The notes beneath the pieces are model-generated. The model made no database searches, was not told the origin of the DNA, and worked only from the letters and a program-made list of their open reading frames with translations. Shown one piece after another: positions 1 to 64,000 of a stretch of 64,000 bases of DNA; the first letter of the stretch is position 1; the number at the start of each line of letters is the position of its first letter. The stretch is taken from positions 7,592 through 71,591 of the IMG/VR virus record IMGVR_UViG_3300030329_001630. One strand, 5' to 3'. Origin of the DNA: a virus. Both the position numbers and the translations under genes were made by a program.

Positions 1-3000
1 GAGGCATTCTTTTTTCATCGAGTCGGCTATGTTTAAACGGTGTTCTAATTTTTTCAATATAAGGTTTAATGGAGCTAGAATTAATTCTATAATATCCGGG
101 GTCTAATCCAGCATAACTGTTTTCAACATATAGGATTTTACCTAAACCGTAAGTATGGTCTCCTGCGTGTGACTTGCTTTCTTGGGCTGCTCCCTCACAA
201 CTATCGTAATAATCTTCTGGCGTTCTATTTTCATAAAGAATACCAATAGTTCTAGCCGCGTCTCCTGTTCTGTTAGCTAACTCCCCCACTTCGTCATAAA
301 AACAAATCTCTTCTACTAAATCAATAATATCAGTAGGATCTGAGGGATGTGGAGGCAGTTTTACATTAGACCAATCAGTAAACGACTGTCCAATATACTG
401 CTGGCTTTTACTGACATATCTACTGTCTTGCACAGGAACCTGTTTAACATCACGTACATACTGCCAAAGAGGAATATAATGATTATTTTGCAAATCGTGA
501 CAAACTTCACACGTTGTTCGATCTTCGTCCTCCCCGCAATCCGTACTATCATACTCACACGAAGCCCTAGAGTGGGCAATGTCGTATACAATATCACCGG
601 GAGTTAATTCAATACCGTTAGAATCTTTGACGGTTTTTTTCCAAGTCCTAGTGTCTCCACTCGTAACTTCAGAAGGAGTCATACCTTCTTTCCAACAAGT
701 GTGAGCAGGCACAGGTACAGGATCACTAGCTGGATCACACCTTTGAGTAATTGACGTACTTATTTTAATACGCCCTTTACCGTCTGCATTAATTGGTACA
801 ACGATATCACCAGTTTGGTCGCAACTTGGTGCTTCGGTATCAAACGTCGTTCCTTCGCATTCTTTGTAAGGATACCAAAAATTATCAGAAGTTGTACTAT
901 AGTTAGGCGGACCCGGATCTGCGGGAGTAACCGTCTCATCTGCATCTAAGGCTGAAAACGTATTTGTTTCTTCTGCTCTGATATTAGTCAAAGCTTTCCA
1001 GACACCTTGCGCGTTATAAACTTCCGTACCAGCCGAGTATGTCTTATTAGGCACGTAGAGGAACGCAGTGCCATCAGGATCGACCACAGAAGAAGAATAG
1101 TACGTAATCTCTTTTCCTTTGTAGTCCGGCACATTGGTTTCTACGCCGTCTAAATCAAAGAGTTTACCGTTATCACTTGAACTATAACCAGCTTTAACAA
1201 ACTTATTTAAAATATAAATATTAGTTCCAACTGTAATAGCGGTTAAAGCTTCACTAGCGGTTTTTGTATCATTCTTGTGGGTAATATACTGGTAGACCTC
1301 AGGTGCAGGCTGATCTTCAATAGAAGGGGTCTGATCTTCTACTTTGTTAGTATCGGTGTCTACTTTATAAATATAAAATAATTTATCACCCAGTTTAGCT
1401 TGATAGTTTACTACTACAAGATAGCGTAAATCATCACTAACAGCAAACCAGTAATAGAAGAAATCGTTATCTCCTAAAGAACCGTTTTTAAATACTGTTG
1501 GCGTAAGATAAGAAGTATCTGTTTTAACAGTTGTGCCGTTACCACCTGCGTCATCCATTTTTAGTTTAACAATAGTAGTGGTATCGGCGGAAGCTGTAAT
1601 ACGAATAAACGTATTTAAATTAATTGCTTTAATGATTTCTGTAGCTACGTCTGCATTAGTAGTAGCATCCCTCAAAGCAATAATAGATTCCGTTGTAGTC
1701 ACTTCGTTTTCTTTAAAATGAAATGTTTGGGTATTACCTTTAACATCTACTAATTTAATAAAACGATTATGAAATGCTTTTCCTAAAGACAAGCCACCAG
1801 TAAATACTAAAGCCATAGAAGTTACAGCGTTAGTAAAAAAGCTACCAGTAGTAATTGTAGTATTTCCGGCAACTCCTGTCGTAGCCTGAGTAAGAGTCAC
1901 AGTACCCGAAGATTCAGTTACTGTTATTTTAGCCCCTAAGGCACTGTTTTCAATACCACCTCTAAATTCTTTTCCAAAATCTGAAGCTGAAGTACCTCTA
2001 TTAATATAAGTATAATCTAATCTACTAAAGGTTGCGGGAAGAACAGACAAAGCATCTGTAAAGTTTGCTGCTGTGCCAATACTTTTATTACCTGTATCTC
2101 CGCCACTAGGCATTTCTAAATTAATTTTACCTGTAGTACCCACAACTTCGCAATGCATTTTTCCGAATCTTGCAGGAGGCTTTCCAGATAAAGACGCGCT
2201 AAATCTAGGAGATAACTGTACACGGCTGGTTGCAAATTTTGACTCAAGGACATTCGCTAAAGTTAAAACCCCTGACGAAGACGTAACGGTAAATTGAGTA
2301 CCGCTTGCGCCACTGTTTGCGCCCCCAGTAAAAGCAGCCGGAGGAGCCGCACTACACGCGGACGCAAAATCTGTAGAATCTGTAATAGTTGTATTACCAG
2401 TAGTTTTAGCATAAGGCTGAGTAATAGTAATATCTCCTCCGCCAGCCCCAGAAGTAAAGTTAGTGGGGTTTACACTACATGCAGTATCCCAAGAAGCAGC
2501 ACTAGTTACCGTAGTATTACCTACAGTTCCGCTCATGGTTTGAGTTAAGACAACTACACCTGATCCAGTGTGGACTGCACGAATCGTACCGTTATGACCC
2601 ACAGAACTAGTTACGGCCTCTACAAAATTATTAGCTGCGGCTACTTTGGATACACCATTACCACTATTAAATTCAATATTACCTGAGTTTAACTTAGGAC
2701 AATCACTACAACTGTCAATTGCTTTATAGGTTTTAGTCGTACCATAAGCGTCGGTTAAAGCTAAGGTGCCGTTATTAGTAGCAGCCCCACTAAAAGTAAA
2801 AGTAGTACTAGCAGCAACAGCCGAATTATTAACGACTACGTTATTAGGACCAAGTTGAGCACCGTGTCCGTTACTGCTTAAAAGAGCTTCTCGCAGGTTA
2901 GCTGCCACTTCATTAGCAGAATTACCTTGTAAAAACTTAACGCTGCCGCTGTCTAAGTCACCGTTGTTACCACTAGTAGCTGATTTATAAGTTTTACTAA

Positions 3001-4003
3001 CTGTAGTTGAAGAATCGCTAGTAATTAATAAAGTAATAGTAGCGGTTCCCGCAGCGGGAGTACCTGTATTAAATGTCCAAGTAGCTGACCCATGAGTGTT
3101 AGTTTCGTTATGACCATTAGTTGAGTTAATAGCAGCAGCTAAGTTATCAGAAGCTTCTGTCCCGTTAGTTCCAGCGTTGAACAACACAATGGACCCGGCA
3201 AGATCTCCGTTTGTAACTGTACCATTAGCTTGTGCTTTATAAGTTTTAGTTACATTATTAGCTGACGTAAAAGTAACGGTTTCTCCTACAGTAGCAGCGG
3301 CATTAAATGTCATTGCTAAAGAAGAGTTATTATTAAAACCGTTAGAACTATAAAACGCTTCTTGAAAGTTTAAAGCAGCTTGGTGGGCATTTTCTAAAGG
3401 AGAAGAGGATTCATCATATCCAGAACTAAACTGTAAATACCCACTTCCATCAGGAGTACCGTTAGCACCAGACAGTTTATCTTTAGCGATAAATGTCTTT
3501 TTAGTACCATCGTAAGCTTCAAGAGTAATAGTACTTTCGTGTACTGCTTGTTGTTTAAAGGTAAAAGAACTAGTAGATTCTGTTTCATAACCAGAGTTAC
3601 CTAGTTTGGTTACAATATAATTAACAGTAGTAGCATCAGAGCTAATAAGTTTAATAGTACTTCCTACAATTCCTTGCGAGTTAAAAGCCCAAGAAGCTGT
3701 TGCAGAAGTGTCTGTTACAGTCCCGACTGTTAAAGTAGCGTTAGCACCGATTGAAGTAGGTAATCCTAATCCACCAAAATCTTTAATCTGGTTTGCAGCA
3801 ATATTATCATAAGTAGTTAACTGATTAGAGTTAGCTCTTTTTTCAATAGATTTTTCTAAGGTAGGAGTAGCGTTATCTATTACCTGAGCTTCACTGGGTA
3901 ATCGTTTAGATGGGGCTTGTCTCCCTACACCACCACTAAGGCTGTAAATAGGAATTCTAGTATTAAACCCCTTTTGTCTAGATCGTCTGTCATAGGGCGG
4001 CAT
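1..4003 (-). CDS. Tail tubular protein B / nozzle (T7 gp12-like), greatly enlarged by insertions; 3' end lies beyond the left edge of the window
   Basis: Missing from the ORF track because there is no stop in the window. ATG at 4003 with AAGGAG RBS at 4011-4016. N-terminus MPPYDRRSRQKGFNTRIPIYSLSGGVGRQAPSKRLPSEAQVIDNATPTLEKSIEKR matches the gp12 pattern (L.GGisQQP..R..Q...N......l.KR). The last residues, KIRTPFKHSRLDEKRMP, resemble the gp12 'id..tMP' motif. It directly follows tubular A. Confidence 0.88.
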   Translation of the reverse strand, partial: MPPYDRRSRQKGFNTRIPIYSLSGGVGRQAPSKRLPSEAQVIDNATPTLEKSIEKRANSNQLTTYDNIAANQIKDFGGLGLPTSIGANATLTVGTVTDTSATASWAFNSQGIVGSTIKLISSDATTVNYIVTKLGNSGYETESTSSFTFKQQAVHESTITLEAYDGTKKTFIAKDKLSGANGTPDGSGYLQFSSGYDESSSPLENAHQAALNFQEAFYSSNGFNNNSSLAMTFNAAATVGETVTFTSANNVTKTYKAQANGTVTNGDLAGSIVLFNAGTNGTEASDNLAAAINSTNGHNETNTHGSATWTFNTGTPAAGTATITLLITSDSSTTVSKTYKSATSGNNGDLDSGSVKFLQGNSANEVAANLREALLSSNGHGAQLGPNNVVVNNSAVAASTTFTFSGAATNNGTLALTDAYGTTKTYKAIDSCSDCPKLNSGNIEFNSGNGVSKVAAANNFVEAVTSSVGHNGTIRAVHTGSGVVVLTQTMSGTVGNTTVTSAASWDTACSVNPTNFTSGAGGGDITITQPYAKTTGNTTITDSTDFASACSAAPPAAFTGGANSGASGTQFTVTSSSGVLTLANVLESKFATSRVQLSPRFSASLSGKPPARFGKMHCEVVGTTGKINLEMPSGGDTGNKSIGTAANFTDALSVLPATFSRLDYTYINRGTSASDFGKEFRGGIENSALGAKITVTESSGTVTLTQATTGVAGNTTITTGSFFTNAVTSMALVFTGGLSLGKAFHNRFIKLVDVKGNTQTFHFKENEVTTTESIIALRDATTNADVATEIIKAINLNTFIRITASADTTTIVKLKMDDAGGNGTTVKTDTSYLTPTVFKNGSLGDNDFFYYWFAVSDDLRYLVVVNYQAKLGDKLFYIYKVDTDTNKVEDQTPSIEDQPAPEVYQYITHKNDTKTASEALTAITVGTNIYILNKFVKAGYSSSDNGKLFDLDGVETNVPDYKGKEITYYSSSVVDPDGTAFLYVPNKTYSAGTEVYNAQGVWKALTNIRAEETNTFSALDADETVTPADPGPPNYSTTSDNFWYPYKECEGTTFDTEAPSCDQTGDIVVPINADGKGRIKISTSITQRCDPASDPVPVPAHTCWKEGMTPSEVTSGDTRTWKKTVKDSNGIELTPGDIVYDIAHSRASCEYDSTDCGEDEDRTTCEVCHDLQNNHYIPLWQYVRDVKQVPVQDSRYVSKSQQYIGQSFTDWSNVKLPPHPSDPTDIIDLVEEICFYDEVGELANRTGDAARTIGILYENRTPEDYYDSCEGAAQESKSHAGDHTYGLGKILYVENSYAGLDPGYYRINSSSIKPYIEKIRTPFKHSRLDEKRMP

Positions 4004-4014
4004 AAGTGTTCTCC

Positions 4015-4656
4015 TTAAGAACTAGGATATCTATATCGATTATAATTCCAAGTCCGGTTTCTATTGACAGCACCTGTGATAGAAGATTCAGGACCGCTAA
4101 AAATATTATATCGTTTTTGAGAGTTATCAGAACCCTTAGCCTGACTGTCATAATACAATGATAACTGAGCTAAATAATTATCGACTTCTCCGTCTCCTTG
4201 AGATAACATTTGGTATTCTCGGGCAGCTTGCATTACAATAGCCTTTTGAATATTTGTATCCATGTCTTCCCACTCAAATTTTAAAACAAGATATACTAGA
4301 TATTCAGTGTCTTTAGTCCACTGTTTAGTATTATCTGTTAAATTATATAAATAAGGAGGATTACCTCGGACAGTACCTCTAATAGGATCACCATTAGAAT
4401 TGGTGTGGGTCGAAATAAGCCAACCACTTAAAGTATTGTTAGGAAGATCAATAGTTAAACCAGAATCAACTTTATATTTATTCTGTACTTGGTTATTAGC
4501 TAAACCCCTCATTTGGTAATCGATGATTTTTTGTTCCAACATAAATTCTGCAACACTTGTATCAACACTACCTTGATTTTCTAAATCACTAACAACACCT
4601 TCGCCTGAAGAAATCAACATTTGATTTACAGCGTCAAGTTTGGTCATATAACCCAT
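4015..4656 (-). CDS. Tail tubular protein A (T7 gp11-like)
   Basis: MTKLDAVNQMLISSGE...V..L N-terminus, LYNLTDNT, and a WEDM..IQKAI...AAREYQ motif. Position downstream of the capsid gene. Confidence 0.9.
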   Translation of the reverse strand: MGYMTKLDAVNQMLISSGEGVVSDLENQGSVDTSVAEFMLEQKIIDYQMRGLANNQVQNKYKVDSGLTIDLPNNTLSGWLISTHTNSNGDPIRGTVRGNPPYLYNLTDNTKQWTKDTEYLVYLVLKFEWEDMDTNIQKAIVMQAAREYQMLSQGDGEVDNYLAQLSLYYDSQAKGSDNSQKRYNIFSGPESSITGAVNRNRTWNYNRYRYPSS

Positions 4657-4670
4657 AAGAATCTCCTCTC

Positions 4671-4710
4671 AAAGAAAAAACACCGCAGCCCCCCTTCGGG
4701 GGCCACGGCG
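4671..4710 (-). terminator. Rho-independent terminator after the capsid gene (T-phi-like position)
   Basis: Minus strand CGCCGTGGCCCCC-GAAG-GGGGGCTGCGGTG followed by TTTTTTCTTT. Confidence 0.85.
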
Positions 4711-4716
4711 ATAGTT

Positions 4717-4799
4717 TTGCAGGTAACGGCAACTCCTGCTGCCGAGATAGGATCACCTCTTTCAATAAAAGAGTCTGCAAGACATAAAAAATATCCTCC
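4717..4799 (-). other. Structured capsid 3' trailer with a 7-aa minigene (MSCRLFY) and an extended 16S-rRNA-complementary tract
   Basis: GGAGG RBS, ATG at 4785, TGA at 4762-4764. Outer stem TTGCAG/CTGCAA encloses two hairpins. GAAAGAGGTGATCC at 4750-4763. Confidence 0.4.
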
Positions 4800-4816
4800 A
4801 AAAGATCCTATTTTAA

Positions 4817-6169
4817 TTACGACCCGGTAACAACGTACTCCGCAGTACCACCGAGAGCGGACATAATCTGCGCCTTAGTAGCCGCAGTTGCGCCAGATGC
4901 TCTATCACCTGCGTAGATAAGCGAAGCGCACTCGGGACGAAGAACGCCCGTACCAGCCATCATCGAAGCAACAGTAAAGTTGGTGTTACGACGGATGTCT
5001 TCCACCGAATCAACCTTCATGCCCTGAAGCGACAGCGAAGCAATAGCCTTGCTTTGCCAAATCATACCCTTAACACCCTTCTGGGTGCGAGTGCCGGTAG
5101 TCAGAGTCAAGTTACCATCGGCTTCTAATAAGAAGTCAAGGTTGTAACGAGCTTCACCAATGACCTGCTTCTGATAAGGCACAGTAGCGGGAGGCGTAGA
5201 CGTATCCTGAGCATCCCAGTTAGGAATGTGGTTAGACTTGATGATACGAGCACTCATGTACTCAAGCGAGTCACTAAGAGCCATCATACCATCACGAAGA
5301 CCATTACCAAGACCACCGGCTTCAGCGACACCGCCGAAGAACGGACGGCCAGCACCGCCACCAAGGTCACCAGTGTCCCGAGCAACACCAAGCGCACGAA
5401 TATCGTGGAAGGTCTGCGGGGTCACAGCGCAGTAAACACCCGAGGTGTCAGCGTTAATCTCCTGCAAGTGAATCATAAAGTCTTCAATTGCAGCGAGAAC
5501 AGCCAAAGCACCGTCAGCGCGTTCAGCGTCAGTAGCATCACTTGAATCAAGATATTCTAACTTCTGGCTAAATGCGCTACCGAAGCTAGGCGAATCTTTA
5601 AGCGTCTTGGTCCAGTCATCCCCATCCTGTGCGCGGGGATCGGTTGCAAGAATCGATTCAGCCGCAGCACGAACAAGGTAAGCACCGATCTGAAGGTCAC
5701 GGGCGTTAGCAAGCGTCTGACCAGCCTGACGGGCCAGTTCCTGACGATACTGCCACTGCGTAATCATAAGGTCGATGTTATCAACTTCAAAGTAAGTTGC
5801 AATGGGACGATTATCAAGGTTGACCGCAAAGGTCGTGCTTGCGTGATCGTTAGTGTTACCAAGCAGTTCTTCACCAGCAAACCATGCAGGCTTCAGAGCA
5901 ACACTTCCCATGATCGGGAATTCCATTGAACGACCAGAAGAAATAGTACGAGACTCAACAAGAGGCTCGAAAACACGATACTGATCGAAAGCATACATAA
6001 CTTCGCCTGACCAAATAGGAAGCCAAAGTTTGTTAGCACCGGCTGCACCGCCGGAGGTGGCACCAGCCATAGTAGTACGGAAGGGCTGCGAAGTCAGTGC
6101 ATCAACGGACGGCGTAACATTTGCCGATCCAGTGCCGCCAAAAGCAGCGTTATTAGTAACATAAGCCAT
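4817..6169 (-). CDS. Major capsid protein (T7 gp10-like)
   Basis: LWLPIWSGEVMYAF, RTISSGRSMEFPIMG, YRQELARQAGQTLANARD, IIKSNHIP and GTGVLRPECA motifs. Follows the scaffold gene. Confidence 0.95.
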   Translation of the reverse strand: MAYVTNNAAFGGTGSANVTPSVDALTSQPFRTTMAGATSGGAAGANKLWLPIWSGEVMYAFDQYRVFEPLVESRTISSGRSMEFPIMGSVALKPAWFAGEELLGNTNDHASTTFAVNLDNRPIATYFEVDNIDLMITQWQYRQELARQAGQTLANARDLQIGAYLVRAAAESILATDPRAQDGDDWTKTLKDSPSFGSAFSQKLEYLDSSDATDAERADGALAVLAAIEDFMIHLQEINADTSGVYCAVTPQTFHDIRALGVARDTGDLGGGAGRPFFGGVAEAGGLGNGLRDGMMALSDSLEYMSARIIKSNHIPNWDAQDTSTPPATVPYQKQVIGEARYNLDFLLEADGNLTLTTGTRTQKGVKGMIWQSKAIASLSLQGMKVDSVEDIRRNTNFTVASMMAGTGVLRPECASLIYAGDRASGATAATKAQIMSALGGTAEYVVTGS

Positions 6170-6230
6170 AATAATTCTCCTTGAGAATTGTGTAATTGTT
6201 TAATAATAGAATAAAATTACAGCAATAGTC

Positions 6231-6260
6231 ACGGTTGAATTATCCTTTCGGGTTCAACGT
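6231..6260 (-). promoter_or_regulatory. Stem-loop in the capsid gene leader (candidate cis-regulatory RNA)
   Basis: Minus strand ACGTTGAA-C-CC-GAAA-GG-ATAA-TTCAAC-CGT: a GNRA-capped hairpin with an asymmetric internal loop in an otherwise AT-rich intergenic region. Confidence 0.4.
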
Positions 6261-6316
6261 TAGCTTGTCAATCCCACGATTAATATAAACATCTCTATTT
6301 AATAAAAACCGCTTTC

Positions 6317-7201
6317 TCAACGTGGAAGACTTTGCCAATCAGTCTTCACCATACGTTCCTCTACAGCATTTCGATAGTTAGCATCTTGCATATACCGAGG
6401 GTCTGATCTTGCCTGAGTGAACTCGCCGTAAGAAGAAAAACCTTCCACGGTGGAACGCCCAGCCGGGTTGGGGGCACGATTCTGCGGAGGAACCGGCTCC
6501 TGCGCCTTAGGTGCAGCAGCCATCGCTTTATCGTACATAGAAGCAAGACCGTATAAAGTGACCTCGTAATCAGGACCAGCAAGCCTTTGATTAACAACAT
6601 CTTGTTGTTCTTTCGGAAGGTTATTTGCTGCCCATTCAAACATGGAACCAAGTCTTTCTTCTCCCCCTACTAATTGGGCGGCTTGTCCAAAAGCTTCCCT
6701 TTGTTTTGCTTTTTGACCAACAGTCCAATCATTAATCATTTGATCTGTAAAATTGGTTTTAGCTTTGATCTCTGCAATAGTAGCTTCTGAAAACTCACCT
6801 TTAATTGCTAACTCATTACCCCAATTAACGTAATCTTCTTGAGTTAGCTCACTTTTAACCTCAGGCTCTTCACTTTCTAATTTATCCTGAATAGACGGAA
6901 TACGAAGTTCCTGATCAGTAGGAATTTCTGTAGTAGGTTTCGGAGTTTCTTCCTTTGGAGCATGGAACTGTTTTTCAAGTTCTGCATAACTCTTAGCAAG
7001 AGCTTCCATATCTACTGTTCCGTCATCTCGCTTGAATTTCTCAGGAACAGCCGTCTGTTGAACGGCCTGTTCCGCCGTACCCCGAGCAGCCATAGCTGCG
7101 TCATATTCGGGAGTACCGGGCTGAATCACCACTTCTTGTGGCTGAGTTTCATTAGTAGGTGCAGAGTTATCTACAGGTTGAGTGATATTTTCTTCGGACA
7201 T
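6317..7201 (-). CDS. Capsid assembly scaffolding protein (T7 gp9-like)
   Basis: PEKF...EALAKSYAELEK, VGGEE...MFEWAANNL and C-terminal SDPRY..DANYRNAVEER motifs. Lies between portal and capsid. Confidence 0.9.
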   Translation of the reverse strand: MSEENITQPVDNSAPTNETQPQEVVIQPGTPEYDAAMAARGTAEQAVQQTAVPEKFKRDDGTVDMEALAKSYAELEKQFHAPKEETPKPTTEIPTDQELRIPSIQDKLESEEPEVKSELTQEDYVNWGNELAIKGEFSEATIAEIKAKTNFTDQMINDWTVGQKAKQREAFGQAAQLVGGEERLGSMFEWAANNLPKEQQDVVNQRLAGPDYEVTLYGLASMYDKAMAAAPKAQEPVPPQNRAPNPAGRSTVEGFSSYGEFTQARSDPRYMQDANYRNAVEERMVKTDWQSLPR

Positions 7202-7219
7202 ATTAATTCGTTCTCCATA

Positions 7220-8782
7220 TTATGCGGTTCCCGGTGACATCATGCCACCGACAGCCTGTTGTGCCATACCTGAAGCAGCTTCCATGCCCATTTGGGCGGC
7301 CTGAGCTTCTGACTGCATAGCCATCTGCTGTGCCATAGCTGCTTGCTGTTCTTGCTGCACTTCCTGTTCAGACTTCACCCAGTTAGTTGGATCAAGACCG
7401 AGGGCAGTAATAAGCGCTGTTGTGTAAGCATCCCATTTAAAGGTTGCTAATGATTCAGGTGGAAGGTTTCGCACCATTTCACCCATTTGAATAAGTTTAG
7501 TCAAATCAGAGTCCCTAGAAAGAGCCTGAAGACCTGTAATAATTTCAACCGAAAGGACTCCGCCTTCTGCAAATTGACTGGCTAATCTAGGATCGATTAA
7601 CCGCTGATCAATCATTAAGAATACGGCTCTTTCAACAATAGGCTGCATCATTTCTCTAGCAATAGAAGAGAAAGCACCGCCAAGAATAGTTTCTAATTCA
7701 GATCCAATCATGCGAACAGCCGTAGCAGTAACACGATCCCCAGAAGGAATAGCTCCTGCTGACATTAAAAATGAGGTAGATACTTCTCTACGCATTTGTT
7801 CGACTGCTGCCATGACAGATTGAATTTGAGGATTAAGAGTATCAGAAGGTGAAATAGTAAAGATGTCTTCTCGTCTAGCTGAAATATACGAACCATTATC
7901 TCGACCAGCGACATCTTCAACATTAGTTACACCTGCTGGATTAACTCCAATCCAGAATGCACTAGAAGCTGCCATCCCCTCAAGCATAGCCTGAGTATAA
8001 GACTCTAGGGTCTGGATGTCACCGTAAATCTCTTCACAATGAGATCGACCGTAGTTCTCTCCGGGGATAGCAGTCCATCGTAAACATGAATAAGGTAATA
8101 CAGTATAAGTACCTTGATCAAGTACAGTACCATCAGTATCTTCTCTTCTGACACTCCAATTATTATTTGTTTCGTTATAGGTTAATCTAACAAACTGGGT
8201 TTTATAACCTTTACGCCCGTAAACATTAGAGCTATCGTACTGATCTAAAGCGGGTTCATTGGAATCGTCTGCAACAAACTCTAAATGAATAATTTCAACA
8301 GGATTACCGACAATATCTCTACGAATAACATAGTGATCTTGTCGGATAACTCTGAAATTAAAATCATCTTCCATTACAACAATAACATCACCAGTAATAA
8401 TAAGATGCTGTAATGCGGTAAATACTGTTTCTCTAAAATTACCACCAATGATTTTAGTGTAAACTTGGTTTGCAACAACGTCAAGAAAAGCAGCAACTTG
8501 TGGATCTAATTCTTCTCCCGTTTTTACTTCAAACTGAAAGAAGGGTAAATCATTTAAAGGAATTAAAGCGGAAAGCATTCTTGAAGCAAGATTAGTTACT
8601 CCCCTTGCAGGCATTGAAGAACTAGGTTGAATAAGAGCGTCTTGCTCTGTCCATTCTTCTGGGGGCAAAATAGAAGGAATTGTAAGTTGGGAACAATCTC
8701 TTGCTCGATCTAATTTACTAGTTCTATTTGTATCTAAAAGTCTAAATCTTTCGTAAATACTTCCTTCAGGGGGAATAGGCAT
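7220..8782 (-). CDS. Portal / head-tail connector (T7 gp8-like)
   Basis: LTIPSILP, ARGVTNLASRMLSAL.P...PFF, GENYGRS, RVTATAVR...ELE..LGG.FS, IITGLQALSR and a Q-rich tail. Confidence 0.95.
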   Translation of the reverse strand: MPIPPEGSIYERFRLLDTNRTSKLDRARDCSQLTIPSILPPEEWTEQDALIQPSSSMPARGVTNLASRMLSALIPLNDLPFFQFEVKTGEELDPQVAAFLDVVANQVYTKIIGGNFRETVFTALQHLIITGDVIVVMEDDFNFRVIRQDHYVIRRDIVGNPVEIIHLEFVADDSNEPALDQYDSSNVYGRKGYKTQFVRLTYNETNNNWSVRREDTDGTVLDQGTYTVLPYSCLRWTAIPGENYGRSHCEEIYGDIQTLESYTQAMLEGMAASSAFWIGVNPAGVTNVEDVAGRDNGSYISARREDIFTISPSDTLNPQIQSVMAAVEQMRREVSTSFLMSAGAIPSGDRVTATAVRMIGSELETILGGAFSSIAREMMQPIVERAVFLMIDQRLIDPRLASQFAEGGVLSVEIITGLQALSRDSDLTKLIQMGEMVRNLPPESLATFKWDAYTTALITALGLDPTNWVKSEQEVQQEQQAAMAQQMAMQSEAQAAQMGMEAASGMAQQAVGGMMSPGTA

Positions 8783-9273
8783 TAAACGGGCCTCGCTCTA
8801 GCGCCGTAAATCGGCGTACCAAATTCAGGACCGGCTGGACTGCCGCCTTGCATCCCGCCTCCTGTGGGTGCTTCGCCGGTCGCGGAGGGTGCGCCTGCAA
8901 CGCCCATACCCATACCAGCTAATAAACTGTTTTGAAATCCAGTAATCGTTGCCTGATTTTGGTCTTCTTCTTCTAAGTTTTCTTCGACTTCAGCAAGACC
9001 ACTTTCCAAAGCTTCTGCCTGTCTCTGTAACTCAAGTTCATTCTGTTTTTCGCGGTCAGCTAAAGCAGTAGCGTAAGAATTACGCTGTGCTTCTAATTTT
9101 AACTGTAATTCACTATTTCTTCTGTTAGTTTCTTCTGCTGCCAATGCACTTTGTCTGTTCATAGCTGCTATTTGGGCAGGACTCATAGCTGCTTGAGGAG
9201 AATTATTTGAAATGTAGTAAGGTCCGGGTAAACCATTAAACATACAACCCGGCGGCTTGAAAAATGTATTCAT
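8782..9273 (-). CDS. Hypothetical coiled-coil protein, probably virion-associated
   Basis: 163-aa ORF coupled to the portal start. Position equivalent to T7 gp6.7/gp7.3. Confidence 0.6.
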   Translation of the reverse strand: MNTFFKPPGCMFNGLPGPYYISNNSPQAAMSPAQIAAMNRQSALAAEETNRRNSELQLKLEAQRNSYATALADREKQNELELQRQAEALESGLAEVEENLEEEDQNQATITGFQNSLLAGMGMGVAGAPSATGEAPTGGGMQGGSPAGPEFGTPIYGARARPV

Positions 9274-10529
9274 TCTGGGGTATCCTTTCTAAACCCTTTA
9301 AAGCGTGCTTTCGGGGTTTTTCTTTTACTTCCGCTTAATTTTCGTTTATTTTTGTGAAACACTTCTGTCATGTCTGACACTGATTTTCTTAATTTTTTTT
9401 GCTGTTCTTCTGCTGCCGCTACCTGATCGGCCATTAGTGTTTTAGTTTCATCTACACTTCTTGCTGTCATTTCCGATTGTAACAGACTACTTCCAACAGA
9501 ATTAAAAGCAGCATCATAAAGATTACCGTAAGTTCCTCCAGCAACTGTAGCAAAAGAATGGAATAAATTATTAGCTAATGCTCGGGCATCGTCACTACCC
9601 TCTTGAAAGAACTGATGTGTTTCACCACTTCCACCAAAAAACTCATTTAAAGCGGTCATTCGATAGCTATAAGGGTTTTGCCACCTAAACCACTCCGTAG
9701 CTTCTGCTTCTCCCATCCAAGTAGAATTTCCGTCCTCATCAACGGGCAGTGGCATTCTATACGTAGTATTTCCAAAGAAATCTTGACCAGTTTCTAATTG
9801 AGAAAGTTGATTATCTAAAATCCAATCATCTTGAACAACTAAATTATCGTATATAGCTTGCTGCTCTCCGATTCTTCGAGTGATGTAATCATAAGCTCCT
9901 TGATAAGCATTTGTATTTTTTAGTCCGATTCTATCAGAAGCTGATTCAAGTTGTCCAACAGCGTGCGTTACTTGTTTTCCTGTGATGGGATCCCTATAAC
10001 TGACAGTAGTGTCGCCTCCCGGTGCATCAACTGAAAGGGTAGAAATAGCTCTTTGTCTTTTTCTTTTTTCTTTAGTATAGGCTCTGGTTAAATCACCCAT
10101 AGTTCTAATAGGCTTATTTTTAGAGCTTAATAAGCCGGTAGCTTCCTCAATATTTTGAGTAATTTTAGCTAAAGTTTTATCGGACGCTTCTAAATATCCT
10201 CCATCGTCGATTTGGATTCCGCCTAACATAGAAAAAAACTGATTATTTATATCTCTAGAAGCACCTTTCATTCTCTGTGTAAAATGAAACATTGCCCTAT
10301 TAACCTGACGTACTTGAGTTTCCCAAGTATGGCCTCCAGTTCCGTGCCACCCAGAACCGGCTCCCCATTGAGGGAGTCCTTCCTCTGCCATTTGACCGCC
10401 GCCTGTTCCAGCGTACATAGAACCCAAAAACCTATTTAGTGTATCATCAAAACCATATTGAGCGCGACCGTAGTCAACCATATCGCCCATCTCTTCTACA
10501 TCACCTACAGCATCAAATCCAGCACCCAT
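9270..10529 (-). CDS. Hypothetical protein, probably virion-associated
   Basis: 419-aa ORF with AGGAG RBS, Gly-rich N-terminus and basic C-terminus. Overlaps the next gene by 4 nt. Confidence 0.65.
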   Translation of the reverse strand: MGAGFDAVGDVEEMGDMVDYGRAQYGFDDTLNRFLGSMYAGTGGGQMAEEGLPQWGAGSGWHGTGGHTWETQVRQVNRAMFHFTQRMKGASRDINNQFFSMLGGIQIDDGGYLEASDKTLAKITQNIEEATGLLSSKNKPIRTMGDLTRAYTKEKRKRQRAISTLSVDAPGGDTTVSYRDPITGKQVTHAVGQLESASDRIGLKNTNAYQGAYDYITRRIGEQQAIYDNLVVQDDWILDNQLSQLETGQDFFGNTTYRMPLPVDEDGNSTWMGEAEATEWFRWQNPYSYRMTALNEFFGGSGETHQFFQEGSDDARALANNLFHSFATVAGGTYGNLYDAAFNSVGSSLLQSEMTARSVDETKTLMADQVAAAEEQQKKLRKSVSDMTEVFHKNKRKLSGSKRKTPKARFKGFRKDTPE

Positions 10530-10715
10530 TTATTCTCTCCTATTTTGTTTTTCGGAAATTCCTTTAAGCTTTAGAATCAGTTCCCTCGCTCCCGCTCGGT
10601 GAGCTACCTTTAGATTCAGACTTGGGTCTTCCGCGTCCTCTAAGTTTAGGTCCAGCAATGGAAACAGTTTCTCCAGATTTTCCACTAGCTTCGGATCTAC
10701 ATAAGGAAATTTCAT
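10530..10715 (-). CDS. Small conserved T7-like phage protein (gp6.5-like position)
   Basis: MKFPYVDPKLVENLEKLFP...HRAGARELILKLK, with a GAGG RBS. Resembles small proteins found upstream of virion genes in marine podoviruses. Confidence 0.6.
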   Translation of the reverse strand: MKFPYVDPKLVENLEKLFPLLDLNLEDAEDPSLNLKVAHRAGARELILKLKGISEKQNRRE

Positions 10716-10836
10716 TTTCTAAGTCCTCTACTTTTTTAATTAAATGAATGAAAAGCATTCGTGCTTCTCCAGCAGAAAGAGCTACACCGCTTCCACTTAA
10801 CCGAAGCCTTCTAATTACCTGTTCAATATTATGCAT
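10564..10836 (-). CDS. Hypothetical protein with an AT-hook-like RGRGRPK motif; overlaps the next gene
   Basis: Probable start MHNIEQ at 10836 with AGGAGA RBS at 10841-10846. Confidence 0.55.
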   Translation of the reverse strand: MHNIEQVIRRLRLSGSGVALSAGEARMLFIHLIKKVEDLENEISLCRSEASGKSGETVSIAGPKLRGRGRPKSESKGSSPSGSEGTDSKA

Positions 10837-10844
10837 TCGTTCTC

Positions 10845-12800
10845 CTAATCTGTTAAATCTACAAGTTCGCAAGATCCTCCAGTGCAAGCAAGTGTTTGGC
10901 TTGACTTTGTAGTATCTTCTAATTCATAAAGCGAGAGTTTATTCCATTTAATCAACGGCATCTTATCGCACTTTACCAAGAAGCTTACTTCGTCTACTGG
11001 CTCGAAGGGAGCTTGCTTGTAAACATGTTCGGTTTTTGGGAGGAAAGAGATTCCTTGGATATCATCGAAGTTACGATAGACCCAATCACCAATCTCCATG
11101 TATTCGTCATCTGTATACTCAATCGTAACTGAAGGGTTGTGATCAGTCCAATATTTCTTGTATACCATCCAGAGTTCGAGGTGACGCATTGCCGAGACCT
11201 CATTACGAGTTAAGGCTCCGTTAGGCGCACCGATGGGGAACTCAAAGATGATAGTGGAATCCGGGTTGTTAGCGCACCGTTCGTGCGGCACGTTCTGATC
11301 AAGCATTAGGGTAGTCAGGGGGTCTTTGATATCCATTCTAACTCTTCTGATGTAGTGCTTGGCATACCTTGGGTGGATACCCGAGGCCGAGTCCACAAGG
11401 CACGACACCGTACCTGAGGGCTTGACCGTGGTAATTGCAGCACTTGGGTTAATACCGATTCGGTTGGCCCAATCAGCATTGACCTCATGTGTCAAATCTC
11501 GCCATCTCTTTAATCGCCCCCTAAGCTGACCCATTGAAATTTTTCCATAAGTAATAGGGTTATCCCAGATTCCGGTAAGTGAAACTCCAAGAAGTCTTTC
11601 TTCTTCGCTATTCTTTTTCCATTCTTCTGAAAGGAAAGGGAAGTGCGTCAAGGATGACTGGAGTGTCCCAAGGATTGTTGCTTGTTCGATTTTGTTTTCG
11701 ATATCGATGCTACAGTCTTCTGGTCTAATAACAACTTCAGTAAGATTACAAAACTGTTTGCTTCGGAGAGTAATCTCCCCACACGGATTAGTACCAAACT
11801 TGTAGTTATTATCTCTCTGCGTGTTTTCCATGCACTTCTGAGTCCCGTATCGATTAAAGATACCCCGCTCACCGGAGCGTGACTCGTACAGATGTGCCCA
11901 CTCCTGAAGGAACTCAGATACTGAGGGCTTGGAATTATAAATAGCAGAGTTGTTAGCAAGAGAACGTTGGCTTTCCTGCTCCCACCAGTTACCTGACTTG
12001 CACTTAGCCATGTCGTAGTCCTTCAAATCTGACAGTGAGATCATAGCAGATCTACGCACCCCTCCAACAACAATAGCATTACCAATAGAACAAGCAATGT
12101 CATGAATGTCTACGGGCTTAAGCTTTTTGCCTCTCTTGTTATAAAACATATTAGTAATAAATCTGAACACATCTTCAAGAGGTCCGGGTCCAGAAGCTCG
12201 TCCACCGAATGTCTTAAGCCTAGCCCCAGATGGACGTACTTTAGAAACATCCCATGTGGGATGACACCCTTCGTACAAATGCATCATAAGCTCGTAGATA
12301 GCAATAGACCATCCTTCTTTGGAGTCTTCTACTTCAACGATCTCATCAATTCTTTCAATAGATTCGGGAACTGTAGGCCACTGATCGATTACACTTTCTT
12401 CGACAGAAAATCCTACTCCGGTGCCATTCATCAGAATGTAACAAAGTTCCTGCATAGCCTTAGGACTATCCAATGCAATATAAGAACAATTATAAGTACA
12501 CGTATTGTCCCTATCAGCAGCAGGGCCAGCAGTCATCATAGCTCTCATGCTAGGCATAATATTTTTATTTAAAATGGCTTCCCTAATGTCCCCTCTAGTT
12601 TTTAGAATAGGGAACTTTCCACACATCCAGTTCCAGTAGCGGTCAACCGTTTCAGTCCACGTTTCCCGCCTTGAGAGGTCATTACGCCACTTTGCGTAGC
12701 GGGACTGATGAATAAAGTCACCGAAAAAATTCATAGTTCGTATCCCTTCGTAGCTAATATCTGGGTTTTTTAAACCATCCAGCTTGTTTGCCAAAGACAT
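10845..12800 (-). CDS. nrdJ: Class II (adenosylcobalamin-dependent) ribonucleotide reductase
   Basis: RRETW.ETVDRY, MPSMRAMMTAG, YNCSY, GGVRRSA.ISLS, TNPCGEI, TTVKPSGTVS and C-terminal CTGGSCEL. No small subunit gene is present. Confidence 0.93.
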   Translation of the reverse strand: MSLANKLDGLKNPDISYEGIRTMNFFGDFIHQSRYAKWRNDLSRRETWTETVDRYWNWMCGKFPILKTRGDIREAILNKNIMPSMRAMMTAGPAADRDNTCTYNCSYIALDSPKAMQELCYILMNGTGVGFSVEESVIDQWPTVPESIERIDEIVEVEDSKEGWSIAIYELMMHLYEGCHPTWDVSKVRPSGARLKTFGGRASGPGPLEDVFRFITNMFYNKRGKKLKPVDIHDIACSIGNAIVVGGVRRSAMISLSDLKDYDMAKCKSGNWWEQESQRSLANNSAIYNSKPSVSEFLQEWAHLYESRSGERGIFNRYGTQKCMENTQRDNNYKFGTNPCGEITLRSKQFCNLTEVVIRPEDCSIDIENKIEQATILGTLQSSLTHFPFLSEEWKKNSEEERLLGVSLTGIWDNPITYGKISMGQLRGRLKRWRDLTHEVNADWANRIGINPSAAITTVKPSGTVSCLVDSASGIHPRYAKHYIRRVRMDIKDPLTTLMLDQNVPHERCANNPDSTIIFEFPIGAPNGALTRNEVSAMRHLELWMVYKKYWTDHNPSVTIEYTDDEYMEIGDWVYRNFDDIQGISFLPKTEHVYKQAPFEPVDEVSFLVKCDKMPLIKWNKLSLYELEDTTKSSQTLACTGGSCELVDLTD

Positions 12801-13462
12801 GGTTCTTCTTTATCTCTTAAAATTCTAACTGAGGTCGCTTGACTCAGGGCATATTCTTCTGTCAAGCCCCTTTTTTCATACTCTGCCATTACAATAGCCT
12901 CCCAATTGGCGGGGCTATTTTGTTCCAAAAGTCTATCTGCTTTTACTGGACCCACCTTAGGAATGCCCGGTATCTTATCTGTACTATCTCCCATAAGCCA
13001 TTGCTTGTAAAAGAACCGATCTGCTTGCTCAACCGTAACATAGCGAGGCTCCCATTCCTTATCAGGATTCCAGTGCCAGCCGGGAGTACATCTTAAATCT
13101 TTGTCGATAGTCACAGCGATAGCTCTTTCGCCAGAAGCTTCTTTACCCATTAGATCGTCCGCTTCTAAGTGAGGAGTATAAGCAATCTTATACAATGCTT
13201 TCATTGAGTCGATAACATCAATCATCGAGTCGGGTTTGGATACACTACTTCGGTGTTCCTTGTAGGCAGGCCAATATTTTCTGCGGTAATTATCTTCTCG
13301 ACTACAGCTAAAAGCCAGTACAGCTTCATTACATTCATAAGGAGTCCAACTAGCTACGTATTCTCTAATGTTCTGAAGAAGATACTCATCGCCGTACACA
13401 TCTACTTTACACGCTAATTTATAAGCAATGATATCCCCATCAAGGATCGCTATCGTCGGCAT
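12770..13462 (-). CDS. 5'-3' exonuclease (T7 gp6-like)
   Basis: ILDGDIIAY, YK..R, LEADDLMG, IDKDL..PG.H and GDSTDKIPGIPKVGPVKA motifs. Confidence 0.92.
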   Translation of the reverse strand: MPTIAILDGDIIAYKLACKVDVYGDEYLLQNIREYVASWTPYECNEAVLAFSCSREDNYRRKYWPAYKEHRSSVSKPDSMIDVIDSMKALYKIAYTPHLEADDLMGKEASGERAIAVTIDKDLRCTPGWHWNPDKEWEPRYVTVEQADRFFYKQWLMGDSTDKIPGIPKVGPVKADRLLEQNSPANWEAIVMAEYEKRGLTEEYALSQATSVRILRDKEEPCLWQTSWMV

Positions 13463-14177
13463 CTGCATCAAAAATCTCCGAAGGGTCGATATTTTCTTCT
13501 AACAAGATCTGTTTAATTTCCTTAAATACAGCGTCCATATCGGGATCCCTGTTTTCTCTTCTTGACTTACATAACTCACAAGTACACGGAACTTCTTCAA
13601 GCCAATCTTCGTAGGCAAATACTAAATTCTCTTCTAGTTCTTCGAGGCTTCGGTTGTTCCAGAACAAATGACAAAACGGAGTCAAAGCGTTAGGTCGATG
13701 CTTAATAGTTTTTTCAATAAGGTTTGCAAGTGCTTCGGACTCATGTTTTCTCCAAGCTCCATCCTCATCAAAAAGAGTTCGGTCTCCTGCCGCAACAAAT
13801 ATTGTCTTGCCTCCTCTATGTTTAATTGCCTCTGTTTCATTAACGTATCTGCAATCGTCAATGAGAATAACCGTTTCTGATTCTCGTTCTCCAGACGTTT
13901 CTTTAAGCAAGTGTTTTTCATATTGCTCTGTCCACCTCTCTACCCAGTAGTCTTGATTTTGTTCACGCATCTTTGCGCCCCAATTTTGGCAGTATTTTCT
14001 ATACCCTTCCGGATCTTCAGCTTTACCGTATCCAGCCTTATCGGCTTCTTCTTTAAGGGCAGCGGCAAATGGCAAATAGACGGGCGTGTAACCATCTTCA
14101 TACAGATGACGCATCAGTTCCCTTACTATCGTTGTCTTTCCTGTACCGGCCCTCCCAGAGAACGAAATTATTTTCAT
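13440..14177 (-). CDS. Deoxynucleoside monophosphate kinase-like P-loop kinase
   Basis: SGRAGTGKTT Walker A, FAAALKE, R...QNWG..MR...DYWV, IDDCRY.NE and HESE motifs. Confidence 0.82.
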   Translation of the reverse strand: MKIISFSGRAGTGKTTIVRELMRHLYEDGYTPVYLPFAAALKEEADKAGYGKAEDPEGYRKYCQNWGAKMREQNQDYWVERWTEQYEKHLLKETSGERESETVILIDDCRYVNETEAIKHRGGKTIFVAAGDRTLFDEDGAWRKHESEALANLIEKTIKHRPNALTPFCHLFWNNRSLEELEENLVFAYEDWLEEVPCTCELCKSRRENRDPDMDAVFKEIKQILLEENIDPSEIFDADADDSDP

Positions 14178-14640
14178 ATAGCCATCTCCTAATTTTGTTT
14201 AAACTATCTCCACCGTAAGATGGGATCGGGATTCCGTTTTTATTTAACACATCACACACTAGATCAGCGCAAGTCTTTGGTCTTTTTACGCCTAAATAAT
14301 TAAGCCACTTGAAATGTTTTACAACACCCCACTTAGCTAAGACAAAGAAACTATAGTTACCATCGTATCTAGGAAGATCTTGCTCTACTTTTTCTAGAGA
14401 AGATTCTACATCTCCTAAGTACATAAACAAATCAAATTTTTTTATTTTATGCACTGCTTTATTTGTAGTAAGGTAAGGATATTTCTTATTAACACCAAAC
14501 CAATAATGACACGGCCCGACTGATATACCTGCGTGCGTATGCGTCATTCGTGGGGCTAAGACTTTAAATGCAATTCTAGCCCACAAAGGTTCTTTCTTTG
14601 AAGTCTTGTAAAAGAAAACCACTAATGGGTATCTGCCCAT
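14098..14640 (-). CDS. Permuted papain-like (NlpC/P60, YiiX/YaeF-type) amidase or peptidase
   Basis: His-before-Cys order: HTHAGI ... Y ... KTCADLVCDVL..GI. Confidence 0.55.
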   Translation of the reverse strand: MGRYPLVVFFYKTSKKEPLWARIAFKVLAPRMTHTHAGISVGPCHYWFGVNKKYPYLTTNKAVHKIKKFDLFMYLGDVESSLEKVEQDLPRYDGNYSFFVLAKWGVVKHFKWLNYLGVKRPKTCADLVCDVLNKNGIPIPSYGGDSLNKIRRWLYENNFVLWEGRYRKDNDSKGTDASSV

Positions 14641-16334
14641 GATTCTCCAATCACATACTCTGCGTCCACCGGCATTCTAATACCAAGTTTTCTTCCTGCT
14701 TCTTGGGCGCAGCGTACCAGTTCCTTGCCAGTTTCTTCGGCAATCTCTGGAGGACAAGACGTTTGGATCTCGTCATGGATCCAACCCATCATCTTTACCC
14801 CCTTGGGGGAAAGGGACCGATGGGCCAAAACGATCCAGAGTTTAGAAACAACTGCGCCATTTCCCTGTAGTAGAGTGTTAAGAGCTGCGTGATCACTCCG
14901 TACAGGAACACGGCGACCATCCAAGAGAACAACACTACCATACTTAGCCGATTGGAATTGGACATTCTGAATTACTTTCTTAAGTGCAGGCAATCGCCTT
15001 AGGAATTTATCTTTAAGTTGTTGACCATCACGGGCATTACCGCCAACGATCTGACCAATCTTTTCTGATCCGGCACCATAAAGGAAACCGTAAATAAATG
15101 TCTTTGCTTGATCTCTGTTGGTCAAGCCTGCTGCTTCCATGTTGGTAGTATGAATATCACCTTCAAGGATTTCCTTGGCATAAGCACCGCCGTCAAACTC
15201 GGCCATCTGATGAGCCAACATACGTAGCTCAAGGCCACTTAGGTCAGAGCCAACTTGGACATGACCGTCGTGAGGCTTCCAAAGCCTGCGTGACTTAGGG
15301 TTCTTATCTACTTGTGCAATGTTTGGTTGTGAGTGCGTAGCGCGACCAGTTGCAGCACCTTGGTGATTGAACTGCCCATGAATCGTACCAGTACCAGACA
15401 CACAAGCCCGCAACATCCAATCGTCCACCATACCTAGCAGCTTCTGGGCATCACGGTACTCAAGGATAGAACGGGCTTCAGGAAACTTCAATGATTTCAA
15501 TACCTTTGTATCACAGTTGGGATTCCCCTTCTCACTGACAGGGGCTTTCCAACTGTACTTCACTTTAAACCGCTCGGCAATCTGCTTGGTACTAGCAGGA
15601 TTAAAGATAGTAACCTTATCTTTCAATCGCTTACCAGTCTTTTCTGACCAACGTTCTTCAACAATCGCAGGAAACGTAGCCTGAAGATTATCTTCGATGT
15701 CAGCTTTAACTCCTTGTAGTTCTCTCTGTAGTTCACTTGCTCCATTGCAATCAAACTTAAACCCATTCTTTGTCATATCGGCACACACGTGTCCGACAAG
15801 ATGCTCGAATTGAACTACTTTTTTATTGTCTTGTACCCAAGATTTTTGATAGTCGTAAATCTTTTCGTTTACAATTACATCTTGAATACAGTACTCCATC
15901 ATTTCATCAGAGTATTCTTCCCATCCGCCATCGTAGTCTTGTTTGTCTTCTCCGAGTTTCCTGCCCCATGCCTCCAAGGAGTGGCTATGTCGCCCTTTCT
16001 TGTCGTGTAGAGGGAACTTGACATCCTGTTTATCAGGATACATCAATCTAGAAACAATGAGAGTATCAAGTACAGGGCAGCTACGAACAAGACCACATCG
16101 AGCAAGAACGGGGATGTCGTACCCGATAAGATTATGACCGATCCAAAGAGAAGCCCGATTAAGAAACGCAATACCTGATTGGATTTCGTCGGGATTGAAC
16201 GTGTAGACTCTATCTGAGCCTGCTTCTTTTGCCACGATGCACCAAACATGCTCGGCTCGTTGAATGGGTTCCCCTCGTTTATTGATTGACGGATACGCGA
16301 GGCCGTTTGCCTCGATGTCCCAGATGATTTCCAT
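14622..16334 (-). CDS. DNA polymerase, family A (T7 gp5-like)
   Basis: Exo I motif WDIEANGL, GHNLIGYDIP, TGRATHSQPNIAQV, DLSGLELRMLAH, RDQAKTFIYGFLYGAG (Tyr at the 762-equivalent position) and WIHDEIQ. Confidence 0.96.
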   Translation of the reverse strand: MEIIWDIEANGLAYPSINKRGEPIQRAEHVWCIVAKEAGSDRVYTFNPDEIQSGIAFLNRASLWIGHNLIGYDIPVLARCGLVRSCPVLDTLIVSRLMYPDKQDVKFPLHDKKGRHSHSLEAWGRKLGEDKQDYDGGWEEYSDEMMEYCIQDVIVNEKIYDYQKSWVQDNKKVVQFEHLVGHVCADMTKNGFKFDCNGASELQRELQGVKADIEDNLQATFPAIVEERWSEKTGKRLKDKVTIFNPASTKQIAERFKVKYSWKAPVSEKGNPNCDTKVLKSLKFPEARSILEYRDAQKLLGMVDDWMLRACVSGTGTIHGQFNHQGAATGRATHSQPNIAQVDKNPKSRRLWKPHDGHVQVGSDLSGLELRMLAHQMAEFDGGAYAKEILEGDIHTTNMEAAGLTNRDQAKTFIYGFLYGAGSEKIGQIVGGNARDGQQLKDKFLRRLPALKKVIQNVQFQSAKYGSVVLLDGRRVPVRSDHAALNTLLQGNGAVVSKLWIVLAHRSLSPKGVKMMGWIHDEIQTSCPPEIAEETGKELVRCAQEAGRKLGIRMPVDAEYVIGESWADTH

Positions 16335-16339
16335 GTCAT

Positions 16340-18100
16340 TTAATCCTCATTAATGGACTTGCCTTCCCCAAAGGGGTTGGCTTCAAACATAACTTCACCA
16401 TCATCTCCAAATGCAAAGTCCTTTTCTGTAAGCCTTGAAGTAGTGCGGTCGTAGAACAGTGCAGATGCAATGCCGCAACGACCAGTAAGTCTGTTTTTAA
16501 GCACACGAACAATAGTAGTGTTACTGACAACAGGATCGGGGTCTTGTCGATTGCGTTCGAGTGCAACAACCGTGTTGGGTACAGACGCGAGAGCGCCTGA
16601 ACCACGCAGATCCTGCAAGGTAATACGATTACCTTCCTCGTAAGCTTTGTCTGTCTTCTTAAGCTGAGAAACAATATCAATATGAACACCAGTGCGAACA
16701 CACAATGCACGAAGTTCTTTCATAATACTGTCAATGATAATTCTTTCTGAGCTACCACCTTCAACATCCTTGTTGGCAAGACCCATCAGTCCTGCGGCTG
16801 CGGCAGTAATGTGGTCCAGAACAATAACCTCGACCCCGAGAGAGATTGCCATGAATTCCATTCGTGCGAGAAGGTTTGCCATACCATTGTTTCCCAAATG
16901 ATCGTAAACGTAGAAGCTTGTGGCGGAAAGTCTCTTTCGAGCATCCGCATATTCTTCATCGGTAAGATCATCTACAATCTCGATATCAATAGGATCTTTA
17001 CCCATCTTATTTCTCAGTTCATTCATCATTCGTGATGCTCGAATAGCACGAACAGGTTTGTTCAACATCAATGAAACCATATCATCAATAGTTTCTTTGG
17101 GAGATTCTTCAAGCATGATAGCACCAACAGAACGTCCTTCGCTCAGGTGGTGGTGCATAATCTCACGAAGGATCGTAGACTTACCTGAACCAGTGCCCGA
17201 GCAGTGCAGAGTGATTTCGCCTGAGCGTTGTCCAAGACAAAACTCTGACATCTTATCCCACGGGAATGCCCACACTTTAGCGTCAACAAGATCGTTTGAT
17301 GAATCTTCAACATCACTGACATGAAGGATTTCATCTGGGCTATACGCTTGAGCTTCCCATACAGCGTTCACCACAGCCTTGGAGTTGCCCTTAACGTAGC
17401 AGTCACTGGCATCCTTGTATGGAAGCTTGGCAATCTTAGCGCGGCCCGGAGGAAGGATCTCAGCCACCTTACGAGCAGCCTCTTGACCGGCATCATCCAT
17501 GTCAAACATCAGAACGATTTCTTCATAGCTATTAACAAATTCAAGGTTACCCTTGATGTACTTCAGCGCAGATGAAGCCCCATTCGGTACAGACACAACA
17601 GGCCACGTACCCAGAAGCTGGCTGACAGTCAAGCAGTCCAGTTCACCTTCAGTAATCACCAGTCTTTTACCGCCATTACTCTTAAAGAGATTCTGGCCGA
17701 ACAGTTCGCAGTTACTTGGTGAACCGGACCACTTAAACTGCTTGTCAGGTCCGCGCAGATGTTGCGCCACAAGTTCTCCATTACGATAGTAAGGAGCGAT
17801 GTGCATCTCCTTGCCGTTGACATTAGCCACCTGATAGCCGTACTTTCGGCAGGTCTTGTGATCAATCTTACGATCAGAGATATCTACACAAGAACCAGTG
17901 TACTTCTTGAAATCAATAATGGTGGGTTCCATCGCAATTTTCTCCTTGCTGTTGCTTGAGGGAACATAGTATTCACAACGAAAACAATACTTGTGGTCAT
18001 CTGAATAAACAACCAGATTATCGCCAGAGCGGTCGAACCCCTGTTCGGCACACTTAGGACACTGCTCTCTATCAACGACGTAGCTATCTTCTTCAATCAT
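16340..18100 (-). CDS. DNA primase-helicase (T7 gp4-like)
   Basis: Zn finger CPKC...YCFRC, TOPRIM ITEGELDC and FDMDDAG, Walker A SGTGSGKST, LDHI, DLRGSG and KNRLTG. Likely start MIEEDS at 18100; the ORF track extends it to 18139. Confidence 0.95.
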   Translation of the reverse strand: MIEEDSYVVDREQCPKCAEQGFDRSGDNLVVYSDDHKYCFRCEYYVPSSNSKEKIAMEPTIIDFKKYTGSCVDISDRKIDHKTCRKYGYQVANVNGKEMHIAPYYRNGELVAQHLRGPDKQFKWSGSPSNCELFGQNLFKSNGGKRLVITEGELDCLTVSQLLGTWPVVSVPNGASSALKYIKGNLEFVNSYEEIVLMFDMDDAGQEAARKVAEILPPGRAKIAKLPYKDASDCYVKGNSKAVVNAVWEAQAYSPDEILHVSDVEDSSNDLVDAKVWAFPWDKMSEFCLGQRSGEITLHCSGTGSGKSTILREIMHHHLSEGRSVGAIMLEESPKETIDDMVSLMLNKPVRAIRASRMMNELRNKMGKDPIDIEIVDDLTDEEYADARKRLSATSFYVYDHLGNNGMANLLARMEFMAISLGVEVIVLDHITAAAAGLMGLANKDVEGGSSERIIIDSIMKELRALCVRTGVHIDIVSQLKKTDKAYEEGNRITLQDLRGSGALASVPNTVVALERNRQDPDPVVSNTTIVRVLKNRLTGRCGIASALFYDRTTSRLTEKDFAFGDDGEVMFEANPFGEGKSINED

Positions 18101-18238
18101 CTGAGTTAAGCTTTCTAACAATGTTTTCCATAGACTCATCAGTCATAGTGATTTCCCAATAGTAACCAGCGGGATCGCCATCAGACTCAACCTGAATGGC
18201 ATCGTCAACTAACTCAGTAAGAATCTTTTTGAATACAT
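18092..18238 (-). CDS. Small acidic hypothetical protein (48 aa)
   Basis: My translation: MYSKKILTELVDDAIQVESDGDPAGYYWEITMTDESMENIVRKLNSDD. It fills the gap between rusA and primase, overlapping both. Confidence 0.5.
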
Positions 18239-18627
18239 TAATCAATTTGGTTTACTCCAATTTTAAACCAACCGTCTTGTTCAGGACTCTCGGTCCAACA
18301 CTTCACAACATAAAGCTTTTCTACTTGCCTGTCATCCTCCCATAGTATTCCATTGAGGGAATCAAAAACAGCTTTAGTAAAGTTATCAATGTCACCTCTA
18401 GGTGAAGACAACTTAGTAGTCTTAGGTTTGCAGACATATAGCTCCAGATCAACCGATAACGGCCCTTGGAGAGGTTCAAACTCCCCAAGGACCGCCTCGG
18501 CCACATCGATCATATCTTTTCTGAATTGTTTATACGCACCAGTGAAGTACGCATGTCCATGTTTGGATACCCGAGGACGGCTGGCTGCAACTGGATTTAT
18601 ATTAAAAGTCCATTCACCAGCATTCAT
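18238..18627 (-). CDS. rusA: RusA-family Holliday junction resolvase
   Basis: PVAASRPR and DIDNFTKAVFDSLNGILWEDDRQV catalytic motif. Confidence 0.88.
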   Translation of the reverse strand: MNAGEWTFNINPVAASRPRVSKHGHAYFTGAYKQFRKDMIDVAEAVLGEFEPLQGPLSVDLELYVCKPKTTKLSSPRGDIDNFTKAVFDSLNGILWEDDRQVEKLYVVKCWTESPEQDGWFKIGVNQID

Positions 18628-18636
18628 GTAGCCTCC

Positions 18637-19164
18637 TTAATCGAATGGGATTTCATCAGTGATGACAGTAGGAGCATCAGGCTGTTCGCCGTCAGTCTCA
18701 CTCACATCACTGGCCGACACTGCGCTACCAGTTCCGAACGGGTTACTAGTTTCTCGCTGTTCTGATTCGTTCACACTCTTGAGGAGTACAGCGTTAAACT
18801 TCATTGAGAGGTAGGTCTTACCCATGACCTCAACGGGGTAGCAAACAGAATTAATGTTAACCGTATCACCAGACCAACAGAACCCCTTGGGTCGCGCTTC
18901 AACATTGTCAGCAGTATACATCTTGGGTGCATACTTTGACTTGAAGGTAATAACCTTGGAGCCATCCTTGACGGTCTTGACAAAAGGCTGGTCAACCTTC
19001 CACTCGTCAGCAAGCTTCTGGAGCTTGGCTTCGAGCTCCTCGTCATGCATCACGGTGATCTTATACTCACCTTCAGCATTGAACTTGGTGTCAGGGACGG
19101 CGACATGAGAATACTTTACAGTCAGGTCACCAGTCTTAATGGTAGCAGTAGGTCGATCAGTCAT
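18637..19164 (-). CDS. Single-stranded DNA-binding protein (T7 gp2.5-like)
   Basis: PDTKFNAEGEYKI, FKSKYAP, an acidic tail ending DEIPFD, and an AGGAG RBS before MTDRP at 19164. Confidence 0.82.
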   Translation of the reverse strand: MTDRPTATIKTGDLTVKYSHVAVPDTKFNAEGEYKITVMHDEELEAKLQKLADEWKVDQPFVKTVKDGSKVITFKSKYAPKMYTADNVEARPKGFCWSGDTVNINSVCYPVEVMGKTYLSMKFNAVLLKSVNESEQRETSNPFGTGSAVSASDVSETDGEQPDAPTVITDEIPFD

Positions 19165-19360
19165 TAGTTTCGTTCTCCTTGTTAGCGTTAGCAATGACTT
19201 CTGCGAGAGACTTAATCTGATTATTGAGGTTACTACTAAGCATAGTAATTCCCCCATAGAGTTCTTCCAGATAGGTAAGAACTACCTGTGCCTGTACACC
19301 AATCGGCTGCTCAGGCATCTCTTCTTGAATGGTTTCTTCAACAACGGTTTCTTCACTCAT
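19157..19360 (-). CDS. Hypothetical acidic/coiled-coil protein
   Basis: ORF MSEETVVEE... with an AAGGA RBS. Confidence 0.55.
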   Translation of the reverse strand: MSEETVVEETIQEEMPEQPIGVQAQVVLTYLEELYGGITMLSSNLNNQIKSLAEVIANANKENETND

Positions 19361-19407
19361 AGTTATCCTTTCCGGCACAGTAAGTGCCTATTGTAATAGC
19401 ATGGGTT

Positions 19408-20067
19408 TTATGGCATCAGTTCGAGATACGGATGTCCATTCACAACTACTCCACATGCGTGAATTGGTTTAACAAGATAGTGCTCAGAATAGAGCATAGC
19501 AAGATGATCATTGTCCACCCCGCACCCAACAGACATACCAAAGATGCGGTGATTGTTAGCACCAGACATCCAATTAATAGCTGCTTTTGTATGATGATGC
19601 CCCATGACCACTGACTGGTTACGTGTTCGAGCCGCATTAAATGCCGGATAAGCAGAAGCAGCACCAGTCCCATGATAATAATAAACACCATCGATTTCAA
19701 CATTCTGTTTCCACTCCCAGTTCTTTGTTTTATATAGTTCTTTATATTCCTTCAGGTACATAGCAGGAATACCGGCATCGGCTGCAATCCTATGGACACG
19801 ACAGTCATGATTACCAATAGTGACGGTAGCGTTTGGGTACGCCTTGTACCAACGCTTAACTGTATCAAAGGCAAGTTCGTATTCCCTGATCGCGTCGGGC
19901 GATTCAGGGTTTGCTTTATGATACGAAATGACATGGTGATCGATAACGTCACCAATGAATACTGTTTGGTCAGTCCTATATTTCCTTCGTATACTTCTGA
20001 CGAAATCAAAGTAGTCGTCTTTAACAGCAGGGGCGTGTAAGTCCCCGATTACTAATACTCTACTCAT
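19408..20067 (-). CDS. Calcineurin-like metallophosphoesterase
   Basis: IGDLH, GDVID, GNHD, HG and GHHH motifs. Confidence 0.88.
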   Translation of the reverse strand: MSRVLVIGDLHAPAVKDDYFDFVRSIRRKYRTDQTVFIGDVIDHHVISYHKANPESPDAIREYELAFDTVKRWYKAYPNATVTIGNHDCRVHRIAADAGIPAMYLKEYKELYKTKNWEWKQNVEIDGVYYYHGTGAASAYPAFNAARTRNQSVVMGHHHTKAAINWMSGANNHRIFGMSVGCGVDNDHLAMLYSEHYLVKPIHACGVVVNGHPYLELMP

Positions 20068-20638
20068 TGATTTTACTCCTAATGTCTCTGCACTTACGGG
20101 AAACCATAGACTCACTTATGTCCATCATTACACCAATGGTTTTCATTGTGGTTCCCTGAGCAATTTGGTTGACAATAAACCGTTCGTGTTTTGTAATACT
20201 CGGTTTATTGACGATTTGTTCTCTGAAAGTTTCTTTTGAATCCAAAGGGTTATTGCATTCACTTGCACCGTTGCATTCATTAGAATGGGGGATATCACTT
20301 TCTGCGAACTGTTGCATTTTGTGGATATAACGGCCTTCTTCCTTACCTTCCCAGTTTCTGTGCATACCTTCCTCAAATGACCTCATGCCATCTGAGATTC
20401 TTCCCCCAAGGTAAAGGAAACAGTACTTAGTAAACGGAACACCTTTGCTTTCGTCCCACGACTTTAGCAAATTTTGAATCTGAATCCATCCCTCACTGAG
20501 CAATGCTTCTTTAGACCATCGATTGAAGTAATTGCTTTTGAGCTTCTGACCGACAATAATCTGAATCAACTCAACAAGATCATTTTCGTTAGCGATGTCA
20601 ATTGGGTTCTTTTCGTAATCTCTGAATTTATTCCGCAT
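20060..20638 (-). CDS. Sigma-70 family sigma factor (FliA/WhiG-like regions 2 and 4)
   Basis: EALLSEG...WDESKGVPFTKYCFLYLGGRISDGMR matches region 2.2-2.4. TMKTIGVMMDISESMVSRK matches the region 4.2 HTH. Probable start MRNKF at 20638. Confidence 0.75.
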   Translation of the reverse strand: MRNKFRDYEKNPIDIANENDLVELIQIIVGQKLKSNYFNRWSKEALLSEGWIQIQNLLKSWDESKGVPFTKYCFLYLGGRISDGMRSFEEGMHRNWEGKEEGRYIHKMQQFAESDIPHSNECNGASECNNPLDSKETFREQIVNKPSITKHERFIVNQIAQGTTMKTIGVMMDISESMVSRKCRDIRSKINE

Positions 20639-20903
20639 TAAAGTAATCCTCTTCTGTAAAGTTATCGTCAGGACCATCTACTACAAATTCAATGTTTACA
20701 AGATCTTCTGGAAGATCGTCTTCTTTAGACAGGTGTTTATCACCAATAGTCTGTACGTTATCAAGAATAATGTTTACCCAAGAAATATGAGGTAACATAA
20801 TCTGATACGTAGCGTTTTCTCCTTCTAGGATATTAAACTCGATTGTATCAAGAAGCTCCTCCATTGTGTGCTCCGAATTGATCGTTGTTGTGTGTTTGAA
20901 CAT
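20628..20903 (-). CDS. Hypothetical acidic protein
   Basis: Start MFKHT with AGGAGG RBS. Confidence 0.55.
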   Translation of the reverse strand: MFKHTTTINSEHTMEELLDTIEFNILEGENATYQIMLPHISWVNIILDNVQTIGDKHLSKEDDLPEDLVNIEFVVDGPDDNFTEEDYFNAE

Positions 20904-21147
20904 CAGAATCCTCCTTGAGGTAATGAATTTCTTGTACCATTTCAATAGGGATGAGATGCACAGCACCTCCTGCTTGCCCATCATGTTGGATCGTATCCGT
21001 CAAAACAATCCGGTCTTCTGTGAAATTAATGACGTAACCAATAGTGTTTACAATACAAATTTCAGCAGAAGCTGCTTCTTTAATATCTTCGGCATCTTCC
21101 CATCCGGGTCCGCCGGTTGACTGCGCGTCCTTCCATTTGACTCTCAT
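20848..21147 (-). CDS. Conserved hypothetical phage protein (VxWxDA...TIGY...IP pattern)
   Basis: MRVKWKDAQS...W...IVNTIGYVI...IVLTDT...IPIEMVQEI, a common small beta-barrel phage protein pattern. Confidence 0.6.
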   Translation of the reverse strand: MRVKWKDAQSTGGPGWEDAEDIKEAASAEICIVNTIGYVINFTEDRIVLTDTIQHDGQAGGAVHLIPIEMVQEIHYLKEDSDVQTHNNDQFGAHNGGAS

Positions 21148-21181
21148 GATTCTACCTTCGTTAAGGATAGATTTCAACCAC

Positions 21182-23746
21182 TCAGCAGAAGAGATATTCA
21201 GATTCGAGAATTTCTTCTGGAACGAGGCCACCTTGTTCTGGAATGTCTGGGAGTTCGTGACCGGAAAAGTTTTCGAGATCTTGTTTAAATAATTCGAGTT
21301 GGCTTTCTTTGTGAATTTCATAAAATGTTTCCCTTGATATACGTGTTAGATACTTTAGGTAAATAATAGGTACTCCGAAGCTATCGTGGATCATGCAAAA
21401 GTTTCTGCACCCCATTGCCAGCAAACGCAATACCACAAATACCATATGAGCAGCGTCAATTGAGTGGACCCAGTTAGGAGGGATAGCCGTAGCCATTTTC
21501 CTAACGTCCATGTCCTCAGTAAACTGCCACATTTCTGCCGTAGATCTAATACGTACATCATTCTTTAGCAGTAAAGCAATATCAGTGATATACTCTACAT
21601 GTTCAGTGTAATACTGCCTGACTTTAAATCCAGAAGGAGTTGTCCATTGAAGAGGCTTTTTCTTTCTGTCATCACTATTATAACAAACTTCAACACATGC
21701 TTTAATATACTCTTTAGCTTCGTTAGGAAGAATTAAGGCTTCTTGGAGTGCTTCCCAAATTACAGACGTACATTCCATGATGGCCCCTTGCCAGCTTAGG
21801 CCACGCCCTTCGAGCAATGGTCTACACCAGTCAAGATGTCCCTCAGATCGGATGTACTGTCTTGCACTGTAGAATGTGACTCCGTAAGGATCACACATTA
21901 CAGTCCTTTTAGGTAACCCTCTTGGCATCTTCTTGTCTTTTTCTGTGTGCTCCCAATGGGTTAAAAACATATCAAAGTATTGATTAGCATCACGTTCTGC
22001 TTCCATTTTTGCAGTAGCGTTATGAGCAATAAACTTATACATATCACCCGGTTTAGAGGTTTTACTAACATTAACAAGTTCAGCTAAGTTTTCAGCTTTA
22101 GTTGTACCTACCCAATGTTGAATACCATTGCATGTCCCGTCAAGATTCTTAGGGACATACGAGTATCCTGTTTCTAAAGCAATAAAGAAATCAATAGTAT
22201 CAGCCAGTCGCCTGAATGATATATTCTTTTTAGCTTTATCATCTTTCCAAAGATTTACAGTACCTTCAGGGTCTTCGTATACTTGACGAAGCATACTCAT
22301 ATTGTCATCGACCCATTGAGCACGTTCTTCAAAAGACGCTTTATCAAAGTCCCACCTGTTAGCTAAGTGAACCTTTAACCAGAAGTAGTCACATTCTTCT
22401 TTAACTTCATTTGATTCTAACTTAACTCCTTCAGCGAATTGAATTATACCGCAGTCGAAGTCCCCACTTTGAGGAGATAGAAACGATGACTGCGTATAGC
22501 ATCTCCCCCTAAAGTCAGAAGAATAAGCGTGCCAAAATATCAAGTCTTTAAGATCATCCGCAATAAGTAAACGCATTTCCATTTGCATTCTCTTTTGCTT
22601 AGTCTTTTCCCATAGACCCCATGCTTCAGCACGTTCGTTTTTCCATTTAGCTATTACTTCTTTTTCTTCTCCTTCAGGGAAAGGTCTACTGAATACAAAC
22701 TCATCGTGGTCGTAAGGAGGCAGGTTACACACCTGTCGATTAGACTTGTACAGATTAGTCATTACCTCAAGAACTCTTTTGTTGATGCTCCATTCAGTAC
22801 CTTGCAATGCATTAAGGGCATTGATTGACTGTTGGCTATGCTCACTATTGTTCTTGTAGTAATTGCCTGCTCTTGTGTTATGAACAGATGACTTCCTGTA
22901 TTCTAAGTGTAAAGCACCACCCCAGTCCTCCGCTGTCTTGTTAGGATAGTCGTGAGGAATAGGTGGGCACACCATTGGATAATACAACCACTTATAATAT
23001 TGGTAAAAATTATGAAATGCCTCGAAGTTTTTCGTAAACTCTTCTCGCAGTGAGATAATAGTATGTCTTTTAATCTGTCCGTTTTTTACAATAGCGATAG
23101 GGTTTTCAACAAAGGGCATAATACTTTCTTTGTTTCCTACCATTAAGGTATAGAACGATAAGGCAACCACATTTCTCTTTTGGTTATCCCATGTAGGTAA
23201 CGTTTGACACTTACGTGCAAACGCTTTCATTCTTTTCTTGTTCCAATTCTTAAAGTAATGCGACTGTCGGGCAAACTCATTGCTGTAGTTTTCTTTAGCC
23301 AGTCGTATGCCGATAGCCAGCCACAGTTCTCTTGATATAACACCTAGTATATTCTGTTTAGTTTGTGATCTTAAGTCTCCTAAGTTATAGTTATCGTACT
23401 TAATACCGTCCGATGCTTGGATCAGACGAGACGATAAGCAGCTATCAAGCAATGCCTTGACAACAATAGCAGCACATCGTTCAGCACCCAACAAGTGAGC
23501 AATAGTAAGCCAGTAAGGCTTCTTTTTTACTTTTTCATATTGTTCTTCTGTCCAATTAATGTAATCGCTAAGGTATTCTGTGTAATCAAACACGAATTCC
23601 TTCTCGCGTGGAGATGCACTAGGGGACATGTTAACATTGTTGAGGTACTTTTCAATGGATTGTTTAGCTGCTTTGTCTTCGTTGGCTAACTGAAGATTTG
23701 TTAGCCTTCTTCTTTCTTCTTTTGTGTACGTTTCCCATATTGTCAT
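21182..23746 (-). CDS. T7-type single-subunit DNA-dependent RNA polymerase
   Basis: YPMVCPP, DFRGRCY, LDGTCNGIQHW (motif A), KRTVMCDPYG (motif B), PNWVHSIDAAH and MIHDSF (motif C). AAGGAG RBS before MTIWE at 23746. Confidence 0.96.
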   Translation of the reverse strand: MTIWETYTKEERRRLTNLQLANEDKAAKQSIEKYLNNVNMSPSASPREKEFVFDYTEYLSDYINWTEEQYEKVKKKPYWLTIAHLLGAERCAAIVVKALLDSCLSSRLIQASDGIKYDNYNLGDLRSQTKQNILGVISRELWLAIGIRLAKENYSNEFARQSHYFKNWNKKRMKAFARKCQTLPTWDNQKRNVVALSFYTLMVGNKESIMPFVENPIAIVKNGQIKRHTIISLREEFTKNFEAFHNFYQYYKWLYYPMVCPPIPHDYPNKTAEDWGGALHLEYRKSSVHNTRAGNYYKNNSEHSQQSINALNALQGTEWSINKRVLEVMTNLYKSNRQVCNLPPYDHDEFVFSRPFPEGEEKEVIAKWKNERAEAWGLWEKTKQKRMQMEMRLLIADDLKDLIFWHAYSSDFRGRCYTQSSFLSPQSGDFDCGIIQFAEGVKLESNEVKEECDYFWLKVHLANRWDFDKASFEERAQWVDDNMSMLRQVYEDPEGTVNLWKDDKAKKNISFRRLADTIDFFIALETGYSYVPKNLDGTCNGIQHWVGTTKAENLAELVNVSKTSKPGDMYKFIAHNATAKMEAERDANQYFDMFLTHWEHTEKDKKMPRGLPKRTVMCDPYGVTFYSARQYIRSEGHLDWCRPLLEGRGLSWQGAIMECTSVIWEALQEALILPNEAKEYIKACVEVCYNSDDRKKKPLQWTTPSGFKVRQYYTEHVEYITDIALLLKNDVRIRSTAEMWQFTEDMDVRKMATAIPPNWVHSIDAAHMVFVVLRLLAMGCRNFCMIHDSFGVPIIYLKYLTRISRETFYEIHKESQLELFKQDLENFSGHELPDIPEQGGLVPEEILESEYLFC

Positions 23747-23858
23747 TGGACTCCTTATCACTCATAATGTTAAGTTTCTTCTTTCCAAAAATTTTCTCAT
23801 ATTCTTTATCATACTTTTTTCTATCTACATCTCTGTATCTATCGCCTTTACCGCTCAT
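23664..23858 (-). CDS. Small basic hypothetical protein (GKGD.YR...Y.KIFG type)
   Basis: Start MSGKGDRYRDVDRKKYDKEYEKIFGKK with AAGGAG RBS. The longer ORF in the track runs into the tRNA. Confidence 0.55.
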   Translation of the reverse strand: MSGKGDRYRDVDRKKYDKEYEKIFGKKKLNIMSDKESNDNMGNVHKRRKKKANKSSVSQRRQSS

Positions 23859-23875
23859 AAGGTACTCCTTTCTAA

Positions 23876-23960
23876 TAGCTCCGGGGGGACTCGAACCCCC
23901 ATGAGGTTTACCCTCGACGGATTTTAAGTCCGTTGCGTCTGCCAATTCCGCCACAGAGCC
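23876..23960 (-). tRNA. tRNA-Leu (anticodon UAA)
   Basis: GGCTCTG-TGGCGGAATTGGCAGACGC-AACGGA-CTTAAAA-TCCGT, long variable arm, GGGGGTTCGAGTCCCCC-CGGAGCT-A. No encoded CCA. Confidence 0.93.
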
Positions 23961-23964
23961 ATCA

Positions 23965-24038
23965 CACTTCGGGAAGGACTCGAACCTTCGACCTGCGGAT
24001 TAGAAGTCCGCTGCTCTATCCGACTGAGCTACCGAAGC
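23965..24038 (-). tRNA. tRNA-Arg (anticodon UCU)
   Basis: GCTTCGG-TAGCTCAGTCGGATAGAGCA-GCGGA-CTTCTAA-TCCGC-AGGTC-GAAGGTTCGAGTCCTTC-CCGAAGT-G. Confidence 0.93.
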
Positions 24039-24559
24039 CCTTTCTTCTTAGAGATTTTCCACAATTCAGTCCAAGCAGGAAGCCTAGCATTTACTAAATG
24101 GAACGCTGCTTCTTCAATAGGTACGCCAGATTCAATACAGCAAGCTACAGTATAATAAGAAGCATTAGGGTACAACATTAAGCCTTCATTATGTAAAAAT
24201 TTAGTAACTCTCTTTTCTGTTTCTTTTGTTGCACTACCTTCTAAGATACAATCAACAGCGAAGAATACAGAATCTGGTTCTCCTTTAACGAAAGAAGATC
24301 CCCAGCCCGGAATCTTGTAATGATTTAACAGATGGGTTTTGATTTCATTCTCGTAGTTTAATTCAGAGCACCTCGAAATAAATTTATGTGTTTGCATAAG
24401 AGGGGCATGAATTTCTCCAAGTGTAAGAAGCCCTCCTGCAATGGAGGTAAAGTAATCTTTTCCGACTTCCGCAAGCGCTGCTACCGAAGCCGCCGAAGCG
24501 TTATTCCTTAATGCAATTTCATTTTGAAATGAATACATTTCTTCTAATAAGGTGTGCAT
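24029..24559 (-). CDS. Truncated citrate-synthase-like (citryl-CoA lyase fold) protein, catalytic residues partly substituted
   Basis: NNASA, DYFTSIAGGLLTLGEIHAP, KIPGWGSSFVKGEPD, LYPNASYY and ARLPAW align in order with citrate synthase motifs NAST, G.LHGGA, GFGHRVY..DPR, PNVDFY and R..GW. Confidence 0.65.
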   Translation of the reverse strand: MHTLLEEMYSFQNEIALRNNASAASVAALAEVGKDYFTSIAGGLLTLGEIHAPLMQTHKFISRCSELNYENEIKTHLLNHYKIPGWGSSFVKGEPDSVFFAVDCILEGSATKETEKRVTKFLHNEGLMLYPNASYYTVACCIESGVPIEEAAFHLVNARLPAWTELWKISKKKGLR

Positions 24560-24578
24560 AATTTCTCCTTTCTGAGAA

Positions 24579-24650
24579 TACCCTCGGCAGGACTCGAACC
24601 TGCGACCGATCGGTTAAAAGCCGAATGCTCTACCACTGAGCTACGAGGGC
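24579..24650 (-). tRNA. tRNA-Lys (anticodon UUU)
   Basis: GCCCTCG-TAGCTCAGTGGTAGAGCA-TTCGG-CTTTTAA-CCGAT-CGGTC-GCAGGTTCGAGTCCTGC-CGAGGGT-A. Confidence 0.93.
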
Positions 24651-24757
24651 AGGTGCCCCTTGAGTGTTCAAGGGGCGGGGGGACATGGTGTAAGTTTTGA
24701 GGAAACTAGGCATCCCCCCTTTCATTATAAGAGGTTATGCACACCATGCCATAAAAC

Positions 24758-25741
24758 TTAGAAAGCCAACGCGGCCTTCATGATTTTGTTAGAAGTTTCT
24801 GCCTTCTTACCCATCAGCATTTCACCAGCCCGATTCTCGTAAGAAGCCTTACGCCCTCGGGTTGAGATCTTGTGCTGAACATCGGAGGTTACTGCGTTAG
24901 CAGCAAGCCACATTGAGGGTCGGATCCCGTCGATTTCACGTTCGTTCTCAAACGTGATCTTGACGCTTTCCATGAATCTCGTTGCTTCCTTAACAGCAGC
25001 GGTCTCATTCTTGAGGATCTTGGGATCAGTCACCATCGTAAATGCCTGTCGCCAGAATTCATTGAGGCGATCATGAGTGACATCCTTCTGAGCGAGGGAG
25101 TTTACGGTAGTGTAGAACCACTCACGGTTCTTCTTGTATTCTCCAAGCGCAGTACGCATGTCAGCCAGCTTGGTCTGGAAGTCTCCGTTGTGGCTGATCG
25201 AGTAGGTCTGGCCCTTAGCATTGCTCAGTGCCATCTGAAGAGTGTTCTGGCAAACGATACGAATTGACGTACCGAAGCCACGAAGAGAGAACTTGCCGTC
25301 GTGCCCATTGCACAGGCAGAAGTAAGTATCAAGAACGTCACGCTCTTCCTTGCCAACCTCAATGCTGGATCCCTTGAGCAGGATCACGACACGCTTGCCG
25401 CCCATCATTGAGAAAGCTGACTCGACTTTGACATCATCGGACACGGAGTACGCAAGTTCTGCAAGCTCCACATTCTGGAAGATGTTGTAGTCACTGGAGA
25501 CATAACCAAGGGCTTCCTTGGTGTCTTCACGGTACGTCATGCACCGGTCGGAATCCATCACAGTAACACCATTGCTGGTGTAGCCAAACACGCCATCCGT
25601 CTTGTAGACGTACCAATCGAGTCCGGCCTTTTCAACCGCACCGAGAGGACTCATCTCATCCTGAATAACGTAGCCCAGCCCGTGCCAAGCCTTGTTCTTG
25701 TGAAAGACAGCGCCGTCAGTGGTGGTAATTTCGTGTGACAT
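24758..25741 (-). CDS. DUF932 / TIGR03299-like phage protein
   Basis: MSHEI...AWHGLG, AGLDW.V.K, Y...QN, ESA..M.GGK, NGHDG and TSIRIVCQNTL motifs. Confidence 0.85.
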   Translation of the reverse strand: MSHEITTTDGAVFHKNKAWHGLGYVIQDEMSPLGAVEKAGLDWYVYKTDGVFGYTSNGVTVMDSDRCMTYREDTKEALGYVSSDYNIFQNVELAELAYSVSDDVKVESAFSMMGGKRVVILLKGSSIEVGKEERDVLDTYFCLCNGHDGKFSLRGFGTSIRIVCQNTLQMALSNAKGQTYSISHNGDFQTKLADMRTALGEYKKNREWFYTTVNSLAQKDVTHDRLNEFWRQAFTMVTDPKILKNETAAVKEATRFMESVKITFENEREIDGIRPSMWLAANAVTSDVQHKISTRGRKASYENRAGEMLMGKKAETSNKIMKAALAF

Positions 25742-25884
25742 AGTATGTTGACCTTTCTTAGTCAAAGAGATCTAGGGCTTTACCGATAAAGCCCAAAATG
25801 ATACCAGTAAAAACAAGAAACAAAAAGTAATCAAAACAACCTATTCCATACAGTAAAAATCCATCTGCTCCGTTCATTATATCG

Positions 25885-26226
25885 TCACCTTAGGTACACC
25901 TTCTTTACAAATTCTTTTTCTAACATGATACTATCTATCCCAAGTCTTCCTGCCGTTTCTTCATGATAAATCCATTCTTCTGCCCAAATAGCAACACGAT
26001 GGAATACTGCTTCTGCGGAATGAAGAGGTACAGTAAACTTCCATTCTTTGTAACCAAGTACATCACCATCTTGGATTATACATTTGCAGGGAAATTCTCT
26101 TATTACAGCTTGCCTGCACTCATCAAAAATAACTTCCTTTAATTCTGCTTGCACTTTTTCATCTGTTGCAACAGTGTTAGGGACCATTATTGTGTAACGA
26201 ACACAATCACGTTCAGTCATCTGCAT
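25885..26226 (-). CDS. Hypothetical early protein
   Basis: ORF with AGGA RBS, overlapping the upstream gene. Confidence 0.6.
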   Translation of the reverse strand: MQMTERDCVRYTIMVPNTVATDEKVQAELKEVIFDECRQAVIREFPCKCIIQDGDVLGYKEWKFTVPLHSAEAVFHRVAIWAEEWIYHEETAGRLGIDSIMLEKEFVKKVYLR

Positions 26227-26389
26227 ATTCCTTTAAACCGATTTCATGTACGGGATCAATGTCTTTAGGTGAGCTTCCTTCACATAACATATCGTGCTGT
26301 TCGGGTGTAATAAAGCAAATCGAACAGCCGTCTACTCCTGTGTATGTCTCACCATCGCTTAATACCAAGATTGTCATTAGCTTACTCAT
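26213..26389 (-). CDS. Hypothetical early protein
   Basis: MSKLMTILVLSDGETY..., with GAAGGA RBS. Confidence 0.55.
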   Translation of the reverse strand: MSKLMTILVLSDGETYTGVDGCSICFITPEQHDMLCEGSSPKDIDPVHEIGLKEYADD

Positions 26390-26576
26390 CTGAGTTTCCT
26401 TCAAGAAAATTTTCCCATTCCTGTTGAGTCATATCTACTGAATCATCAGTATGGGCCGGGTTATCGCCAGCCCACTCGGACCAGTGTTTCTTTTGAGGCT
26501 TAGGTTTCTTTTGTTTTTTAATCTTATCTTTTGCACGATCAGTTTTACGCCAATCGTTATGATCCTTGGGACTCAT
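26382..26576 (-). CDS. Hypothetical early protein
   Basis: 64-aa ORF in a tightly packed operon. Confidence 0.5.
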   Translation of the reverse strand: MSPKDHNDWRKTDRAKDKIKKQKKPKPQKKHWSEWAGDNPAHTDDSVDMTQQEWENFLEGNSDE

Positions 26577-26670
26577 ACGTCAATTCTTCCTGCCTCTCTT
26601 TCTAAGGCCATACTTGTTTTTCTTTGAACGCCTCGGCTTACCCGCAGTACGTCCCCTAAACTCTTTAAAC

Positions 26671-27345
26671 TTAATGCTCTTTTTCGCCAAAGTTCCACTC
26701 CTGTGGTTGACATTTATTGCAAAGGGCTGCCCAACCGTTGGGGAATTTATCAGCCGTGATAGTGGAAACTTGCTCGGCGCACCATTGGATCTCGTGCTGG
26801 GCGTGGTCATCAGACCTCAGGTTGTAGAACCTTGCCCATGCTGCCAAGCTGCCACTTACGATGAACTCAGTCATGGCTGCCTGAGGCAACACCATCCGTG
26901 CCATCTCAGGCGCAATGCCTTGATTAATAAGAGTATTGTAATGATGGACCATTGACTCCATGAGTTCAATAGTTTCATCGCTTACGTATTCAATCCTTGA
27001 TGAACTTCCTTGTTTAATGCTACCTTCTGGCTTTCCACGCCAGACTTCGGCCCTAAACAATTCAGGCTCATAAGAAACATATCTCCTGCTTACCTCATTA
27101 TAGGCAAAGCCAACAGTATGTTTAAACCATTGGCGTGCCACGAAGATAGGAACCTTTACTCGTAGCTTAAGAAAGCAGTGAGCATAGGGGGTCCAATGAT
27201 CGTTCTTTGCAAGGTAATGTAAGAGCTTAGTATCCTGCTCTCTGAGATTTTCAGTTTCCTTATTAAAAGAAACACGGGCAGCATTAACAATATCTTTGTC
27301 ATCACCCATGTGATCGACATAGTTAACACTCATTTCTGTGAACAT
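26671..27345 (-). CDS. thyX: FAD-dependent thymidylate synthase ThyX
   Basis: IVNAARVSF, HWTPY.H, PIFVARQWFKH...NEVSRRY, PEMARMVLPQ and LRSDDHAQHEI. Confidence 0.95.
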   Translation of the reverse strand: MFTEMSVNYVDHMGDDKDIVNAARVSFNKETENLREQDTKLLHYLAKNDHWTPYAHCFLKLRVKVPIFVARQWFKHTVGFAYNEVSRRYVSYEPELFRAEVWRGKPEGSIKQGSSSRIEYVSDETIELMESMVHHYNTLINQGIAPEMARMVLPQAAMTEFIVSGSLAAWARFYNLRSDDHAQHEIQWCAEQVSTITADKFPNGWAALCNKCQPQEWNFGEKEH

Positions 27346-27539
27346 GTAACTTCTCCAGTAATATCCTCTCGTTCATCTGTATCCTGATTAATCAAGGTAA
27401 CCCGAACGTGATCCTCCTCACCGGGATAGGTCAACTCAATCTCTTGTCGAATGACATCGAGATTGTTATCTCGGTTATCGCTGTGCATGTCAACGGTGTG
27501 ACCTATAGAACCACGGTACATAATTTCTGCGATATACAT
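27330..27539 (-). CDS. Hypothetical early protein
   Basis: ORF with AAGGAG RBS. Confidence 0.6.
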   Translation of the reverse strand: MYIAEIMYRGSIGHTVDMHSDNRDNNLDVIRQEIELTYPGEEDHVRVTLINQDTDEREDITGEVTCSQK

Positions 27540-27548
27540 ACTCGCTCC

Positions 27549-27806
27549 TTATTCAAGAATATTAATAATACGAGCAACAATGCTCTGTGCTTTTTTTGCT
27601 GTTTCCAAAGTGCTTCTATTCAGTTCTTCGTTCTCGTACTGCATGTGCATCTGACCTGCGATTTGATCGAGGTCGATGAACAAGTAACGAAGATCATTTT
27701 CGCTACCTTCGTAGTCACTAAGGTGCTCCTTCTTGACGCTGCAAGACTTAGCCTTAGCGAAGTGGTTGTTAATGTCATTGAAGATGTTGTTCAAAGGGTC
27801 AGTCAT
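27549..27806 (-). CDS. Hypothetical early protein
   Basis: 85-aa ORF in a packed operon. Confidence 0.55.
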   Translation of the reverse strand: MTDPLNNIFNDINNHFAKAKSCSVKKEHLSDYEGSENDLRYLFIDLDQIAGQMHMQYENEELNRSTLETAKKAQSIVARIINILE

Positions 27807-27979
27807 TACTTAGTTCTTTCTGATTCAAAAATGTGCTTGTTGTCTTCTGATTCGAGGTGTGCCATGAACCGCTCGGCATCCTCACGATTATCGAAACCAT
27901 CTTCAATAGTATTGGTGGAATCAACTACAACGTTGAACCACTTGCCGGTCTGAACAATCTTGTAAATCATTTGCACTCC

Positions 27980-28360
27980 TTAGTGCTTGGTTAGATAGGA
28001 CTTAAGAACTTCCCAATACTTATCTTCACCCATCTTATCAGGGTTATCAGTCATATAAGTCTTGGGCTTGATGTACTTACCTTTCATCTGATTTTTCCAT
28101 TGCTGTGCAATAGAAGGGAACACATTCAGCATCCCTTTATCGGTAGACTTTCCTTTCTTGTCAGTGACAGCCCTCCAGTCCACATAAGGATCGTGGACAT
28201 TCAGCAGCCCTTGCATGTGCAACTGCTGTGCTTCATTCAGGTTGTCTTGGTTACGCCTACGGTCAACGATGAGATACACCTGCTCGTTAGCAACCAGCGT
28301 AGTAGCAGCGGGTTGGGTTCCGAACACGCAGAATCCATCACGGTCATACAGTTTACTCAT
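27980..28360 (-). CDS. Hypothetical early protein
   Basis: 126-aa ORF with AAGGA RBS. Confidence 0.6.
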   Translation of the reverse strand: MSKLYDRDGFCVFGTQPAATTLVANEQVYLIVDRRRNQDNLNEAQQLHMQGLLNVHDPYVDWRAVTDKKGKSTDKGMLNVFPSIAQQWKNQMKGKYIKPKTYMTDNPDKMGEDKYWEVLKSYLTKH

Positions 28361-28586
28361 AGCTTTTCCTTATGTAGCTATACCAATAACGTGGGTTTTT
28401 TGGACGCTACATATCTATCGGATTAGTTTTTGCTACTCTTGAGCAATCTATAGCATAATAAAACTACTAGTATCAATACAAGTAGAGCAGCCCCTGTATC
28501 AACAGGTTGGTCATAAGGCCCGGAGACCCCCTCTGAGCCGCTTGGCCCAGAGGGGACTCGGGATACCTCGAAAGCCTTGCAACCCA

Positions 28587-28859
28587 TTAGGCGGTCGCAC
28601 CGTTGGCGATAGCCCATGCCTTCTGCTCACGCTTGCGCTGATCCATCAGGCGGTTGAATCCATCAGGCCCGGAGTACTTCCAAGTCTTGCAAGTGGACTT
28701 GCCGTGCTTGGCCTCGTAATTCTTCTTGATTCGGATCACCTCATCCATGAGGCCGCCCTGAGTATCTGCGAAGATCTTGACCTTCCAACTCTTGTTGCCT
28801 TCACCGTTGGTGAGGTAGAAAGTGACGGTGGCGAAGTACTTCTTGTTGTCGTTACGCAT
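28587..28859 (-). CDS. Hypothetical basic early protein
   Basis: 90-aa ORF downstream of a terminator hairpin. Confidence 0.55.
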   Translation of the reverse strand: MRNDNKKYFATVTFYLTNGEGNKSWKVKIFADTQGGLMDEVIRIKKNYEAKHGKSTCKTWKYSGPDGFNRLMDQRKREQKAWAIANGATA

Positions 28860-28889
28860 GGTATAAAACTTTCTGCCAATGTGGCATAG

Positions 28890-28926
28890 AAAAAAAAGAG
28901 GGGACGGCCAACATGACCGCCCCCTT
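28890..28926 (-). terminator. Rho-independent terminator in the early region
   Basis: AAGGGGGCGGTCA-TGT-TGGCCGTCCCCTC followed by T8. Confidence 0.75.
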
Positions 28927-28946
28927 GGAATTACATTTCAAACAAT

Positions 28947-29372
28947 TCAAGAACCGGGTACAGCCTGAAGCATTCCAAGCGTCCAGTCAATTTTGCTCTT
29001 AGCTCGACCTGTTGTACGCTTGATTACGGGACAACCCTGTCTGCACCAGAGGCATACCTCATGGATTTCTGCATCTCTCTTGACAGACGCAAAATCACGA
29101 CGCGGAGAGCACGCAGAGAAATCACCCAAGTGAGTGACGTACCAAACGACATCCTCCGAACCGTAGGAACCCGATTTTTCGTCGTAGTCTTTTTGGTCAA
29201 TGTCCCTTTCGATGAAGTACCATTCTTGGCCGTGAAGGCCACTCTGAAAGAAGTACTTTTCGCGTCCATCCAACCCAGCCCTAATGCTGAAAAGGATTTC
29301 ATTTTTGTAAAGCCATTCGTATTCCAACTTATGCATGTGCATATTCCTTGTAAGAGTCAAAGATAGGGTCAT
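28947..29372 (-). CDS. Hypothetical early protein
   Basis: ORF track. The true start is probably MHMHKL near 29342 (AAGGA RBS). Confidence 0.55.
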   Translation of the reverse strand: MTLSLTLTRNMHMHKLEYEWLYKNEILFSIRAGLDGREKYFFQSGLHGQEWYFIERDIDQKDYDEKSGSYGSEDVVWYVTHLGDFSACSPRRDFASVKRDAEIHEVCLWCRQGCPVIKRTTGRAKSKIDWTLGMLQAVPGS

Positions 29373-29583
29373 CCCTGAACTTCAGGTTAGTTCCCCAAAA
29401 GCGGTACACCGTTATAGAGTACCTAGTAAGATTCCGAAGAAAGTCTTTTTCTTTACTAAGTTTATCACACAGTTCCTTAGCGTGTCTAAGTGCGTCCTCC
29501 TTTTTGTCGAAGTGCCACCTTGCGATAAAAGTAGCACACTCTGAAGTATGGTCATGTACGTAGATACGAAACTCTTCAGTCAT
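29329..29583 (-). CDS. Hypothetical early protein
   Basis: ATGA-coupled ORF with GAGGA RBS. Confidence 0.55.
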   Translation of the reverse strand: MTEEFRIYVHDHTSECATFIARWHFDKKEDALRHAKELCDKLSKEKDFLRNLTRYSITVYRFWGTNLKFRDDPIFDSYKEYAHA

Positions 29584-29843
29584 TCGTCATCCTCAGGTTC
29601 ATGGTTTTTTACAAATGTTTCTACAGTTTCTTTAGTCAAGCCGGGGATACTAGACCTAAAGTAATTCTGCGCGACGGCAATAATATCACAATGAAAGCTA
29701 TCGTAAAGTTCTGTCAGCAGGTCATCGAGATCCTCGATACCCTCAAGCTTATCACCGTAGTCTTCACGAAGAAGATCAGTAAGAGCATCTTCAAGTTCTT
29801 GTTCGAGACAAATATTCATCGGTTCAGTTTCCTTACCGTTCAA
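29580..29843 (-). CDS. Hypothetical acidic early protein
   Basis: Very Asp/Glu-rich helical ORF. Confidence 0.55.
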   Translation of the reverse strand: MNGKETEPMNICLEQELEDALTDLLREDYGDKLEGIEDLDDLLTELYDSFHCDIIAVAQNYFRSSIPGLTKETVETFVKNHEPEDDE

Positions 29844-30067
29844 AGATATGGAGCAATACGCTCAAAAGATTTAAGATCCACTACGTCGTGGTCTCTCCAC
29901 AAGTCATCCAGATTCAAGGTGATCAAACTACAAGTGATCTTTGCTTCGGGCCGCCGACGCTGCTCTTGAGCAAGCCACTTGTGTTTTTGTTTGTTGATCT
30001 CACGAATTCTCTTCTTGATTTCTTCCCCGTCTCTTACTTCAATATTTTTCCTAGAACTAGCCATCAA
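29840..30067 (-). CDS. Hypothetical early protein
   Basis: ORF overlapping its neighbours. Confidence 0.5.
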   Translation of the reverse strand: MMASSRKNIEVRDGEEIKKRIREINKQKHKWLAQEQRRRPEAKITCSLITLNLDDLWRDHDVVDLKSFERIAPYL

Positions 30068-30407
30068 TCAAATCCCTTTCGTAATCTTCGGCTTCCATTC
30101 GTGATTGTTCCCAATCACTTACCATATTACAACAATAATCCACAACAAAATCAGTAACCACCTTGAGGCACCAGCTACTATAGCCAAGCTCCAAGGGAGA
30201 AGGAAACGGATTGTACTCATCGTGGTACGAGTGACGGAGACTATAGCAAACAGAATCTCCGTACTTGTTCATAACTTCTACTGCCAAACCAATCGTGATC
30301 ATCCCCGTAAGTTGTGACTCTTTGGCTATGTCAGCAATCTTCCAAATGTCCCAGTCATTCTTTTTGGTGATGAAATTAATAGCTTCACGGGCTTCGTCAA
30401 TATCCAT
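30057..30407 (-). CDS. Hypothetical early protein
   Basis: 116-aa ORF with GAAAGGA RBS. Confidence 0.6.
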   Translation of the reverse strand: MDIDEAREAINFITKKNDWDIWKIADIAKESQLTGMITIGLAVEVMNKYGDSVCYSLRHSYHDEYNPFPSPLELGYSSWCLKVVTDFVVDYCCNMVSDWEQSRMEAEDYERDLIDG

Positions 30408-30421
30408 TGGTCAAGTTCCTT

Positions 30422-30796
30422 TCAACAATCGTGTCTATTTTCGTCGGGGACAATCGCAAGCTTCCCGCCAATATTAGTGTCTTGGATGAGGTTCACATGG
30501 ATCATCCAAAGACGGAAAATGTTCGGCTTCCAGTTGATGAGATTGGGAACACTTCCCTGCGCGTGCTCACCCGGCGAGTCACCCCACCGAGCAGTGTACT
30601 CCCAGTTCTCGGGGTTACGCCACCCATAATATTCGTCGAACTGCCCTACCGTGTAAAAGTAAAGATCGTGCAAACGATCAGGGAACTCAGGGTCGAAGCT
30701 CACTCGACCAACAAAATGCTCTTCATACTCCGGCCACTCAGGACCGCCGTCAGGGTGTCCAAGAGGTTTGAACTGAGGGGATTTATCAAAACTCAT
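30422..30796 (-). CDS. Hypothetical early protein
   Basis: 124-aa ORF with AAAGGAG RBS. Confidence 0.6.
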   Translation of the reverse strand: MSFDKSPQFKPLGHPDGGPEWPEYEEHFVGRVSFDPEFPDRLHDLYFYTVGQFDEYYGWRNPENWEYTARWGDSPGEHAQGSVPNLINWKPNIFRLWMIHVNLIQDTNIGGKLAIVPDENRHDC

Positions 30797-30858
30797 CGAT
30801 CAAGTCTCCTTTCTAAAGTGAAAGGGCAGTTTATACTGATGCCCAGCAGTAGAATCAA

Positions 30859-31278
30859 TTAGTCACGGTTCTTCGCCTGCGAGGCAAAGTGCCTGAATTC
30901 TCCCTTTTCCAGAATTCGCCTTTCGGCGTAAGCCGCACCGAGATCGAAAATGGTCGAGTAGTGGGCATCGTCAGCCTCCTCAATTTCAGCACGAATGTCA
31001 GCCTGACGAACCCGAAGTGGCTGACCAAACTCTGCTGCGCGAGTCAGGTCACGGAGAACCTTTGCGGGCATCTGGACAGTGACCGTATCGTAGTCGGGAA
31101 CATCCTTAGTGATTTCACGCCAGTGGTTGCAGTTCTCGATGGCGAGCTTGAGGTATTCACGCTCGAAGATCAGGGCGTGAAAGCGTTCACGCGCTTCCCT
31201 CTGCTTTTCGTGGAGGCAATCGATCCGATCTTCAAAGGGATCGGCATTGGGATCAGAGAGATCAATCTTATCAGACAT
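30859..31278 (-). CDS. Hypothetical early coiled-coil protein
   Basis: 139-aa ORF with GAAAGGA RBS and GC-rich codon usage. Confidence 0.65.
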   Translation of the reverse strand: MSDKIDLSDPNADPFEDRIDCLHEKQREARERFHALIFEREYLKLAIENCNHWREITKDVPDYDTVTVQMPAKVLRDLTRAAEFGQPLRVRQADIRAEIEEADDAHYSTIFDLGAAYAERRILEKGEFRHFASQAKNRD

Positions 31279-31308
31279 GTTGTTTCCTTTCGAGAAACAG
31301 GGTTGGGT

Positions 31309-31578
31309 TTAGTTGGAGAGACGAGTCTCAATTTCGTGCATTTGCATCTTTTGAAGAAGCAAAGCAAACTCCTCGCCAGAAAGGTCATCTCGAAGGTCGA
31401 ACAGATCTACGCCGCTGACGAAGTCCGGTTCCAAGGGGAAGTTGCGATTCTTTACCGAACCGTGAAAAATGACCTCAGCACCGTTGACCTGCTGGATCTT
31501 GGCAGAGTACCAGTCACCAACGGGAGCTTTGAGCATACGACGAACGACGTTGAGGGCAGGAGTGTCACACTTTTGCAT
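31309..31578 (-). CDS. Hypothetical early protein
   Basis: Probable start MQKCDT at 31578 with GAAAGG RBS. Confidence 0.55.
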   Translation of the reverse strand: MQKCDTPALNVVRRMLKAPVGDWYSAKIQQVNGAEVIFHGSVKNRNFPLEPDFVSGVDLFDLRDDLSGEEFALLLQKMQMHEIETRLSN

Positions 31579-31878
31579 TGTTGTTGCCTTTCGTGAAAGA
31601 AATAAGCAGGGGCCACCATACGAACAGGTGTACCCAGAAATGCCGTGAGAGGGCCGGAGAGGCCGCCTGACGGACGAGAAGAACAAACAAGGGGGAACTG
31701 CCCGAGTCCGGGCGGGGGCCGCAGTCGGGATTCTACGGCTTCTGAGGGGTAGTTGTGCTTAAGGGGGAGGTGCCGAGTCCGTGGCTGCCCACGCGGAGGG
31801 CCTGTGATAGTGGAAGGAGGCGGACGGGGCTTGTACCACGGGGGTTGTAGCACGGGGAGGGGTGATGAGGTGATCATT

Positions 31879-32529
31879 TTAGGCCGTCACGTCAACAATG
31901 TTGTTGAGAGGGGTGTGATTGTGCTCATTTGCGGCTCGGTAGTCGCTCTCGAAGCGATTCAGAGCGAATCCCTTACCCCGAGCGGCGCAAAGAGTGGTGT
32001 GAGTACCGAACGGCTGCATCCCGTTGTCGGGCGTGTACGTGACACGCAGGGATCCGATCTCGAACCAAGCCGTGACCTTCAGGACACGCGCCTTCTCGCT
32101 CTTGGCGTAGAAGCAGGAACGAGCATGACACGGCAGAGCCTCACCATCAGCGAGGGTCCAGTTCTGGATCGATGTCGTGCCGTCAGCGAAGAAGATCTTC
32201 ACCTTCGACTTCAGACGCGAGTGGCTCTCCGCGTTGTTGACCGTCACGACCGTACCATCCGAGTGGGTGATAGTGGAGATGTCGCCATTGTAGTTGATCA
32301 CGCTGTCACGGGTCTCCGCGTTGGGTCGGAAGAAAGCCTCCAGCATGTCAGCCTCGTACTTGAGGTCGGACATGGTGTGGAACGAGATCAGATCATCGCC
32401 CCTCTTGTGGTAGGCGAAGCACTCCTTCTCCTCCGAGCGGAACTGCTTGCCCCTCTCGTACTTGATGAAGTCTCCGTTGGGAGTCGAGACGCTGAACGAA
32501 ATGGCTGACGATTTGAGACCAATATGCAT
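31879..32529 (-). CDS. Hypothetical early protein
   Basis: 216-aa ORF with GAAAGGAG RBS and GC-rich codons. Confidence 0.65.
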   Translation of the reverse strand: MHIGLKSSAISFSVSTPNGDFIKYERGKQFRSEEKECFAYHKRGDDLISFHTMSDLKYEADMLEAFFRPNAETRDSVINYNGDISTITHSDGTVVTVNNAESHSRLKSKVKIFFADGTTSIQNWTLADGEALPCHARSCFYAKSEKARVLKVTAWFEIGSLRVTYTPDNGMQPFGTHTTLCAARGKGFALNRFESDYRAANEHNHTPLNNIVDVTA

Positions 32530-32838
32530 TGGTGTGCTCCTTTCAAGAGCATGATAGAAAAAGGCTGCCTACGCGGATTCGTTGGCAACCGATGAAGGTG
32601 AAACGCTGCCTACGCGGAGGCTACCTCCGAGGACAGACTGATGATAGTGGATCAGACTCCTCCGAAGAGGGCTGATCGATCCTTGGAACCGGGTGAAGGC
32701 CGCATCCTTGCTTGAGATCATCCGTGATCTCCCTACGCTAGAGGCTCATCTCCTTACAGCATTGCGATGAATGCTAATAGTGTGAAAAAAGGAATCCATT
32801 CAAACGGGTTGATGCGCTCTTCCATGAGGCACCTCCTT

Positions 32839-32872
32839 AAAAAAAGCAATGCCCTCGTTGGAGGGCACGCTT
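32839..32872 (-). terminator. Rho-independent terminator
   Basis: AAGCGTGCCCTC-CAAC-GAGGGCATTGC followed by a T-run. Confidence 0.7.
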
Positions 32873-32878
32873 CATGAC

Positions 32879-33082
32879 TCACCAGACAGGAGGGATTTCC
32901 TCCTCCTCAGTCAAGCAAGTAGCAAACGTTTCATCCAACTGCTTGTTGAGAGTGGCACGGAAGTTCTCACAGTCTTCTACAGTGAGCTTCTTTTTTCTTG
33001 CCTTCTGCTTGAGAAGCTCCGTAAGAAGAGAAAACTTCCGAGAGAACAACTCAATAGCGTTGATGGTTTTCATGTCAATCAT
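32879..33082 (-). CDS. Hypothetical early protein
   Basis: Start MIDMK at 33082 with GAAGGA RBS. Confidence 0.55.
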   Translation of the reverse strand: MIDMKTINAIELFSRKFSLLTELLKQKARKKKLTVEDCENFRATLNKQLDETFATCLTEEEEIPPVW

Positions 33083-33347
33083 CTGAGTTTCCTTCATTTA
33101 TCGAACTTTCAAGAACGTAGTAAAGAACAGCCATACTAAACGCAGTGAAACCAAAGCAGGTAAGATATCCAATCATCGGTCGTTGTATCCAATGAACAGA
33201 GGTGCGAAAGCCATAACGGCACAAACAACAATCAACAGCGTCAACATGATGCAAGCATACATGATGTGCTCCTTCCAGAGCGAGGTGATAGTGGAAAGAC
33301 AAAACAAGCCGTCATCCCCGGTAGGGGATGGGCTTGTGCGTGTGCGA

Positions 33348-33773
33348 TTAACGGGTAGGTACTGCGCGATCACCCGCGTACGAATCGGTGCTGAAACGAC
33401 CGTGGCTGGTGACTGAGGCGAGATCGGAGAACGCCTTCTTAAGCTCCAAGTTGATCTTATCGATGTTAGCACCGGCTTCTTCGATTCTCTCGGTAAAGAC
33501 CTGAAACATCTTGTCGTACTGATAGTCTTCCTTCGTCCACTTCATGTATTCATTGCCTTCCCTCTCGGCAGTGTCAGTGTCGCCCGCATCAAGAGCCGCG
33601 TACATCGCGCGGCCGTGAGTCTTAAGGCCCTCTGAGATCGCGGGCTTGGAGGTCGTGTGAGTCTTACGCTGTTCCACGAACACATCAAAAGCGGCCTCGC
33701 ACTCAGCCTTGCGGGACTGAAGAGAAACGATGAGTTCGAGAACAGCACGGAGAGTGAGGGTAACATTAGACAT
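33348..33773 (-). CDS. Hypothetical helical protein, probably the first early gene
   Basis: 141-aa ORF with GAAAGGA RBS, immediately after the putative genome end. Confidence 0.65.
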   Translation of the reverse strand: MSNVTLTLRAVLELIVSLQSRKAECEAAFDVFVEQRKTHTTSKPAISEGLKTHGRAMYAALDAGDTDTAEREGNEYMKWTKEDYQYDKMFQVFTERIEEAGANIDKINLELKKAFSDLASVTSHGRFSTDSYAGDRAVPTR

Positions 33774-33789
33774 GGTGTGATCCTTTCAG

Positions 33790-33860
33790 ATCGGGGGGTA
33801 CGGGGGGAAAGAGGATACGTTTCCTCTTATCTCCCCCTCTGTAAATTTCCGACCCCCTAA
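33790..33860. other. Probable junction of the physical genome ends (terminal-repeat region)
   Basis: G/C homopolymer-rich tract (minus strand GGGGGTCGGAAATTTACAGAGGGGG...CCCCCCGTACCCCCC) with an internal hairpin. It marks the switch from late genes to GC-rich small early genes. Confidence 0.45.
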
Positions 33861-34351
33861 TCGATTTTCCACCCACCTAACACAAGGGAAAGGTCGGTTC
33901 CACCGACTGTATTATCACCATCAAGATCCCAAACAGAGTTTTCCTTACCCCAGTCATTCAAGAGATCACTTAAGTCATCAGCAGTAAACTCTGTTTTAAT
34001 AATATAAAATATAAAATACCGGGGGCACTGCGTAGGGTTATCCTGCAAGTCAGTGCGGTTCCGCTCCCAGCTAACGAAGAGATGATCGTCAAAGATCTGT
34101 ACTTCATCAAACGAAAGCATGGGTTGGCCCGGATCTGAAGAGATCCAAGGACCGGCCAAGCGGCCCGGTACAAGATCAAAAGTGTAGTTTATACAAGCAG
34201 TTGTATTCTCGTCCCAATGCAATCGGGCCTCACCCTTGTACACAGTACGTGGACCTTCTTCGTAAACTTCATAATATATTTCTGAATTATCATCCCAAGA
34301 ATACTCAGAAAAGAACAACGGGAGCGTAGCCAGAACAAGGTACTTAATCAC
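33857..34351 (-). CDS. Putative secreted protein with a C-terminal dockerin/EF-hand-like module (Phycisphaerae-type)
   Basis: GTG start at 34351 with AGGAG RBS and hydrophobic N-terminus. C-terminus ADDLSDLLNDWG...WDLDGDNTVGGTDLSLVLGGW. Confidence 0.65.
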   Translation of the reverse strand: MIKYLVLATLPLFFSEYSWDDNSEIYYEVYEEGPRTVYKGEARLHWDENTTACINYTFDLVPGRLAGPWISSDPGQPMLSFDEVQIFDDHLFVSWERNRTDLQDNPTQCPRYFIFYIIKTEFTADDLSDLLNDWGKENSVWDLDGDNTVGGTDLSLVLGGWKID

Positions 34352-34387
34352 GATAGACTCCTGACAGCGGTCCAAGCCGCAGTAAAA

Positions 34388-34594
34388 TTACATTTTAATA
34401 TTTTTAACAATAGAGTATTGTTTATCATCGAGTTTCTGAAGGCGGGATGTACAATCCCTGATACGCCTGTCGTGTGCTTCAATCTGTTTTTCATGGAGGC
34501 TCACCTTAGAGGTTAACCTCCAGATCAGCCCGAAGATGCCCAGTAGAGCGGGTCCAGCGATGCTGATTGCAATAGTAATAATGATCTCTTCCAT
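34388..34594 (-). CDS. Small membrane protein (N-terminal TM helix plus coiled coil)
   Basis: MEEIIITIAISIAGPALLGIFGLIW followed by a heptad-like tail. Confidence 0.6.
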   Translation of the reverse strand: MEEIIITIAISIAGPALLGIFGLIWRLTSKVSLHEKQIEAHDRRIRDCTSRLQKLDDKQYSIVKNIKM

Positions 34595-34692
34595 AGTAAT
34601 CCCCCCGGTTATCTATAGTGATCCCTAATAATAAAATAACTAATAATATATGTAGTGAGTAACCTTTAGTTACAATACACTGGGTTTTTAAT

Positions 34693-37600
34693 TTACTCCG
34701 TTTGTTTCTGGATTATATTAAGAACATCTAAAGTCTGCCTTAAGGCTTCTCTAGATGCTGTCCCTTGCTTAATGACCCCTATAGCATCTACGATGTCTTG
34801 AGGCTGTTCCGTCTTTATGTCGGGCTGTACTGCCTGTGTCTTAGGAATAAGAGGACTAATACCCGTACCAGTATTTTTGGTGGGATCAGAGACAGGAACA
34901 GGGGTTCTACCTGAGGGATCCATGATACCAATGGGGTGCTCCCATGCTGATAATGCATCGATCTGTCTAAACCCTGCCTGAAGAAGCCATCCCCAAGGGA
35001 TAGGCATCCTATGCATCGAGTTGGCAGCACCTTCAGTAATGTTACCTTCAGACATGTCCTTGATTCCTCCCATGATTCGGGGGATAGTCTGAAGAAGACC
35101 ATTGATCTGCATGATACCAGCCGAGTTAAACGGAGTAGTATTCACAGCCCTATCTCCTCGTAACATCTGTAAGAAGAACGCAGCAGCCATCTGGTTGGCT
35201 CCCAAGAAGGGAACTGCCATAAGAGCTTCCTGAATTTCTGTCCAAGGATCTTTCTTGATTTCAGCAATCATGTCATCAATATTTTTATGGGTCTGCAATT
35301 GAACTAACTTATAGTATAACCATCCGGTTAAGGTATGAGCCAGAACCGTATTTGCCAGAACAAGAGGGCCAGCTAAACCTGCTCTTCTGATTCCGTGGAA
35401 AGTAGAAGAGGAATAGGTAATAAGCCTAGACAAGAGGGTAGCTAAAATACCACCAGATTTAGTACCCACTGGGGCATTAGAGAGTACGGGCTGTTTAGCG
35501 TACTTGACAGCAGCATTAAATGCTAGTTCTCTTACGGCGTTTACTGTTTGGAACTGCTTTGCCCTAATAACAGCCGGGTTAATTTCCTTCCCGTCTGCGT
35601 CAAGAACTTTTTCGGGCAAACCGAACGTAATGTTCTTTCTGAGTTCATCGAAGGGAATCCCAGTCTTTCGGATAACGTCATAGTTATCAACAAAAAGCTT
35701 TTCAAAGAATGGGAACAGTTCTTCGCTGAATAAACCAACCTTAATCATCTCCATAACATCCATAGACGTAAGAGCATCTACTTTCATCTTTTTAAGCTCT
35801 TGTCTGACAATACGGGGAGAAAGATTTACAAAGTCGCCCCCAGAAGCCTCGATAAGCCTGCTTCTGATTTCAGACATACTAGCTTTAATTCTTCTGGTAG
35901 GAACTATTCCTGTTGGGGACTCAGCTTGAATAAAGGTATCTGCGATTCTGTTTACGAACTGCCTTACGCCAATACTTCTAGCTGATGCTGTTTGTTTATC
36001 CATACCGAAAGCTAAAACCCTATACAATTCCTTAATCTTTACGTTGGCTTTAACAGATTCATCAGGTGAAATATCCATCCCAGACCTTTGGATCAAAGTA
36101 GCAGCATGGTGTAAAGCATTCATCGTAAGGAAACCCAAGCCTTCTAAGGTTTGATCCACATCTTTCCTGCTCTTAACTAAAGTAAACGCATCGACCATAT
36201 CACTCTGGAATCCAGTAAGATTATGTTTAAGTGCTGACACCATACTGTGAGGAGTTTCTTCAATAGCAGTAGCAATAGCCAAGCGTGGTGCAATACTAAG
36301 AGCAGTACCAAACTCAGACGCTAAGTTAATGACATGTAAGAACGTATTATCCGTGGGTTTATCGTCTGTTTTAAAAGTACCGATAGAGTAATCATACATT
36401 CTTTCCATGTGCTTTAAGGCACTTGAGAATTTATGGCGTTCGTCTTGTGTGAGAGTACGCATAACAGAATTAGGATCTACTTCAAAGTTCTTATCGTGTA
36501 CTAAGAACTTAATAATTTCTTTTCCGGTAGTTCCAGTTTGAGCGATATCCTGATACATCTTAATAACATCTCTCATACCGAGACCTTTAACCCCAAAGGC
36601 GGGGCCGAACGTTGACTTATCATAAGCCTGCGCTGCAACGCCTCTTCTGATTGATGAAATAAACTGAAGAGGGTCTGTTTCAATAAACATACCAAGTTGG
36701 CGGTTTCTAAGGAAATCTCTAGGCGTTAAGAAGTTATCTCCTATAAAGGAATAACTAGAGGAACCAACTTTAACCATATATTTCCATGCCAGATACTCTG
36801 CTGGGGTAAACTTAGATAAGTTAGCTCCGGCCTTTAACTGAGAGTCTCCATATCTTGTGTTTACTTGCTGAATAAGATCAGTTAATACATTATTCTGATT
36901 AACTTCTTGATCTCCAAAAAGTTCGCCTCTACTTAAAAGATTTCTATATTTAGTTTGAATCTCTTCGGGAAGATCCTTAAATAAGACATTTCCTCTATCT
37001 ACTTCAGATAAGAATTTACCTAATTTGCCATTACCTTTGGCTTGGATAAGCCCTGCTAATACGTTATCTAAGTCATTGATATCAATACCCTCTCCTCTTC
37101 GGGACGGTCTAATAAGGTTATCAGCTAAAGCTATCTGTAAAAGATCGGAATCTACGTATGAATTAGGAGTAGGATCAAGTTTTTCACGAATGATATCAAC
37201 TAATGTGTTTCTGAGTTGCTCTCTTAATATACCCGAATCAGGGGAACTTTCTAAATCTGCGTCATCAAAAACGGCTTTTCTAAACTTAATGGGATAAGCA
37301 CCTTTTTCTAAAAGTTCGTCGCCCATTCGAGGAGAAACCATTCCGCTATCTACCATCTTGCGTACCACGGTTGACCAGAGACCTGTCTTAGGATCAGCCC
37401 ACATTTCCACAATAGGTACAACAAGATTGGCGTACTCATCAAAGTCTTTACCATTGTTTTGTTCGATTAGCTGTTTACCGATAGGTACTTCCTCATATTC
37501 TAACGCCCTTACTCTTTCTTTAAGCCGTGCTGTGATCCCCTCTTTATTGGTATAGTTTAAAGTTAAATCTTGGAAAACAGACTCAAAGAACTCCCAAGGT

Positions 37601-40600
37601 AAGAACGTACCACTACGCTGGCCGCCGGTTGGGCCGACCGTAATGTTTGCTCTTTTCATGTTAATAAGGGCGTGCTGCAACGAATCAAAATCTCCGGCTA
37701 AAGCCGTACCTAACGCATGGATAGTAGGCATGTTTGTAGTAAACGCACCACTTGTAAAATAACTTGTTGCGTCAGCAGCAGAAATTAAAGCGGTGGTTAA
37801 AACCGTTTGCGGCACTGATGCATCCGTCTGATAAGCAAAGTTTCTAGCACCGAACGGAGAAGCCAGCGTATCTGTTATTCTAGCAACTTCGTTAGGACTA
37901 ATAAGTCCCAAAGCCATGCGCGAAATAAACGTAGAAGCCGGAGTTTCAATTCTATTACCTAACCCTGCTGGAATCAGCTTTTCTTCTGCTGCTCGGAGGA
38001 TAACTGCTCTTTCCATATCTGCATCATTTTCGGTCAGTCTCTTAATTGTTTCTAAATCTACCATACCGGTTTCAGCATCTCTAGCCTCTTCAGCAATTTC
38101 CCGAGCTTTCGTATCGTATTCAGCAGCATTTCTTCTACTTGCCTGAGCAGCCGATGGGAATTCCATTCCTCTAGTAAGGTCATCCATAGTTAGAGGATCA
38201 ACACCATCTGGAAGTTCTAAGGGATCGTGATCGGTGCCATACATTATGCGATTTTCTTCTTCCCTCTTCCTAATAATAGGAGTTCGGGTCGGTTGCATTC
38301 TACCAGAAAGAGTCTCAAGAGGAGCCGAGAATAATGCATCCGCATCTCCTAAGTTTAAAATCTCGGTTATTTCTCTTGCAGCACTAATAAACGTATAGCT
38401 ATCTTCAATTCCGTCTGCTAAGTCCTTACTGGCTTTGATGGTATCAAAAGCAGAAGGAATCTTTTTAATAGCTGAAATAGCAAACATCGCCCCAAACAAC
38501 TCACTTGTAGCAACGTTTAAATCGTCCTTAGTAAGAAGCTCTTCTCCTAATTGTTTAAGTCTAGCGATGTATTTTGCATCTGTTGTGACTTCTTCACCGT
38601 GAATCTTTTGTTCGGCTGTTTTGACACTTTCCAGCTCTACGCGCCTAACTTCATTAATAAAAGCTCTTTTCTGCTCCGTATCAAGACGAGTACCTACGTG
38701 GTGCCCGATTTCTTCAAGAATTACGGCAGCAGGCCCAAGCTCAACTTCCTCTCCGTAGAGACTACGTAATGCCGAATGAACGGACAGGACGTTGGTATTA
38801 GGATCGTAATGACCTGCTGATTTTAAGTGAGGCGTTACGTTTAACTCGAAACCGCCTGAATCTCGGTGAGAAACAAACAATTTGAGTAGGCTTTCTTGAG
38901 ATGTAGTAAAGAAGGCTAATTTAAGAATTATAGCGTCGTTGTTGTTTAGCGTTCCGTTAGCAACAAGCCCGTCCCAGTAGTTTCCTACAGTTTTATGTAC
39001 TGCGCTTTGTTTTTCAAAAGCACTTGCTCGATGGTGAGCCGTGTTTACTTTTACTTCATTACCGTCTTTCATTGGAGAAGTAGGAGCAACTTGTTCTCTA
39101 ATCCTTATTTCATCTACTGCTTGCATTGCACCTTCTGTTCTAGGTGAGTAGTAAATATTATTAACTTCTCTTGAAACTTCCCGTGCTACTCGCCATGACT
39201 CAGCAAAAACAGCTATTCTAGAATTGTGGTTATAAACGTCAGTAATTTTAGCTCCTTCAAAAGCTGTACCAGCGAAGTCATTAAGATTCTGTGTTATTTG
39301 ACCATCAGAATTCCATTTTCTGTTTATAGCGAATATCATTTTGCTTAACTCGGCCCACTCTTCCTCAATCTCAGCCTTAAGCGGCATTCCGTTGGATCTA
39401 TGGTTTGGGTTAAACAAGTAATCTTCTTGTTGTCTCAGATTAATGTAAGTTTCTTTCGGTGCTTTGTTGCCGTCCGTAAGGAAATAAGCTTTAATAGCAA
39501 GCCCCCACTTATAGGAACCGTCCTTGCTTAACGCTGTTTTATAGGATTTAATGTTGGTAATAATACCCTCGTCCCAACTCAACCCAGCTAAAAGCTCATC
39601 ACCCAGAAGCTCAGTAGCCTGCTTCTTGTACTTCCACGTATCTTCTTTACTGTTAAGCTCTAAGAACCGAGCGGGTCGAGCCTTTCCGTTTACAATTGTC
39701 TTGTACCTGTTATCTGATACAAACTTTCTAGTTAAATTTCGTTTTTTCATGTTTGCAGCTAACTGCTCAAAGCCAATAGAAAGAGCGGCAGCATTTTCTC
39801 TGGCTTTGTTAATACTTAAACCAGCGTATTTAGTAAACGGATCGTATCCTCCCATGTTAGAAGAACGTTCAGCGTTCATAGGAAGGTCTCTCTTAAGTAA
39901 GGAAGCCAACAGCATTCTGTCAACCACTCTACTATTTTGGGTAAAGTTCAATGCTTTAATCTTATCTTGCATAGTAAGTCTAACAATACCCTGACCTGTA
40001 ACCTTGTGAGGATAGATTAAATTACCAAAAGCATCAACGAAAAATCTCTGATCTCTATCATACTTTATTTGATTTATCTTAGCATTCATCGCCTCTTCAA
40101 AAGTTTTACCGGGATAATTCTTACTGATAAACTCATCAATGTCTCCCAACTGCTCTGATAAGTTAGCCATAACAGCTTCTTTGATTGCGGGTTTAGACAT
40201 GTAAGCGATTGCAGAGTGGTTATCTCCAAACTTAGTTACAACGTTTTCTTCGCCTTCCTTGAAGTAACGAAGAATGTCCTCTACGTCTGCCTTATTGAAA
40301 GCTTCAAGGATGTGCTCATAATTCTCGTTCCTTTTCCTAAACTCTATTCCCTCGTCTAAGCCTTCTTGTCCTCTTACTTTAAGATCCCACCATTCTACGA
40401 ATAAACTGATGTGATTTGCTGTAATCTCATCCTCATCAATCACACCATCAAGCATCCTCTTAACAGCCTGATGCCACATTCCTACTTGGGCATAATTAGT
40501 AAAGAAAAGACCAGACGAGTCTTTAGTTTGTACGCTGGCTGGGGCGTGATAGAGAGTAGAGGCTTCTTTTACTGTCACAGGGTTTAACGGAGAATCAAGA

Positions 40601-43600
40601 ATAATTGTACCCGGTACTTCAGCTTCTCCCATTAACCACGCGGCCATGTTTCCAGCATCAAGGTTTTTAAGAGCAGTGTTTTCCATTGCTTCACCAAATG
40701 TTTTACCATGACCGATGGTTTTTAACCTATCGCCGGTAAAGCTAAGGGGAGACCAAATGCCATTCTTGGCATCGTCTGCCCACCCACCGTCAATAGTTAA
40801 AATCTCTGAGTATCTCAATTCTGCATCAGCCTGTACTTCTCGTATGTTCTCGATAATTGAGAGATACTCAAGATCCTCAAGGGCTTCTTTTTCTGCTTCT
40901 TCGGGTGAATAATCCCGAGTAAGTAATCTTTCTTCTACTTCCCTTTTTCGTGTATTAGCCATAGACTGGAGCGATGCAATATCAGACAACATTTTGTTCT
41001 GTTCTCGTTCTGCATTTAAGTGACGATAAATCTGATATACTTCAAAGTATTCTCCGTTTCCTATGTGGTCATTCACGGCTTTTATATTAACCTGATTAGC
41101 CCAAGTCTCTAAAGAGGCTTTCAAAGATTTAGCCATAATCTCAGGACTGGGTGCTGACTTTAAGTCCCCAAACATTCTCTCTGCAAGAGGAATATCGGTT
41201 CCCTTGCCTTGGTAAAGAGGAATTGTAGTAAGATCTTCTGGGGGAACAGTCCTTAATTCTTTAGCGGTGAAAACAGGAGGTCGTTGAGTTTTATCTAATT
41301 CCTCGCTTCGATCCCTAAGAGTAATAAAATCAGAAACTTCTTGAGATCTGTTTATCTGTGACTTTCTTAAAGATGGAACAGGCGAATCTTTAAACGGTCT
41401 TAAAATAGTCTTGGGGAGGTGACCTAAAATATGAGGCATTCTTCCCGTTGACATTACAATATCCCCGATCTGTTCTTTCATGAAATTACCGATGTTGTCG
41501 GGTCTTTCTTCTCTAGCTGAATCAATGATTTCGCCCACAACACGAAGAAGTTTAGTAGCCCTTTTTAATTTGAACTCTTCGTCGTTTAACTTATTTTTAA
41601 TATTTGTATCTGTTGGATTCTCGGCAAGCTGTTGCTTAAGACCTCTTACCCTTACTGCTAAGTTTTTTACTTCTATGTCGTATTGATTAGCTAAAATCCT
41701 TGCTTGAGTTCTAAGATCATCCCCCAGTTTTGAGGTCTCTTCCCACGCAGAATACCATCTATCTGCTGTTAAGTCTTCAAACTCGTCTCCAAAACGTTTA
41801 TTTAAGAGCGGGGTAATATCGTAAATTTCGCTAAGTTCTTTAATTACTTGGAGAATTGTCCTATCCCTTACTTGTTCGTCAGTAAGGTCACCTTTCGCAA
41901 TTCGTCCCACACCAATAGGAGCATCTGTACCTAAAGTACGGTGCCCTGTACTAGGAGTAGGATCAAGGGCACTGGTAGCAAAGATACGACCCTCAAAAGC
42001 TAGGTTAAGTCTTCTAAATACTTCGTCTCCCCCTGCTGCAAACTTAAACAAGGGCGACATAACGGCTTTTAATCTGTCTTTTAGAGTACCGTCTCCAATA
42101 TCCCCAGTTACAATAGTAAGGAACTTATCCAGTTCTGCTTCATCGAAACCATAACCAGTCCTGCTATAGCTATCCAAGGAATTAAGAACAGCGTTGTCAT
42201 CCATGTATTTAATAAAAAGCTCGTCAATTTGTCTTTGTTTTTCGGTTGCGTTTAAGCTTTTATTATTTACGATTTTCGTAACTTGTGTTTGAATACCGTT
42301 TACTTCCTTTTCCAGCAATTTAGCAGCTTGGTTTCTCTTGCCTGAGTCTAAGGCATGTAATTTATTCATTACAACAGTAATCATTTCATCTTCTGGATCA
42401 ACTGATTTCCCTAAAATTAAACCGCCACGATTAATCTCTGCTAAATCTTCAAACTTCATTAAGGATTCTGCTGCCGGTACATCTCTTTGAGCTTTAGCAA
42501 AATTATTAAGAATGTTACCTAATTCTTTGTTACTTATTCCGCTGGTAGGACCGTATACGTTGTCTTTAATCCAACCCAAAGATGCGTGAGAACTGCGATC
42601 AGCTAAAAGATGGCCCCATAATTCGGAAACACCACCGATATGCTCTCGCCAGTCTGCGCCTAAAGCTCCTTGTACAATACCTTGGTACTGTTCTTCTACT
42701 AATACATCTTTAAGCTTTGCAATCAGAGAGTCACGACCAGCCCCGTAAGAGTCTGTCATAACCGCAGATTTAAACATAGCCTTAGCTTCACCTTCGTCAT
42801 CAAACGCTGTTACAAGTTTACCGAGATTGTCCCAAGCTTCTTTATTTACACCCGCTGGAGGCGTACCCTCAAGATTACGCATAACGCCCTTTGTAACTTC
42901 GTTATAAACAGTGGTTTGTTCCCTCGCCCACCAGTCCTGTAAGTCTTTTCTGAGTTGAATTCCTTCTTCGCCTAAACTATCAGCAATTTCCCCAAAAAGT
43001 TTATTAATGCTTTCTGGATTTGCTCTACTGCCCATAACTAAAGAAAGCATAATGTTTGCACCGGATGCGTCTGCATCCACCTGCATATCATCAGGGAAAA
43101 ACATTTTTGTTACAATGTCTTTATCGTCATCGGACAGGTCATTAAAGTGTTTTGCCATCCACCCAACAAACTCTGCTTCAGTTTTAGGTAAAGTAGTTTT
43201 GTACTTCTCTTTAATCGGCCTAAGCTTATTTTTTAAAAGTTTATTAAAGTTTGCGCGTCCAAGTTCTACAAGGTTATCGTAACCGAACTCTACTTTATAC
43301 ATGATGTTTAACGCATCTCCTAAAGAGCCAGTCATTGAGGCTAACGTTGAGAATCCAAGGCCAATACCACGGAAAGGGTAAACAATGTTTGGCCGTTCTG
43401 TGGTTCCGGCGTTTAAATCATACGCAAAGTCCCAATGCGGTGTTCCCGCTGCATCGTCCACTCTTCCTAACTGAGTTCTAAACATAGTTGATACAGAGTC
43501 GTGAACCGTTAACATAAGGGCCGGGGTGATATTCCTCATCCTCACTTGATTACGTAAAATAAGATCATCAATCGATGTCCTCATTGTATCGTCCGGTCCT

Positions 43601-46600
43601 TTAACCGACCATTGGGGAATAAACCGGAAAGACTCGTTTTGAATAGAAGACCCTCTAATGGGGACGGAATCAATATCCTTAGATAAGTCTCTAATAACTT
43701 CTTCTAATTTATTAATATACTCAGCGTCATTCCCTGCTTCCCTCGCTGCTGTGTATTTCTGTACAATCTGATCTAAGATATAAGCATTTCTTGCTTGTTC
43801 AAAGTTAGCCTGCACCTTTTCATCTGTATCAGCCTGAATATAAATACTTCTGTCTCGCGCTGTGTCTAGAGTTCGCGCTGCGACTACACCCTTTTTACTC
43901 GGCTTTATTTCAGTAACAGCGTTAATTTTCTTAGTGTAACCGTCGCCTATAATAGAGGCTACGACAGCCGTTGCTGCTCTTTGCGGCCCGATGTAATCTC
44001 TTGTGCTACCTAACTCAGAAAAGTCGTTTAGCTCATCCTTAGGGGGTAAACTATTATTAACGTATTCTAAGATAAGCTTAGGAACACTATCGTCGCCCGT
44101 TTTAAGGGGTACACCGCCTGTGTCAATAAGTGTTTTCAGAGCTTCGTGGCCTCTCGCGCCCTCGTTATTATAGATGCTTGTTAATCTTCTTACCAGACTA
44201 GTGTTAAATTCATTTTTCCAATCCTCTTGCGTATAGCCGTCTACATCGGCTCCCTCATCAGCAGCGTATCTTTCATTGTTTTGGCTGAATTTTCTAGCTG
44301 CCCAAAGGGATTTTCCTTCATCCTGTTGATCAAGGTGATTTAAAACATTTCTGATGTTTCCTCCAGCAGTATAGACAACTTCGCCGTTTTCTGTACCAGC
44401 GATTGCATGACCAAAACGATTATTAATGCTGTACTTCATTCCTGCATTAACGTAATCTTTCATTTCGTCATTAACACGGCCTAACCTGTTGATTAAAGCG
44501 TCTAAGACTTCTCTACCGTTATACACACCACGGTTAGAATACTGAATGATATCTGGCAGATTAATTAAAAAGCCGTACCCCTTTTCAGCCGTTTCAATAA
44601 TACTCAATAAGTCTAATCTGCTAATAGAAGCATCGATCTCTAACCCGGACTCTGATAAAACAGATCTAACTGTAGAGTGGGCGTGGAGATGTGCCCGAAG
44701 CATAGTAATGATTTTAAGAAGAGGTTCTGCGTGTGCTTCAGAAGATCTTAATTCGATAGCAAATCTACCTAACTGTCTGTCAATCCACTGCTGCCTTATA
44801 GTGCTTTCCCACTCGTTTTTAGCAGCCGTCGTAAAGATATCAAATAGTCTTCTTTGTTCGTTTTTTGCTACTCTTAGGTTTTCTGCGTCAGTCGCACCAA
44901 GTGTTTCCCCCTTTTCTCTAGCCACCCTTTGTTTTCTTGAAAGCCTCAAACGTGTTTCAACAACATCGGAGTACTCCTTACTTGTGTGGGCTTTCGTTCT
45001 TACCATCCGTCTAATCATAGCGTCAGAGACGGTTGGTGAGTCAGCAGCGTCCTCGATGAGACCCCTAAGGTGGGCTTTCGCAAACTCTGACATCTGACCA
45101 AGATCATCATACGGTTCAAAGTCTGCGAATAAGCCCTTAGTACTATCGTCTGCACCTTCAAAGTATTCTTTTAACTCGTAAGCTTTTTGTTCTTTAAGTG
45201 TTCTATTGGCTTTTTTTGCTCTTGACTTAAGACCTCTTCCCCACTTGACCCCTACTCTTTTAGCTATAAGATCTAACACAGGGACTGATAAATCATTAAC
45301 AACGCTGCTAAAGTCTTCATCACCGATTCTTCTTAAAGTCTCTGCTAAGTCAACTTCTGATCGGGCAATTACTTTAGCAACTACATTCGGGTCTGCGCCG
45401 TACACCCACGTAACATTAGGATTGTTACGGTTAACAGGAGTAGCTTGCTGTACTTTATTCCAATTATTCTCCAGTGTTTTTATTTCTTGGTAAGTACGCA
45501 TAATGACAGCTTCGTTGTGTATCGGTGCGCCTTCTTCTTGTGCATCCAAAAGTCTTTTCACAAAGCCCAGTTCTGCGAGGAAGGACGATTCTGACTTAGA
45601 TACATCTTTGGTAGAAAACTCTTTTACAAGAATATCTCCCATTTCTCGTGTCATGTCGCTAAGTTTTTGTTTGGTGTATTCTACTGCTGCCGCTTCTTTA
45701 TTTGGATTAAGAAGATAGTTAATAAACTCTCTTACGTCCTCTGATGTTTCCTGTGCGCTGGCGATCCTTCTTAATTCTTTTTCAGTAAAGGCGTTCCTAA
45801 CCCACAGTTCTCTTCGAGCCACAAGCGATACTGGTGTTTCAGGGTCAAGAAGATACGAAAGAATAGGGCGCATTCCTAACTCGTTCGGTTCTCCGTATAA
45901 GCGACTACGAACAGTTTGCCGCCTGTACCATGCTACCCATCTCCATGCTTCATTCGGGTTTTTCTGGAAAAAGTTTGCAACGTTATGTGCAAGGTTCACA
46001 TCCGCTAAAAGAACGTCAGATTCTGCCGCCTTTAAGTCGTCTTTAACTTTTTCTACAGGTCTAAGATCATCAACTTCTTCAGTTGGAATTTGTTTAGCTT
46101 GAAGCCCTTCTTTTTGTTTTTCAAGCTTATTAGCTTTTGCATTTAAAGCGCTTTTCTTTGTGTTCCATTTTTTTAGAGCAGCTTTTTCTTCTTTAGTTCT
46201 GTCTTTAGGCTTTTTGCCCATAATTTCCTGAGGTTTAGCTTCCTCATGCTCTTCTCTGGCGGCTCTAGTTTGAGTAAGGTCTTCCTCGATTGCCTCAATG
46301 CGGTCTGCGTTTTCTTTAGCTGCTGCTTCAGACTGTGTTTTTCTTTCCAGTGCAGCTTCTGTTTGTTTTAGTTCTTCTTCGAGTGATGCTACCTTTTCTT
46401 GCGTCTGTGCCTTTTGTTCTTCGCCGCCTCTTACTGTTTCCACAAAAGAATCACTTAGAGGCATGTTTGAATCATCGTCTCTAAGGGGTCGTGATAATTC
46501 CTCTTCCATAATTGCTGTGGGTTCTTCGGATTCATACTGTTTTGCTGCTAAACGAATATAGGTTTTTTTAGCAACACTGTATTTTTCAAGGATATTCTCA

Positions 46601-48900
46601 TCTGTACTTAAACCGAGTCTTTCTCGTTTTGCATCGTGCTGCCTCTGCAACGCCATAGTAAGATCATTGTTTAATTCATCAAAGGAAGAAGACTCCAAAC
46701 GTTTGCCGCCCCAAGCATTTTCAACCGCCGCAGTAAAGTCTAAATCAGCATCTTCTGCTAAGTCATAAAGAGCATCTACTCTGCTTTCAAAACCTTCCAT
46801 AAGACTTGCTAAGTCATCTTGAGCCGCTGTTCTTGCGTCTTCGTCTAAGTTTGTGTCTTCGATTTTTGCTTTTAAGGTAGTAATCTCAGTTTTATCTAAA
46901 GCGTCCCAAGCTTGGGTTAAAGCCATTTGTTTTTTAGCCGTGATTATATCAGGAGGAGTCATTAAAAATCTTACTGTATCTCCGGCCCATTTGACTGGCT
47001 TACCCCACCACGATCTAGTAGCTTCTCCACTGTCCGGCCCATTTAAGCTTTTCAGTACCTGTCTTGTTGCAATTGCTCTGCTTAATCTACCTGTTTGCGT
47101 GAAAACCTCACCAATAGTGGGCGACAGGACCGCACCCAGTCCAGTACTAGCAATCATCATAGTGCCGAATACACCGGCCTGCTTCCTTTCAAAAGCAATC
47201 ATGGCAGCTTCTTCTTCTCCTAAGATAAGCCTGTTAAACTCATCTTCATAAGAAGTCATGTAGTTGTATTCAATCGCACCCCACGCTGCTCCTTCCAAGC
47301 CACCCGCAATAGCTCTCCAACTTGCACGGGCCTTAAAAGATTTTCCTAAATATTCTTCTTTATTTAAATACCTCCACAAGTTTTTTCCGTTTGCTCCTAC
47401 TCCCAATCCTTTTACTCTACCGCCTCCTAATGTAAACTTAATAGACGGGAATAAAAGCTCAGAAGCAATCTGAGTGGGTAAAAATCTTCTAGTAAAGCCA
47501 ACACCCTCCATTACATTTGGAGTCCATTTACTGATAGCAGCTTTAATTTTAGTGGCTCTTGAGTTGCCCTTGCCCATCGTCTCAATAACTTTCATTGCTC
47601 TGGCAAATCTTGAGGTTTCTTTAGCAACCCTTAATCCTAAAAGACCGGTACGAGCAACTAACGCACCACCTAAAGAAACAGCAGTTAATCCTACTGTAGC
47701 TGCAATATCTAAGGCAAGAGCCGGATCTGTAGTAAAGCCGTACCCAAGCATGTTAAGCATACCAGAAGCACCCCACTGCCCCTCACTTCGCTGTAAGAAA
47801 TTGCCTAAAACTTGTCCTTCTCTTGCTCTATTGACAGCAGCAAAGAACTGATACGAGTTTTTGCTTCTCTTTAAAGCGTCAACGATTTGTGGGTTATCTG
47901 CTAAAAACGCAGCCATATCCTCACCAAGAACATCAGCCCCAAGTAAATTACCGCTACCATCTGTAATTGCTTTGAGCATTTTAGCAGCATCCGCTTCCCA
48001 TCCCTCTTCTGTTTGTTTTAAAAGAGCATCAGCGCGGGTTTCTGTCCAGAAGGGAGCAGCAGGGCCGTCTTCGGGTATTTGTCCCGTTGCCCAATCCCAC
48101 CCAAGAGTAAAAGGACTTAAAGGAGTAAAATAAGAAAGTTCCCACATATTTCGGAAGAACCACCAATCGTTTGGTCCTTCATCCATATTATCAATATATT
48201 TTCTAATCGCTGCCTGACGATCTCTCATTTCTTTGGCTTTGTCTTCTCCAAGAAAAGCCTCAAAAATACTATCGATACCTTTAAGTTGGGCCTCTTGTAA
48301 CTGAAGTTGGACCGCCCTTGATGCTCTAACTCTAACTGTAGAGCCTAACGCAGATCCGTAGTTCCTTGCTGCCACTCTGTTTTGATAACGCGACATCGAA
48401 TAGCCGTTAGCTAAATTATACATTCTAACCTGACCATCGCCCGAATAGTTCGCTACAAAATCTTCGGGGTTAATAACCTGAGAAAGGTCTTTCCCTGTAC
48501 TAGCCGCCTCTCGAAGGCGTTCAACTACATTAGCCTCGGTTAAATCGTGTATATCTGGGCCGTCTTCTTCGGAAGACCTTTCAACTAATGCTTGTAAAGC
48601 CGCCAATCTTTTTTTATTAGCTTCTTTTCTTTCTAACGTTTCTGTGACACTAAACCTAAACGGAGACATAAGATTTTCGTATTTAGCTTGGATAAGATCC
48701 TTGTAAGCAAATTTGGTTTTAAGATCAACTAGCTGGCTAACAGCAAAGAAATCAACATCGTTAATATGGTTTTCGTAGGCATCTGCCCTATCTAAATGGT
48801 CTTTAATAGAAGGTGGATTAAAAAGTTTCATCCTATCCTGCATTTTTTCAGCTTCTAAGTAATTCTTATACCAATCCGAGTTATACGCAAGTCTTGTCAT
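34693..48900 (-). CDS. Giant (4735 aa) internal virion / ejection protein with single-subunit RNA polymerase-like and zincin-like motifs
   Basis: Third of three genes of increasing size, matching the gp14/15/16 arrangement. Contains VDADASG, VYNEV, KAMFKSAVMTDSYGAG, MNKLHALDS and GHYDP...ILEEIGHH. Confidence 0.75.
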   Translation of the reverse strand: MTRLAYNSDWYKNYLEAEKMQDRMKLFNPPSIKDHLDRADAYENHINDVDFFAVSQLVDLKTKFAYKDLIQAKYENLMSPFRFSVTETLERKEANKKRLAALQALVERSSEEDGPDIHDLTEANVVERLREAASTGKDLSQVINPEDFVANYSGDGQVRMYNLANGYSMSRYQNRVAARNYGSALGSTVRVRASRAVQLQLQEAQLKGIDSIFEAFLGEDKAKEMRDRQAAIRKYIDNMDEGPNDWWFFRNMWELSYFTPLSPFTLGWDWATGQIPEDGPAAPFWTETRADALLKQTEEGWEADAAKMLKAITDGSGNLLGADVLGEDMAAFLADNPQIVDALKRSKNSYQFFAAVNRAREGQVLGNFLQRSEGQWGASGMLNMLGYGFTTDPALALDIAATVGLTAVSLGGALVARTGLLGLRVAKETSRFARAMKVIETMGKGNSRATKIKAAISKWTPNVMEGVGFTRRFLPTQIASELLFPSIKFTLGGGRVKGLGVGANGKNLWRYLNKEEYLGKSFKARASWRAIAGGLEGAAWGAIEYNYMTSYEDEFNRLILGEEEAAMIAFERKQAGVFGTMMIASTGLGAVLSPTIGEVFTQTGRLSRAIATRQVLKSLNGPDSGEATRSWWGKPVKWAGDTVRFLMTPPDIITAKKQMALTQAWDALDKTEITTLKAKIEDTNLDEDARTAAQDDLASLMEGFESRVDALYDLAEDADLDFTAAVENAWGGKRLESSSFDELNNDLTMALQRQHDAKRERLGLSTDENILEKYSVAKKTYIRLAAKQYESEEPTAIMEEELSRPLRDDDSNMPLSDSFVETVRGGEEQKAQTQEKVASLEEELKQTEAALERKTQSEAAAKENADRIEAIEEDLTQTRAAREEHEEAKPQEIMGKKPKDRTKEEKAALKKWNTKKSALNAKANKLEKQKEGLQAKQIPTEEVDDLRPVEKVKDDLKAAESDVLLADVNLAHNVANFFQKNPNEAWRWVAWYRRQTVRSRLYGEPNELGMRPILSYLLDPETPVSLVARRELWVRNAFTEKELRRIASAQETSEDVREFINYLLNPNKEAAAVEYTKQKLSDMTREMGDILVKEFSTKDVSKSESSFLAELGFVKRLLDAQEEGAPIHNEAVIMRTYQEIKTLENNWNKVQQATPVNRNNPNVTWVYGADPNVVAKVIARSEVDLAETLRRIGDEDFSSVVNDLSVPVLDLIAKRVGVKWGRGLKSRAKKANRTLKEQKAYELKEYFEGADDSTKGLFADFEPYDDLGQMSEFAKAHLRGLIEDAADSPTVSDAMIRRMVRTKAHTSKEYSDVVETRLRLSRKQRVAREKGETLGATDAENLRVAKNEQRRLFDIFTTAAKNEWESTIRQQWIDRQLGRFAIELRSSEAHAEPLLKIITMLRAHLHAHSTVRSVLSESGLEIDASISRLDLLSIIETAEKGYGFLINLPDIIQYSNRGVYNGREVLDALINRLGRVNDEMKDYVNAGMKYSINNRFGHAIAGTENGEVVYTAGGNIRNVLNHLDQQDEGKSLWAARKFSQNNERYAADEGADVDGYTQEDWKNEFNTSLVRRLTSIYNNEGARGHEALKTLIDTGGVPLKTGDDSVPKLILEYVNNSLPPKDELNDFSELGSTRDYIGPQRAATAVVASIIGDGYTKKINAVTEIKPSKKGVVAARTLDTARDRSIYIQADTDEKVQANFEQARNAYILDQIVQKYTAAREAGNDAEYINKLEEVIRDLSKDIDSVPIRGSSIQNESFRFIPQWSVKGPDDTMRTSIDDLILRNQVRMRNITPALMLTVHDSVSTMFRTQLGRVDDAAGTPHWDFAYDLNAGTTERPNIVYPFRGIGLGFSTLASMTGSLGDALNIMYKVEFGYDNLVELGRANFNKLLKNKLRPIKEKYKTTLPKTEAEFVGWMAKHFNDLSDDDKDIVTKMFFPDDMQVDADASGANIMLSLVMGSRANPESINKLFGEIADSLGEEGIQLRKDLQDWWAREQTTVYNEVTKGVMRNLEGTPPAGVNKEAWDNLGKLVTAFDDEGEAKAMFKSAVMTDSYGAGRDSLIAKLKDVLVEEQYQGIVQGALGADWREHIGGVSELWGHLLADRSSHASLGWIKDNVYGPTSGISNKELGNILNNFAKAQRDVPAAESLMKFEDLAEINRGGLILGKSVDPEDEMITVVMNKLHALDSGKRNQAAKLLEKEVNGIQTQVTKIVNNKSLNATEKQRQIDELFIKYMDDNAVLNSLDSYSRTGYGFDEAELDKFLTIVTGDIGDGTLKDRLKAVMSPLFKFAAGGDEVFRRLNLAFEGRIFATSALDPTPSTGHRTLGTDAPIGVGRIAKGDLTDEQVRDRTILQVIKELSEIYDITPLLNKRFGDEFEDLTADRWYSAWEETSKLGDDLRTQARILANQYDIEVKNLAVRVRGLKQQLAENPTDTNIKNKLNDEEFKLKRATKLLRVVGEIIDSAREERPDNIGNFMKEQIGDIVMSTGRMPHILGHLPKTILRPFKDSPVPSLRKSQINRSQEVSDFITLRDRSEELDKTQRPPVFTAKELRTVPPEDLTTIPLYQGKGTDIPLAERMFGDLKSAPSPEIMAKSLKASLETWANQVNIKAVNDHIGNGEYFEVYQIYRHLNAEREQNKMLSDIASLQSMANTRKREVEERLLTRDYSPEEAEKEALEDLEYLSIIENIREVQADAELRYSEILTIDGGWADDAKNGIWSPLSFTGDRLKTIGHGKTFGEAMENTALKNLDAGNMAAWLMGEAEVPGTIILDSPLNPVTVKEASTLYHAPASVQTKDSSGLFFTNYAQVGMWHQAVKRMLDGVIDEDEITANHISLFVEWWDLKVRGQEGLDEGIEFRKRNENYEHILEAFNKADVEDILRYFKEGEENVVTKFGDNHSAIAYMSKPAIKEAVMANLSEQLGDIDEFISKNYPGKTFEEAMNAKINQIKYDRDQRFFVDAFGNLIYPHKVTGQGIVRLTMQDKIKALNFTQNSRVVDRMLLASLLKRDLPMNAERSSNMGGYDPFTKYAGLSINKARENAAALSIGFEQLAANMKKRNLTRKFVSDNRYKTIVNGKARPARFLELNSKEDTWKYKKQATELLGDELLAGLSWDEGIITNIKSYKTALSKDGSYKWGLAIKAYFLTDGNKAPKETYINLRQQEDYLFNPNHRSNGMPLKAEIEEEWAELSKMIFAINRKWNSDGQITQNLNDFAGTAFEGAKITDVYNHNSRIAVFAESWRVAREVSREVNNIYYSPRTEGAMQAVDEIRIREQVAPTSPMKDGNEVKVNTAHHRASAFEKQSAVHKTVGNYWDGLVANGTLNNNDAIILKLAFFTTSQESLLKLFVSHRDSGGFELNVTPHLKSAGHYDPNTNVLSVHSALRSLYGEEVELGPAAVILEEIGHHVGTRLDTEQKRAFINEVRRVELESVKTAEQKIHGEEVTTDAKYIARLKQLGEELLTKDDLNVATSELFGAMFAISAIKKIPSAFDTIKASKDLADGIEDSYTFISAAREITEILNLGDADALFSAPLETLSGRMQPTRTPIIRKREEENRIMYGTDHDPLELPDGVDPLTMDDLTRGMEFPSAAQASRRNAAEYDTKAREIAEEARDAETGMVDLETIKRLTENDADMERAVILRAAEEKLIPAGLGNRIETPASTFISRMALGLISPNEVARITDTLASPFGARNFAYQTDASVPQTVLTTALISAADATSYFTSGAFTTNMPTIHALGTALAGDFDSLQHALINMKRANITVGPTGGQRSGTFLPWEFFESVFQDLTLNYTNKEGITARLKERVRALEYEEVPIGKQLIEQNNGKDFDEYANLVVPIVEMWADPKTGLWSTVVRKMVDSGMVSPRMGDELLEKGAYPIKFRKAVFDDADLESSPDSGILREQLRNTLVDIIREKLDPTPNSYVDSDLLQIALADNLIRPSRRGEGIDINDLDNVLAGLIQAKGNGKLGKFLSEVDRGNVLFKDLPEEIQTKYRNLLSRGELFGDQEVNQNNVLTDLIQQVNTRYGDSQLKAGANLSKFTPAEYLAWKYMVKVGSSSYSFIGDNFLTPRDFLRNRQLGMFIETDPLQFISSIRRGVAAQAYDKSTFGPAFGVKGLGMRDVIKMYQDIAQTGTTGKEIIKFLVHDKNFEVDPNSVMRTLTQDERHKFSSALKHMERMYDYSIGTFKTDDKPTDNTFLHVINLASEFGTALSIAPRLAIATAIEETPHSMVSALKHNLTGFQSDMVDAFTLVKSRKDVDQTLEGLGFLTMNALHHAATLIQRSGMDISPDESVKANVKIKELYRVLAFGMDKQTASARSIGVRQFVNRIADTFIQAESPTGIVPTRRIKASMSEIRSRLIEASGGDFVNLSPRIVRQELKKMKVDALTSMDVMEMIKVGLFSEELFPFFEKLFVDNYDVIRKTGIPFDELRKNITFGLPEKVLDADGKEINPAVIRAKQFQTVNAVRELAFNAAVKYAKQPVLSNAPVGTKSGGILATLLSRLITYSSSTFHGIRRAGLAGPLVLANTVLAHTLTGWLYYKLVQLQTHKNIDDMIAEIKKDPWTEIQEALMAVPFLGANQMAAAFFLQMLRGDRAVNTTPFNSAGIMQINGLLQTIPRIMGGIKDMSEGNITEGAANSMHRMPIPWGWLLQAGFRQIDALSAWEHPIGIMDPSGRTPVPVSDPTKNTGTGISPLIPKTQAVQPDIKTEQPQDIVDAIGVIKQGTASREALRQTLDVLNIIQKQTE

Positions 48901-48923
48901 TTTATCTCCATTCTCATGGTTTG

Positions 48924-51900
48924 TTATCGCGTGTTAGTATCGCCTAAAATAAATCTATTTACATTTGTTGCCATAGTGGCATTTCTTTCTTGTTTTTCAA
49001 TACTTCCTCCGAGTCCGGGGATAATTAAGTTCCACGGAAATCCGAGGGAGGGATAGTGATCAAGCAAGTTTCTTGATTGTCCTCCGCTTAATGCCATATA
49101 TCCATTAGAGGCATAATCAGTGTTAATCCACTCCTTGGGGTGGGCAAATGTTCGGGATACGGCCCAACTAGGATGGCCCTCCCACTCAGGGTTAGATCTG
49201 TCGTTCAATCGCAACCAGCTTGTATTTTCTGATGACATTCGGGGATAGGCATCACCGCCTTGGTAGATACTCCCCTTTTGGCCTGTCATCCACTGAGTAA
49301 AATCTACAACGGCATTTAGAGCAGGTTCCACATTTTGCTTAACATCGTAATTAATCCTACCTAAGTTTCTTTTCTGGCTTTGGTAAACCGCCGCATCATA
49401 TAGTTTTAAAACCTCATCAGGGATAGTAAAAAATCTTTTTGCTTCTGAAGACGCTACTTGAGAAAGATCTTCTGGATTTCCGACAGAAACTTTACCTACA
49501 TAAGTGACGTTATCTCCGGCCTTACCTCGGCTAAGAACGGCCTTAATTCGAGGGCGGACTATAACATTTGTTTTTTGGTCTAACCCGGCTTCAAACATAT
49601 CAGTTTTAATAACTTCTAACAACCCAATGACTGTTTTTCTACGCTCTTCGGGAGTAGCTTCCGCGTATTCTTCAGTTTGAGCGTAGTCTTGTAAAGCTCG
49701 AACAGCTAATTCATAACCAATCATCTGCTGCTCTTGCGAAGCACGGTTTGATCCGTATTCTGTTACGTCATAAGCTGCTAGACCTTCGCCTGATAAGGGC
49801 GATCCACCTGTCATAACTCCCGGTATACTAGAACGGACAGTTGTATCTTGTGTAAAGACTTTAGTTGTACCAATGGTATCAGTTTGGCTTTTATATGTTT
49901 CTTGATATTTTTCAGCACCACCTTGGTAATTAATTCCCGCAGACATTAAAGAAACGGACATTTCTCCTGTTCCTAACTCCATTTGAGAAAGTTGTCCCTC
50001 TAGTCTTTTTCTACCAATTTCGCTTGTAGCTAATCTTGCCCCGGCGGGAACCGGAGACTTCGACGCTGAAAAATGATCTCCTCTTTCTCTACTAGCTAGC
50101 TCTAATTTCGGATCGAAGAACATATAAAGAGGATCTGTCATTACTTGGTTTGTTTCAGAGTCAAGAGGAGGATCTAATACCCTAAAAGTGGGGTGAGCTT
50201 CAGACACTTCTTCTGCATTTAGGGGAATAATTGAAACACTAATTTCAAGATGTCCTTCCTTAATATCCTTAATTATTGCTTCCGTAAGTTCGTGATGATT
50301 TCCTTTATAGTACTCTCCATTTTTTGAGGCAAACCACTTAGCTCTAGCGTCTGATCCGGGTGTTCTTTTTCGGAACACTCTACGAGTCGTATCTCCTTCA
50401 GAACCCACAACACTTGTATTCCATGTAGGCACTAATTGAATTGTAATCTGAGAGCGATTAGGTAAAGAAGAAACTATTGTTCGACCTGTATCATCGTCTA
50501 GGATTGTTTCTATTGGGCGGCCTCCCCCCATCGTATGATTATAAATGGCTTTAACTTCGCTTACATCATCAAATCCATCTCTTAGTTCGGCGTTGGCTCC
50601 ATCGTGTACTACGTCTAAAAGAGCTTTCATAGTAAGTTCAGATAAAGTATCTACCTGTTGAGGAGACGGTCCTACGTCTCCTTCTGGTGTAAATGAATGT
50701 AAAAGTTGACTAACAAATTTATTGGCTTCTCCGCGATGAGCGTCTTCATTGCCGTAATAAGGCATATTTGTATTCCAATGATGGGAATAGTCTACATCGC
50801 TGTCCTTCACCTCACCTCGGCTTGTGCTAAGGTGTGGTGCCAGCATTCCCATGTTGTTTGGTCCACCAAGAGTCTTATACAGATATCCGATGTTTGCTGA
50901 AGGATTAGATACCCTCATATCCGCAATAAAAGCCGGATTTGGTGTTAAATGCGTAGGAGGATTCTCCATCCAATTAAAGAAACGAATATGGTTATTAACA
51001 TACGTATCTCTTTGTGGTCCTATACGAGAATCGCTTTCATTCCCCTCTAACCTAATAGGCACAACAGAGGTTGATTCGATTAACATCTTGTCAACAATCA
51101 TACTTCTCCATTTTTCAGAAGCGTCCGGTGTTCTTGATCTTTCGTAAAATCTGTTAAAGAAAGCTTTATCATTATCTGAATTCATGCCCATTAACGTAGG
51201 TAAAATACCCGTAAAAAATGTACGCTTAAGTTCTCGGGGCACATAAGCTATACCCTGATCATTAAAAGAATTAGTCAGTCTTCTTACGATTTCAAAATCA
51301 TTATCTAAAGCAGGATCATCGCCTCCTTCTAAATAAGCGGCTAAATCTTTATCCTCAACGTTGTTAATTCTACTTGCAATACCCTTTAAGTGATTATCCA
51401 ATACTACAGTTGTTTGAGGATTTCTTGCTGATCCTTCACTCATTACAACACTTTCAACAAGAGATTCAAAAACATCGGGGTTATCAATATTAAGTTTAGT
51501 TTTATCATCGCTTTGTACAAACAAAGGTTGACCGTTTTTAGTTCGTGCAGTTAAAGCTGTAGTTCGTAAATCTGTTTTTAAATTATCTAAGATTTCTTGC
51601 GCTCTCGTAAGCTCGACTAATAATTCGTCTTGACCTTGGAATTTATCTTGGCCTTCTCTTGTCGAATCATCAATTGCTCCTTGAACAGAAGTTAAATAAT
51701 CCATGTTAGGGAAATACGTAAAATCGCCTGCTTCGGTAGTTTCTTGGTCGGGTACAGAATATCCATGCTTTTCTAAAATAGCTGGAAGAATCTCAAATTC
51801 GCTAATCTCAGCAACAGCGTTTCTTACCGATGCGTTAATTTCTTTTGGCACGTTATTACGTGACCACGACATAAACTCATAAGGATAAGAATTCTCGGTA

Positions 51901-53810
51901 AAGGAAGTACTTACCCCCAACTGCCAACCTTCTATAAGACCGGTTGATCTTCGTTGGTCTCCTTCTCTTACTTCCGCTACCGTTTCTGGGGAAGTTGCTA
52001 AAAGTATTCCGTTATCTTGGGCTATTTTTCGTACATCTTCAGCCGCTCTTTGTTTTTCTTCTGGAGAAGACTGATCTGGGTTAGCTACTAAAACGTTTCT
52101 TGCCATTGACAGTTTTTGCCGCCGGTCAGTTTCCATTTTTGTGAGCATACCTGTTCCAAAGTGAAACATATAATCCATAGGCGAAGGGGAGTAAGCCGCG
52201 TTTATTAACCTATTTTCTAGACCTTCTAAAATAACAGACGTATTATCTACAGGTCCGTCCGTTAGCTTAGTCAAAATATCTACCTCATTCCCCTTTGCGG
52301 GTGCTTTTCGCTCTGTATCTACCTCGGCCTCTATAACCTGAGTAGAAACTTCTGCATCATCCGCTGATGGGGTATTCACCGCTGGGTTTCTGGCTTGTTC
52401 GTAGGAATCCATAAAAATTCCCCCGCTTTGGGCATCTAATCCAGCCGATACTTCGGCTCGTACAGTAGCGTCATTGGCTTCTACAATAATGTTACGCCAA
52501 GAGTTTATACGCCCAATATAGGCAGCCGCATCTTCTTTCGGAATTGGATCTCCCTCAGGAATAGTCGCAATTTTCTTAGCGTCTTCTACTTCTTTTTGTC
52601 TTTCTGGAGAAAGACTTTCAAACCACATTTGAACAGGCGCAGAGTTCCAATCAATATTATTAATTTCTTGACTAAGGATATTACCATCCACCGTTTTTAA
52701 AATATAAGCCTGATGTCCGCCTAAAAGTTTACCTACTTGTCCTAATTTATAGAGATCTGCTCCTCTTTCTCCTGTGGACTCCGCACCACGGGCAATAAGA
52801 GATCTAATAGGATTTCTTGTTTTGTAGGTGTCACCGAACGTCGTAAGCCAGTTTTCTTTAAAAACCGTTTCAGAAGGAGTATTAATAAGATTATCTAATT
52901 TAACAGCAAAAGTAATTTCTCTATTTGTGACTTCACGTTCCAGTTTCTTATCAGTAGCAAACTGGGATGCCATGATTTCAATATCTTGGTAATAAAGGCT
53001 ACCTTCGTCAGGTATTTCGTCTTCTTCAAAAGAATTTAAAATCCAGTTTCGTACAAAATCCGGGGTCTCTAAATCTTCTGGTTCTAATCCGGGTTCTTGT
53101 TGAAGAAGAACTAAAGCCCTTTGAGCATTTAACTGATTTGTGGTCCTAACATTTTCTGTTGCTTTTACTGTAGCTTTATCTACTTCTTGCCCAATAAGCT
53201 CTTTAATCCCTTGTGCATATTGGGGATATCTTTCCGTTAAAGAATCTAAAGCATCTTCCCACATCATCATTTGAGATTCTGCTGACCTATCTAAAGTATT
53301 CTTTTTAACCTCAGCAATAGCATTAGAAATATTTTCCGTATCTGTTAAAGCCTCACTACGGGTTCCATAAACAATTGACTGTATTTCTGCTTTACTTTTT
53401 CCACCAACAGTTACAGCCTTATCTTGTACACCAGCCCACAGGAGTTTCTTTTCCCAGTCTTTTTCTTTTTCGGGTATCTTTTGAGCGTCAATTTTAGCTT
53501 CTTCAATTCTAGCAATTTCTCTTTCTCTCTCGTCTTCAACAAGGGCTGAATCAAATTGTACTTTTTTTACTTTTGCGTAGTCTTGAGTACCCGTAGTAAT
53601 ACCCTCTGCTGCTGCTAAAATAAGATCAACTGGAGTAATATCATCGGTGGCAAAAGCAAGAGGGGAATCTTTTCCAAAAGTTGTTCCTAAGTTTTCTGAT
53701 TGGGCGACTCTTTTTGGTGTGATTAACTCTCTTGTTTGCATTTCTTGGTTAAAAGGTAAATTAGCGTCGATTCTACCTGTACCTTCTTCTCTTTGCTTTT
53801 TAATAGGCAT
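48924..53810 (-). CDS. Large internal virion protein (T7 gp15-like position), 1628 aa
   Basis: Long, helical, acidic ORF between the gp14-like gene and the giant gene. AGGAG RBS. Confidence 0.65.
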   Translation of the reverse strand: MPIKKQREEGTGRIDANLPFNQEMQTRELITPKRVAQSENLGTTFGKDSPLAFATDDITPVDLILAAAEGITTGTQDYAKVKKVQFDSALVEDEREREIARIEEAKIDAQKIPEKEKDWEKKLLWAGVQDKAVTVGGKSKAEIQSIVYGTRSEALTDTENISNAIAEVKKNTLDRSAESQMMMWEDALDSLTERYPQYAQGIKELIGQEVDKATVKATENVRTTNQLNAQRALVLLQQEPGLEPEDLETPDFVRNWILNSFEEDEIPDEGSLYYQDIEIMASQFATDKKLEREVTNREITFAVKLDNLINTPSETVFKENWLTTFGDTYKTRNPIRSLIARGAESTGERGADLYKLGQVGKLLGGHQAYILKTVDGNILSQEINNIDWNSAPVQMWFESLSPERQKEVEDAKKIATIPEGDPIPKEDAAAYIGRINSWRNIIVEANDATVRAEVSAGLDAQSGGIFMDSYEQARNPAVNTPSADDAEVSTQVIEAEVDTERKAPAKGNEVDILTKLTDGPVDNTSVILEGLENRLINAAYSPSPMDYMFHFGTGMLTKMETDRRQKLSMARNVLVANPDQSSPEEKQRAAEDVRKIAQDNGILLATSPETVAEVREGDQRRSTGLIEGWQLGVSTSFTENSYPYEFMSWSRNNVPKEINASVRNAVAEISEFEILPAILEKHGYSVPDQETTEAGDFTYFPNMDYLTSVQGAIDDSTREGQDKFQGQDELLVELTRAQEILDNLKTDLRTTALTARTKNGQPLFVQSDDKTKLNIDNPDVFESLVESVVMSEGSARNPQTTVVLDNHLKGIASRINNVEDKDLAAYLEGGDDPALDNDFEIVRRLTNSFNDQGIAYVPRELKRTFFTGILPTLMGMNSDNDKAFFNRFYERSRTPDASEKWRSMIVDKMLIESTSVVPIRLEGNESDSRIGPQRDTYVNNHIRFFNWMENPPTHLTPNPAFIADMRVSNPSANIGYLYKTLGGPNNMGMLAPHLSTSRGEVKDSDVDYSHHWNTNMPYYGNEDAHRGEANKFVSQLLHSFTPEGDVGPSPQQVDTLSELTMKALLDVVHDGANAELRDGFDDVSEVKAIYNHTMGGGRPIETILDDDTGRTIVSSLPNRSQITIQLVPTWNTSVVGSEGDTTRRVFRKRTPGSDARAKWFASKNGEYYKGNHHELTEAIIKDIKEGHLEISVSIIPLNAEEVSEAHPTFRVLDPPLDSETNQVMTDPLYMFFDPKLELASRERGDHFSASKSPVPAGARLATSEIGRKRLEGQLSQMELGTGEMSVSLMSAGINYQGGAEKYQETYKSQTDTIGTTKVFTQDTTVRSSIPGVMTGGSPLSGEGLAAYDVTEYGSNRASQEQQMIGYELAVRALQDYAQTEEYAEATPEERRKTVIGLLEVIKTDMFEAGLDQKTNVIVRPRIKAVLSRGKAGDNVTYVGKVSVGNPEDLSQVASSEAKRFFTIPDEVLKLYDAAVYQSQKRNLGRINYDVKQNVEPALNAVVDFTQWMTGQKGSIYQGGDAYPRMSSENTSWLRLNDRSNPEWEGHPSWAVSRTFAHPKEWINTDYASNGYMALSGGQSRNLLDHYPSLGFPWNLIIPGLGGSIEKQERNATMATNVNRFILGDTNTR

Positions 53811-53822
53811 TGTTGATCTCCT

Positions 53823-54527
53823 TTATTGTTGAATAGTGATCGGTGTCCAGCCACCGCCGCCACCGCCGCCGCCAGCCATCCCTCCGCTATATTGCTGGGC
53901 AGCATTCAAAGCACCGTAAATGCCTCCTACCATAGAAATTCCTTGAGCAGCACCTTTAATGCCTCCCATCATGGTAGCCATACCGACATCTTGCATCTGG
54001 GGAGGCAGGCCCGGAATAAAGGCACCCATCGTAGTGGTAGATAAATCTGTGCCTTGTCGGAGATTATTTTCATAGTTTTGTTTTAAAGCTCTCGATGCGT
54101 TTATCTTAGAGAAAAACTCATTCTTCCAGTTTTCTCCTCCCTGTAATTCCATTTGCTTTTTAATCTGCTGGGCAGTACCAGAGGATAAACTCATTTTAGC
54201 TGAAAGCTGTGAAGTAACAGATGAGTTAATAGCTTTTTGCTGTTTACTTAATTGTTTAGCTCTTTGTTCAAAAGTTTTTGCTAAATCAATTTGCTGTAAT
54301 GCGTAATTTCTAGTTGATGCTTCAAATAAATGTCTATTTTGGGCATTTCTTGCTGCGTTTTTTTGTGCTACCTGTACCTGCTGCTCCCCATAACGCCAAG
54401 CCTCTAAAGCTGTATTATGATTATATTGCCCCATTGCCGCCGCGTTTTGAGATTTTGCAGCAGAGTTAGCGGCATATGCGCCGACACCTGCCATAGCTAC
54501 CGCACCAACTGCTAATGCTACACCCAT
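53823..54527 (-). CDS. Internal virion protein (T7 gp14-like)
   Basis: Ala/Gly-rich hydrophobic N-terminus, Gln/Ala coiled coil and Gly-rich hydrophobic C-terminus. Confidence 0.7.
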   Translation of the reverse strand: MGVALAVGAVAMAGVGAYAANSAAKSQNAAAMGQYNHNTALEAWRYGEQQVQVAQKNAARNAQNRHLFEASTRNYALQQIDLAKTFEQRAKQLSKQQKAINSSVTSQLSAKMSLSSGTAQQIKKQMELQGGENWKNEFFSKINASRALKQNYENNLRQGTDLSTTTMGAFIPGLPPQMQDVGMATMMGGIKGAAQGISMVGGIYGALNAAQQYSGGMAGGGGGGGGWTPITIQQ

Positions 54528-54528
54528 A

Positions 54529-55020
54529 TTATTTCTCCATAAATTTGATTATCTTATTTATATTATTAGAAAGATCCTCAGTATACACCCTAAGTATGGG
54601 ACAGTTAGCTTCCTCTAATACTCTAGACAGACACCACCTAGACCAATCAATAATGTCAGTAACTGGATTAAAAGGATTATAAAAATTTACTAATTTCTGT
54701 TCCTTTTCTTCTACCCTAATGACACTCTTATCTTGTTGTTGTCTATCTTGTCTTTCCAAGACAACCATACGGTCTATGTTATATACTGGGGTTTTTAGCA
54801 ACGAGCTAGGCCAAAGTTTTATAATCTTATTTTTCCATCTATCTGTATTAATATATTTATTTACTTCAATAGGATGAGGCTCCCAATAACCATCGGGGTT
54901 TTCGTCCCTAGCTGTAAATTCCCAAAACTTTCTACCTATTACAGGTAACCCTGAATCTCGTAAAGATTTCATTACAAAAGAAGAACCGACACGCGGTCCT
55001 ATTCCCGTTACAATTCTCAT
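54529..55020 (-). CDS. Sulfotransferase-like P-loop protein
   Basis: IVTGIGPRVGSSFVMKSLRDSG...DENPDGYWE resembles the IVSGLPRSGTSmmM..L..GG...D..NP.GYyE pattern of small sulfotransferase-family proteins. Confidence 0.6.
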   Translation of the reverse strand: MRIVTGIGPRVGSSFVMKSLRDSGLPVIGRKFWEFTARDENPDGYWEPHPIEVNKYINTDRWKNKIIKLWPSSLLKTPVYNIDRMVVLERQDRQQQDKSVIRVEEKEQKLVNFYNPFNPVTDIIDWSRWCLSRVLEEANCPILRVYTEDLSNNINKIIKFMEK

Positions 55021-56711
55021 TGTTTAAATTTCCTCAACAACCTATTCCTAAACGGCTCGGGGGTCTTCATCCGAAACTCCTTACCGTTAACTTCTACTTT
55101 ACCAATAGTACGGTCATAGGCAATAGCCATAATACGCCTATCGTCGTTCATCCAGTCTTTCACTACGGCCTCCTGACGGGCGATCTCAGACGTTTCAATC
55201 ATCTTATCGACGTTGACCCCCATTGCTTCCTCCCAATAGCTCACAGAGGCTGCTAGTGCGTCTACGCGGTCATCGTGAGCAAGGCTTCCCCGTACCTCTG
55301 TGATACGAGTTATTTGTTTCTGGGTCTTTTCCTGACGGATAGACTTTCGGTCAATAACTAAACGATGGGAAGCCATGACTGGTTCAAGGGTATCGATAAT
55401 TCTTTTATTCTTATTTCCGGTGACCCGATACTCTTCGATTCCCGCTTTACAGCCCATGCGCTGCATGACGGGCAGCAGAATCTGACCGAACATAGCGTCA
55501 CCAAAGTTTGACTCAAATCGAATTAACTTTACATCCGTTTCGATTGCGACTTGTACGATCTTTTTAAGCGTCCCTTCGTCGTACCCACCTTCGTAACCCA
55601 ATAGCTCCGTAACAAAAACATAACCATTAAGATAACCACTAACGCAAACGGCTGTTTCATCAGCCCCTCTTCCGCTTGGGTCAATATGCATGACTTTTTG
55701 GACATAAGGTTGGTAATTTTGAGAAATCCACATAGGTTCATAAATGACATCTCCGCTTAACCCAAAAGAGGGCATTGATTTATTAATCTGTTTAGAGGCC
55801 CACACTACTTTCTCGGGGGCTACCTCATAATCAAGATCTAATACCACCAAATCAGCCAACTTAAGAGGATATCTTTCGGCATCCGCTAAGGTCGTATCGA
55901 GGTGGTAGTGCAAAGAAAACAATTTAGGTCCAACTTTTGCTTTACGCTCCATTAGGAGATCCAGCGGGAATCGCTCAGGTTGAGTGGATTCTCCGGGCTG
56001 AAGATCTAATTCTTTAATGTAATCCGCGCAGTTTTCAATCTGACCTTCTACAGAAGCGTCAGGCATCAGAGCCGGGAACTTGTGGATCGGATACCCATCA
56101 GCCATCTTACGGTAGATAGACTCCGAGGTTTGAGGCGTACCCAGAATGCGTACACCGCCTTCTCCGGGGTTACGGATCTGCTCGATCTCCCAGACTTTCG
56201 TGAGAAGCCGCTCACGGCTCTCTGCCGTCTCGGAGTTCTTTTCGATCTCCACATCATCTAGAATCACCCAATCGGCGTGTGACCCGGTTATCTGGCCTGT
56301 AACACCACGGGCAAAGCAACTCATATCCTGACCGTGGGCAGTACGGTTTTCGACGTTGAATCCAAAAGCATTATCCTTAGTGTTTGGTCCGGGTTCCATG
56401 TGTTGACAATACGGGACAAGGGACAGAATACGGCGAGTCATAGAAATAAACTCTGTAGACTTATTAGCCGTAGCTGACATAACCATTACAGTTGTATTAG
56501 GATCCTTTAAAAGAAGCCATGAGGCAAAGCAAGCTGTCAAGACAGACTTACCGGCACCACGGCCAGCCTGAAGCTGGAAGCCGTCAGGACCATGCTGAAG
56601 CTTTTCAGCCATAGCGTACTGTAATGGCGTAGGCTCCCCCAAGCCTAGATATTTAAAACAAGCCCATAAATGGTTTCTAAAGTCTTCGATCATTTCTGGG
56701 GGTATATTCAT
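55017..56711 (-). CDS. terL: Terminase large subunit (T7 gp19-like)
   Basis: QAGRGAGKS, GQITGSHAD..ILDDVE, LGTPQT, YPLKLADL, IDPSGRGADET, ESNFGD and HDDRVDALA. Confidence 0.95.
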   Translation of the reverse strand: MNIPPEMIEDFRNHLWACFKYLGLGEPTPLQYAMAEKLQHGPDGFQLQAGRGAGKSVLTACFASWLLLKDPNTTVMVMSATANKSTEFISMTRRILSLVPYCQHMEPGPNTKDNAFGFNVENRTAHGQDMSCFARGVTGQITGSHADWVILDDVEIEKNSETAESRERLLTKVWEIEQIRNPGEGGVRILGTPQTSESIYRKMADGYPIHKFPALMPDASVEGQIENCADYIKELDLQPGESTQPERFPLDLLMERKAKVGPKLFSLHYHLDTTLADAERYPLKLADLVVLDLDYEVAPEKVVWASKQINKSMPSFGLSGDVIYEPMWISQNYQPYVQKVMHIDPSGRGADETAVCVSGYLNGYVFVTELLGYEGGYDEGTLKKIVQVAIETDVKLIRFESNFGDAMFGQILLPVMQRMGCKAGIEEYRVTGNKNKRIIDTLEPVMASHRLVIDRKSIRQEKTQKQITRITEVRGSLAHDDRVDALAASVSYWEEAMGVNVDKMIETSEIARQEAVVKDWMNDDRRIMAIAYDRTIGKVEVNGKEFRMKTPEPFRNRLLRKFKQ

Positions 56712-56712
56712 A

Positions 56713-57051
56713 TTATTTCCTTCTTGGTCTTATAGCTAAGGGCATACAAGCTAATAGTAATAGTGCCCCCGGTCCCGGTATATTTGACGCGGAAAGATCA
56801 TCTACTTGGGACTTTACCGAATTTAAAGTTTCTAGCCACGCTATTAAACTATCTAACGTTTCTTTCCCAAACACAGCACCAATACCAATGACAATACACA
56901 TTAAAATAAAAACCTTTTTATCTAATTTTTGAATTTTTTGGTCTTTGCTTTTATTTGCTTTCTGACACTGGGTTAATTCGTATTGTAGATGATCCGATTC
57001 TTTTTTACGACAGTATTCACAAATTTGTTCTGGTTCTTTAAGCAAGCTCAC
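56713..57051 (-). CDS. Membrane protein with a C-terminal PEP-CTERM-like sorting signal
   Basis: Coiled coil, TM helix (VFILMCIVIGIGAVFG), then IPGPGALLLLACMPLAIRPRRK at the C-terminus. Confidence 0.6.
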   Translation of the reverse strand: MSLLKEPEQICEYCRKKESDHLQYELTQCQKANKSKDQKIQKLDKKVFILMCIVIGIGAVFGKETLDSLIAWLETLNSVKSQVDDLSASNIPGPGALLLLACMPLAIRPRRK

Positions 57052-57302
57052 TTACGGCCTCTGTTTCTGGCCCGATTACGAGAAGCTTTTTCTTTAACGA
57101 CACGACCCGATTTAGTATGGGACATATCTTTACCGTCACCGTTACCATAAGTACCTGCCTTACGGTTAGCAGCGTTTAATTTAGCTCGATACTTTCTGCG
57201 TTCAGGTGTACTATGATAAGCTGTATCGTACTTCTTTTTCTTAGCTTTAGATTGTGGGTTTTTATCATAATAATGTTTAGAGTTCTTTTTTCCTGCTGGC
57301 AT
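57048..57302 (-). CDS. Small basic HNH-like protein
   Basis: RAKLNAANRK...GDGKDMSH...ASRNRARN, a pattern typical of minimal HNH-like proteins next to podovirus terminases. Confidence 0.6.
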   Translation of the reverse strand: MPAGKKNSKHYYDKNPQSKAKKKKYDTAYHSTPERRKYRAKLNAANRKAGTYGNGDGKDMSHTKSGRVVKEKASRNRARNRGRK

Positions 57303-57318
57303 AGTATCTCCTTAAATG

Positions 57319-57385
57319 CCCACCTTGGATTTCACCCCAAGGTGGGACTCTGACTGGTCCTGCCGGTAAGTTCAACAGAACCAAG
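57319..57385 (-). other. Intergenic double hairpin downstream of the small terminase gene
   Basis: Perfect 10-bp stem CCCACCTTGG/CCAAGGTGGG (57319-57346) preceded by TGGTTCTG/CAGGACCA. No clear U-tract. Confidence 0.5.
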
Positions 57386-57393
57386 GCGCGAAA

Positions 57394-57594
57394 TCACGTA
57401 CCGAATTTAAACGGAGGATCTAACGACATCTTATTAACAGTCTGTTCGATGCCTTCGAGATCAATTTCGTCCTTAAAGTCAACAATCACACGGCACACAA
57501 CCTGATAAAGACCGGGTGTGCATTTAGATGGGTCATCAAGATCTTCTGACAACCTATTAATTAATTTGTTTTTTAGTGCTGAGATATTACTCAT
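57394..57594 (-). CDS. Putative terminase small subunit (T7 gp18-like)
   Basis: 66-aa helical protein upstream of terL, ending DPPFKFGT. Size and position fit. Confidence 0.55.
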   Translation of the reverse strand: MSNISALKNKLINRLSEDLDDPSKCTPGLYQVVCRVIVDFKDEIDLEGIEQTVNKMSLDPPFKFGT

Positions 57595-57603
57595 AGCTCT
57601 CCA

Positions 57604-58056
57604 TTAGGTGGATGCGACAAATACCTCTACATCAACGTCAGCAGTATTGGCCTGAGCATTAAATGTATCGATCTCAGAGAATGCAGACCAAGCTGCTCCG
57701 TTAGTAAACGCCTCAAGATCGTCGTTATACATACAGAAAGTTTGACCTGCCTCAAGCTTGACATAAGCGGTATCACCACTAGTGTCTAACATACCCAGAG
57801 TAATGTAGTTAGTATTGTCTTTGTTAGTAATTCTAATATACTTAATATTAGCTTTAAGGAATGCTCCAGCACCCACGGTAGCACCGAGAGTAAGAAGCGT
57901 TCTAGCTGCCGAAGTATCGACAGTAACAATTCGATGATCAACTTCATTAATAGAAGCAATCGTTAACGTGTTAGTAACTCCACGGTCAACTCCGTTAAGA
58001 GTCACAGACTCAGTGTGAGTCACAGTAAGTGTAGCTGGTGTGATTGTAGATGACAT
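57604..58056 (-). CDS. Hypothetical beta-rich (probably structural) protein
   Basis: ATLTVT..E.VTLNG...KYIRITNKD...N.I...DVEVFVAS pattern, common in marine phage proteins. Confidence 0.65.
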   Translation of the reverse strand: MSSTITPATLTVTHTESVTLNGVDRGVTNTLTIASINEVDHRIVTVDTSAARTLLTLGATVGAGAFLKANIKYIRITNKDNTNYITLGMLDTSGDTAYVKLEAGQTFCMYNDDLEAFTNGAAWSAFSEIDTFNAQANTADVDVEVFVAST

Positions 58057-58059
58057 TGT

Positions 58060-58230
58060 TTATCTCCCTGATCTTGCTTTTCTGGTTGCGGTAGAGTTAG
58101 ACGTTCGTTTCACCGCTCTCTTTGCTTTTAAATTCGTAGTGGGGACTTTAAGTGATTTTCCTGCTCTCCCGCGTCCTTTTTTAGCAGTGGCTTTTTTCTT
58201 TCTATCTTTTTTATCTTTGTAAAGCGCCAT
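58060..58230 (-). CDS. Small Lys/Arg-rich protein (56 aa)
   Basis: My translation: MALYKDKKDRKKKATAKKGRGRAGKSLKVPTTNLKAKRAVKRTSNSTATRKARSGR. AAGGAG RBS. Confidence 0.55.
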   Translation of the reverse strand: MALYKDKKDRKKKATAKKGRGRAGKSLKVPTTNLKAKRAVKRTSNSTATRKARSGR

Positions 58231-58242
58231 GATTTCTCCTTA

Positions 58243-59286
58243 TTATCCAACAACTGATACTCTAGGAGGATCAGATTTATACGGATGTGCTGCGGGTAAA
58301 GACCCGGTTTGTAAATATTTGTGAGCCAAGTAGCCCTCTAATTTTTTAGCGATTGTCTCATATGTAGTCGCATCATCATCGTCCTGTTTAAAATAAATTA
58401 CTTCAAATAATTCACCAAGGAAAGGACTATTGGGAGTAGTAGCAATGTTATTCATAACCATTAACTCATCGGGGCTACTAAGATCCAGTGTAGCGGTACT
58501 ACCACTTGCTGATCCTGCGTCCGTACCATTAATACGAAGCGAAGCAACATTATTTTTACTACCTGCTACAAAGATATAAGTTGTATCCGCAGCTATCGAC
58601 GAGTTCCATCTATTTGTAGTAAGCTTATATTGTGTTCTTACAGAAGTACCAGAAGTCATATAGAGGGCAAAGCTACCGTCTGCGGTAAGTTGACCAAGAT
58701 TTACTAAATATTGAGTAGCTGTTGATGAAGAATGCGTTTTTAAAAAGACGGCTACGCCAAAATTTTCTGCTGATACGTCTACATTAAAGTTAGTCGTTAA
58801 AGAGATATCTTTAACAAGGTTATCAGCCGCAGCAGCCGTAGCACTTCTGAATGAATTTAAAGTAGTTGCAGCTTTAGCGTTTAAAATAGGTTTATCAGCA
58901 CCAACTGATTGTTCTACATTATTGCCAATACCAGAGTTATCAGCCCAAGATTCTACAAAGTCACTTCCATCAGTAGGCTGCTCAAAAGTTTCAGGTTTTA
59001 ACCAAAGTTTTGTTGACATACTCTCAACTAAAATAGGAGTTTGGATCGGCCCTAATTTATAATTCCAGTTCCTTTCCCACATTTCGGGAATCCTATAAGG
59101 AACAGTATAGCCCTCTAAAATACCCTCTCTTAAAGCAAGGATATAATCCTCTGTACCTCTACCTAAAAGAATATTCCTATTTTGTTTAAGAGAACAGTCT
59201 GTATCCCCATTAACAGGACCATCAATGGTTAATGACATAAGAGGGTCTAACGAAGAATAAGAGGTTGTTCTTGCTGATTTAGCCAT
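58243..59286 (-). CDS. Concanavalin A-like / LamG-like domain virion protein (putative receptor-binding)
   Basis: LWLK...WADNSG.GN...Q, beta-sandwich core, F.GEL.EVI, and EGYLAHKY...LPAAHPYK motifs. Confidence 0.7.
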   Translation of the reverse strand: MAKSARTTSYSSLDPLMSLTIDGPVNGDTDCSLKQNRNILLGRGTEDYILALREGILEGYTVPYRIPEMWERNWNYKLGPIQTPILVESMSTKLWLKPETFEQPTDGSDFVESWADNSGIGNNVEQSVGADKPILNAKAATTLNSFRSATAAAADNLVKDISLTTNFNVDVSAENFGVAVFLKTHSSSTATQYLVNLGQLTADGSFALYMTSGTSVRTQYKLTTNRWNSSIAADTTYIFVAGSKNNVASLRINGTDAGSASGSTATLDLSSPDELMVMNNIATTPNSPFLGELFEVIYFKQDDDDATTYETIAKKLEGYLAHKYLQTGSLPAAHPYKSDPPRVSVVG

Positions 59287-59294
59287 CTAATACC

Positions 59295-59387
59295 TCACTT
59301 TTTCTTCTTCTTTTTCTTAACCTTTGGAGCCGTAACAACTTTTTTTACTTTAGCTTTACCTGTCTTTTTTCCGTACATTCCGGGCAT
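59295..59387 (-). CDS. Tiny Lys-rich peptide (30 aa)
   Basis: MPGMYGKKTGKAKVKKVVTAPKVKKKKKK with AAGGAG RBS. Confidence 0.45.
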   Translation of the reverse strand: MPGMYGKKTGKAKVKKVVTAPKVKKKKKKK

Positions 59388-59389
59388 AA

Positions 59390-59563
59390 TTAATCTCCTT
59401 TTTCTAGTGAACGAAGACGCTCTTCGTGATCTTCTGTTAATTTAAAAATAGTTTTTAACTGCTCTGTTAAAGCAGCAATTTGAATGTTCATTTTCCAAAG
59501 CATACCAATAATCCCCGTGCCGATTAAAAGTTCGACAAAAGGAATAATATTTGTAGTATTCAT
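59390..59563 (-). CDS. Small TM plus coiled-coil protein (lysis-cassette candidate)
   Basis: My translation: MNTTNIIPFVELLIGTGIIGMLWKMNIQIAALTEQLKTIFKLTEDHEERLRSLEKGD. AGGAG RBS. Confidence 0.55.
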   Translation of the reverse strand: MNTTNIIPFVELLIGTGIIGMLWKMNIQIAALTEQLKTIFKLTEDHEERLRSLEKGD

Positions 59564-59565
59564 GA

Positions 59566-59976
59566 CTATCTCCTAGAACTGACAGCGGACTGCCCAAAAT
59601 AAAAACCAATAATAGCAATAAGGGCTGTGCGTAATTCAGTAACAAGAAGAAATCCTTTGACTTCATGGAATTGCTCTGTAAATAATCCAAAGATACCGCC
59701 AAACTCTCCTTCTACCCATGTAGGGATTCCAAAGAATGAGAGAATGAAAGGGGCACCAACCATTGCAAATAAAACACTGATAACAATGAATCGCCGTACC
59801 CACGTACCACCCGCACCGCCCCGTGCCTCCGCACGGTCAGCAGAGTCATCGGCAGCAGCTTGGGTTTTAATAGCCAACTCAGCAAGAGCCGACTGTCGTT
59901 CTACCATAGAGCCAATTAATTTGAAGATAAAACCGGAGACACCTCCGCCGATAAGGGACAGCAATTCAACTGGCAT
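59566..59976 (-). CDS. Putative holin (3-TM type)
   Basis: N-terminal hydrophobic helix, WVRRFIV TM segment, and C-terminal AIIGFYFG. Confidence 0.65.
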   Translation of the reverse strand: MPVELLSLIGGGVSGFIFKLIGSMVERQSALAELAIKTQAAADDSADRAEARGGAGGTWVRRFIVISVLFAMVGAPFILSFFGIPTWVEGEFGGIFGLFTEQFHEVKGFLLVTELRTALIAIIGFYFGQSAVSSRR

Positions 59977-59979
59977 GGC

Positions 59980-60069
59980 TTAACCCTCCCAGATAGTCTT
60001 AGCAAAGACTTTGAGTGCTTCCCAAAAACCTTTGAAAAAATTCACAAATGTTTTAAAAATAGCTTTCAT
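59980..60069 (-). CDS. 29-aa amphipathic cationic peptide
   Basis: MKAIFKTFVNFFKGFWEALKVFAKTIWEG with a GAGG RBS. It fills the gap immediately upstream of the holin. Confidence 0.55.
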   Translation of the reverse strand: MKAIFKTFVNFFKGFWEALKVFAKTIWEG

Positions 60070-60076
60070 ATTAACC

Positions 60077-60349
60077 TCATTTCTTTTTCTTTAAAAAAGC
60101 ATTAAAAGTAATAGCAAAAGCTAATCTTTCTGCGGCTGTATTATTATCTGCCGGAGTAAATACAATAGTTGATCCAGATCCATCTGCAATTGTAGTAAAT
60201 GAACTCTGAACTCCAGTATTTCCTCCAGTAGCCGGATCAACACACTGATATGCAGTAACTAAAGCTTGGTCTGTATTCGCCCAAGCGAGGGACGCAATAT
60301 TTCCAATAAGTGTCTGACCCGAAGTAGTGGGGGTTGTGTTTAATGCCAT
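60077..60349 (-). CDS. Small virion-type protein, paralogous ends with the upstream gene
   Basis: Starts MALNTTPTT and ends AFLKKKK. GAGGTG RBS. Confidence 0.6.
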   Translation of the reverse strand: MALNTTPTTSGQTLIGNIASLAWANTDQALVTAYQCVDPATGGNTGVQSSFTTIADGSGSTIVFTPADNNTAAERLAFAITFNAFLKKKK

Positions 60350-60358
60350 GACATCACC

Positions 60359-61192
60359 TCATTTCTTTTTCTTTTTGTAAGCAAGGAAAGCCCTTGCAAC
60401 TCTTCTTGCTCTCCCTAACTGGGTAGCATCTGCGGTTGTAGTAGGGGACGTAAGTTCTGTACTATTGTTAACTCTAGTTAACCCAGCTTTTTCGTCAGAT
60501 CCAGCTACGCTATTTACAAACTTACCTTCAATAACTAATTCATCTTCAAAAGGAACACGTTTACTTAATCCTCCTGTAAATGACAGGGGGAACGTTTGTT
60601 CTAAGTCGGTCCAAGTACCTGTAATAACAGTACCGGGATTGGCAGAACCATCGGTATTTGTGCCATCTCCTGCTGTACCGGCTGACCAAGTATAGAAATT
60701 AATAGTAGTATTACCAGAAGTACCGGGATCGTTTTGTGTAAAACTTAAAGAAACTTTACCGTTTGTTGTATTATCTCCCTCTTGCACTAAAGTAAATAAC
60801 GTATTTTGTGTAGAACTTGCGTTTTCAACAGCAAGTCTAATTTGAGTTATAGTATCTCCTTCTAAAAGAGCATTTGTTAGTCCTACTGTAATACCAGCAA
60901 CGTTACTTTTTCTAGTACCGCCGATATTATCTCCAGCAGCTACTACCACTCCTGTTCCTACAGCAGTTCCACCACCACTAGTATCGTTCCTACTAAATAC
61001 ATAATTTTGAGAAACTCCGCTTGAGCTAACAAGGTTAAAATAATCTCCTGTATTAGGATTAGCCCAAGCATTACCTGCGTCCCCATCTGCTACATTAATA
61101 GCTGTTTCAGCTTTACCGTCATCATCAGTACTGCCGTACCGCCATGTGTGTCCACCTAAGAGGCCCGTAGTAGACGTAGTATTTAAAGTCAT
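60359..61192 (-). CDS. Virion-type protein containing one copy of the domain repeated in tail tubular B
   Basis: Starts MTLNTTSTT and ends AFLAYKKKKK. Internal ...FTQNDPGTSGNTTI...FTGG. Confidence 0.65.
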   Translation of the reverse strand: MTLNTTSTTGLLGGHTWRYGSTDDDGKAETAINVADGDAGNAWANPNTGDYFNLVSSSGVSQNYVFSRNDTSGGGTAVGTGVVVAAGDNIGGTRKSNVAGITVGLTNALLEGDTITQIRLAVENASSTQNTLFTLVQEGDNTTNGKVSLSFTQNDPGTSGNTTINFYTWSAGTAGDGTNTDGSANPGTVITGTWTDLEQTFPLSFTGGLSKRVPFEDELVIEGKFVNSVAGSDEKAGLTRVNNSTELTSPTTTADATQLGRARRVARAFLAYKKKKK

Positions 61193-61193
61193 G

Positions 61194-61448
61194 TTATTCC
61201 TCTTTCTTTTTATATCCCATCATTTTATTAAGGGCTTCTCTTCGTTTTTGACAAGGCGCACAGGGTTTTACTTTACCTGCGGTAGCCTTACTAATAACAT
61301 TTTTAACGGTATCACCAAGTCCTCTTGATGGTCCGCTGTATTCCGAGCAACCCCCACAATCTTCTTCTGTAGGAGTACCTTCATACTTTCCGATCTCACA
61401 AAATCTTTTTTTCTGTTCTTTGTAAACCGTTAAATGGGTACAAGACAT
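61194..61448 (-). CDS. Small Cys-rich protein (RGLGD...CxxC..RR..LN type)
   Basis: CEIG...CGGC...SRGLGDTV...KPCAPCQKRREALN. Confidence 0.65.
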   Translation of the reverse strand: MSCTHLTVYKEQKKRFCEIGKYEGTPTEEDCGGCSEYSGPSRGLGDTVKNVISKATAGKVKPCAPCQKRREALNKMMGYKKKEE

Positions 61449-61457
61449 ACATTCTCC

Positions 61458-64000
61458 TTAATCAATGTCTGAGCAAACACACTCATCAATAATAGGACAC
61501 CAAGTTAAATCAATAATTCCATCGGGGTGATCGAAATCAACAAAGAAATGATCCCTTATTCCCTGACAAGTTGAACGGCATTCGGCATCTGGGTTATCTA
61601 TCCAACTCCTTGTACCATCTTCAGCCACTTGGATTTTTTCTAAAAGTGTATTAGCGTTAACGCTTCTAGCATCAGTTGGTCCCTGCCTAGTACAAGTACC
61701 GCCTTTCCACCTACAAACATTATGGTAATATAAAATGGGATTAGCAACGGACAACACAATACCTCCCACATTAGGAATACCCCCACTAGTCAGAGCCTCA
61801 CCTAAATCAAGTAAATCACAATGGGCTGCGGACATAAAGTTAGTATTAGTTGTCTGTAAAGCTAAACCATCTTTAGTTTCTTCTGAACTCGATGTAATCA
61901 CAGTTCGAGCAGTACGGGGTTTAACTTCTTCTAAGGTATCATCTACAGAAGGCTTCCAAACAGTTTCTTGAAACGTTGTCATAGCGGCTACATCAACTTT
62001 AAAATTACCCGTAGAACCATAAGGATTATGGATAATTCCTCCTGTAGAAGTACGACCAATTCTAGGACTCTTTCTAGCAAAAACTACTTCACCTGAAGTA
62101 ATATTTTCAGCTTTAATATTCGCCGTAGTAAGATGTGTATCACTTCCATCCTTATTGGCTCCGGTAAGGAACAACGGAAATTGAGGTGAAATACTACCTT
62201 GGTTGGTTAATTTAGTTGTCCTAACCTGCCTAATATTCTTTAGAACAGGAGTATGACTACCAGTCCAGTAATACGGAACCGTAGCGGTTGACGCTGATCC
62301 ATCAGCTTTAGGTAAGTTAATATTAAAATTAGAACCAAGTTTCCCAATAGCGTTGGGACCGTAATCAAAAGAACAATCAAACAAATAAGTGGAAAGATCG
62401 CTTAAAGTTCTGATTTTTCCAATTTCCGTACCTGTAGCATTAAACCAATAATCTGTTCCTGTTTTTTGCTCTAAACAAATATTAGCTAAATGTACATTAG
62501 TCAAGATTTTTTTACCAAACTGTAGGCCATAATCTAATCCCGCAATTTTCGTATCAGGATTACCTGCCCAAACACTACCAAAAGCAATACCAGAAGATTT
62601 AGCACTATACTGACAGCTATCTGTAGAAGACATAGTATCACTGCACTGCCTTTCAGCAAGACCAGATGTAACAACTATATTATCAACGTAATAGTGATTC
62701 ATAACAGGAGAAATCTGTTGGTTTGTAGCAGCCATGTCTTCGTAATGAACATCACAAATAGCCATATTACGAACTTGAAAAACACCAAAGTTATTTGGGT
62801 GACCGAAATCACTCTTATAATCATTATCGTAACTCTGCAACAAATCTTTATTTCTTAAAGAAGGAGCAGCAATCTGCCAAATACGACCATAGTGGTTATC
62901 AAACTTAAGGTTCATCATAATACGGTTATCAATAAAGACATTAAAGTTCCGAATAGGTCGTGGATAATCGCTTGGTGTAGTTTCGGTAGGATCAGAAGTA
63001 AAAGAAGTAATATTATAGTCTTTAACTGCTGTTCCGTCTGGGAGTACAACATTCTTCCAATACTGAGGAGCGTTTCCAGTCCACTGGACAAAATCATTGT
63101 GTAATGCACTAGGCTGAGTAATACCATCGCTTCCTCTTACCCAGATATCCATAAGAACAGAGTGCCCTTGATTACCCATTAAGTCAACAGCGCAGATATC
63201 AGCAGTCTTATGCTTTACGATAATAGGGTTCTTTAAAGTAGGTCCAGTAGTATTATGGGAATAAAGATATTTACCGAATGTTCCCATATTCCACTTAGAA
63301 GTTCCTTCAGAAATAGGCATTAAAGAAGTATTATATAAACCAAGTTTAATACAATGTTCTGGCTTAGTTCCTAAACACATATAAGGACTAGTAGTGTTAA
63401 GATCAGAACCAAAGATACCCTTACAAGACCAACCAGCACCCGACGTACAGATGTTATCGCCGCAATCAATATTAGGTAAAAGAGCCGTAGTTACATCCGT
63501 TTGGATATCAATACTGTCCTTACAAATAAAAGGCCACCATGTTTTTGAGTGTTGTTTGCATCCGCATGCTTCTTCGCACTGGGAACAGCCAGATGTAGTA
63601 CAATCAGTACAATCAGTTCCGCTATCTGAATTAGCACCACAGCAATCAGACCCACAAATACTGGTGGGTTGGGCACAAGGCGCGGTAGTATCTGTAGAGA
63701 TAGGCGGAGGACATTTAGCATACGTAATTGTTCCAGTTATGTTACCGGAACTATCTCTTTTCTTTGTGTCCCCGCAAATAAGATTGGATGAGCCATCGAC
63801 CATATCAGAAGCAGTAATGTTAGCTGTACACTTACTATTAAGCTCAACGTTTTCAACGATAAGACGGCAGTTATCTCCACTAGTTTGGATACAACCAATA
63901 TCAGAGTATTCTTTTCCGTTAGATTGATGTCCCCGCATAGAAGTCATAATTGTGAGGTTTTTAACATTAAGGGCAAAATTCTTTTGGATAAATTCTGCTA
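61458..64000 (-). CDS. Large Cys-rich putative tail/virion protein; 5' end lies beyond the right edge
   Basis: The frame stays open from 63947 to 64000 (AEFIQKNFALNVKNLTI-MTSM) with no RBS before the ATG. About 35 Cys in the 829 aa shown. Confidence 0.7.
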   Translation of the reverse strand, partial: AEFIQKNFALNVKNLTIMTSMRGHQSNGKEYSDIGCIQTSGDNCRLIVENVELNSKCTANITASDMVDGSSNLICGDTKKRDSSGNITGTITYAKCPPPISTDTTAPCAQPTSICGSDCCGANSDSGTDCTDCTTSGCSQCEEACGCKQHSKTWWPFICKDSIDIQTDVTTALLPNIDCGDNICTSGAGWSCKGIFGSDLNTTSPYMCLGTKPEHCIKLGLYNTSLMPISEGTSKWNMGTFGKYLYSHNTTGPTLKNPIIVKHKTADICAVDLMGNQGHSVLMDIWVRGSDGITQPSALHNDFVQWTGNAPQYWKNVVLPDGTAVKDYNITSFTSDPTETTPSDYPRPIRNFNVFIDNRIMMNLKFDNHYGRIWQIAAPSLRNKDLLQSYDNDYKSDFGHPNNFGVFQVRNMAICDVHYEDMAATNQQISPVMNHYYVDNIVVTSGLAERQCSDTMSSTDSCQYSAKSSGIAFGSVWAGNPDTKIAGLDYGLQFGKKILTNVHLANICLEQKTGTDYWFNATGTEIGKIRTLSDLSTYLFDCSFDYGPNAIGKLGSNFNINLPKADGSASTATVPYYWTGSHTPVLKNIRQVRTTKLTNQGSISPQFPLFLTGANKDGSDTHLTTANIKAENITSGEVVFARKSPRIGRTSTGGIIHNPYGSTGNFKVDVAAMTTFQETVWKPSVDDTLEEVKPRTARTVITSSSEETKDGLALQTTNTNFMSAAHCDLLDLGEALTSGGIPNVGGIVLSVANPILYYHNVCRWKGGTCTRQGPTDARSVNANTLLEKIQVAEDGTRSWIDNPDAECRSTCQGIRDHFFVDFDHPDGIIDLTWCPIIDECVCSDID

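Follow-up and report, generated by a model that had tools for sequence, protein, structure and literature searches.

A possible permuted palm in the T7/N4-like RNA polymerase core of a cysteine-free giant phage protein

The window analyzed here (a stretch of 64,000 nucleotides, positions 7,592 to 71,591 of the IMG/VR virus record IMGVR_UViG_3300030329_001630) encodes a giant protein whose part from motif A to motif B (aa about 1935 to 2116) is homologous to the RNA polymerases (RNAPs) of phages N4 and T7. Sequence comparisons suggest that this protein may be an injected and probably active single-subunit polymerase with the motif order C-A-B-T, an explanation to which we give a probability of roughly 0.5. 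The more specific proposal of a permuted palm (motif C before motif A, T/DxxGR after the fingers) in an RNAP of the T7/N4 superfamily, housed within a cysteine-free injected protein of an undescribed podovirus lineage, is put forward tentatively, at somewhat less than even odds. All features discussed are listed in Table 1.

Table 1. Coordinates of the features discussed in the text (nucleotide positions within the window)
Feature	Residues (aa)	Nucleotides	Strand	Description
Giant ORF		34693..48900	minus	4735 aa, no cysteine; probable virion (ejection) protein carrying the polymerase core
Upstream neighbors, 1628 aa and 234 aa		48924..54527	minus	both cysteine-free; candidate co-ejected proteins
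Canonical T7-type RNAP, 859 aa		21182..23761	minus	PF00940, 6e-64
N4 C-terminal-palm-like segment	1700-1870	43291..43803	minus	hhalign vs N4-like family, E 0.006-0.011
T-V-H-D-S	1798-1802	43495..43509	minus	invariant H1800-D1801; candidate relocated motif C
Gly-rich block RGIGLGFS	1844-1851	43348..43371	minus	G1845 and G1849 invariant; N4 motif C strand in one hhalign register
Motif A, D1942-A-D1944-x-x-G1947	1940-1950	43051..43083	minus	invariant; aligns with motif A of N4 and of T7
Fingers with Y1999 and motif B (K2040, K2044, M2048, Y2052, G2053)	1996-2116	42553..42915	minus	hhalign and VIA-align matches to T7 RNAP
HALDS	2182-2186	42343..42357	minus	"NxxHSxD" look-alike; H2182 and D2185 unconserved
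LDSY	2242-2245	42166..42177	minus	family consensus [AS][LFY]N[SA][YLF]; Asp in the window's protein only
FRRLNLAFEGR…R	2294-2321	41938..42021	minus	T/DxxGR…K..R-like beta segment; R2305 and R2321 invariant
P..Q..DS..L	2781-2806	40483..40560	minus	faint resemblance to the T7 "PNFVHSxD" helix; no HD after it

None of the 11 giants (the protein of the window and its 10 full-length relatives of 3971 to 4707 aa) contains a single cysteine, and neither does N4 gp50, compared to a cysteine content of 0.4% to 2.5% in ten other, cysteine-containing phage proteins that were checked. For the N4 virion RNAP (vRNAP), the lack of cysteine is taken as needed for passage in PMC3821669. The zero cysteine count and the gene neighborhood suggest that the giant protein is probably packaged in the virion and delivered into the cell by ejection. 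With its two upstream neighbors it forms a gene order that seems to resemble T7 gp14-gp16 and N4 gp52-gp51-gp50, podovirus ejection genes in which sizes likewise rise to the largest and products are cysteine-free (PMC13434306). The likeness is one of position and composition, and no sequence or family match was obtained for the 1628-aa and 234-aa neighbors. The portal, capsid, tail tube, DNA polymerase, primase-helicase, and RNAP of the phage all belong to T7-like PHROG families and are encoded on one strand, and its T7-type RNAP carries DFRGR, motif B, HSID, and IHDSF in the usual order. T7-like podoviruses of this lineage, with roughly 70 kb, are known to date solely from metagenome and viral-contig records. 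In a separate observation, TCCACTATCA sites together with a GGAGG-tag-CCTCC hairpin are candidate promoters for the giant-protein polymerase.

We consider it about an even bet that the giant open reading frame (ORF) is the counterpart of N4 gp50 (Schitoviridae; mini-vRNAP, PDB 2PO4) in this lineage. Both are giant, cysteine-free polypeptides with a central T7-like core, an [ED]-A-D motif A, and a K..PhT..YG-like motif B, and both phages encode a second, T7-like RNAP. Unlike in N4, this second enzyme is a single chain rather than the heterodimeric RNAPII (PMC4496689), and the structural and replication modules of the phage are T7-like and on one strand, which sets it apart from the Schitoviridae genome type. 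No similarity to gp50 is detectable beyond the A-B core, and by sequence the order is C-A-B-T in 4.7k aa instead of T-A-B-C in 3.5k aa. The C-terminal part of the giant protein shows EExGH as opposed to HExxH in the C-terminal C1 domain of gp50, and an hhalign comparison of the EExGH region with gp50 did not recover the HExxH of N4.

The homology of the A-B region is seen in hhalign matches to a 9-sequence N4-like family (probability 85% to 93%, E 4e-7 to 6e-6) and to an 8-sequence T7-like family (79% to 90%, E 1.7e-6 to 1.5e-5). Motif A comprises DADASG at aa 1942 to 1947 within the sequence D1942-A-D1944-A-S-G-A-N, with D, A, D, and G invariant and D1942-A-D1944 in the place of E557-A-D559 of N4, and its catalytic Asp precedes an SG.Q/N-like sequence, as in T7-like RNAPs. 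Motif B (KAMFKSAVMTDSYGAG, aa 2040 to 2055) shows the O-helix pattern [RK]-x3-K-x7-Y-G of the same enzymes through K2040, K2044, Y2052, and G2053. Twelve residues (H1800, D1801, D1942, A1943, D1944, G1947, Y1999, K2044, M2048, Y2052, R2305, and R2321) are invariant in 19/19 rows of a domain alignment that includes the near-duplicates L005/L009/L011 and L002/L008/P0004. When the confidently modeled part of AlphaFold2 model 1, that is, the fingers only, was compared to 48,161 chains with VIA-align, the human mitochondrial RNAP, POLRMT, ranked first (Z 8.5) and T7 RNAP second (Z 8.1), the latter with 99 residues at an rmsd of 3.0 that place T7 568-689 continuously onto aa 1996 to 2116. The T7-type RNAPs including POLRMT thus share the fingers fold, motif B, and the motif A Asp with its SG.N/Q-like sequence, but differ from the giant protein in scoring above the PF00940 cut-off and in having HD after motif B and T/DxxGR before motif A. 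Pfam found no PF00940 match on the giant protein of the window, and below-threshold matches on the motif B region of 3/15 members (best E 2.8e-5) covered profile positions 117-198 only, with 16.4 to 20 bits in relatives compared to a gathering score of 22.

The first-pass annotation had placed a motif-C-like VHDS about 140 aa before motif A, and this is exactly where it lies: LMLTVHDSV spans aa 1795 to 1803 (nt 43492-43518), and VHDS itself (aa 1799 to 1802, nt 43495-43506) sits 143 aa upstream of motif A. A single sequence with VHDS proves nothing because 0.23 words of the type [VILM]HD[SACE] are expected in the giant protein from composition alone. However, the HD occupies the same alignment column in 11/11 full-length relatives, and H1800-D1801 is unchanged throughout the domain alignment, whose rows share 19% to 37% identity with the domain of the window. 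Among relatives, the pattern is T-[IV]-H-D-[AS] and the distance from HD to motif A is 120 to 143 aa, always upstream, and D1801, D1942, and D1944 are the sole invariant acidic residues within aa 1700 to 2560. The top hhalign match of aa 1745 to 1935 is motif C in register for both the N4-like and T7-like families (E 0.039 and 0.062), a score attained by 0/40 column shuffles in either family, though the matches to motif C and to T/DxxGR are individually weak (probability 0.2% to 6%) and were partly picked by eye beforehand. The HD segment aligns to IHDSF of T7 and to [IV]FDG/[IV]HDA of N4, and [IV]HDA is the true motif C in 3/9 Schitoviridae vRNAPs, from divergent N4-like phages. More broadly, aa 1700 to 1870 resembles residues 826-977 of the N4 mini-vRNAP, its C-terminal palm, yet is encoded before motif A; a longer hhalign alignment places aa 1700 to 1825 onto N4 826-977 at E 0.006. 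In an alternative hhalign register, the FDG of N4 falls on the Gly-rich block and not on the HD. When the HD segments of 8 members were compared to Pfam, none matched PF00940.

At the other end of the core, the region of aa 2294 to 2321 has the T/DxxGR region as its best hhalign match in both families, with 1/30 shuffles attaining the score in each. The T/DxxGR-like element itself lies at aa 2301 to 2305, beyond motif B. Its R-x12-K-x2-R spacing is identical to that of R424/K437/R440 in N4, K2318 is present in most relatives, and AlphaFold2 model 1 predicts strands there. About 110 to 135 aa before motif A, where T/DxxGR would normally stand, the alignment holds no conserved Arg, and TQLGR occurs only in the protein of the window. 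A second T/DxxGR candidate, GRMP…G.LP at aa 2484 to 2503, was rejected: it matched in the N4 comparison only (0/30 shuffles, compared to 19/30 for T7), and its Arg is unconserved.

In T7-like RNAPs, motif C (h-h-H/F-D) is located after motif B, and in the giant protein the motif-C-like HD precedes motif A instead. The place where the first-pass annotation had missed the catalytic HD, NGIQTQVTKIVNN (aa 2201 to 2213), indeed contains none, and the domain alignment has no invariant acidic residue after motif B (aa 2053 to 2560). The HALDS sequence used there as the anchor of this place does exist, but it is a weak guide given its two unconserved residues. NSLDSY (aa 2240 to 2245, about 58 aa beyond HALDS), which had been named as a weaker motif C candidate, is rejected as a conserved catalytic site by the comparison of homologs that had been proposed to decide between it and VHDS: D2243 is replaced by N or A in relatives, whereas VHDS is conserved. 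LDSY may be what is left of a motif C that decayed in its canonical position, or it may be unrelated.

Structure prediction and database searches outside the fingers were less informative. AlphaFold2 models of aa 1700 to 2560 (15 sequences) and aa 1745 to 2345 (18 sequences) reached mean pLDDT values of 63 and 53, with HD, motif A, and motif B all below 50 in both. Foldseek against the PDB returned nothing at E <= 0.001 (2PO4 ranked 12th, E 1.8), phmmer against the PDB found two unrelated matches (E 0.51 and 0.93) and no polymerase, and hmmsearch against the PDB gave no match at E <= 10. For the whole giant protein, Pfam and PHROGs yielded no relevant match above threshold and no vRNAP Pfam domains; tblastn of the polymerase domain found no match in 50,697 phage records, and an ESM Atlas lead stayed at 0.89, under its line of 0.9. 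As to relatives, a word-based protein search gave one, its "longer" mode gave only a piece of the giant protein itself, and a repeat scan of viral contigs returned the same 6 contigs again. Excluded from the alignments were L006 (99.7% identical to L002), L010, L012, L014, L015, and L025-L030 (contigs or sequences of loci already included), P0003 and P0006 (both pieces of the giant protein itself), and P0014 (a 227-aa fragment).

Several other explanations of this arrangement deserve consideration. That VHDS is a chance look-alike without function, as had been allowed for initially, draws on the composition-based expectation given above, but we give it next to no credence because the HD is invariant in 19/19 aligned relatives at a fixed distance to motif A. 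A catalytically dead RNAP-derived module, retained for nucleic-acid binding or translocation in the ejection machinery, would fit the canonical motif C place without a conserved acidic residue, the complete T7-type RNAP that the phage already encodes, and family models that all stay below threshold. Yet N4, too, has a T7-like RNAP in addition to the one in its virion (PMC4496689). The metal- and NTP-binding residues (D-A-D of motif A, K, M, and Y of motif B, and HD) are invariant at 19% to 37% identity, as purifying selection on catalysis predicts, so that the dead enzyme also envisaged by the first-pass annotation is disfavored and in our view quite improbable. The displaced or permuted motif C that it had listed alongside has become the best-supported reading, with one amendment: the order is not that of a simple circular permutation because the T/DxxGR-like segment follows motif B.

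A canonical connectivity with no permutation is another reading, one that we regard as unlikely. The HD strand would then correspond to the N-terminal palm hairpin, the usual carrier of T/DxxGR, the GR hairpin would occupy the motif C place, and catalysis, if any, would rely on D1942-x-D1944 plus either D1801 or a different residue in a site that had been rebuilt. The near-canonical spacings fit this (143 aa from D1801 to D1944 compared to 135 aa from R424 to D559 in N4, and 261 aa from K2044 to R2305 compared to 281 aa from K670 to D951), as do the TQLGR found 9 residues after the HD in the window's protein alone and E2303, which stands at the hairpin turn in most members like the D of N4 FDG. 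However, no relative shares R1813 of TQLGR, the group of L003/L004/L005/L007/P0007/P0008 has His in place of E2303, and in profile comparison both segments resemble the opposite motifs; a mirror-image swap in which the two trade roles about the motif A strand would also be hard to square with chiral substrates. Still less probable, to the point of being very doubtful, is a motif C far downstream behind a very large insertion, at the invariant W2707..D2710 or near aa 2781 to 2806. D2676 and D2710, downstream of the core, are also invariant in the full-length alignment, and aa 2781 to 2806 matches the T7 "PNFVHSxD" helix (hhalign E 0.002 to 0.004, 0/30 shuffles attaining the score), which normally stands before motif C; no such match appears with the N4 family. 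But neither HD nor a conserved Asp follows this segment, where the T7 hairpin columns fall into a gap, D2710 precedes it with flanks that are polar rather than strand-like, and T7 568-689 fits aa 1996 to 2116 unbroken with no trace of the implied insertion. The HSxD-like match may, weakly, complicate any simple motif order. Two further ideas were dropped: aligning "GNMAAWL" (aa 2750 to 2756) with T7 "AMNWL", as in a low-threshold extended alignment, is contradicted by the structural match that puts T7 689 at aa 2116, and a tandem duplication of the core is unsupported (hhalign of aa 1745 to 2270 against aa 2271 to 2900, best E 0.2).

With D1801 as motif C and the T/DxxGR segment after the fingers, the palm elements would be encoded in the order C-A-B-T and not T-A-B-C, producing the usual active site through altered connectivity. 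D1801 would give the second metal-binding carboxylate next to D1944, D1942 may take the role of E557 in N4, and the beta segment with the T/DxxGR…K..R signature (R2305, K2318, and R2321) would have been relocated to after the fingers. Permuted RNA-dependent RNA polymerases (RdRps) of viruses also combine a C-A-B order with the usual active site and changed connectivity; an internally permuted palm was reportedly described by Gorbalenya et al. in 2002, a study cited in PMC4207942, for the RdRps of birnaviruses and permutotetraviruses. These are likewise right-hand polymerases with motif C encoded before motif A, but they belong to another superfamily (RNA-dependent, with the RRM-type palm of RNA viruses), and in contrast to them the giant protein, known from sequence alone, seems to have moved T/DxxGR as well. 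In family-A and T7-type polymerases, the order of the motifs is regarded as an unvarying hallmark, and the literature outside subscription journals and supplements yielded no description of a C-before-A order in T7/N4-type RNAPs.

If the C-A-B-T reading is true, a working enzyme of this kind would mean that the palm tolerates rewiring like the RdRp palm, would be the first permuted palm beyond viral RdRps, and would offer a natural test case for how a two-metal site can be constructed. It would also account for why Pfam and PHROGs family models miss such proteins. For the phage itself, the enzyme in the giant protein may start early transcription from the injected DNA before the T7-type RNAP takes over later. 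This would be a second, independent instance of the N4 strategy of delivering a polymerase with the virion, extending injected single-subunit virion RNAPs past the Schitoviridae to T7-like phages.

The first-pass annotation had proposed that motif C is missing from its usual place in the polymerase embedded in the 4735-aa giant protein, and that a VHDS look-alike sits upstream of motif A instead. All its sequence strings were recovered from the giant where it had located them, with VHDS indeed preceding the DADASG of motif A, and inspection of the sequence confirmed that HD is absent from aa 2201-2213. The giant has no sequence match in Pfam, PHROG or PDB and none among 50,697 phage records. 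An exhaustive search with phmmer, covering 1.8 billion representatives, returned 12 matches at E <= 0.001, 9 of them giants of 3971-4707 aa; a separate protein search gave one further giant, and scanning of contigs yielded another 6 viral and 8 metagenome loci, though several represent the same contigs. A canonical T7-type RNAP is also encoded in each of the two related genomes that are nearly complete, of 72.9 kb and 68.1 kb. One source names a 4668-aa relative (P0002) "DNA-binding protein H-NS", probably by spurious transfer from a Lys/Glu-rich coiled-coil stretch near aa 830-960.

Coordinates of the giant ORF, its motifs and other features of the window
Feature	Position	Strand	Remark
Giant ORF, 4735 aa	34693..48900	minus	encloses VHDS, motifs A and B, HALDS and NSLDSY
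VHDS	aa 1799-1802, nt 43495-43506	minus	
DADASG (motif A)	aa 1942-1947	minus	
Motif B, KAMFKSAVMTDSYGAG	aa 2040-2055	minus	
HALDS	aa 2182-2186	minus	
NSLDSY	aa 2240-2245	minus	
Complete T7-type RNAP	21182-23761	minus	PF00940 6e-64
10-mer TCCACTATCA	11249, 26757, 31805, 32268, 32642, 33286	minus	
CCTCCGCGT[AG]GGCAGC	~31784-31799, 32564-32579, 32605-32625	minus	

The source viral record (71,591 bases, of which the window is 7592-71591) is rated 100% complete, and every long ORF of the window is encoded on the minus strand. Scans against PHROG and Pfam identified a T7-like portal, scaffold, capsid and tail tube, the large terminase, DNA polymerase, primase-helicase and exonuclease as well as ribonucleotide reductase and thymidylate synthase. 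The phage's separate T7-type RNAP shows the normal motif order (DFRGR, motif B, HSID, IHDSF) and at most ~24-29% identity to any RNAP in the 50,697 phage records, so that the lineage as a whole stands far from the Autographiviridae described to date. Directly upstream of this gene in the direction of transcription are three tRNA genes on the coding strand (Leu-TAA, Arg-TCT and Lys-TTT; 23875-24651), and directly downstream is a 205-aa protein (20060-20677) with weak matches to sigma-factor PHROGs and to a LuxR-type HTH (GerE, E 3.7e-4, under the cut-off). The terminase gene is followed by three ORFs of 163, 234 and 1628 aa, none with a family match in the PHROG and Pfam scans, and then by the giant gene. 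Positions 30000-34000 reach a GC content of 0.51 (~0.40-0.46 elsewhere in the window) and contain overlapping short ORFs on both strands; those examined at 33348-34375 matched no families. Four of the six exact copies of TCCACTATCA, all on the coding strand, fall within 31.8-33.3 kb downstream of the giant gene; the 10-mer is similar to CACTATA, the core of T7-type promoters, but its flanks are not conserved. In one of the three copies of CCTCCGCGT[AG]GGCAGC, a 5-bp stem encloses a loop of 3 nt (GGAGG-tag-CCTCC), the shape of N4 early promoters. This promoter shape is also mentioned in excerpts of PMC4496689.

None of the 11 full-length giants contains a single cysteine; for one protein of 4735 residues, a count of zero would have a probability of 5e-11 or less at a background of 0.5-1.3% Cys. 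The upstream 1628-aa (48924-53810) and 234-aa (53823-54527) neighbours, which match no family, lack cysteine as well; the ten other phage proteins examined in which cysteine occurs have 0.4-2.5%. N4 gp50 is likewise free of cysteine, and excerpts of PMC3821669 describe this absence as an established property of the N4 vRNAP, which is injected. Given its lack of cysteine and its gene position, the giant is most likely an ejected protein, and its two neighbours may be ejected along with it. In its C-terminal third, the giant carries an invariant E-E-x-G-H (LEEIGHHVG; aa 3396-3400, window 38701-38715), followed by an invariant Glu at aa 3467. N4 gp50 has a zincin-like HExxH (LIHELVHAS, aa 2228) in its C-terminal C1 domain, to which the giant's EExGH may be related by replacement of the first His with Glu.

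The A-B region is recognisably that of a single-subunit RNAP. Local hhalign comparison gave probabilities of 85-93% (E 4e-7 to 6e-6) against nine Schitoviridae vRNAPs and 79-90% (E 1.7e-6 to 1.5e-5) against eight T7-like RNAPs, with D1942-A-D1944 aligned to N4 E557-A-D559 and K.P.MT..YG of the giants to N4 KNPLT..YGSG; PF00940 matched 3 of 15 members below threshold. When model 1, an AlphaFold2 model of aa 1700-2560 that is confident in parts only, was compared all-against-all with 48,161 chains by VIA-align, the top two were human mitochondrial RNAP (Z 8.5) and, behind it, T7 RNAP (Z 8.1, rmsd 3.0 over 99 residues), with T7 568-689 matching model residues 297-417 (aa 1996-2116). The look-alikes from the ESM Atlas, PF00940 and N4-vRNAP clusters scoring 0.89, count by that tool's own standard as a lead only.

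Alignments of the 11 full-length proteins and of a 19-row domain set (some rows near-duplicates) share as invariant P1793, H1800, D1801, G1845, G1849, D1942, A1943, D1944, G1947, Y1999, K2044, M2048, Y2052, P2283, R2305 and R2321; D1801, D1942 and D1944 are the only invariant acidic residues of aa 1700-2560. No conserved carboxylate occupies the expected place of motif C among the relatives; HALDS fails as an anchor, H2182 and D2185 being freely variable, and LDSY as a candidate motif C, D2243 being Asn or Ala in every relative. With H1800-D1801 invariant, VHDS is not a chance occurrence, although a protein of this composition is expected to contain 0.23 such words. In either family profile, the best match of the HD segment is motif C in register, with HD aligned to N4 F-D951 (E 0.039) and T7 IHDSF (E 0.062); a longer alignment pairs aa 1700-1825 with N4 826-977 (E 0.006), and none of 40 profiles with shuffled columns scored as high in either family. 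The true motif C reads [IV]HDA in three of nine Schitoviridae vRNAPs (e.g., GVHDAILVGL; TIHDAIFVGL in giants). In one alternative hhalign register, N4 FDG aligns with the Gly-rich block (aa 1844-1851) instead.

Downstream of motif B, aa 2281-2333 (FFR.LAIS.EGR.FV….D…DK..R….P.G) match the T/DxxGR region best in both families (in each, one shuffle out of 30 scored as high), and model 1 predicts strands there. R2305, K2318 (Thr in the window's protein) and R2321 are spaced like N4 R424, K437 and R440, of which K437 and R440 bind the initiating nucleotide according to excerpts of PMC4496689. Judged by these profile matches, the recognisable elements are in the order C-A-B-T, not T-A-B-C, which is not a simple circular rotation; no internal repeat supporting a tandem-duplication origin was found in the giant. 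Because the HD and GR segments are spaced almost as T/DxxGR and motif C canonically are, a palm of unchanged topology in which the two have exchanged their chemistry stays a rival to displacement.

A motif C far downstream is a further contender: D2676 and D2710 are likewise invariant in the full-length alignment, and aa 2781-2806 weakly match the T7 PNFVHSxD helix (E 0.002-0.004, 0 of 30 shuffles), with no hairpin following. The invariant W..D at aa 2707-2710 (window 40771-40782), ~660 aa past motif B, reads [GQ]W[AGS].D and WAHD in some relatives. Neither AlphaFold2 model (aa 1700-2560 and aa 1745-2345) predicts a palm confidently, and Foldseek returned no match at E <= 0.001; a catalytically dead module also still stands as a rival. 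What the first-pass annotation had observed is confirmed and does not reflect chance. Permuted palms have reportedly been seen in viral RdRps, and we found no description of one in T7/N4-type or family-A polymerases in the open-access literature. The best-supported reading, with a probability of roughly one half, is that motif C has moved to a place upstream of motif A within an injected and probably active RNAP core that is conserved in other respects.
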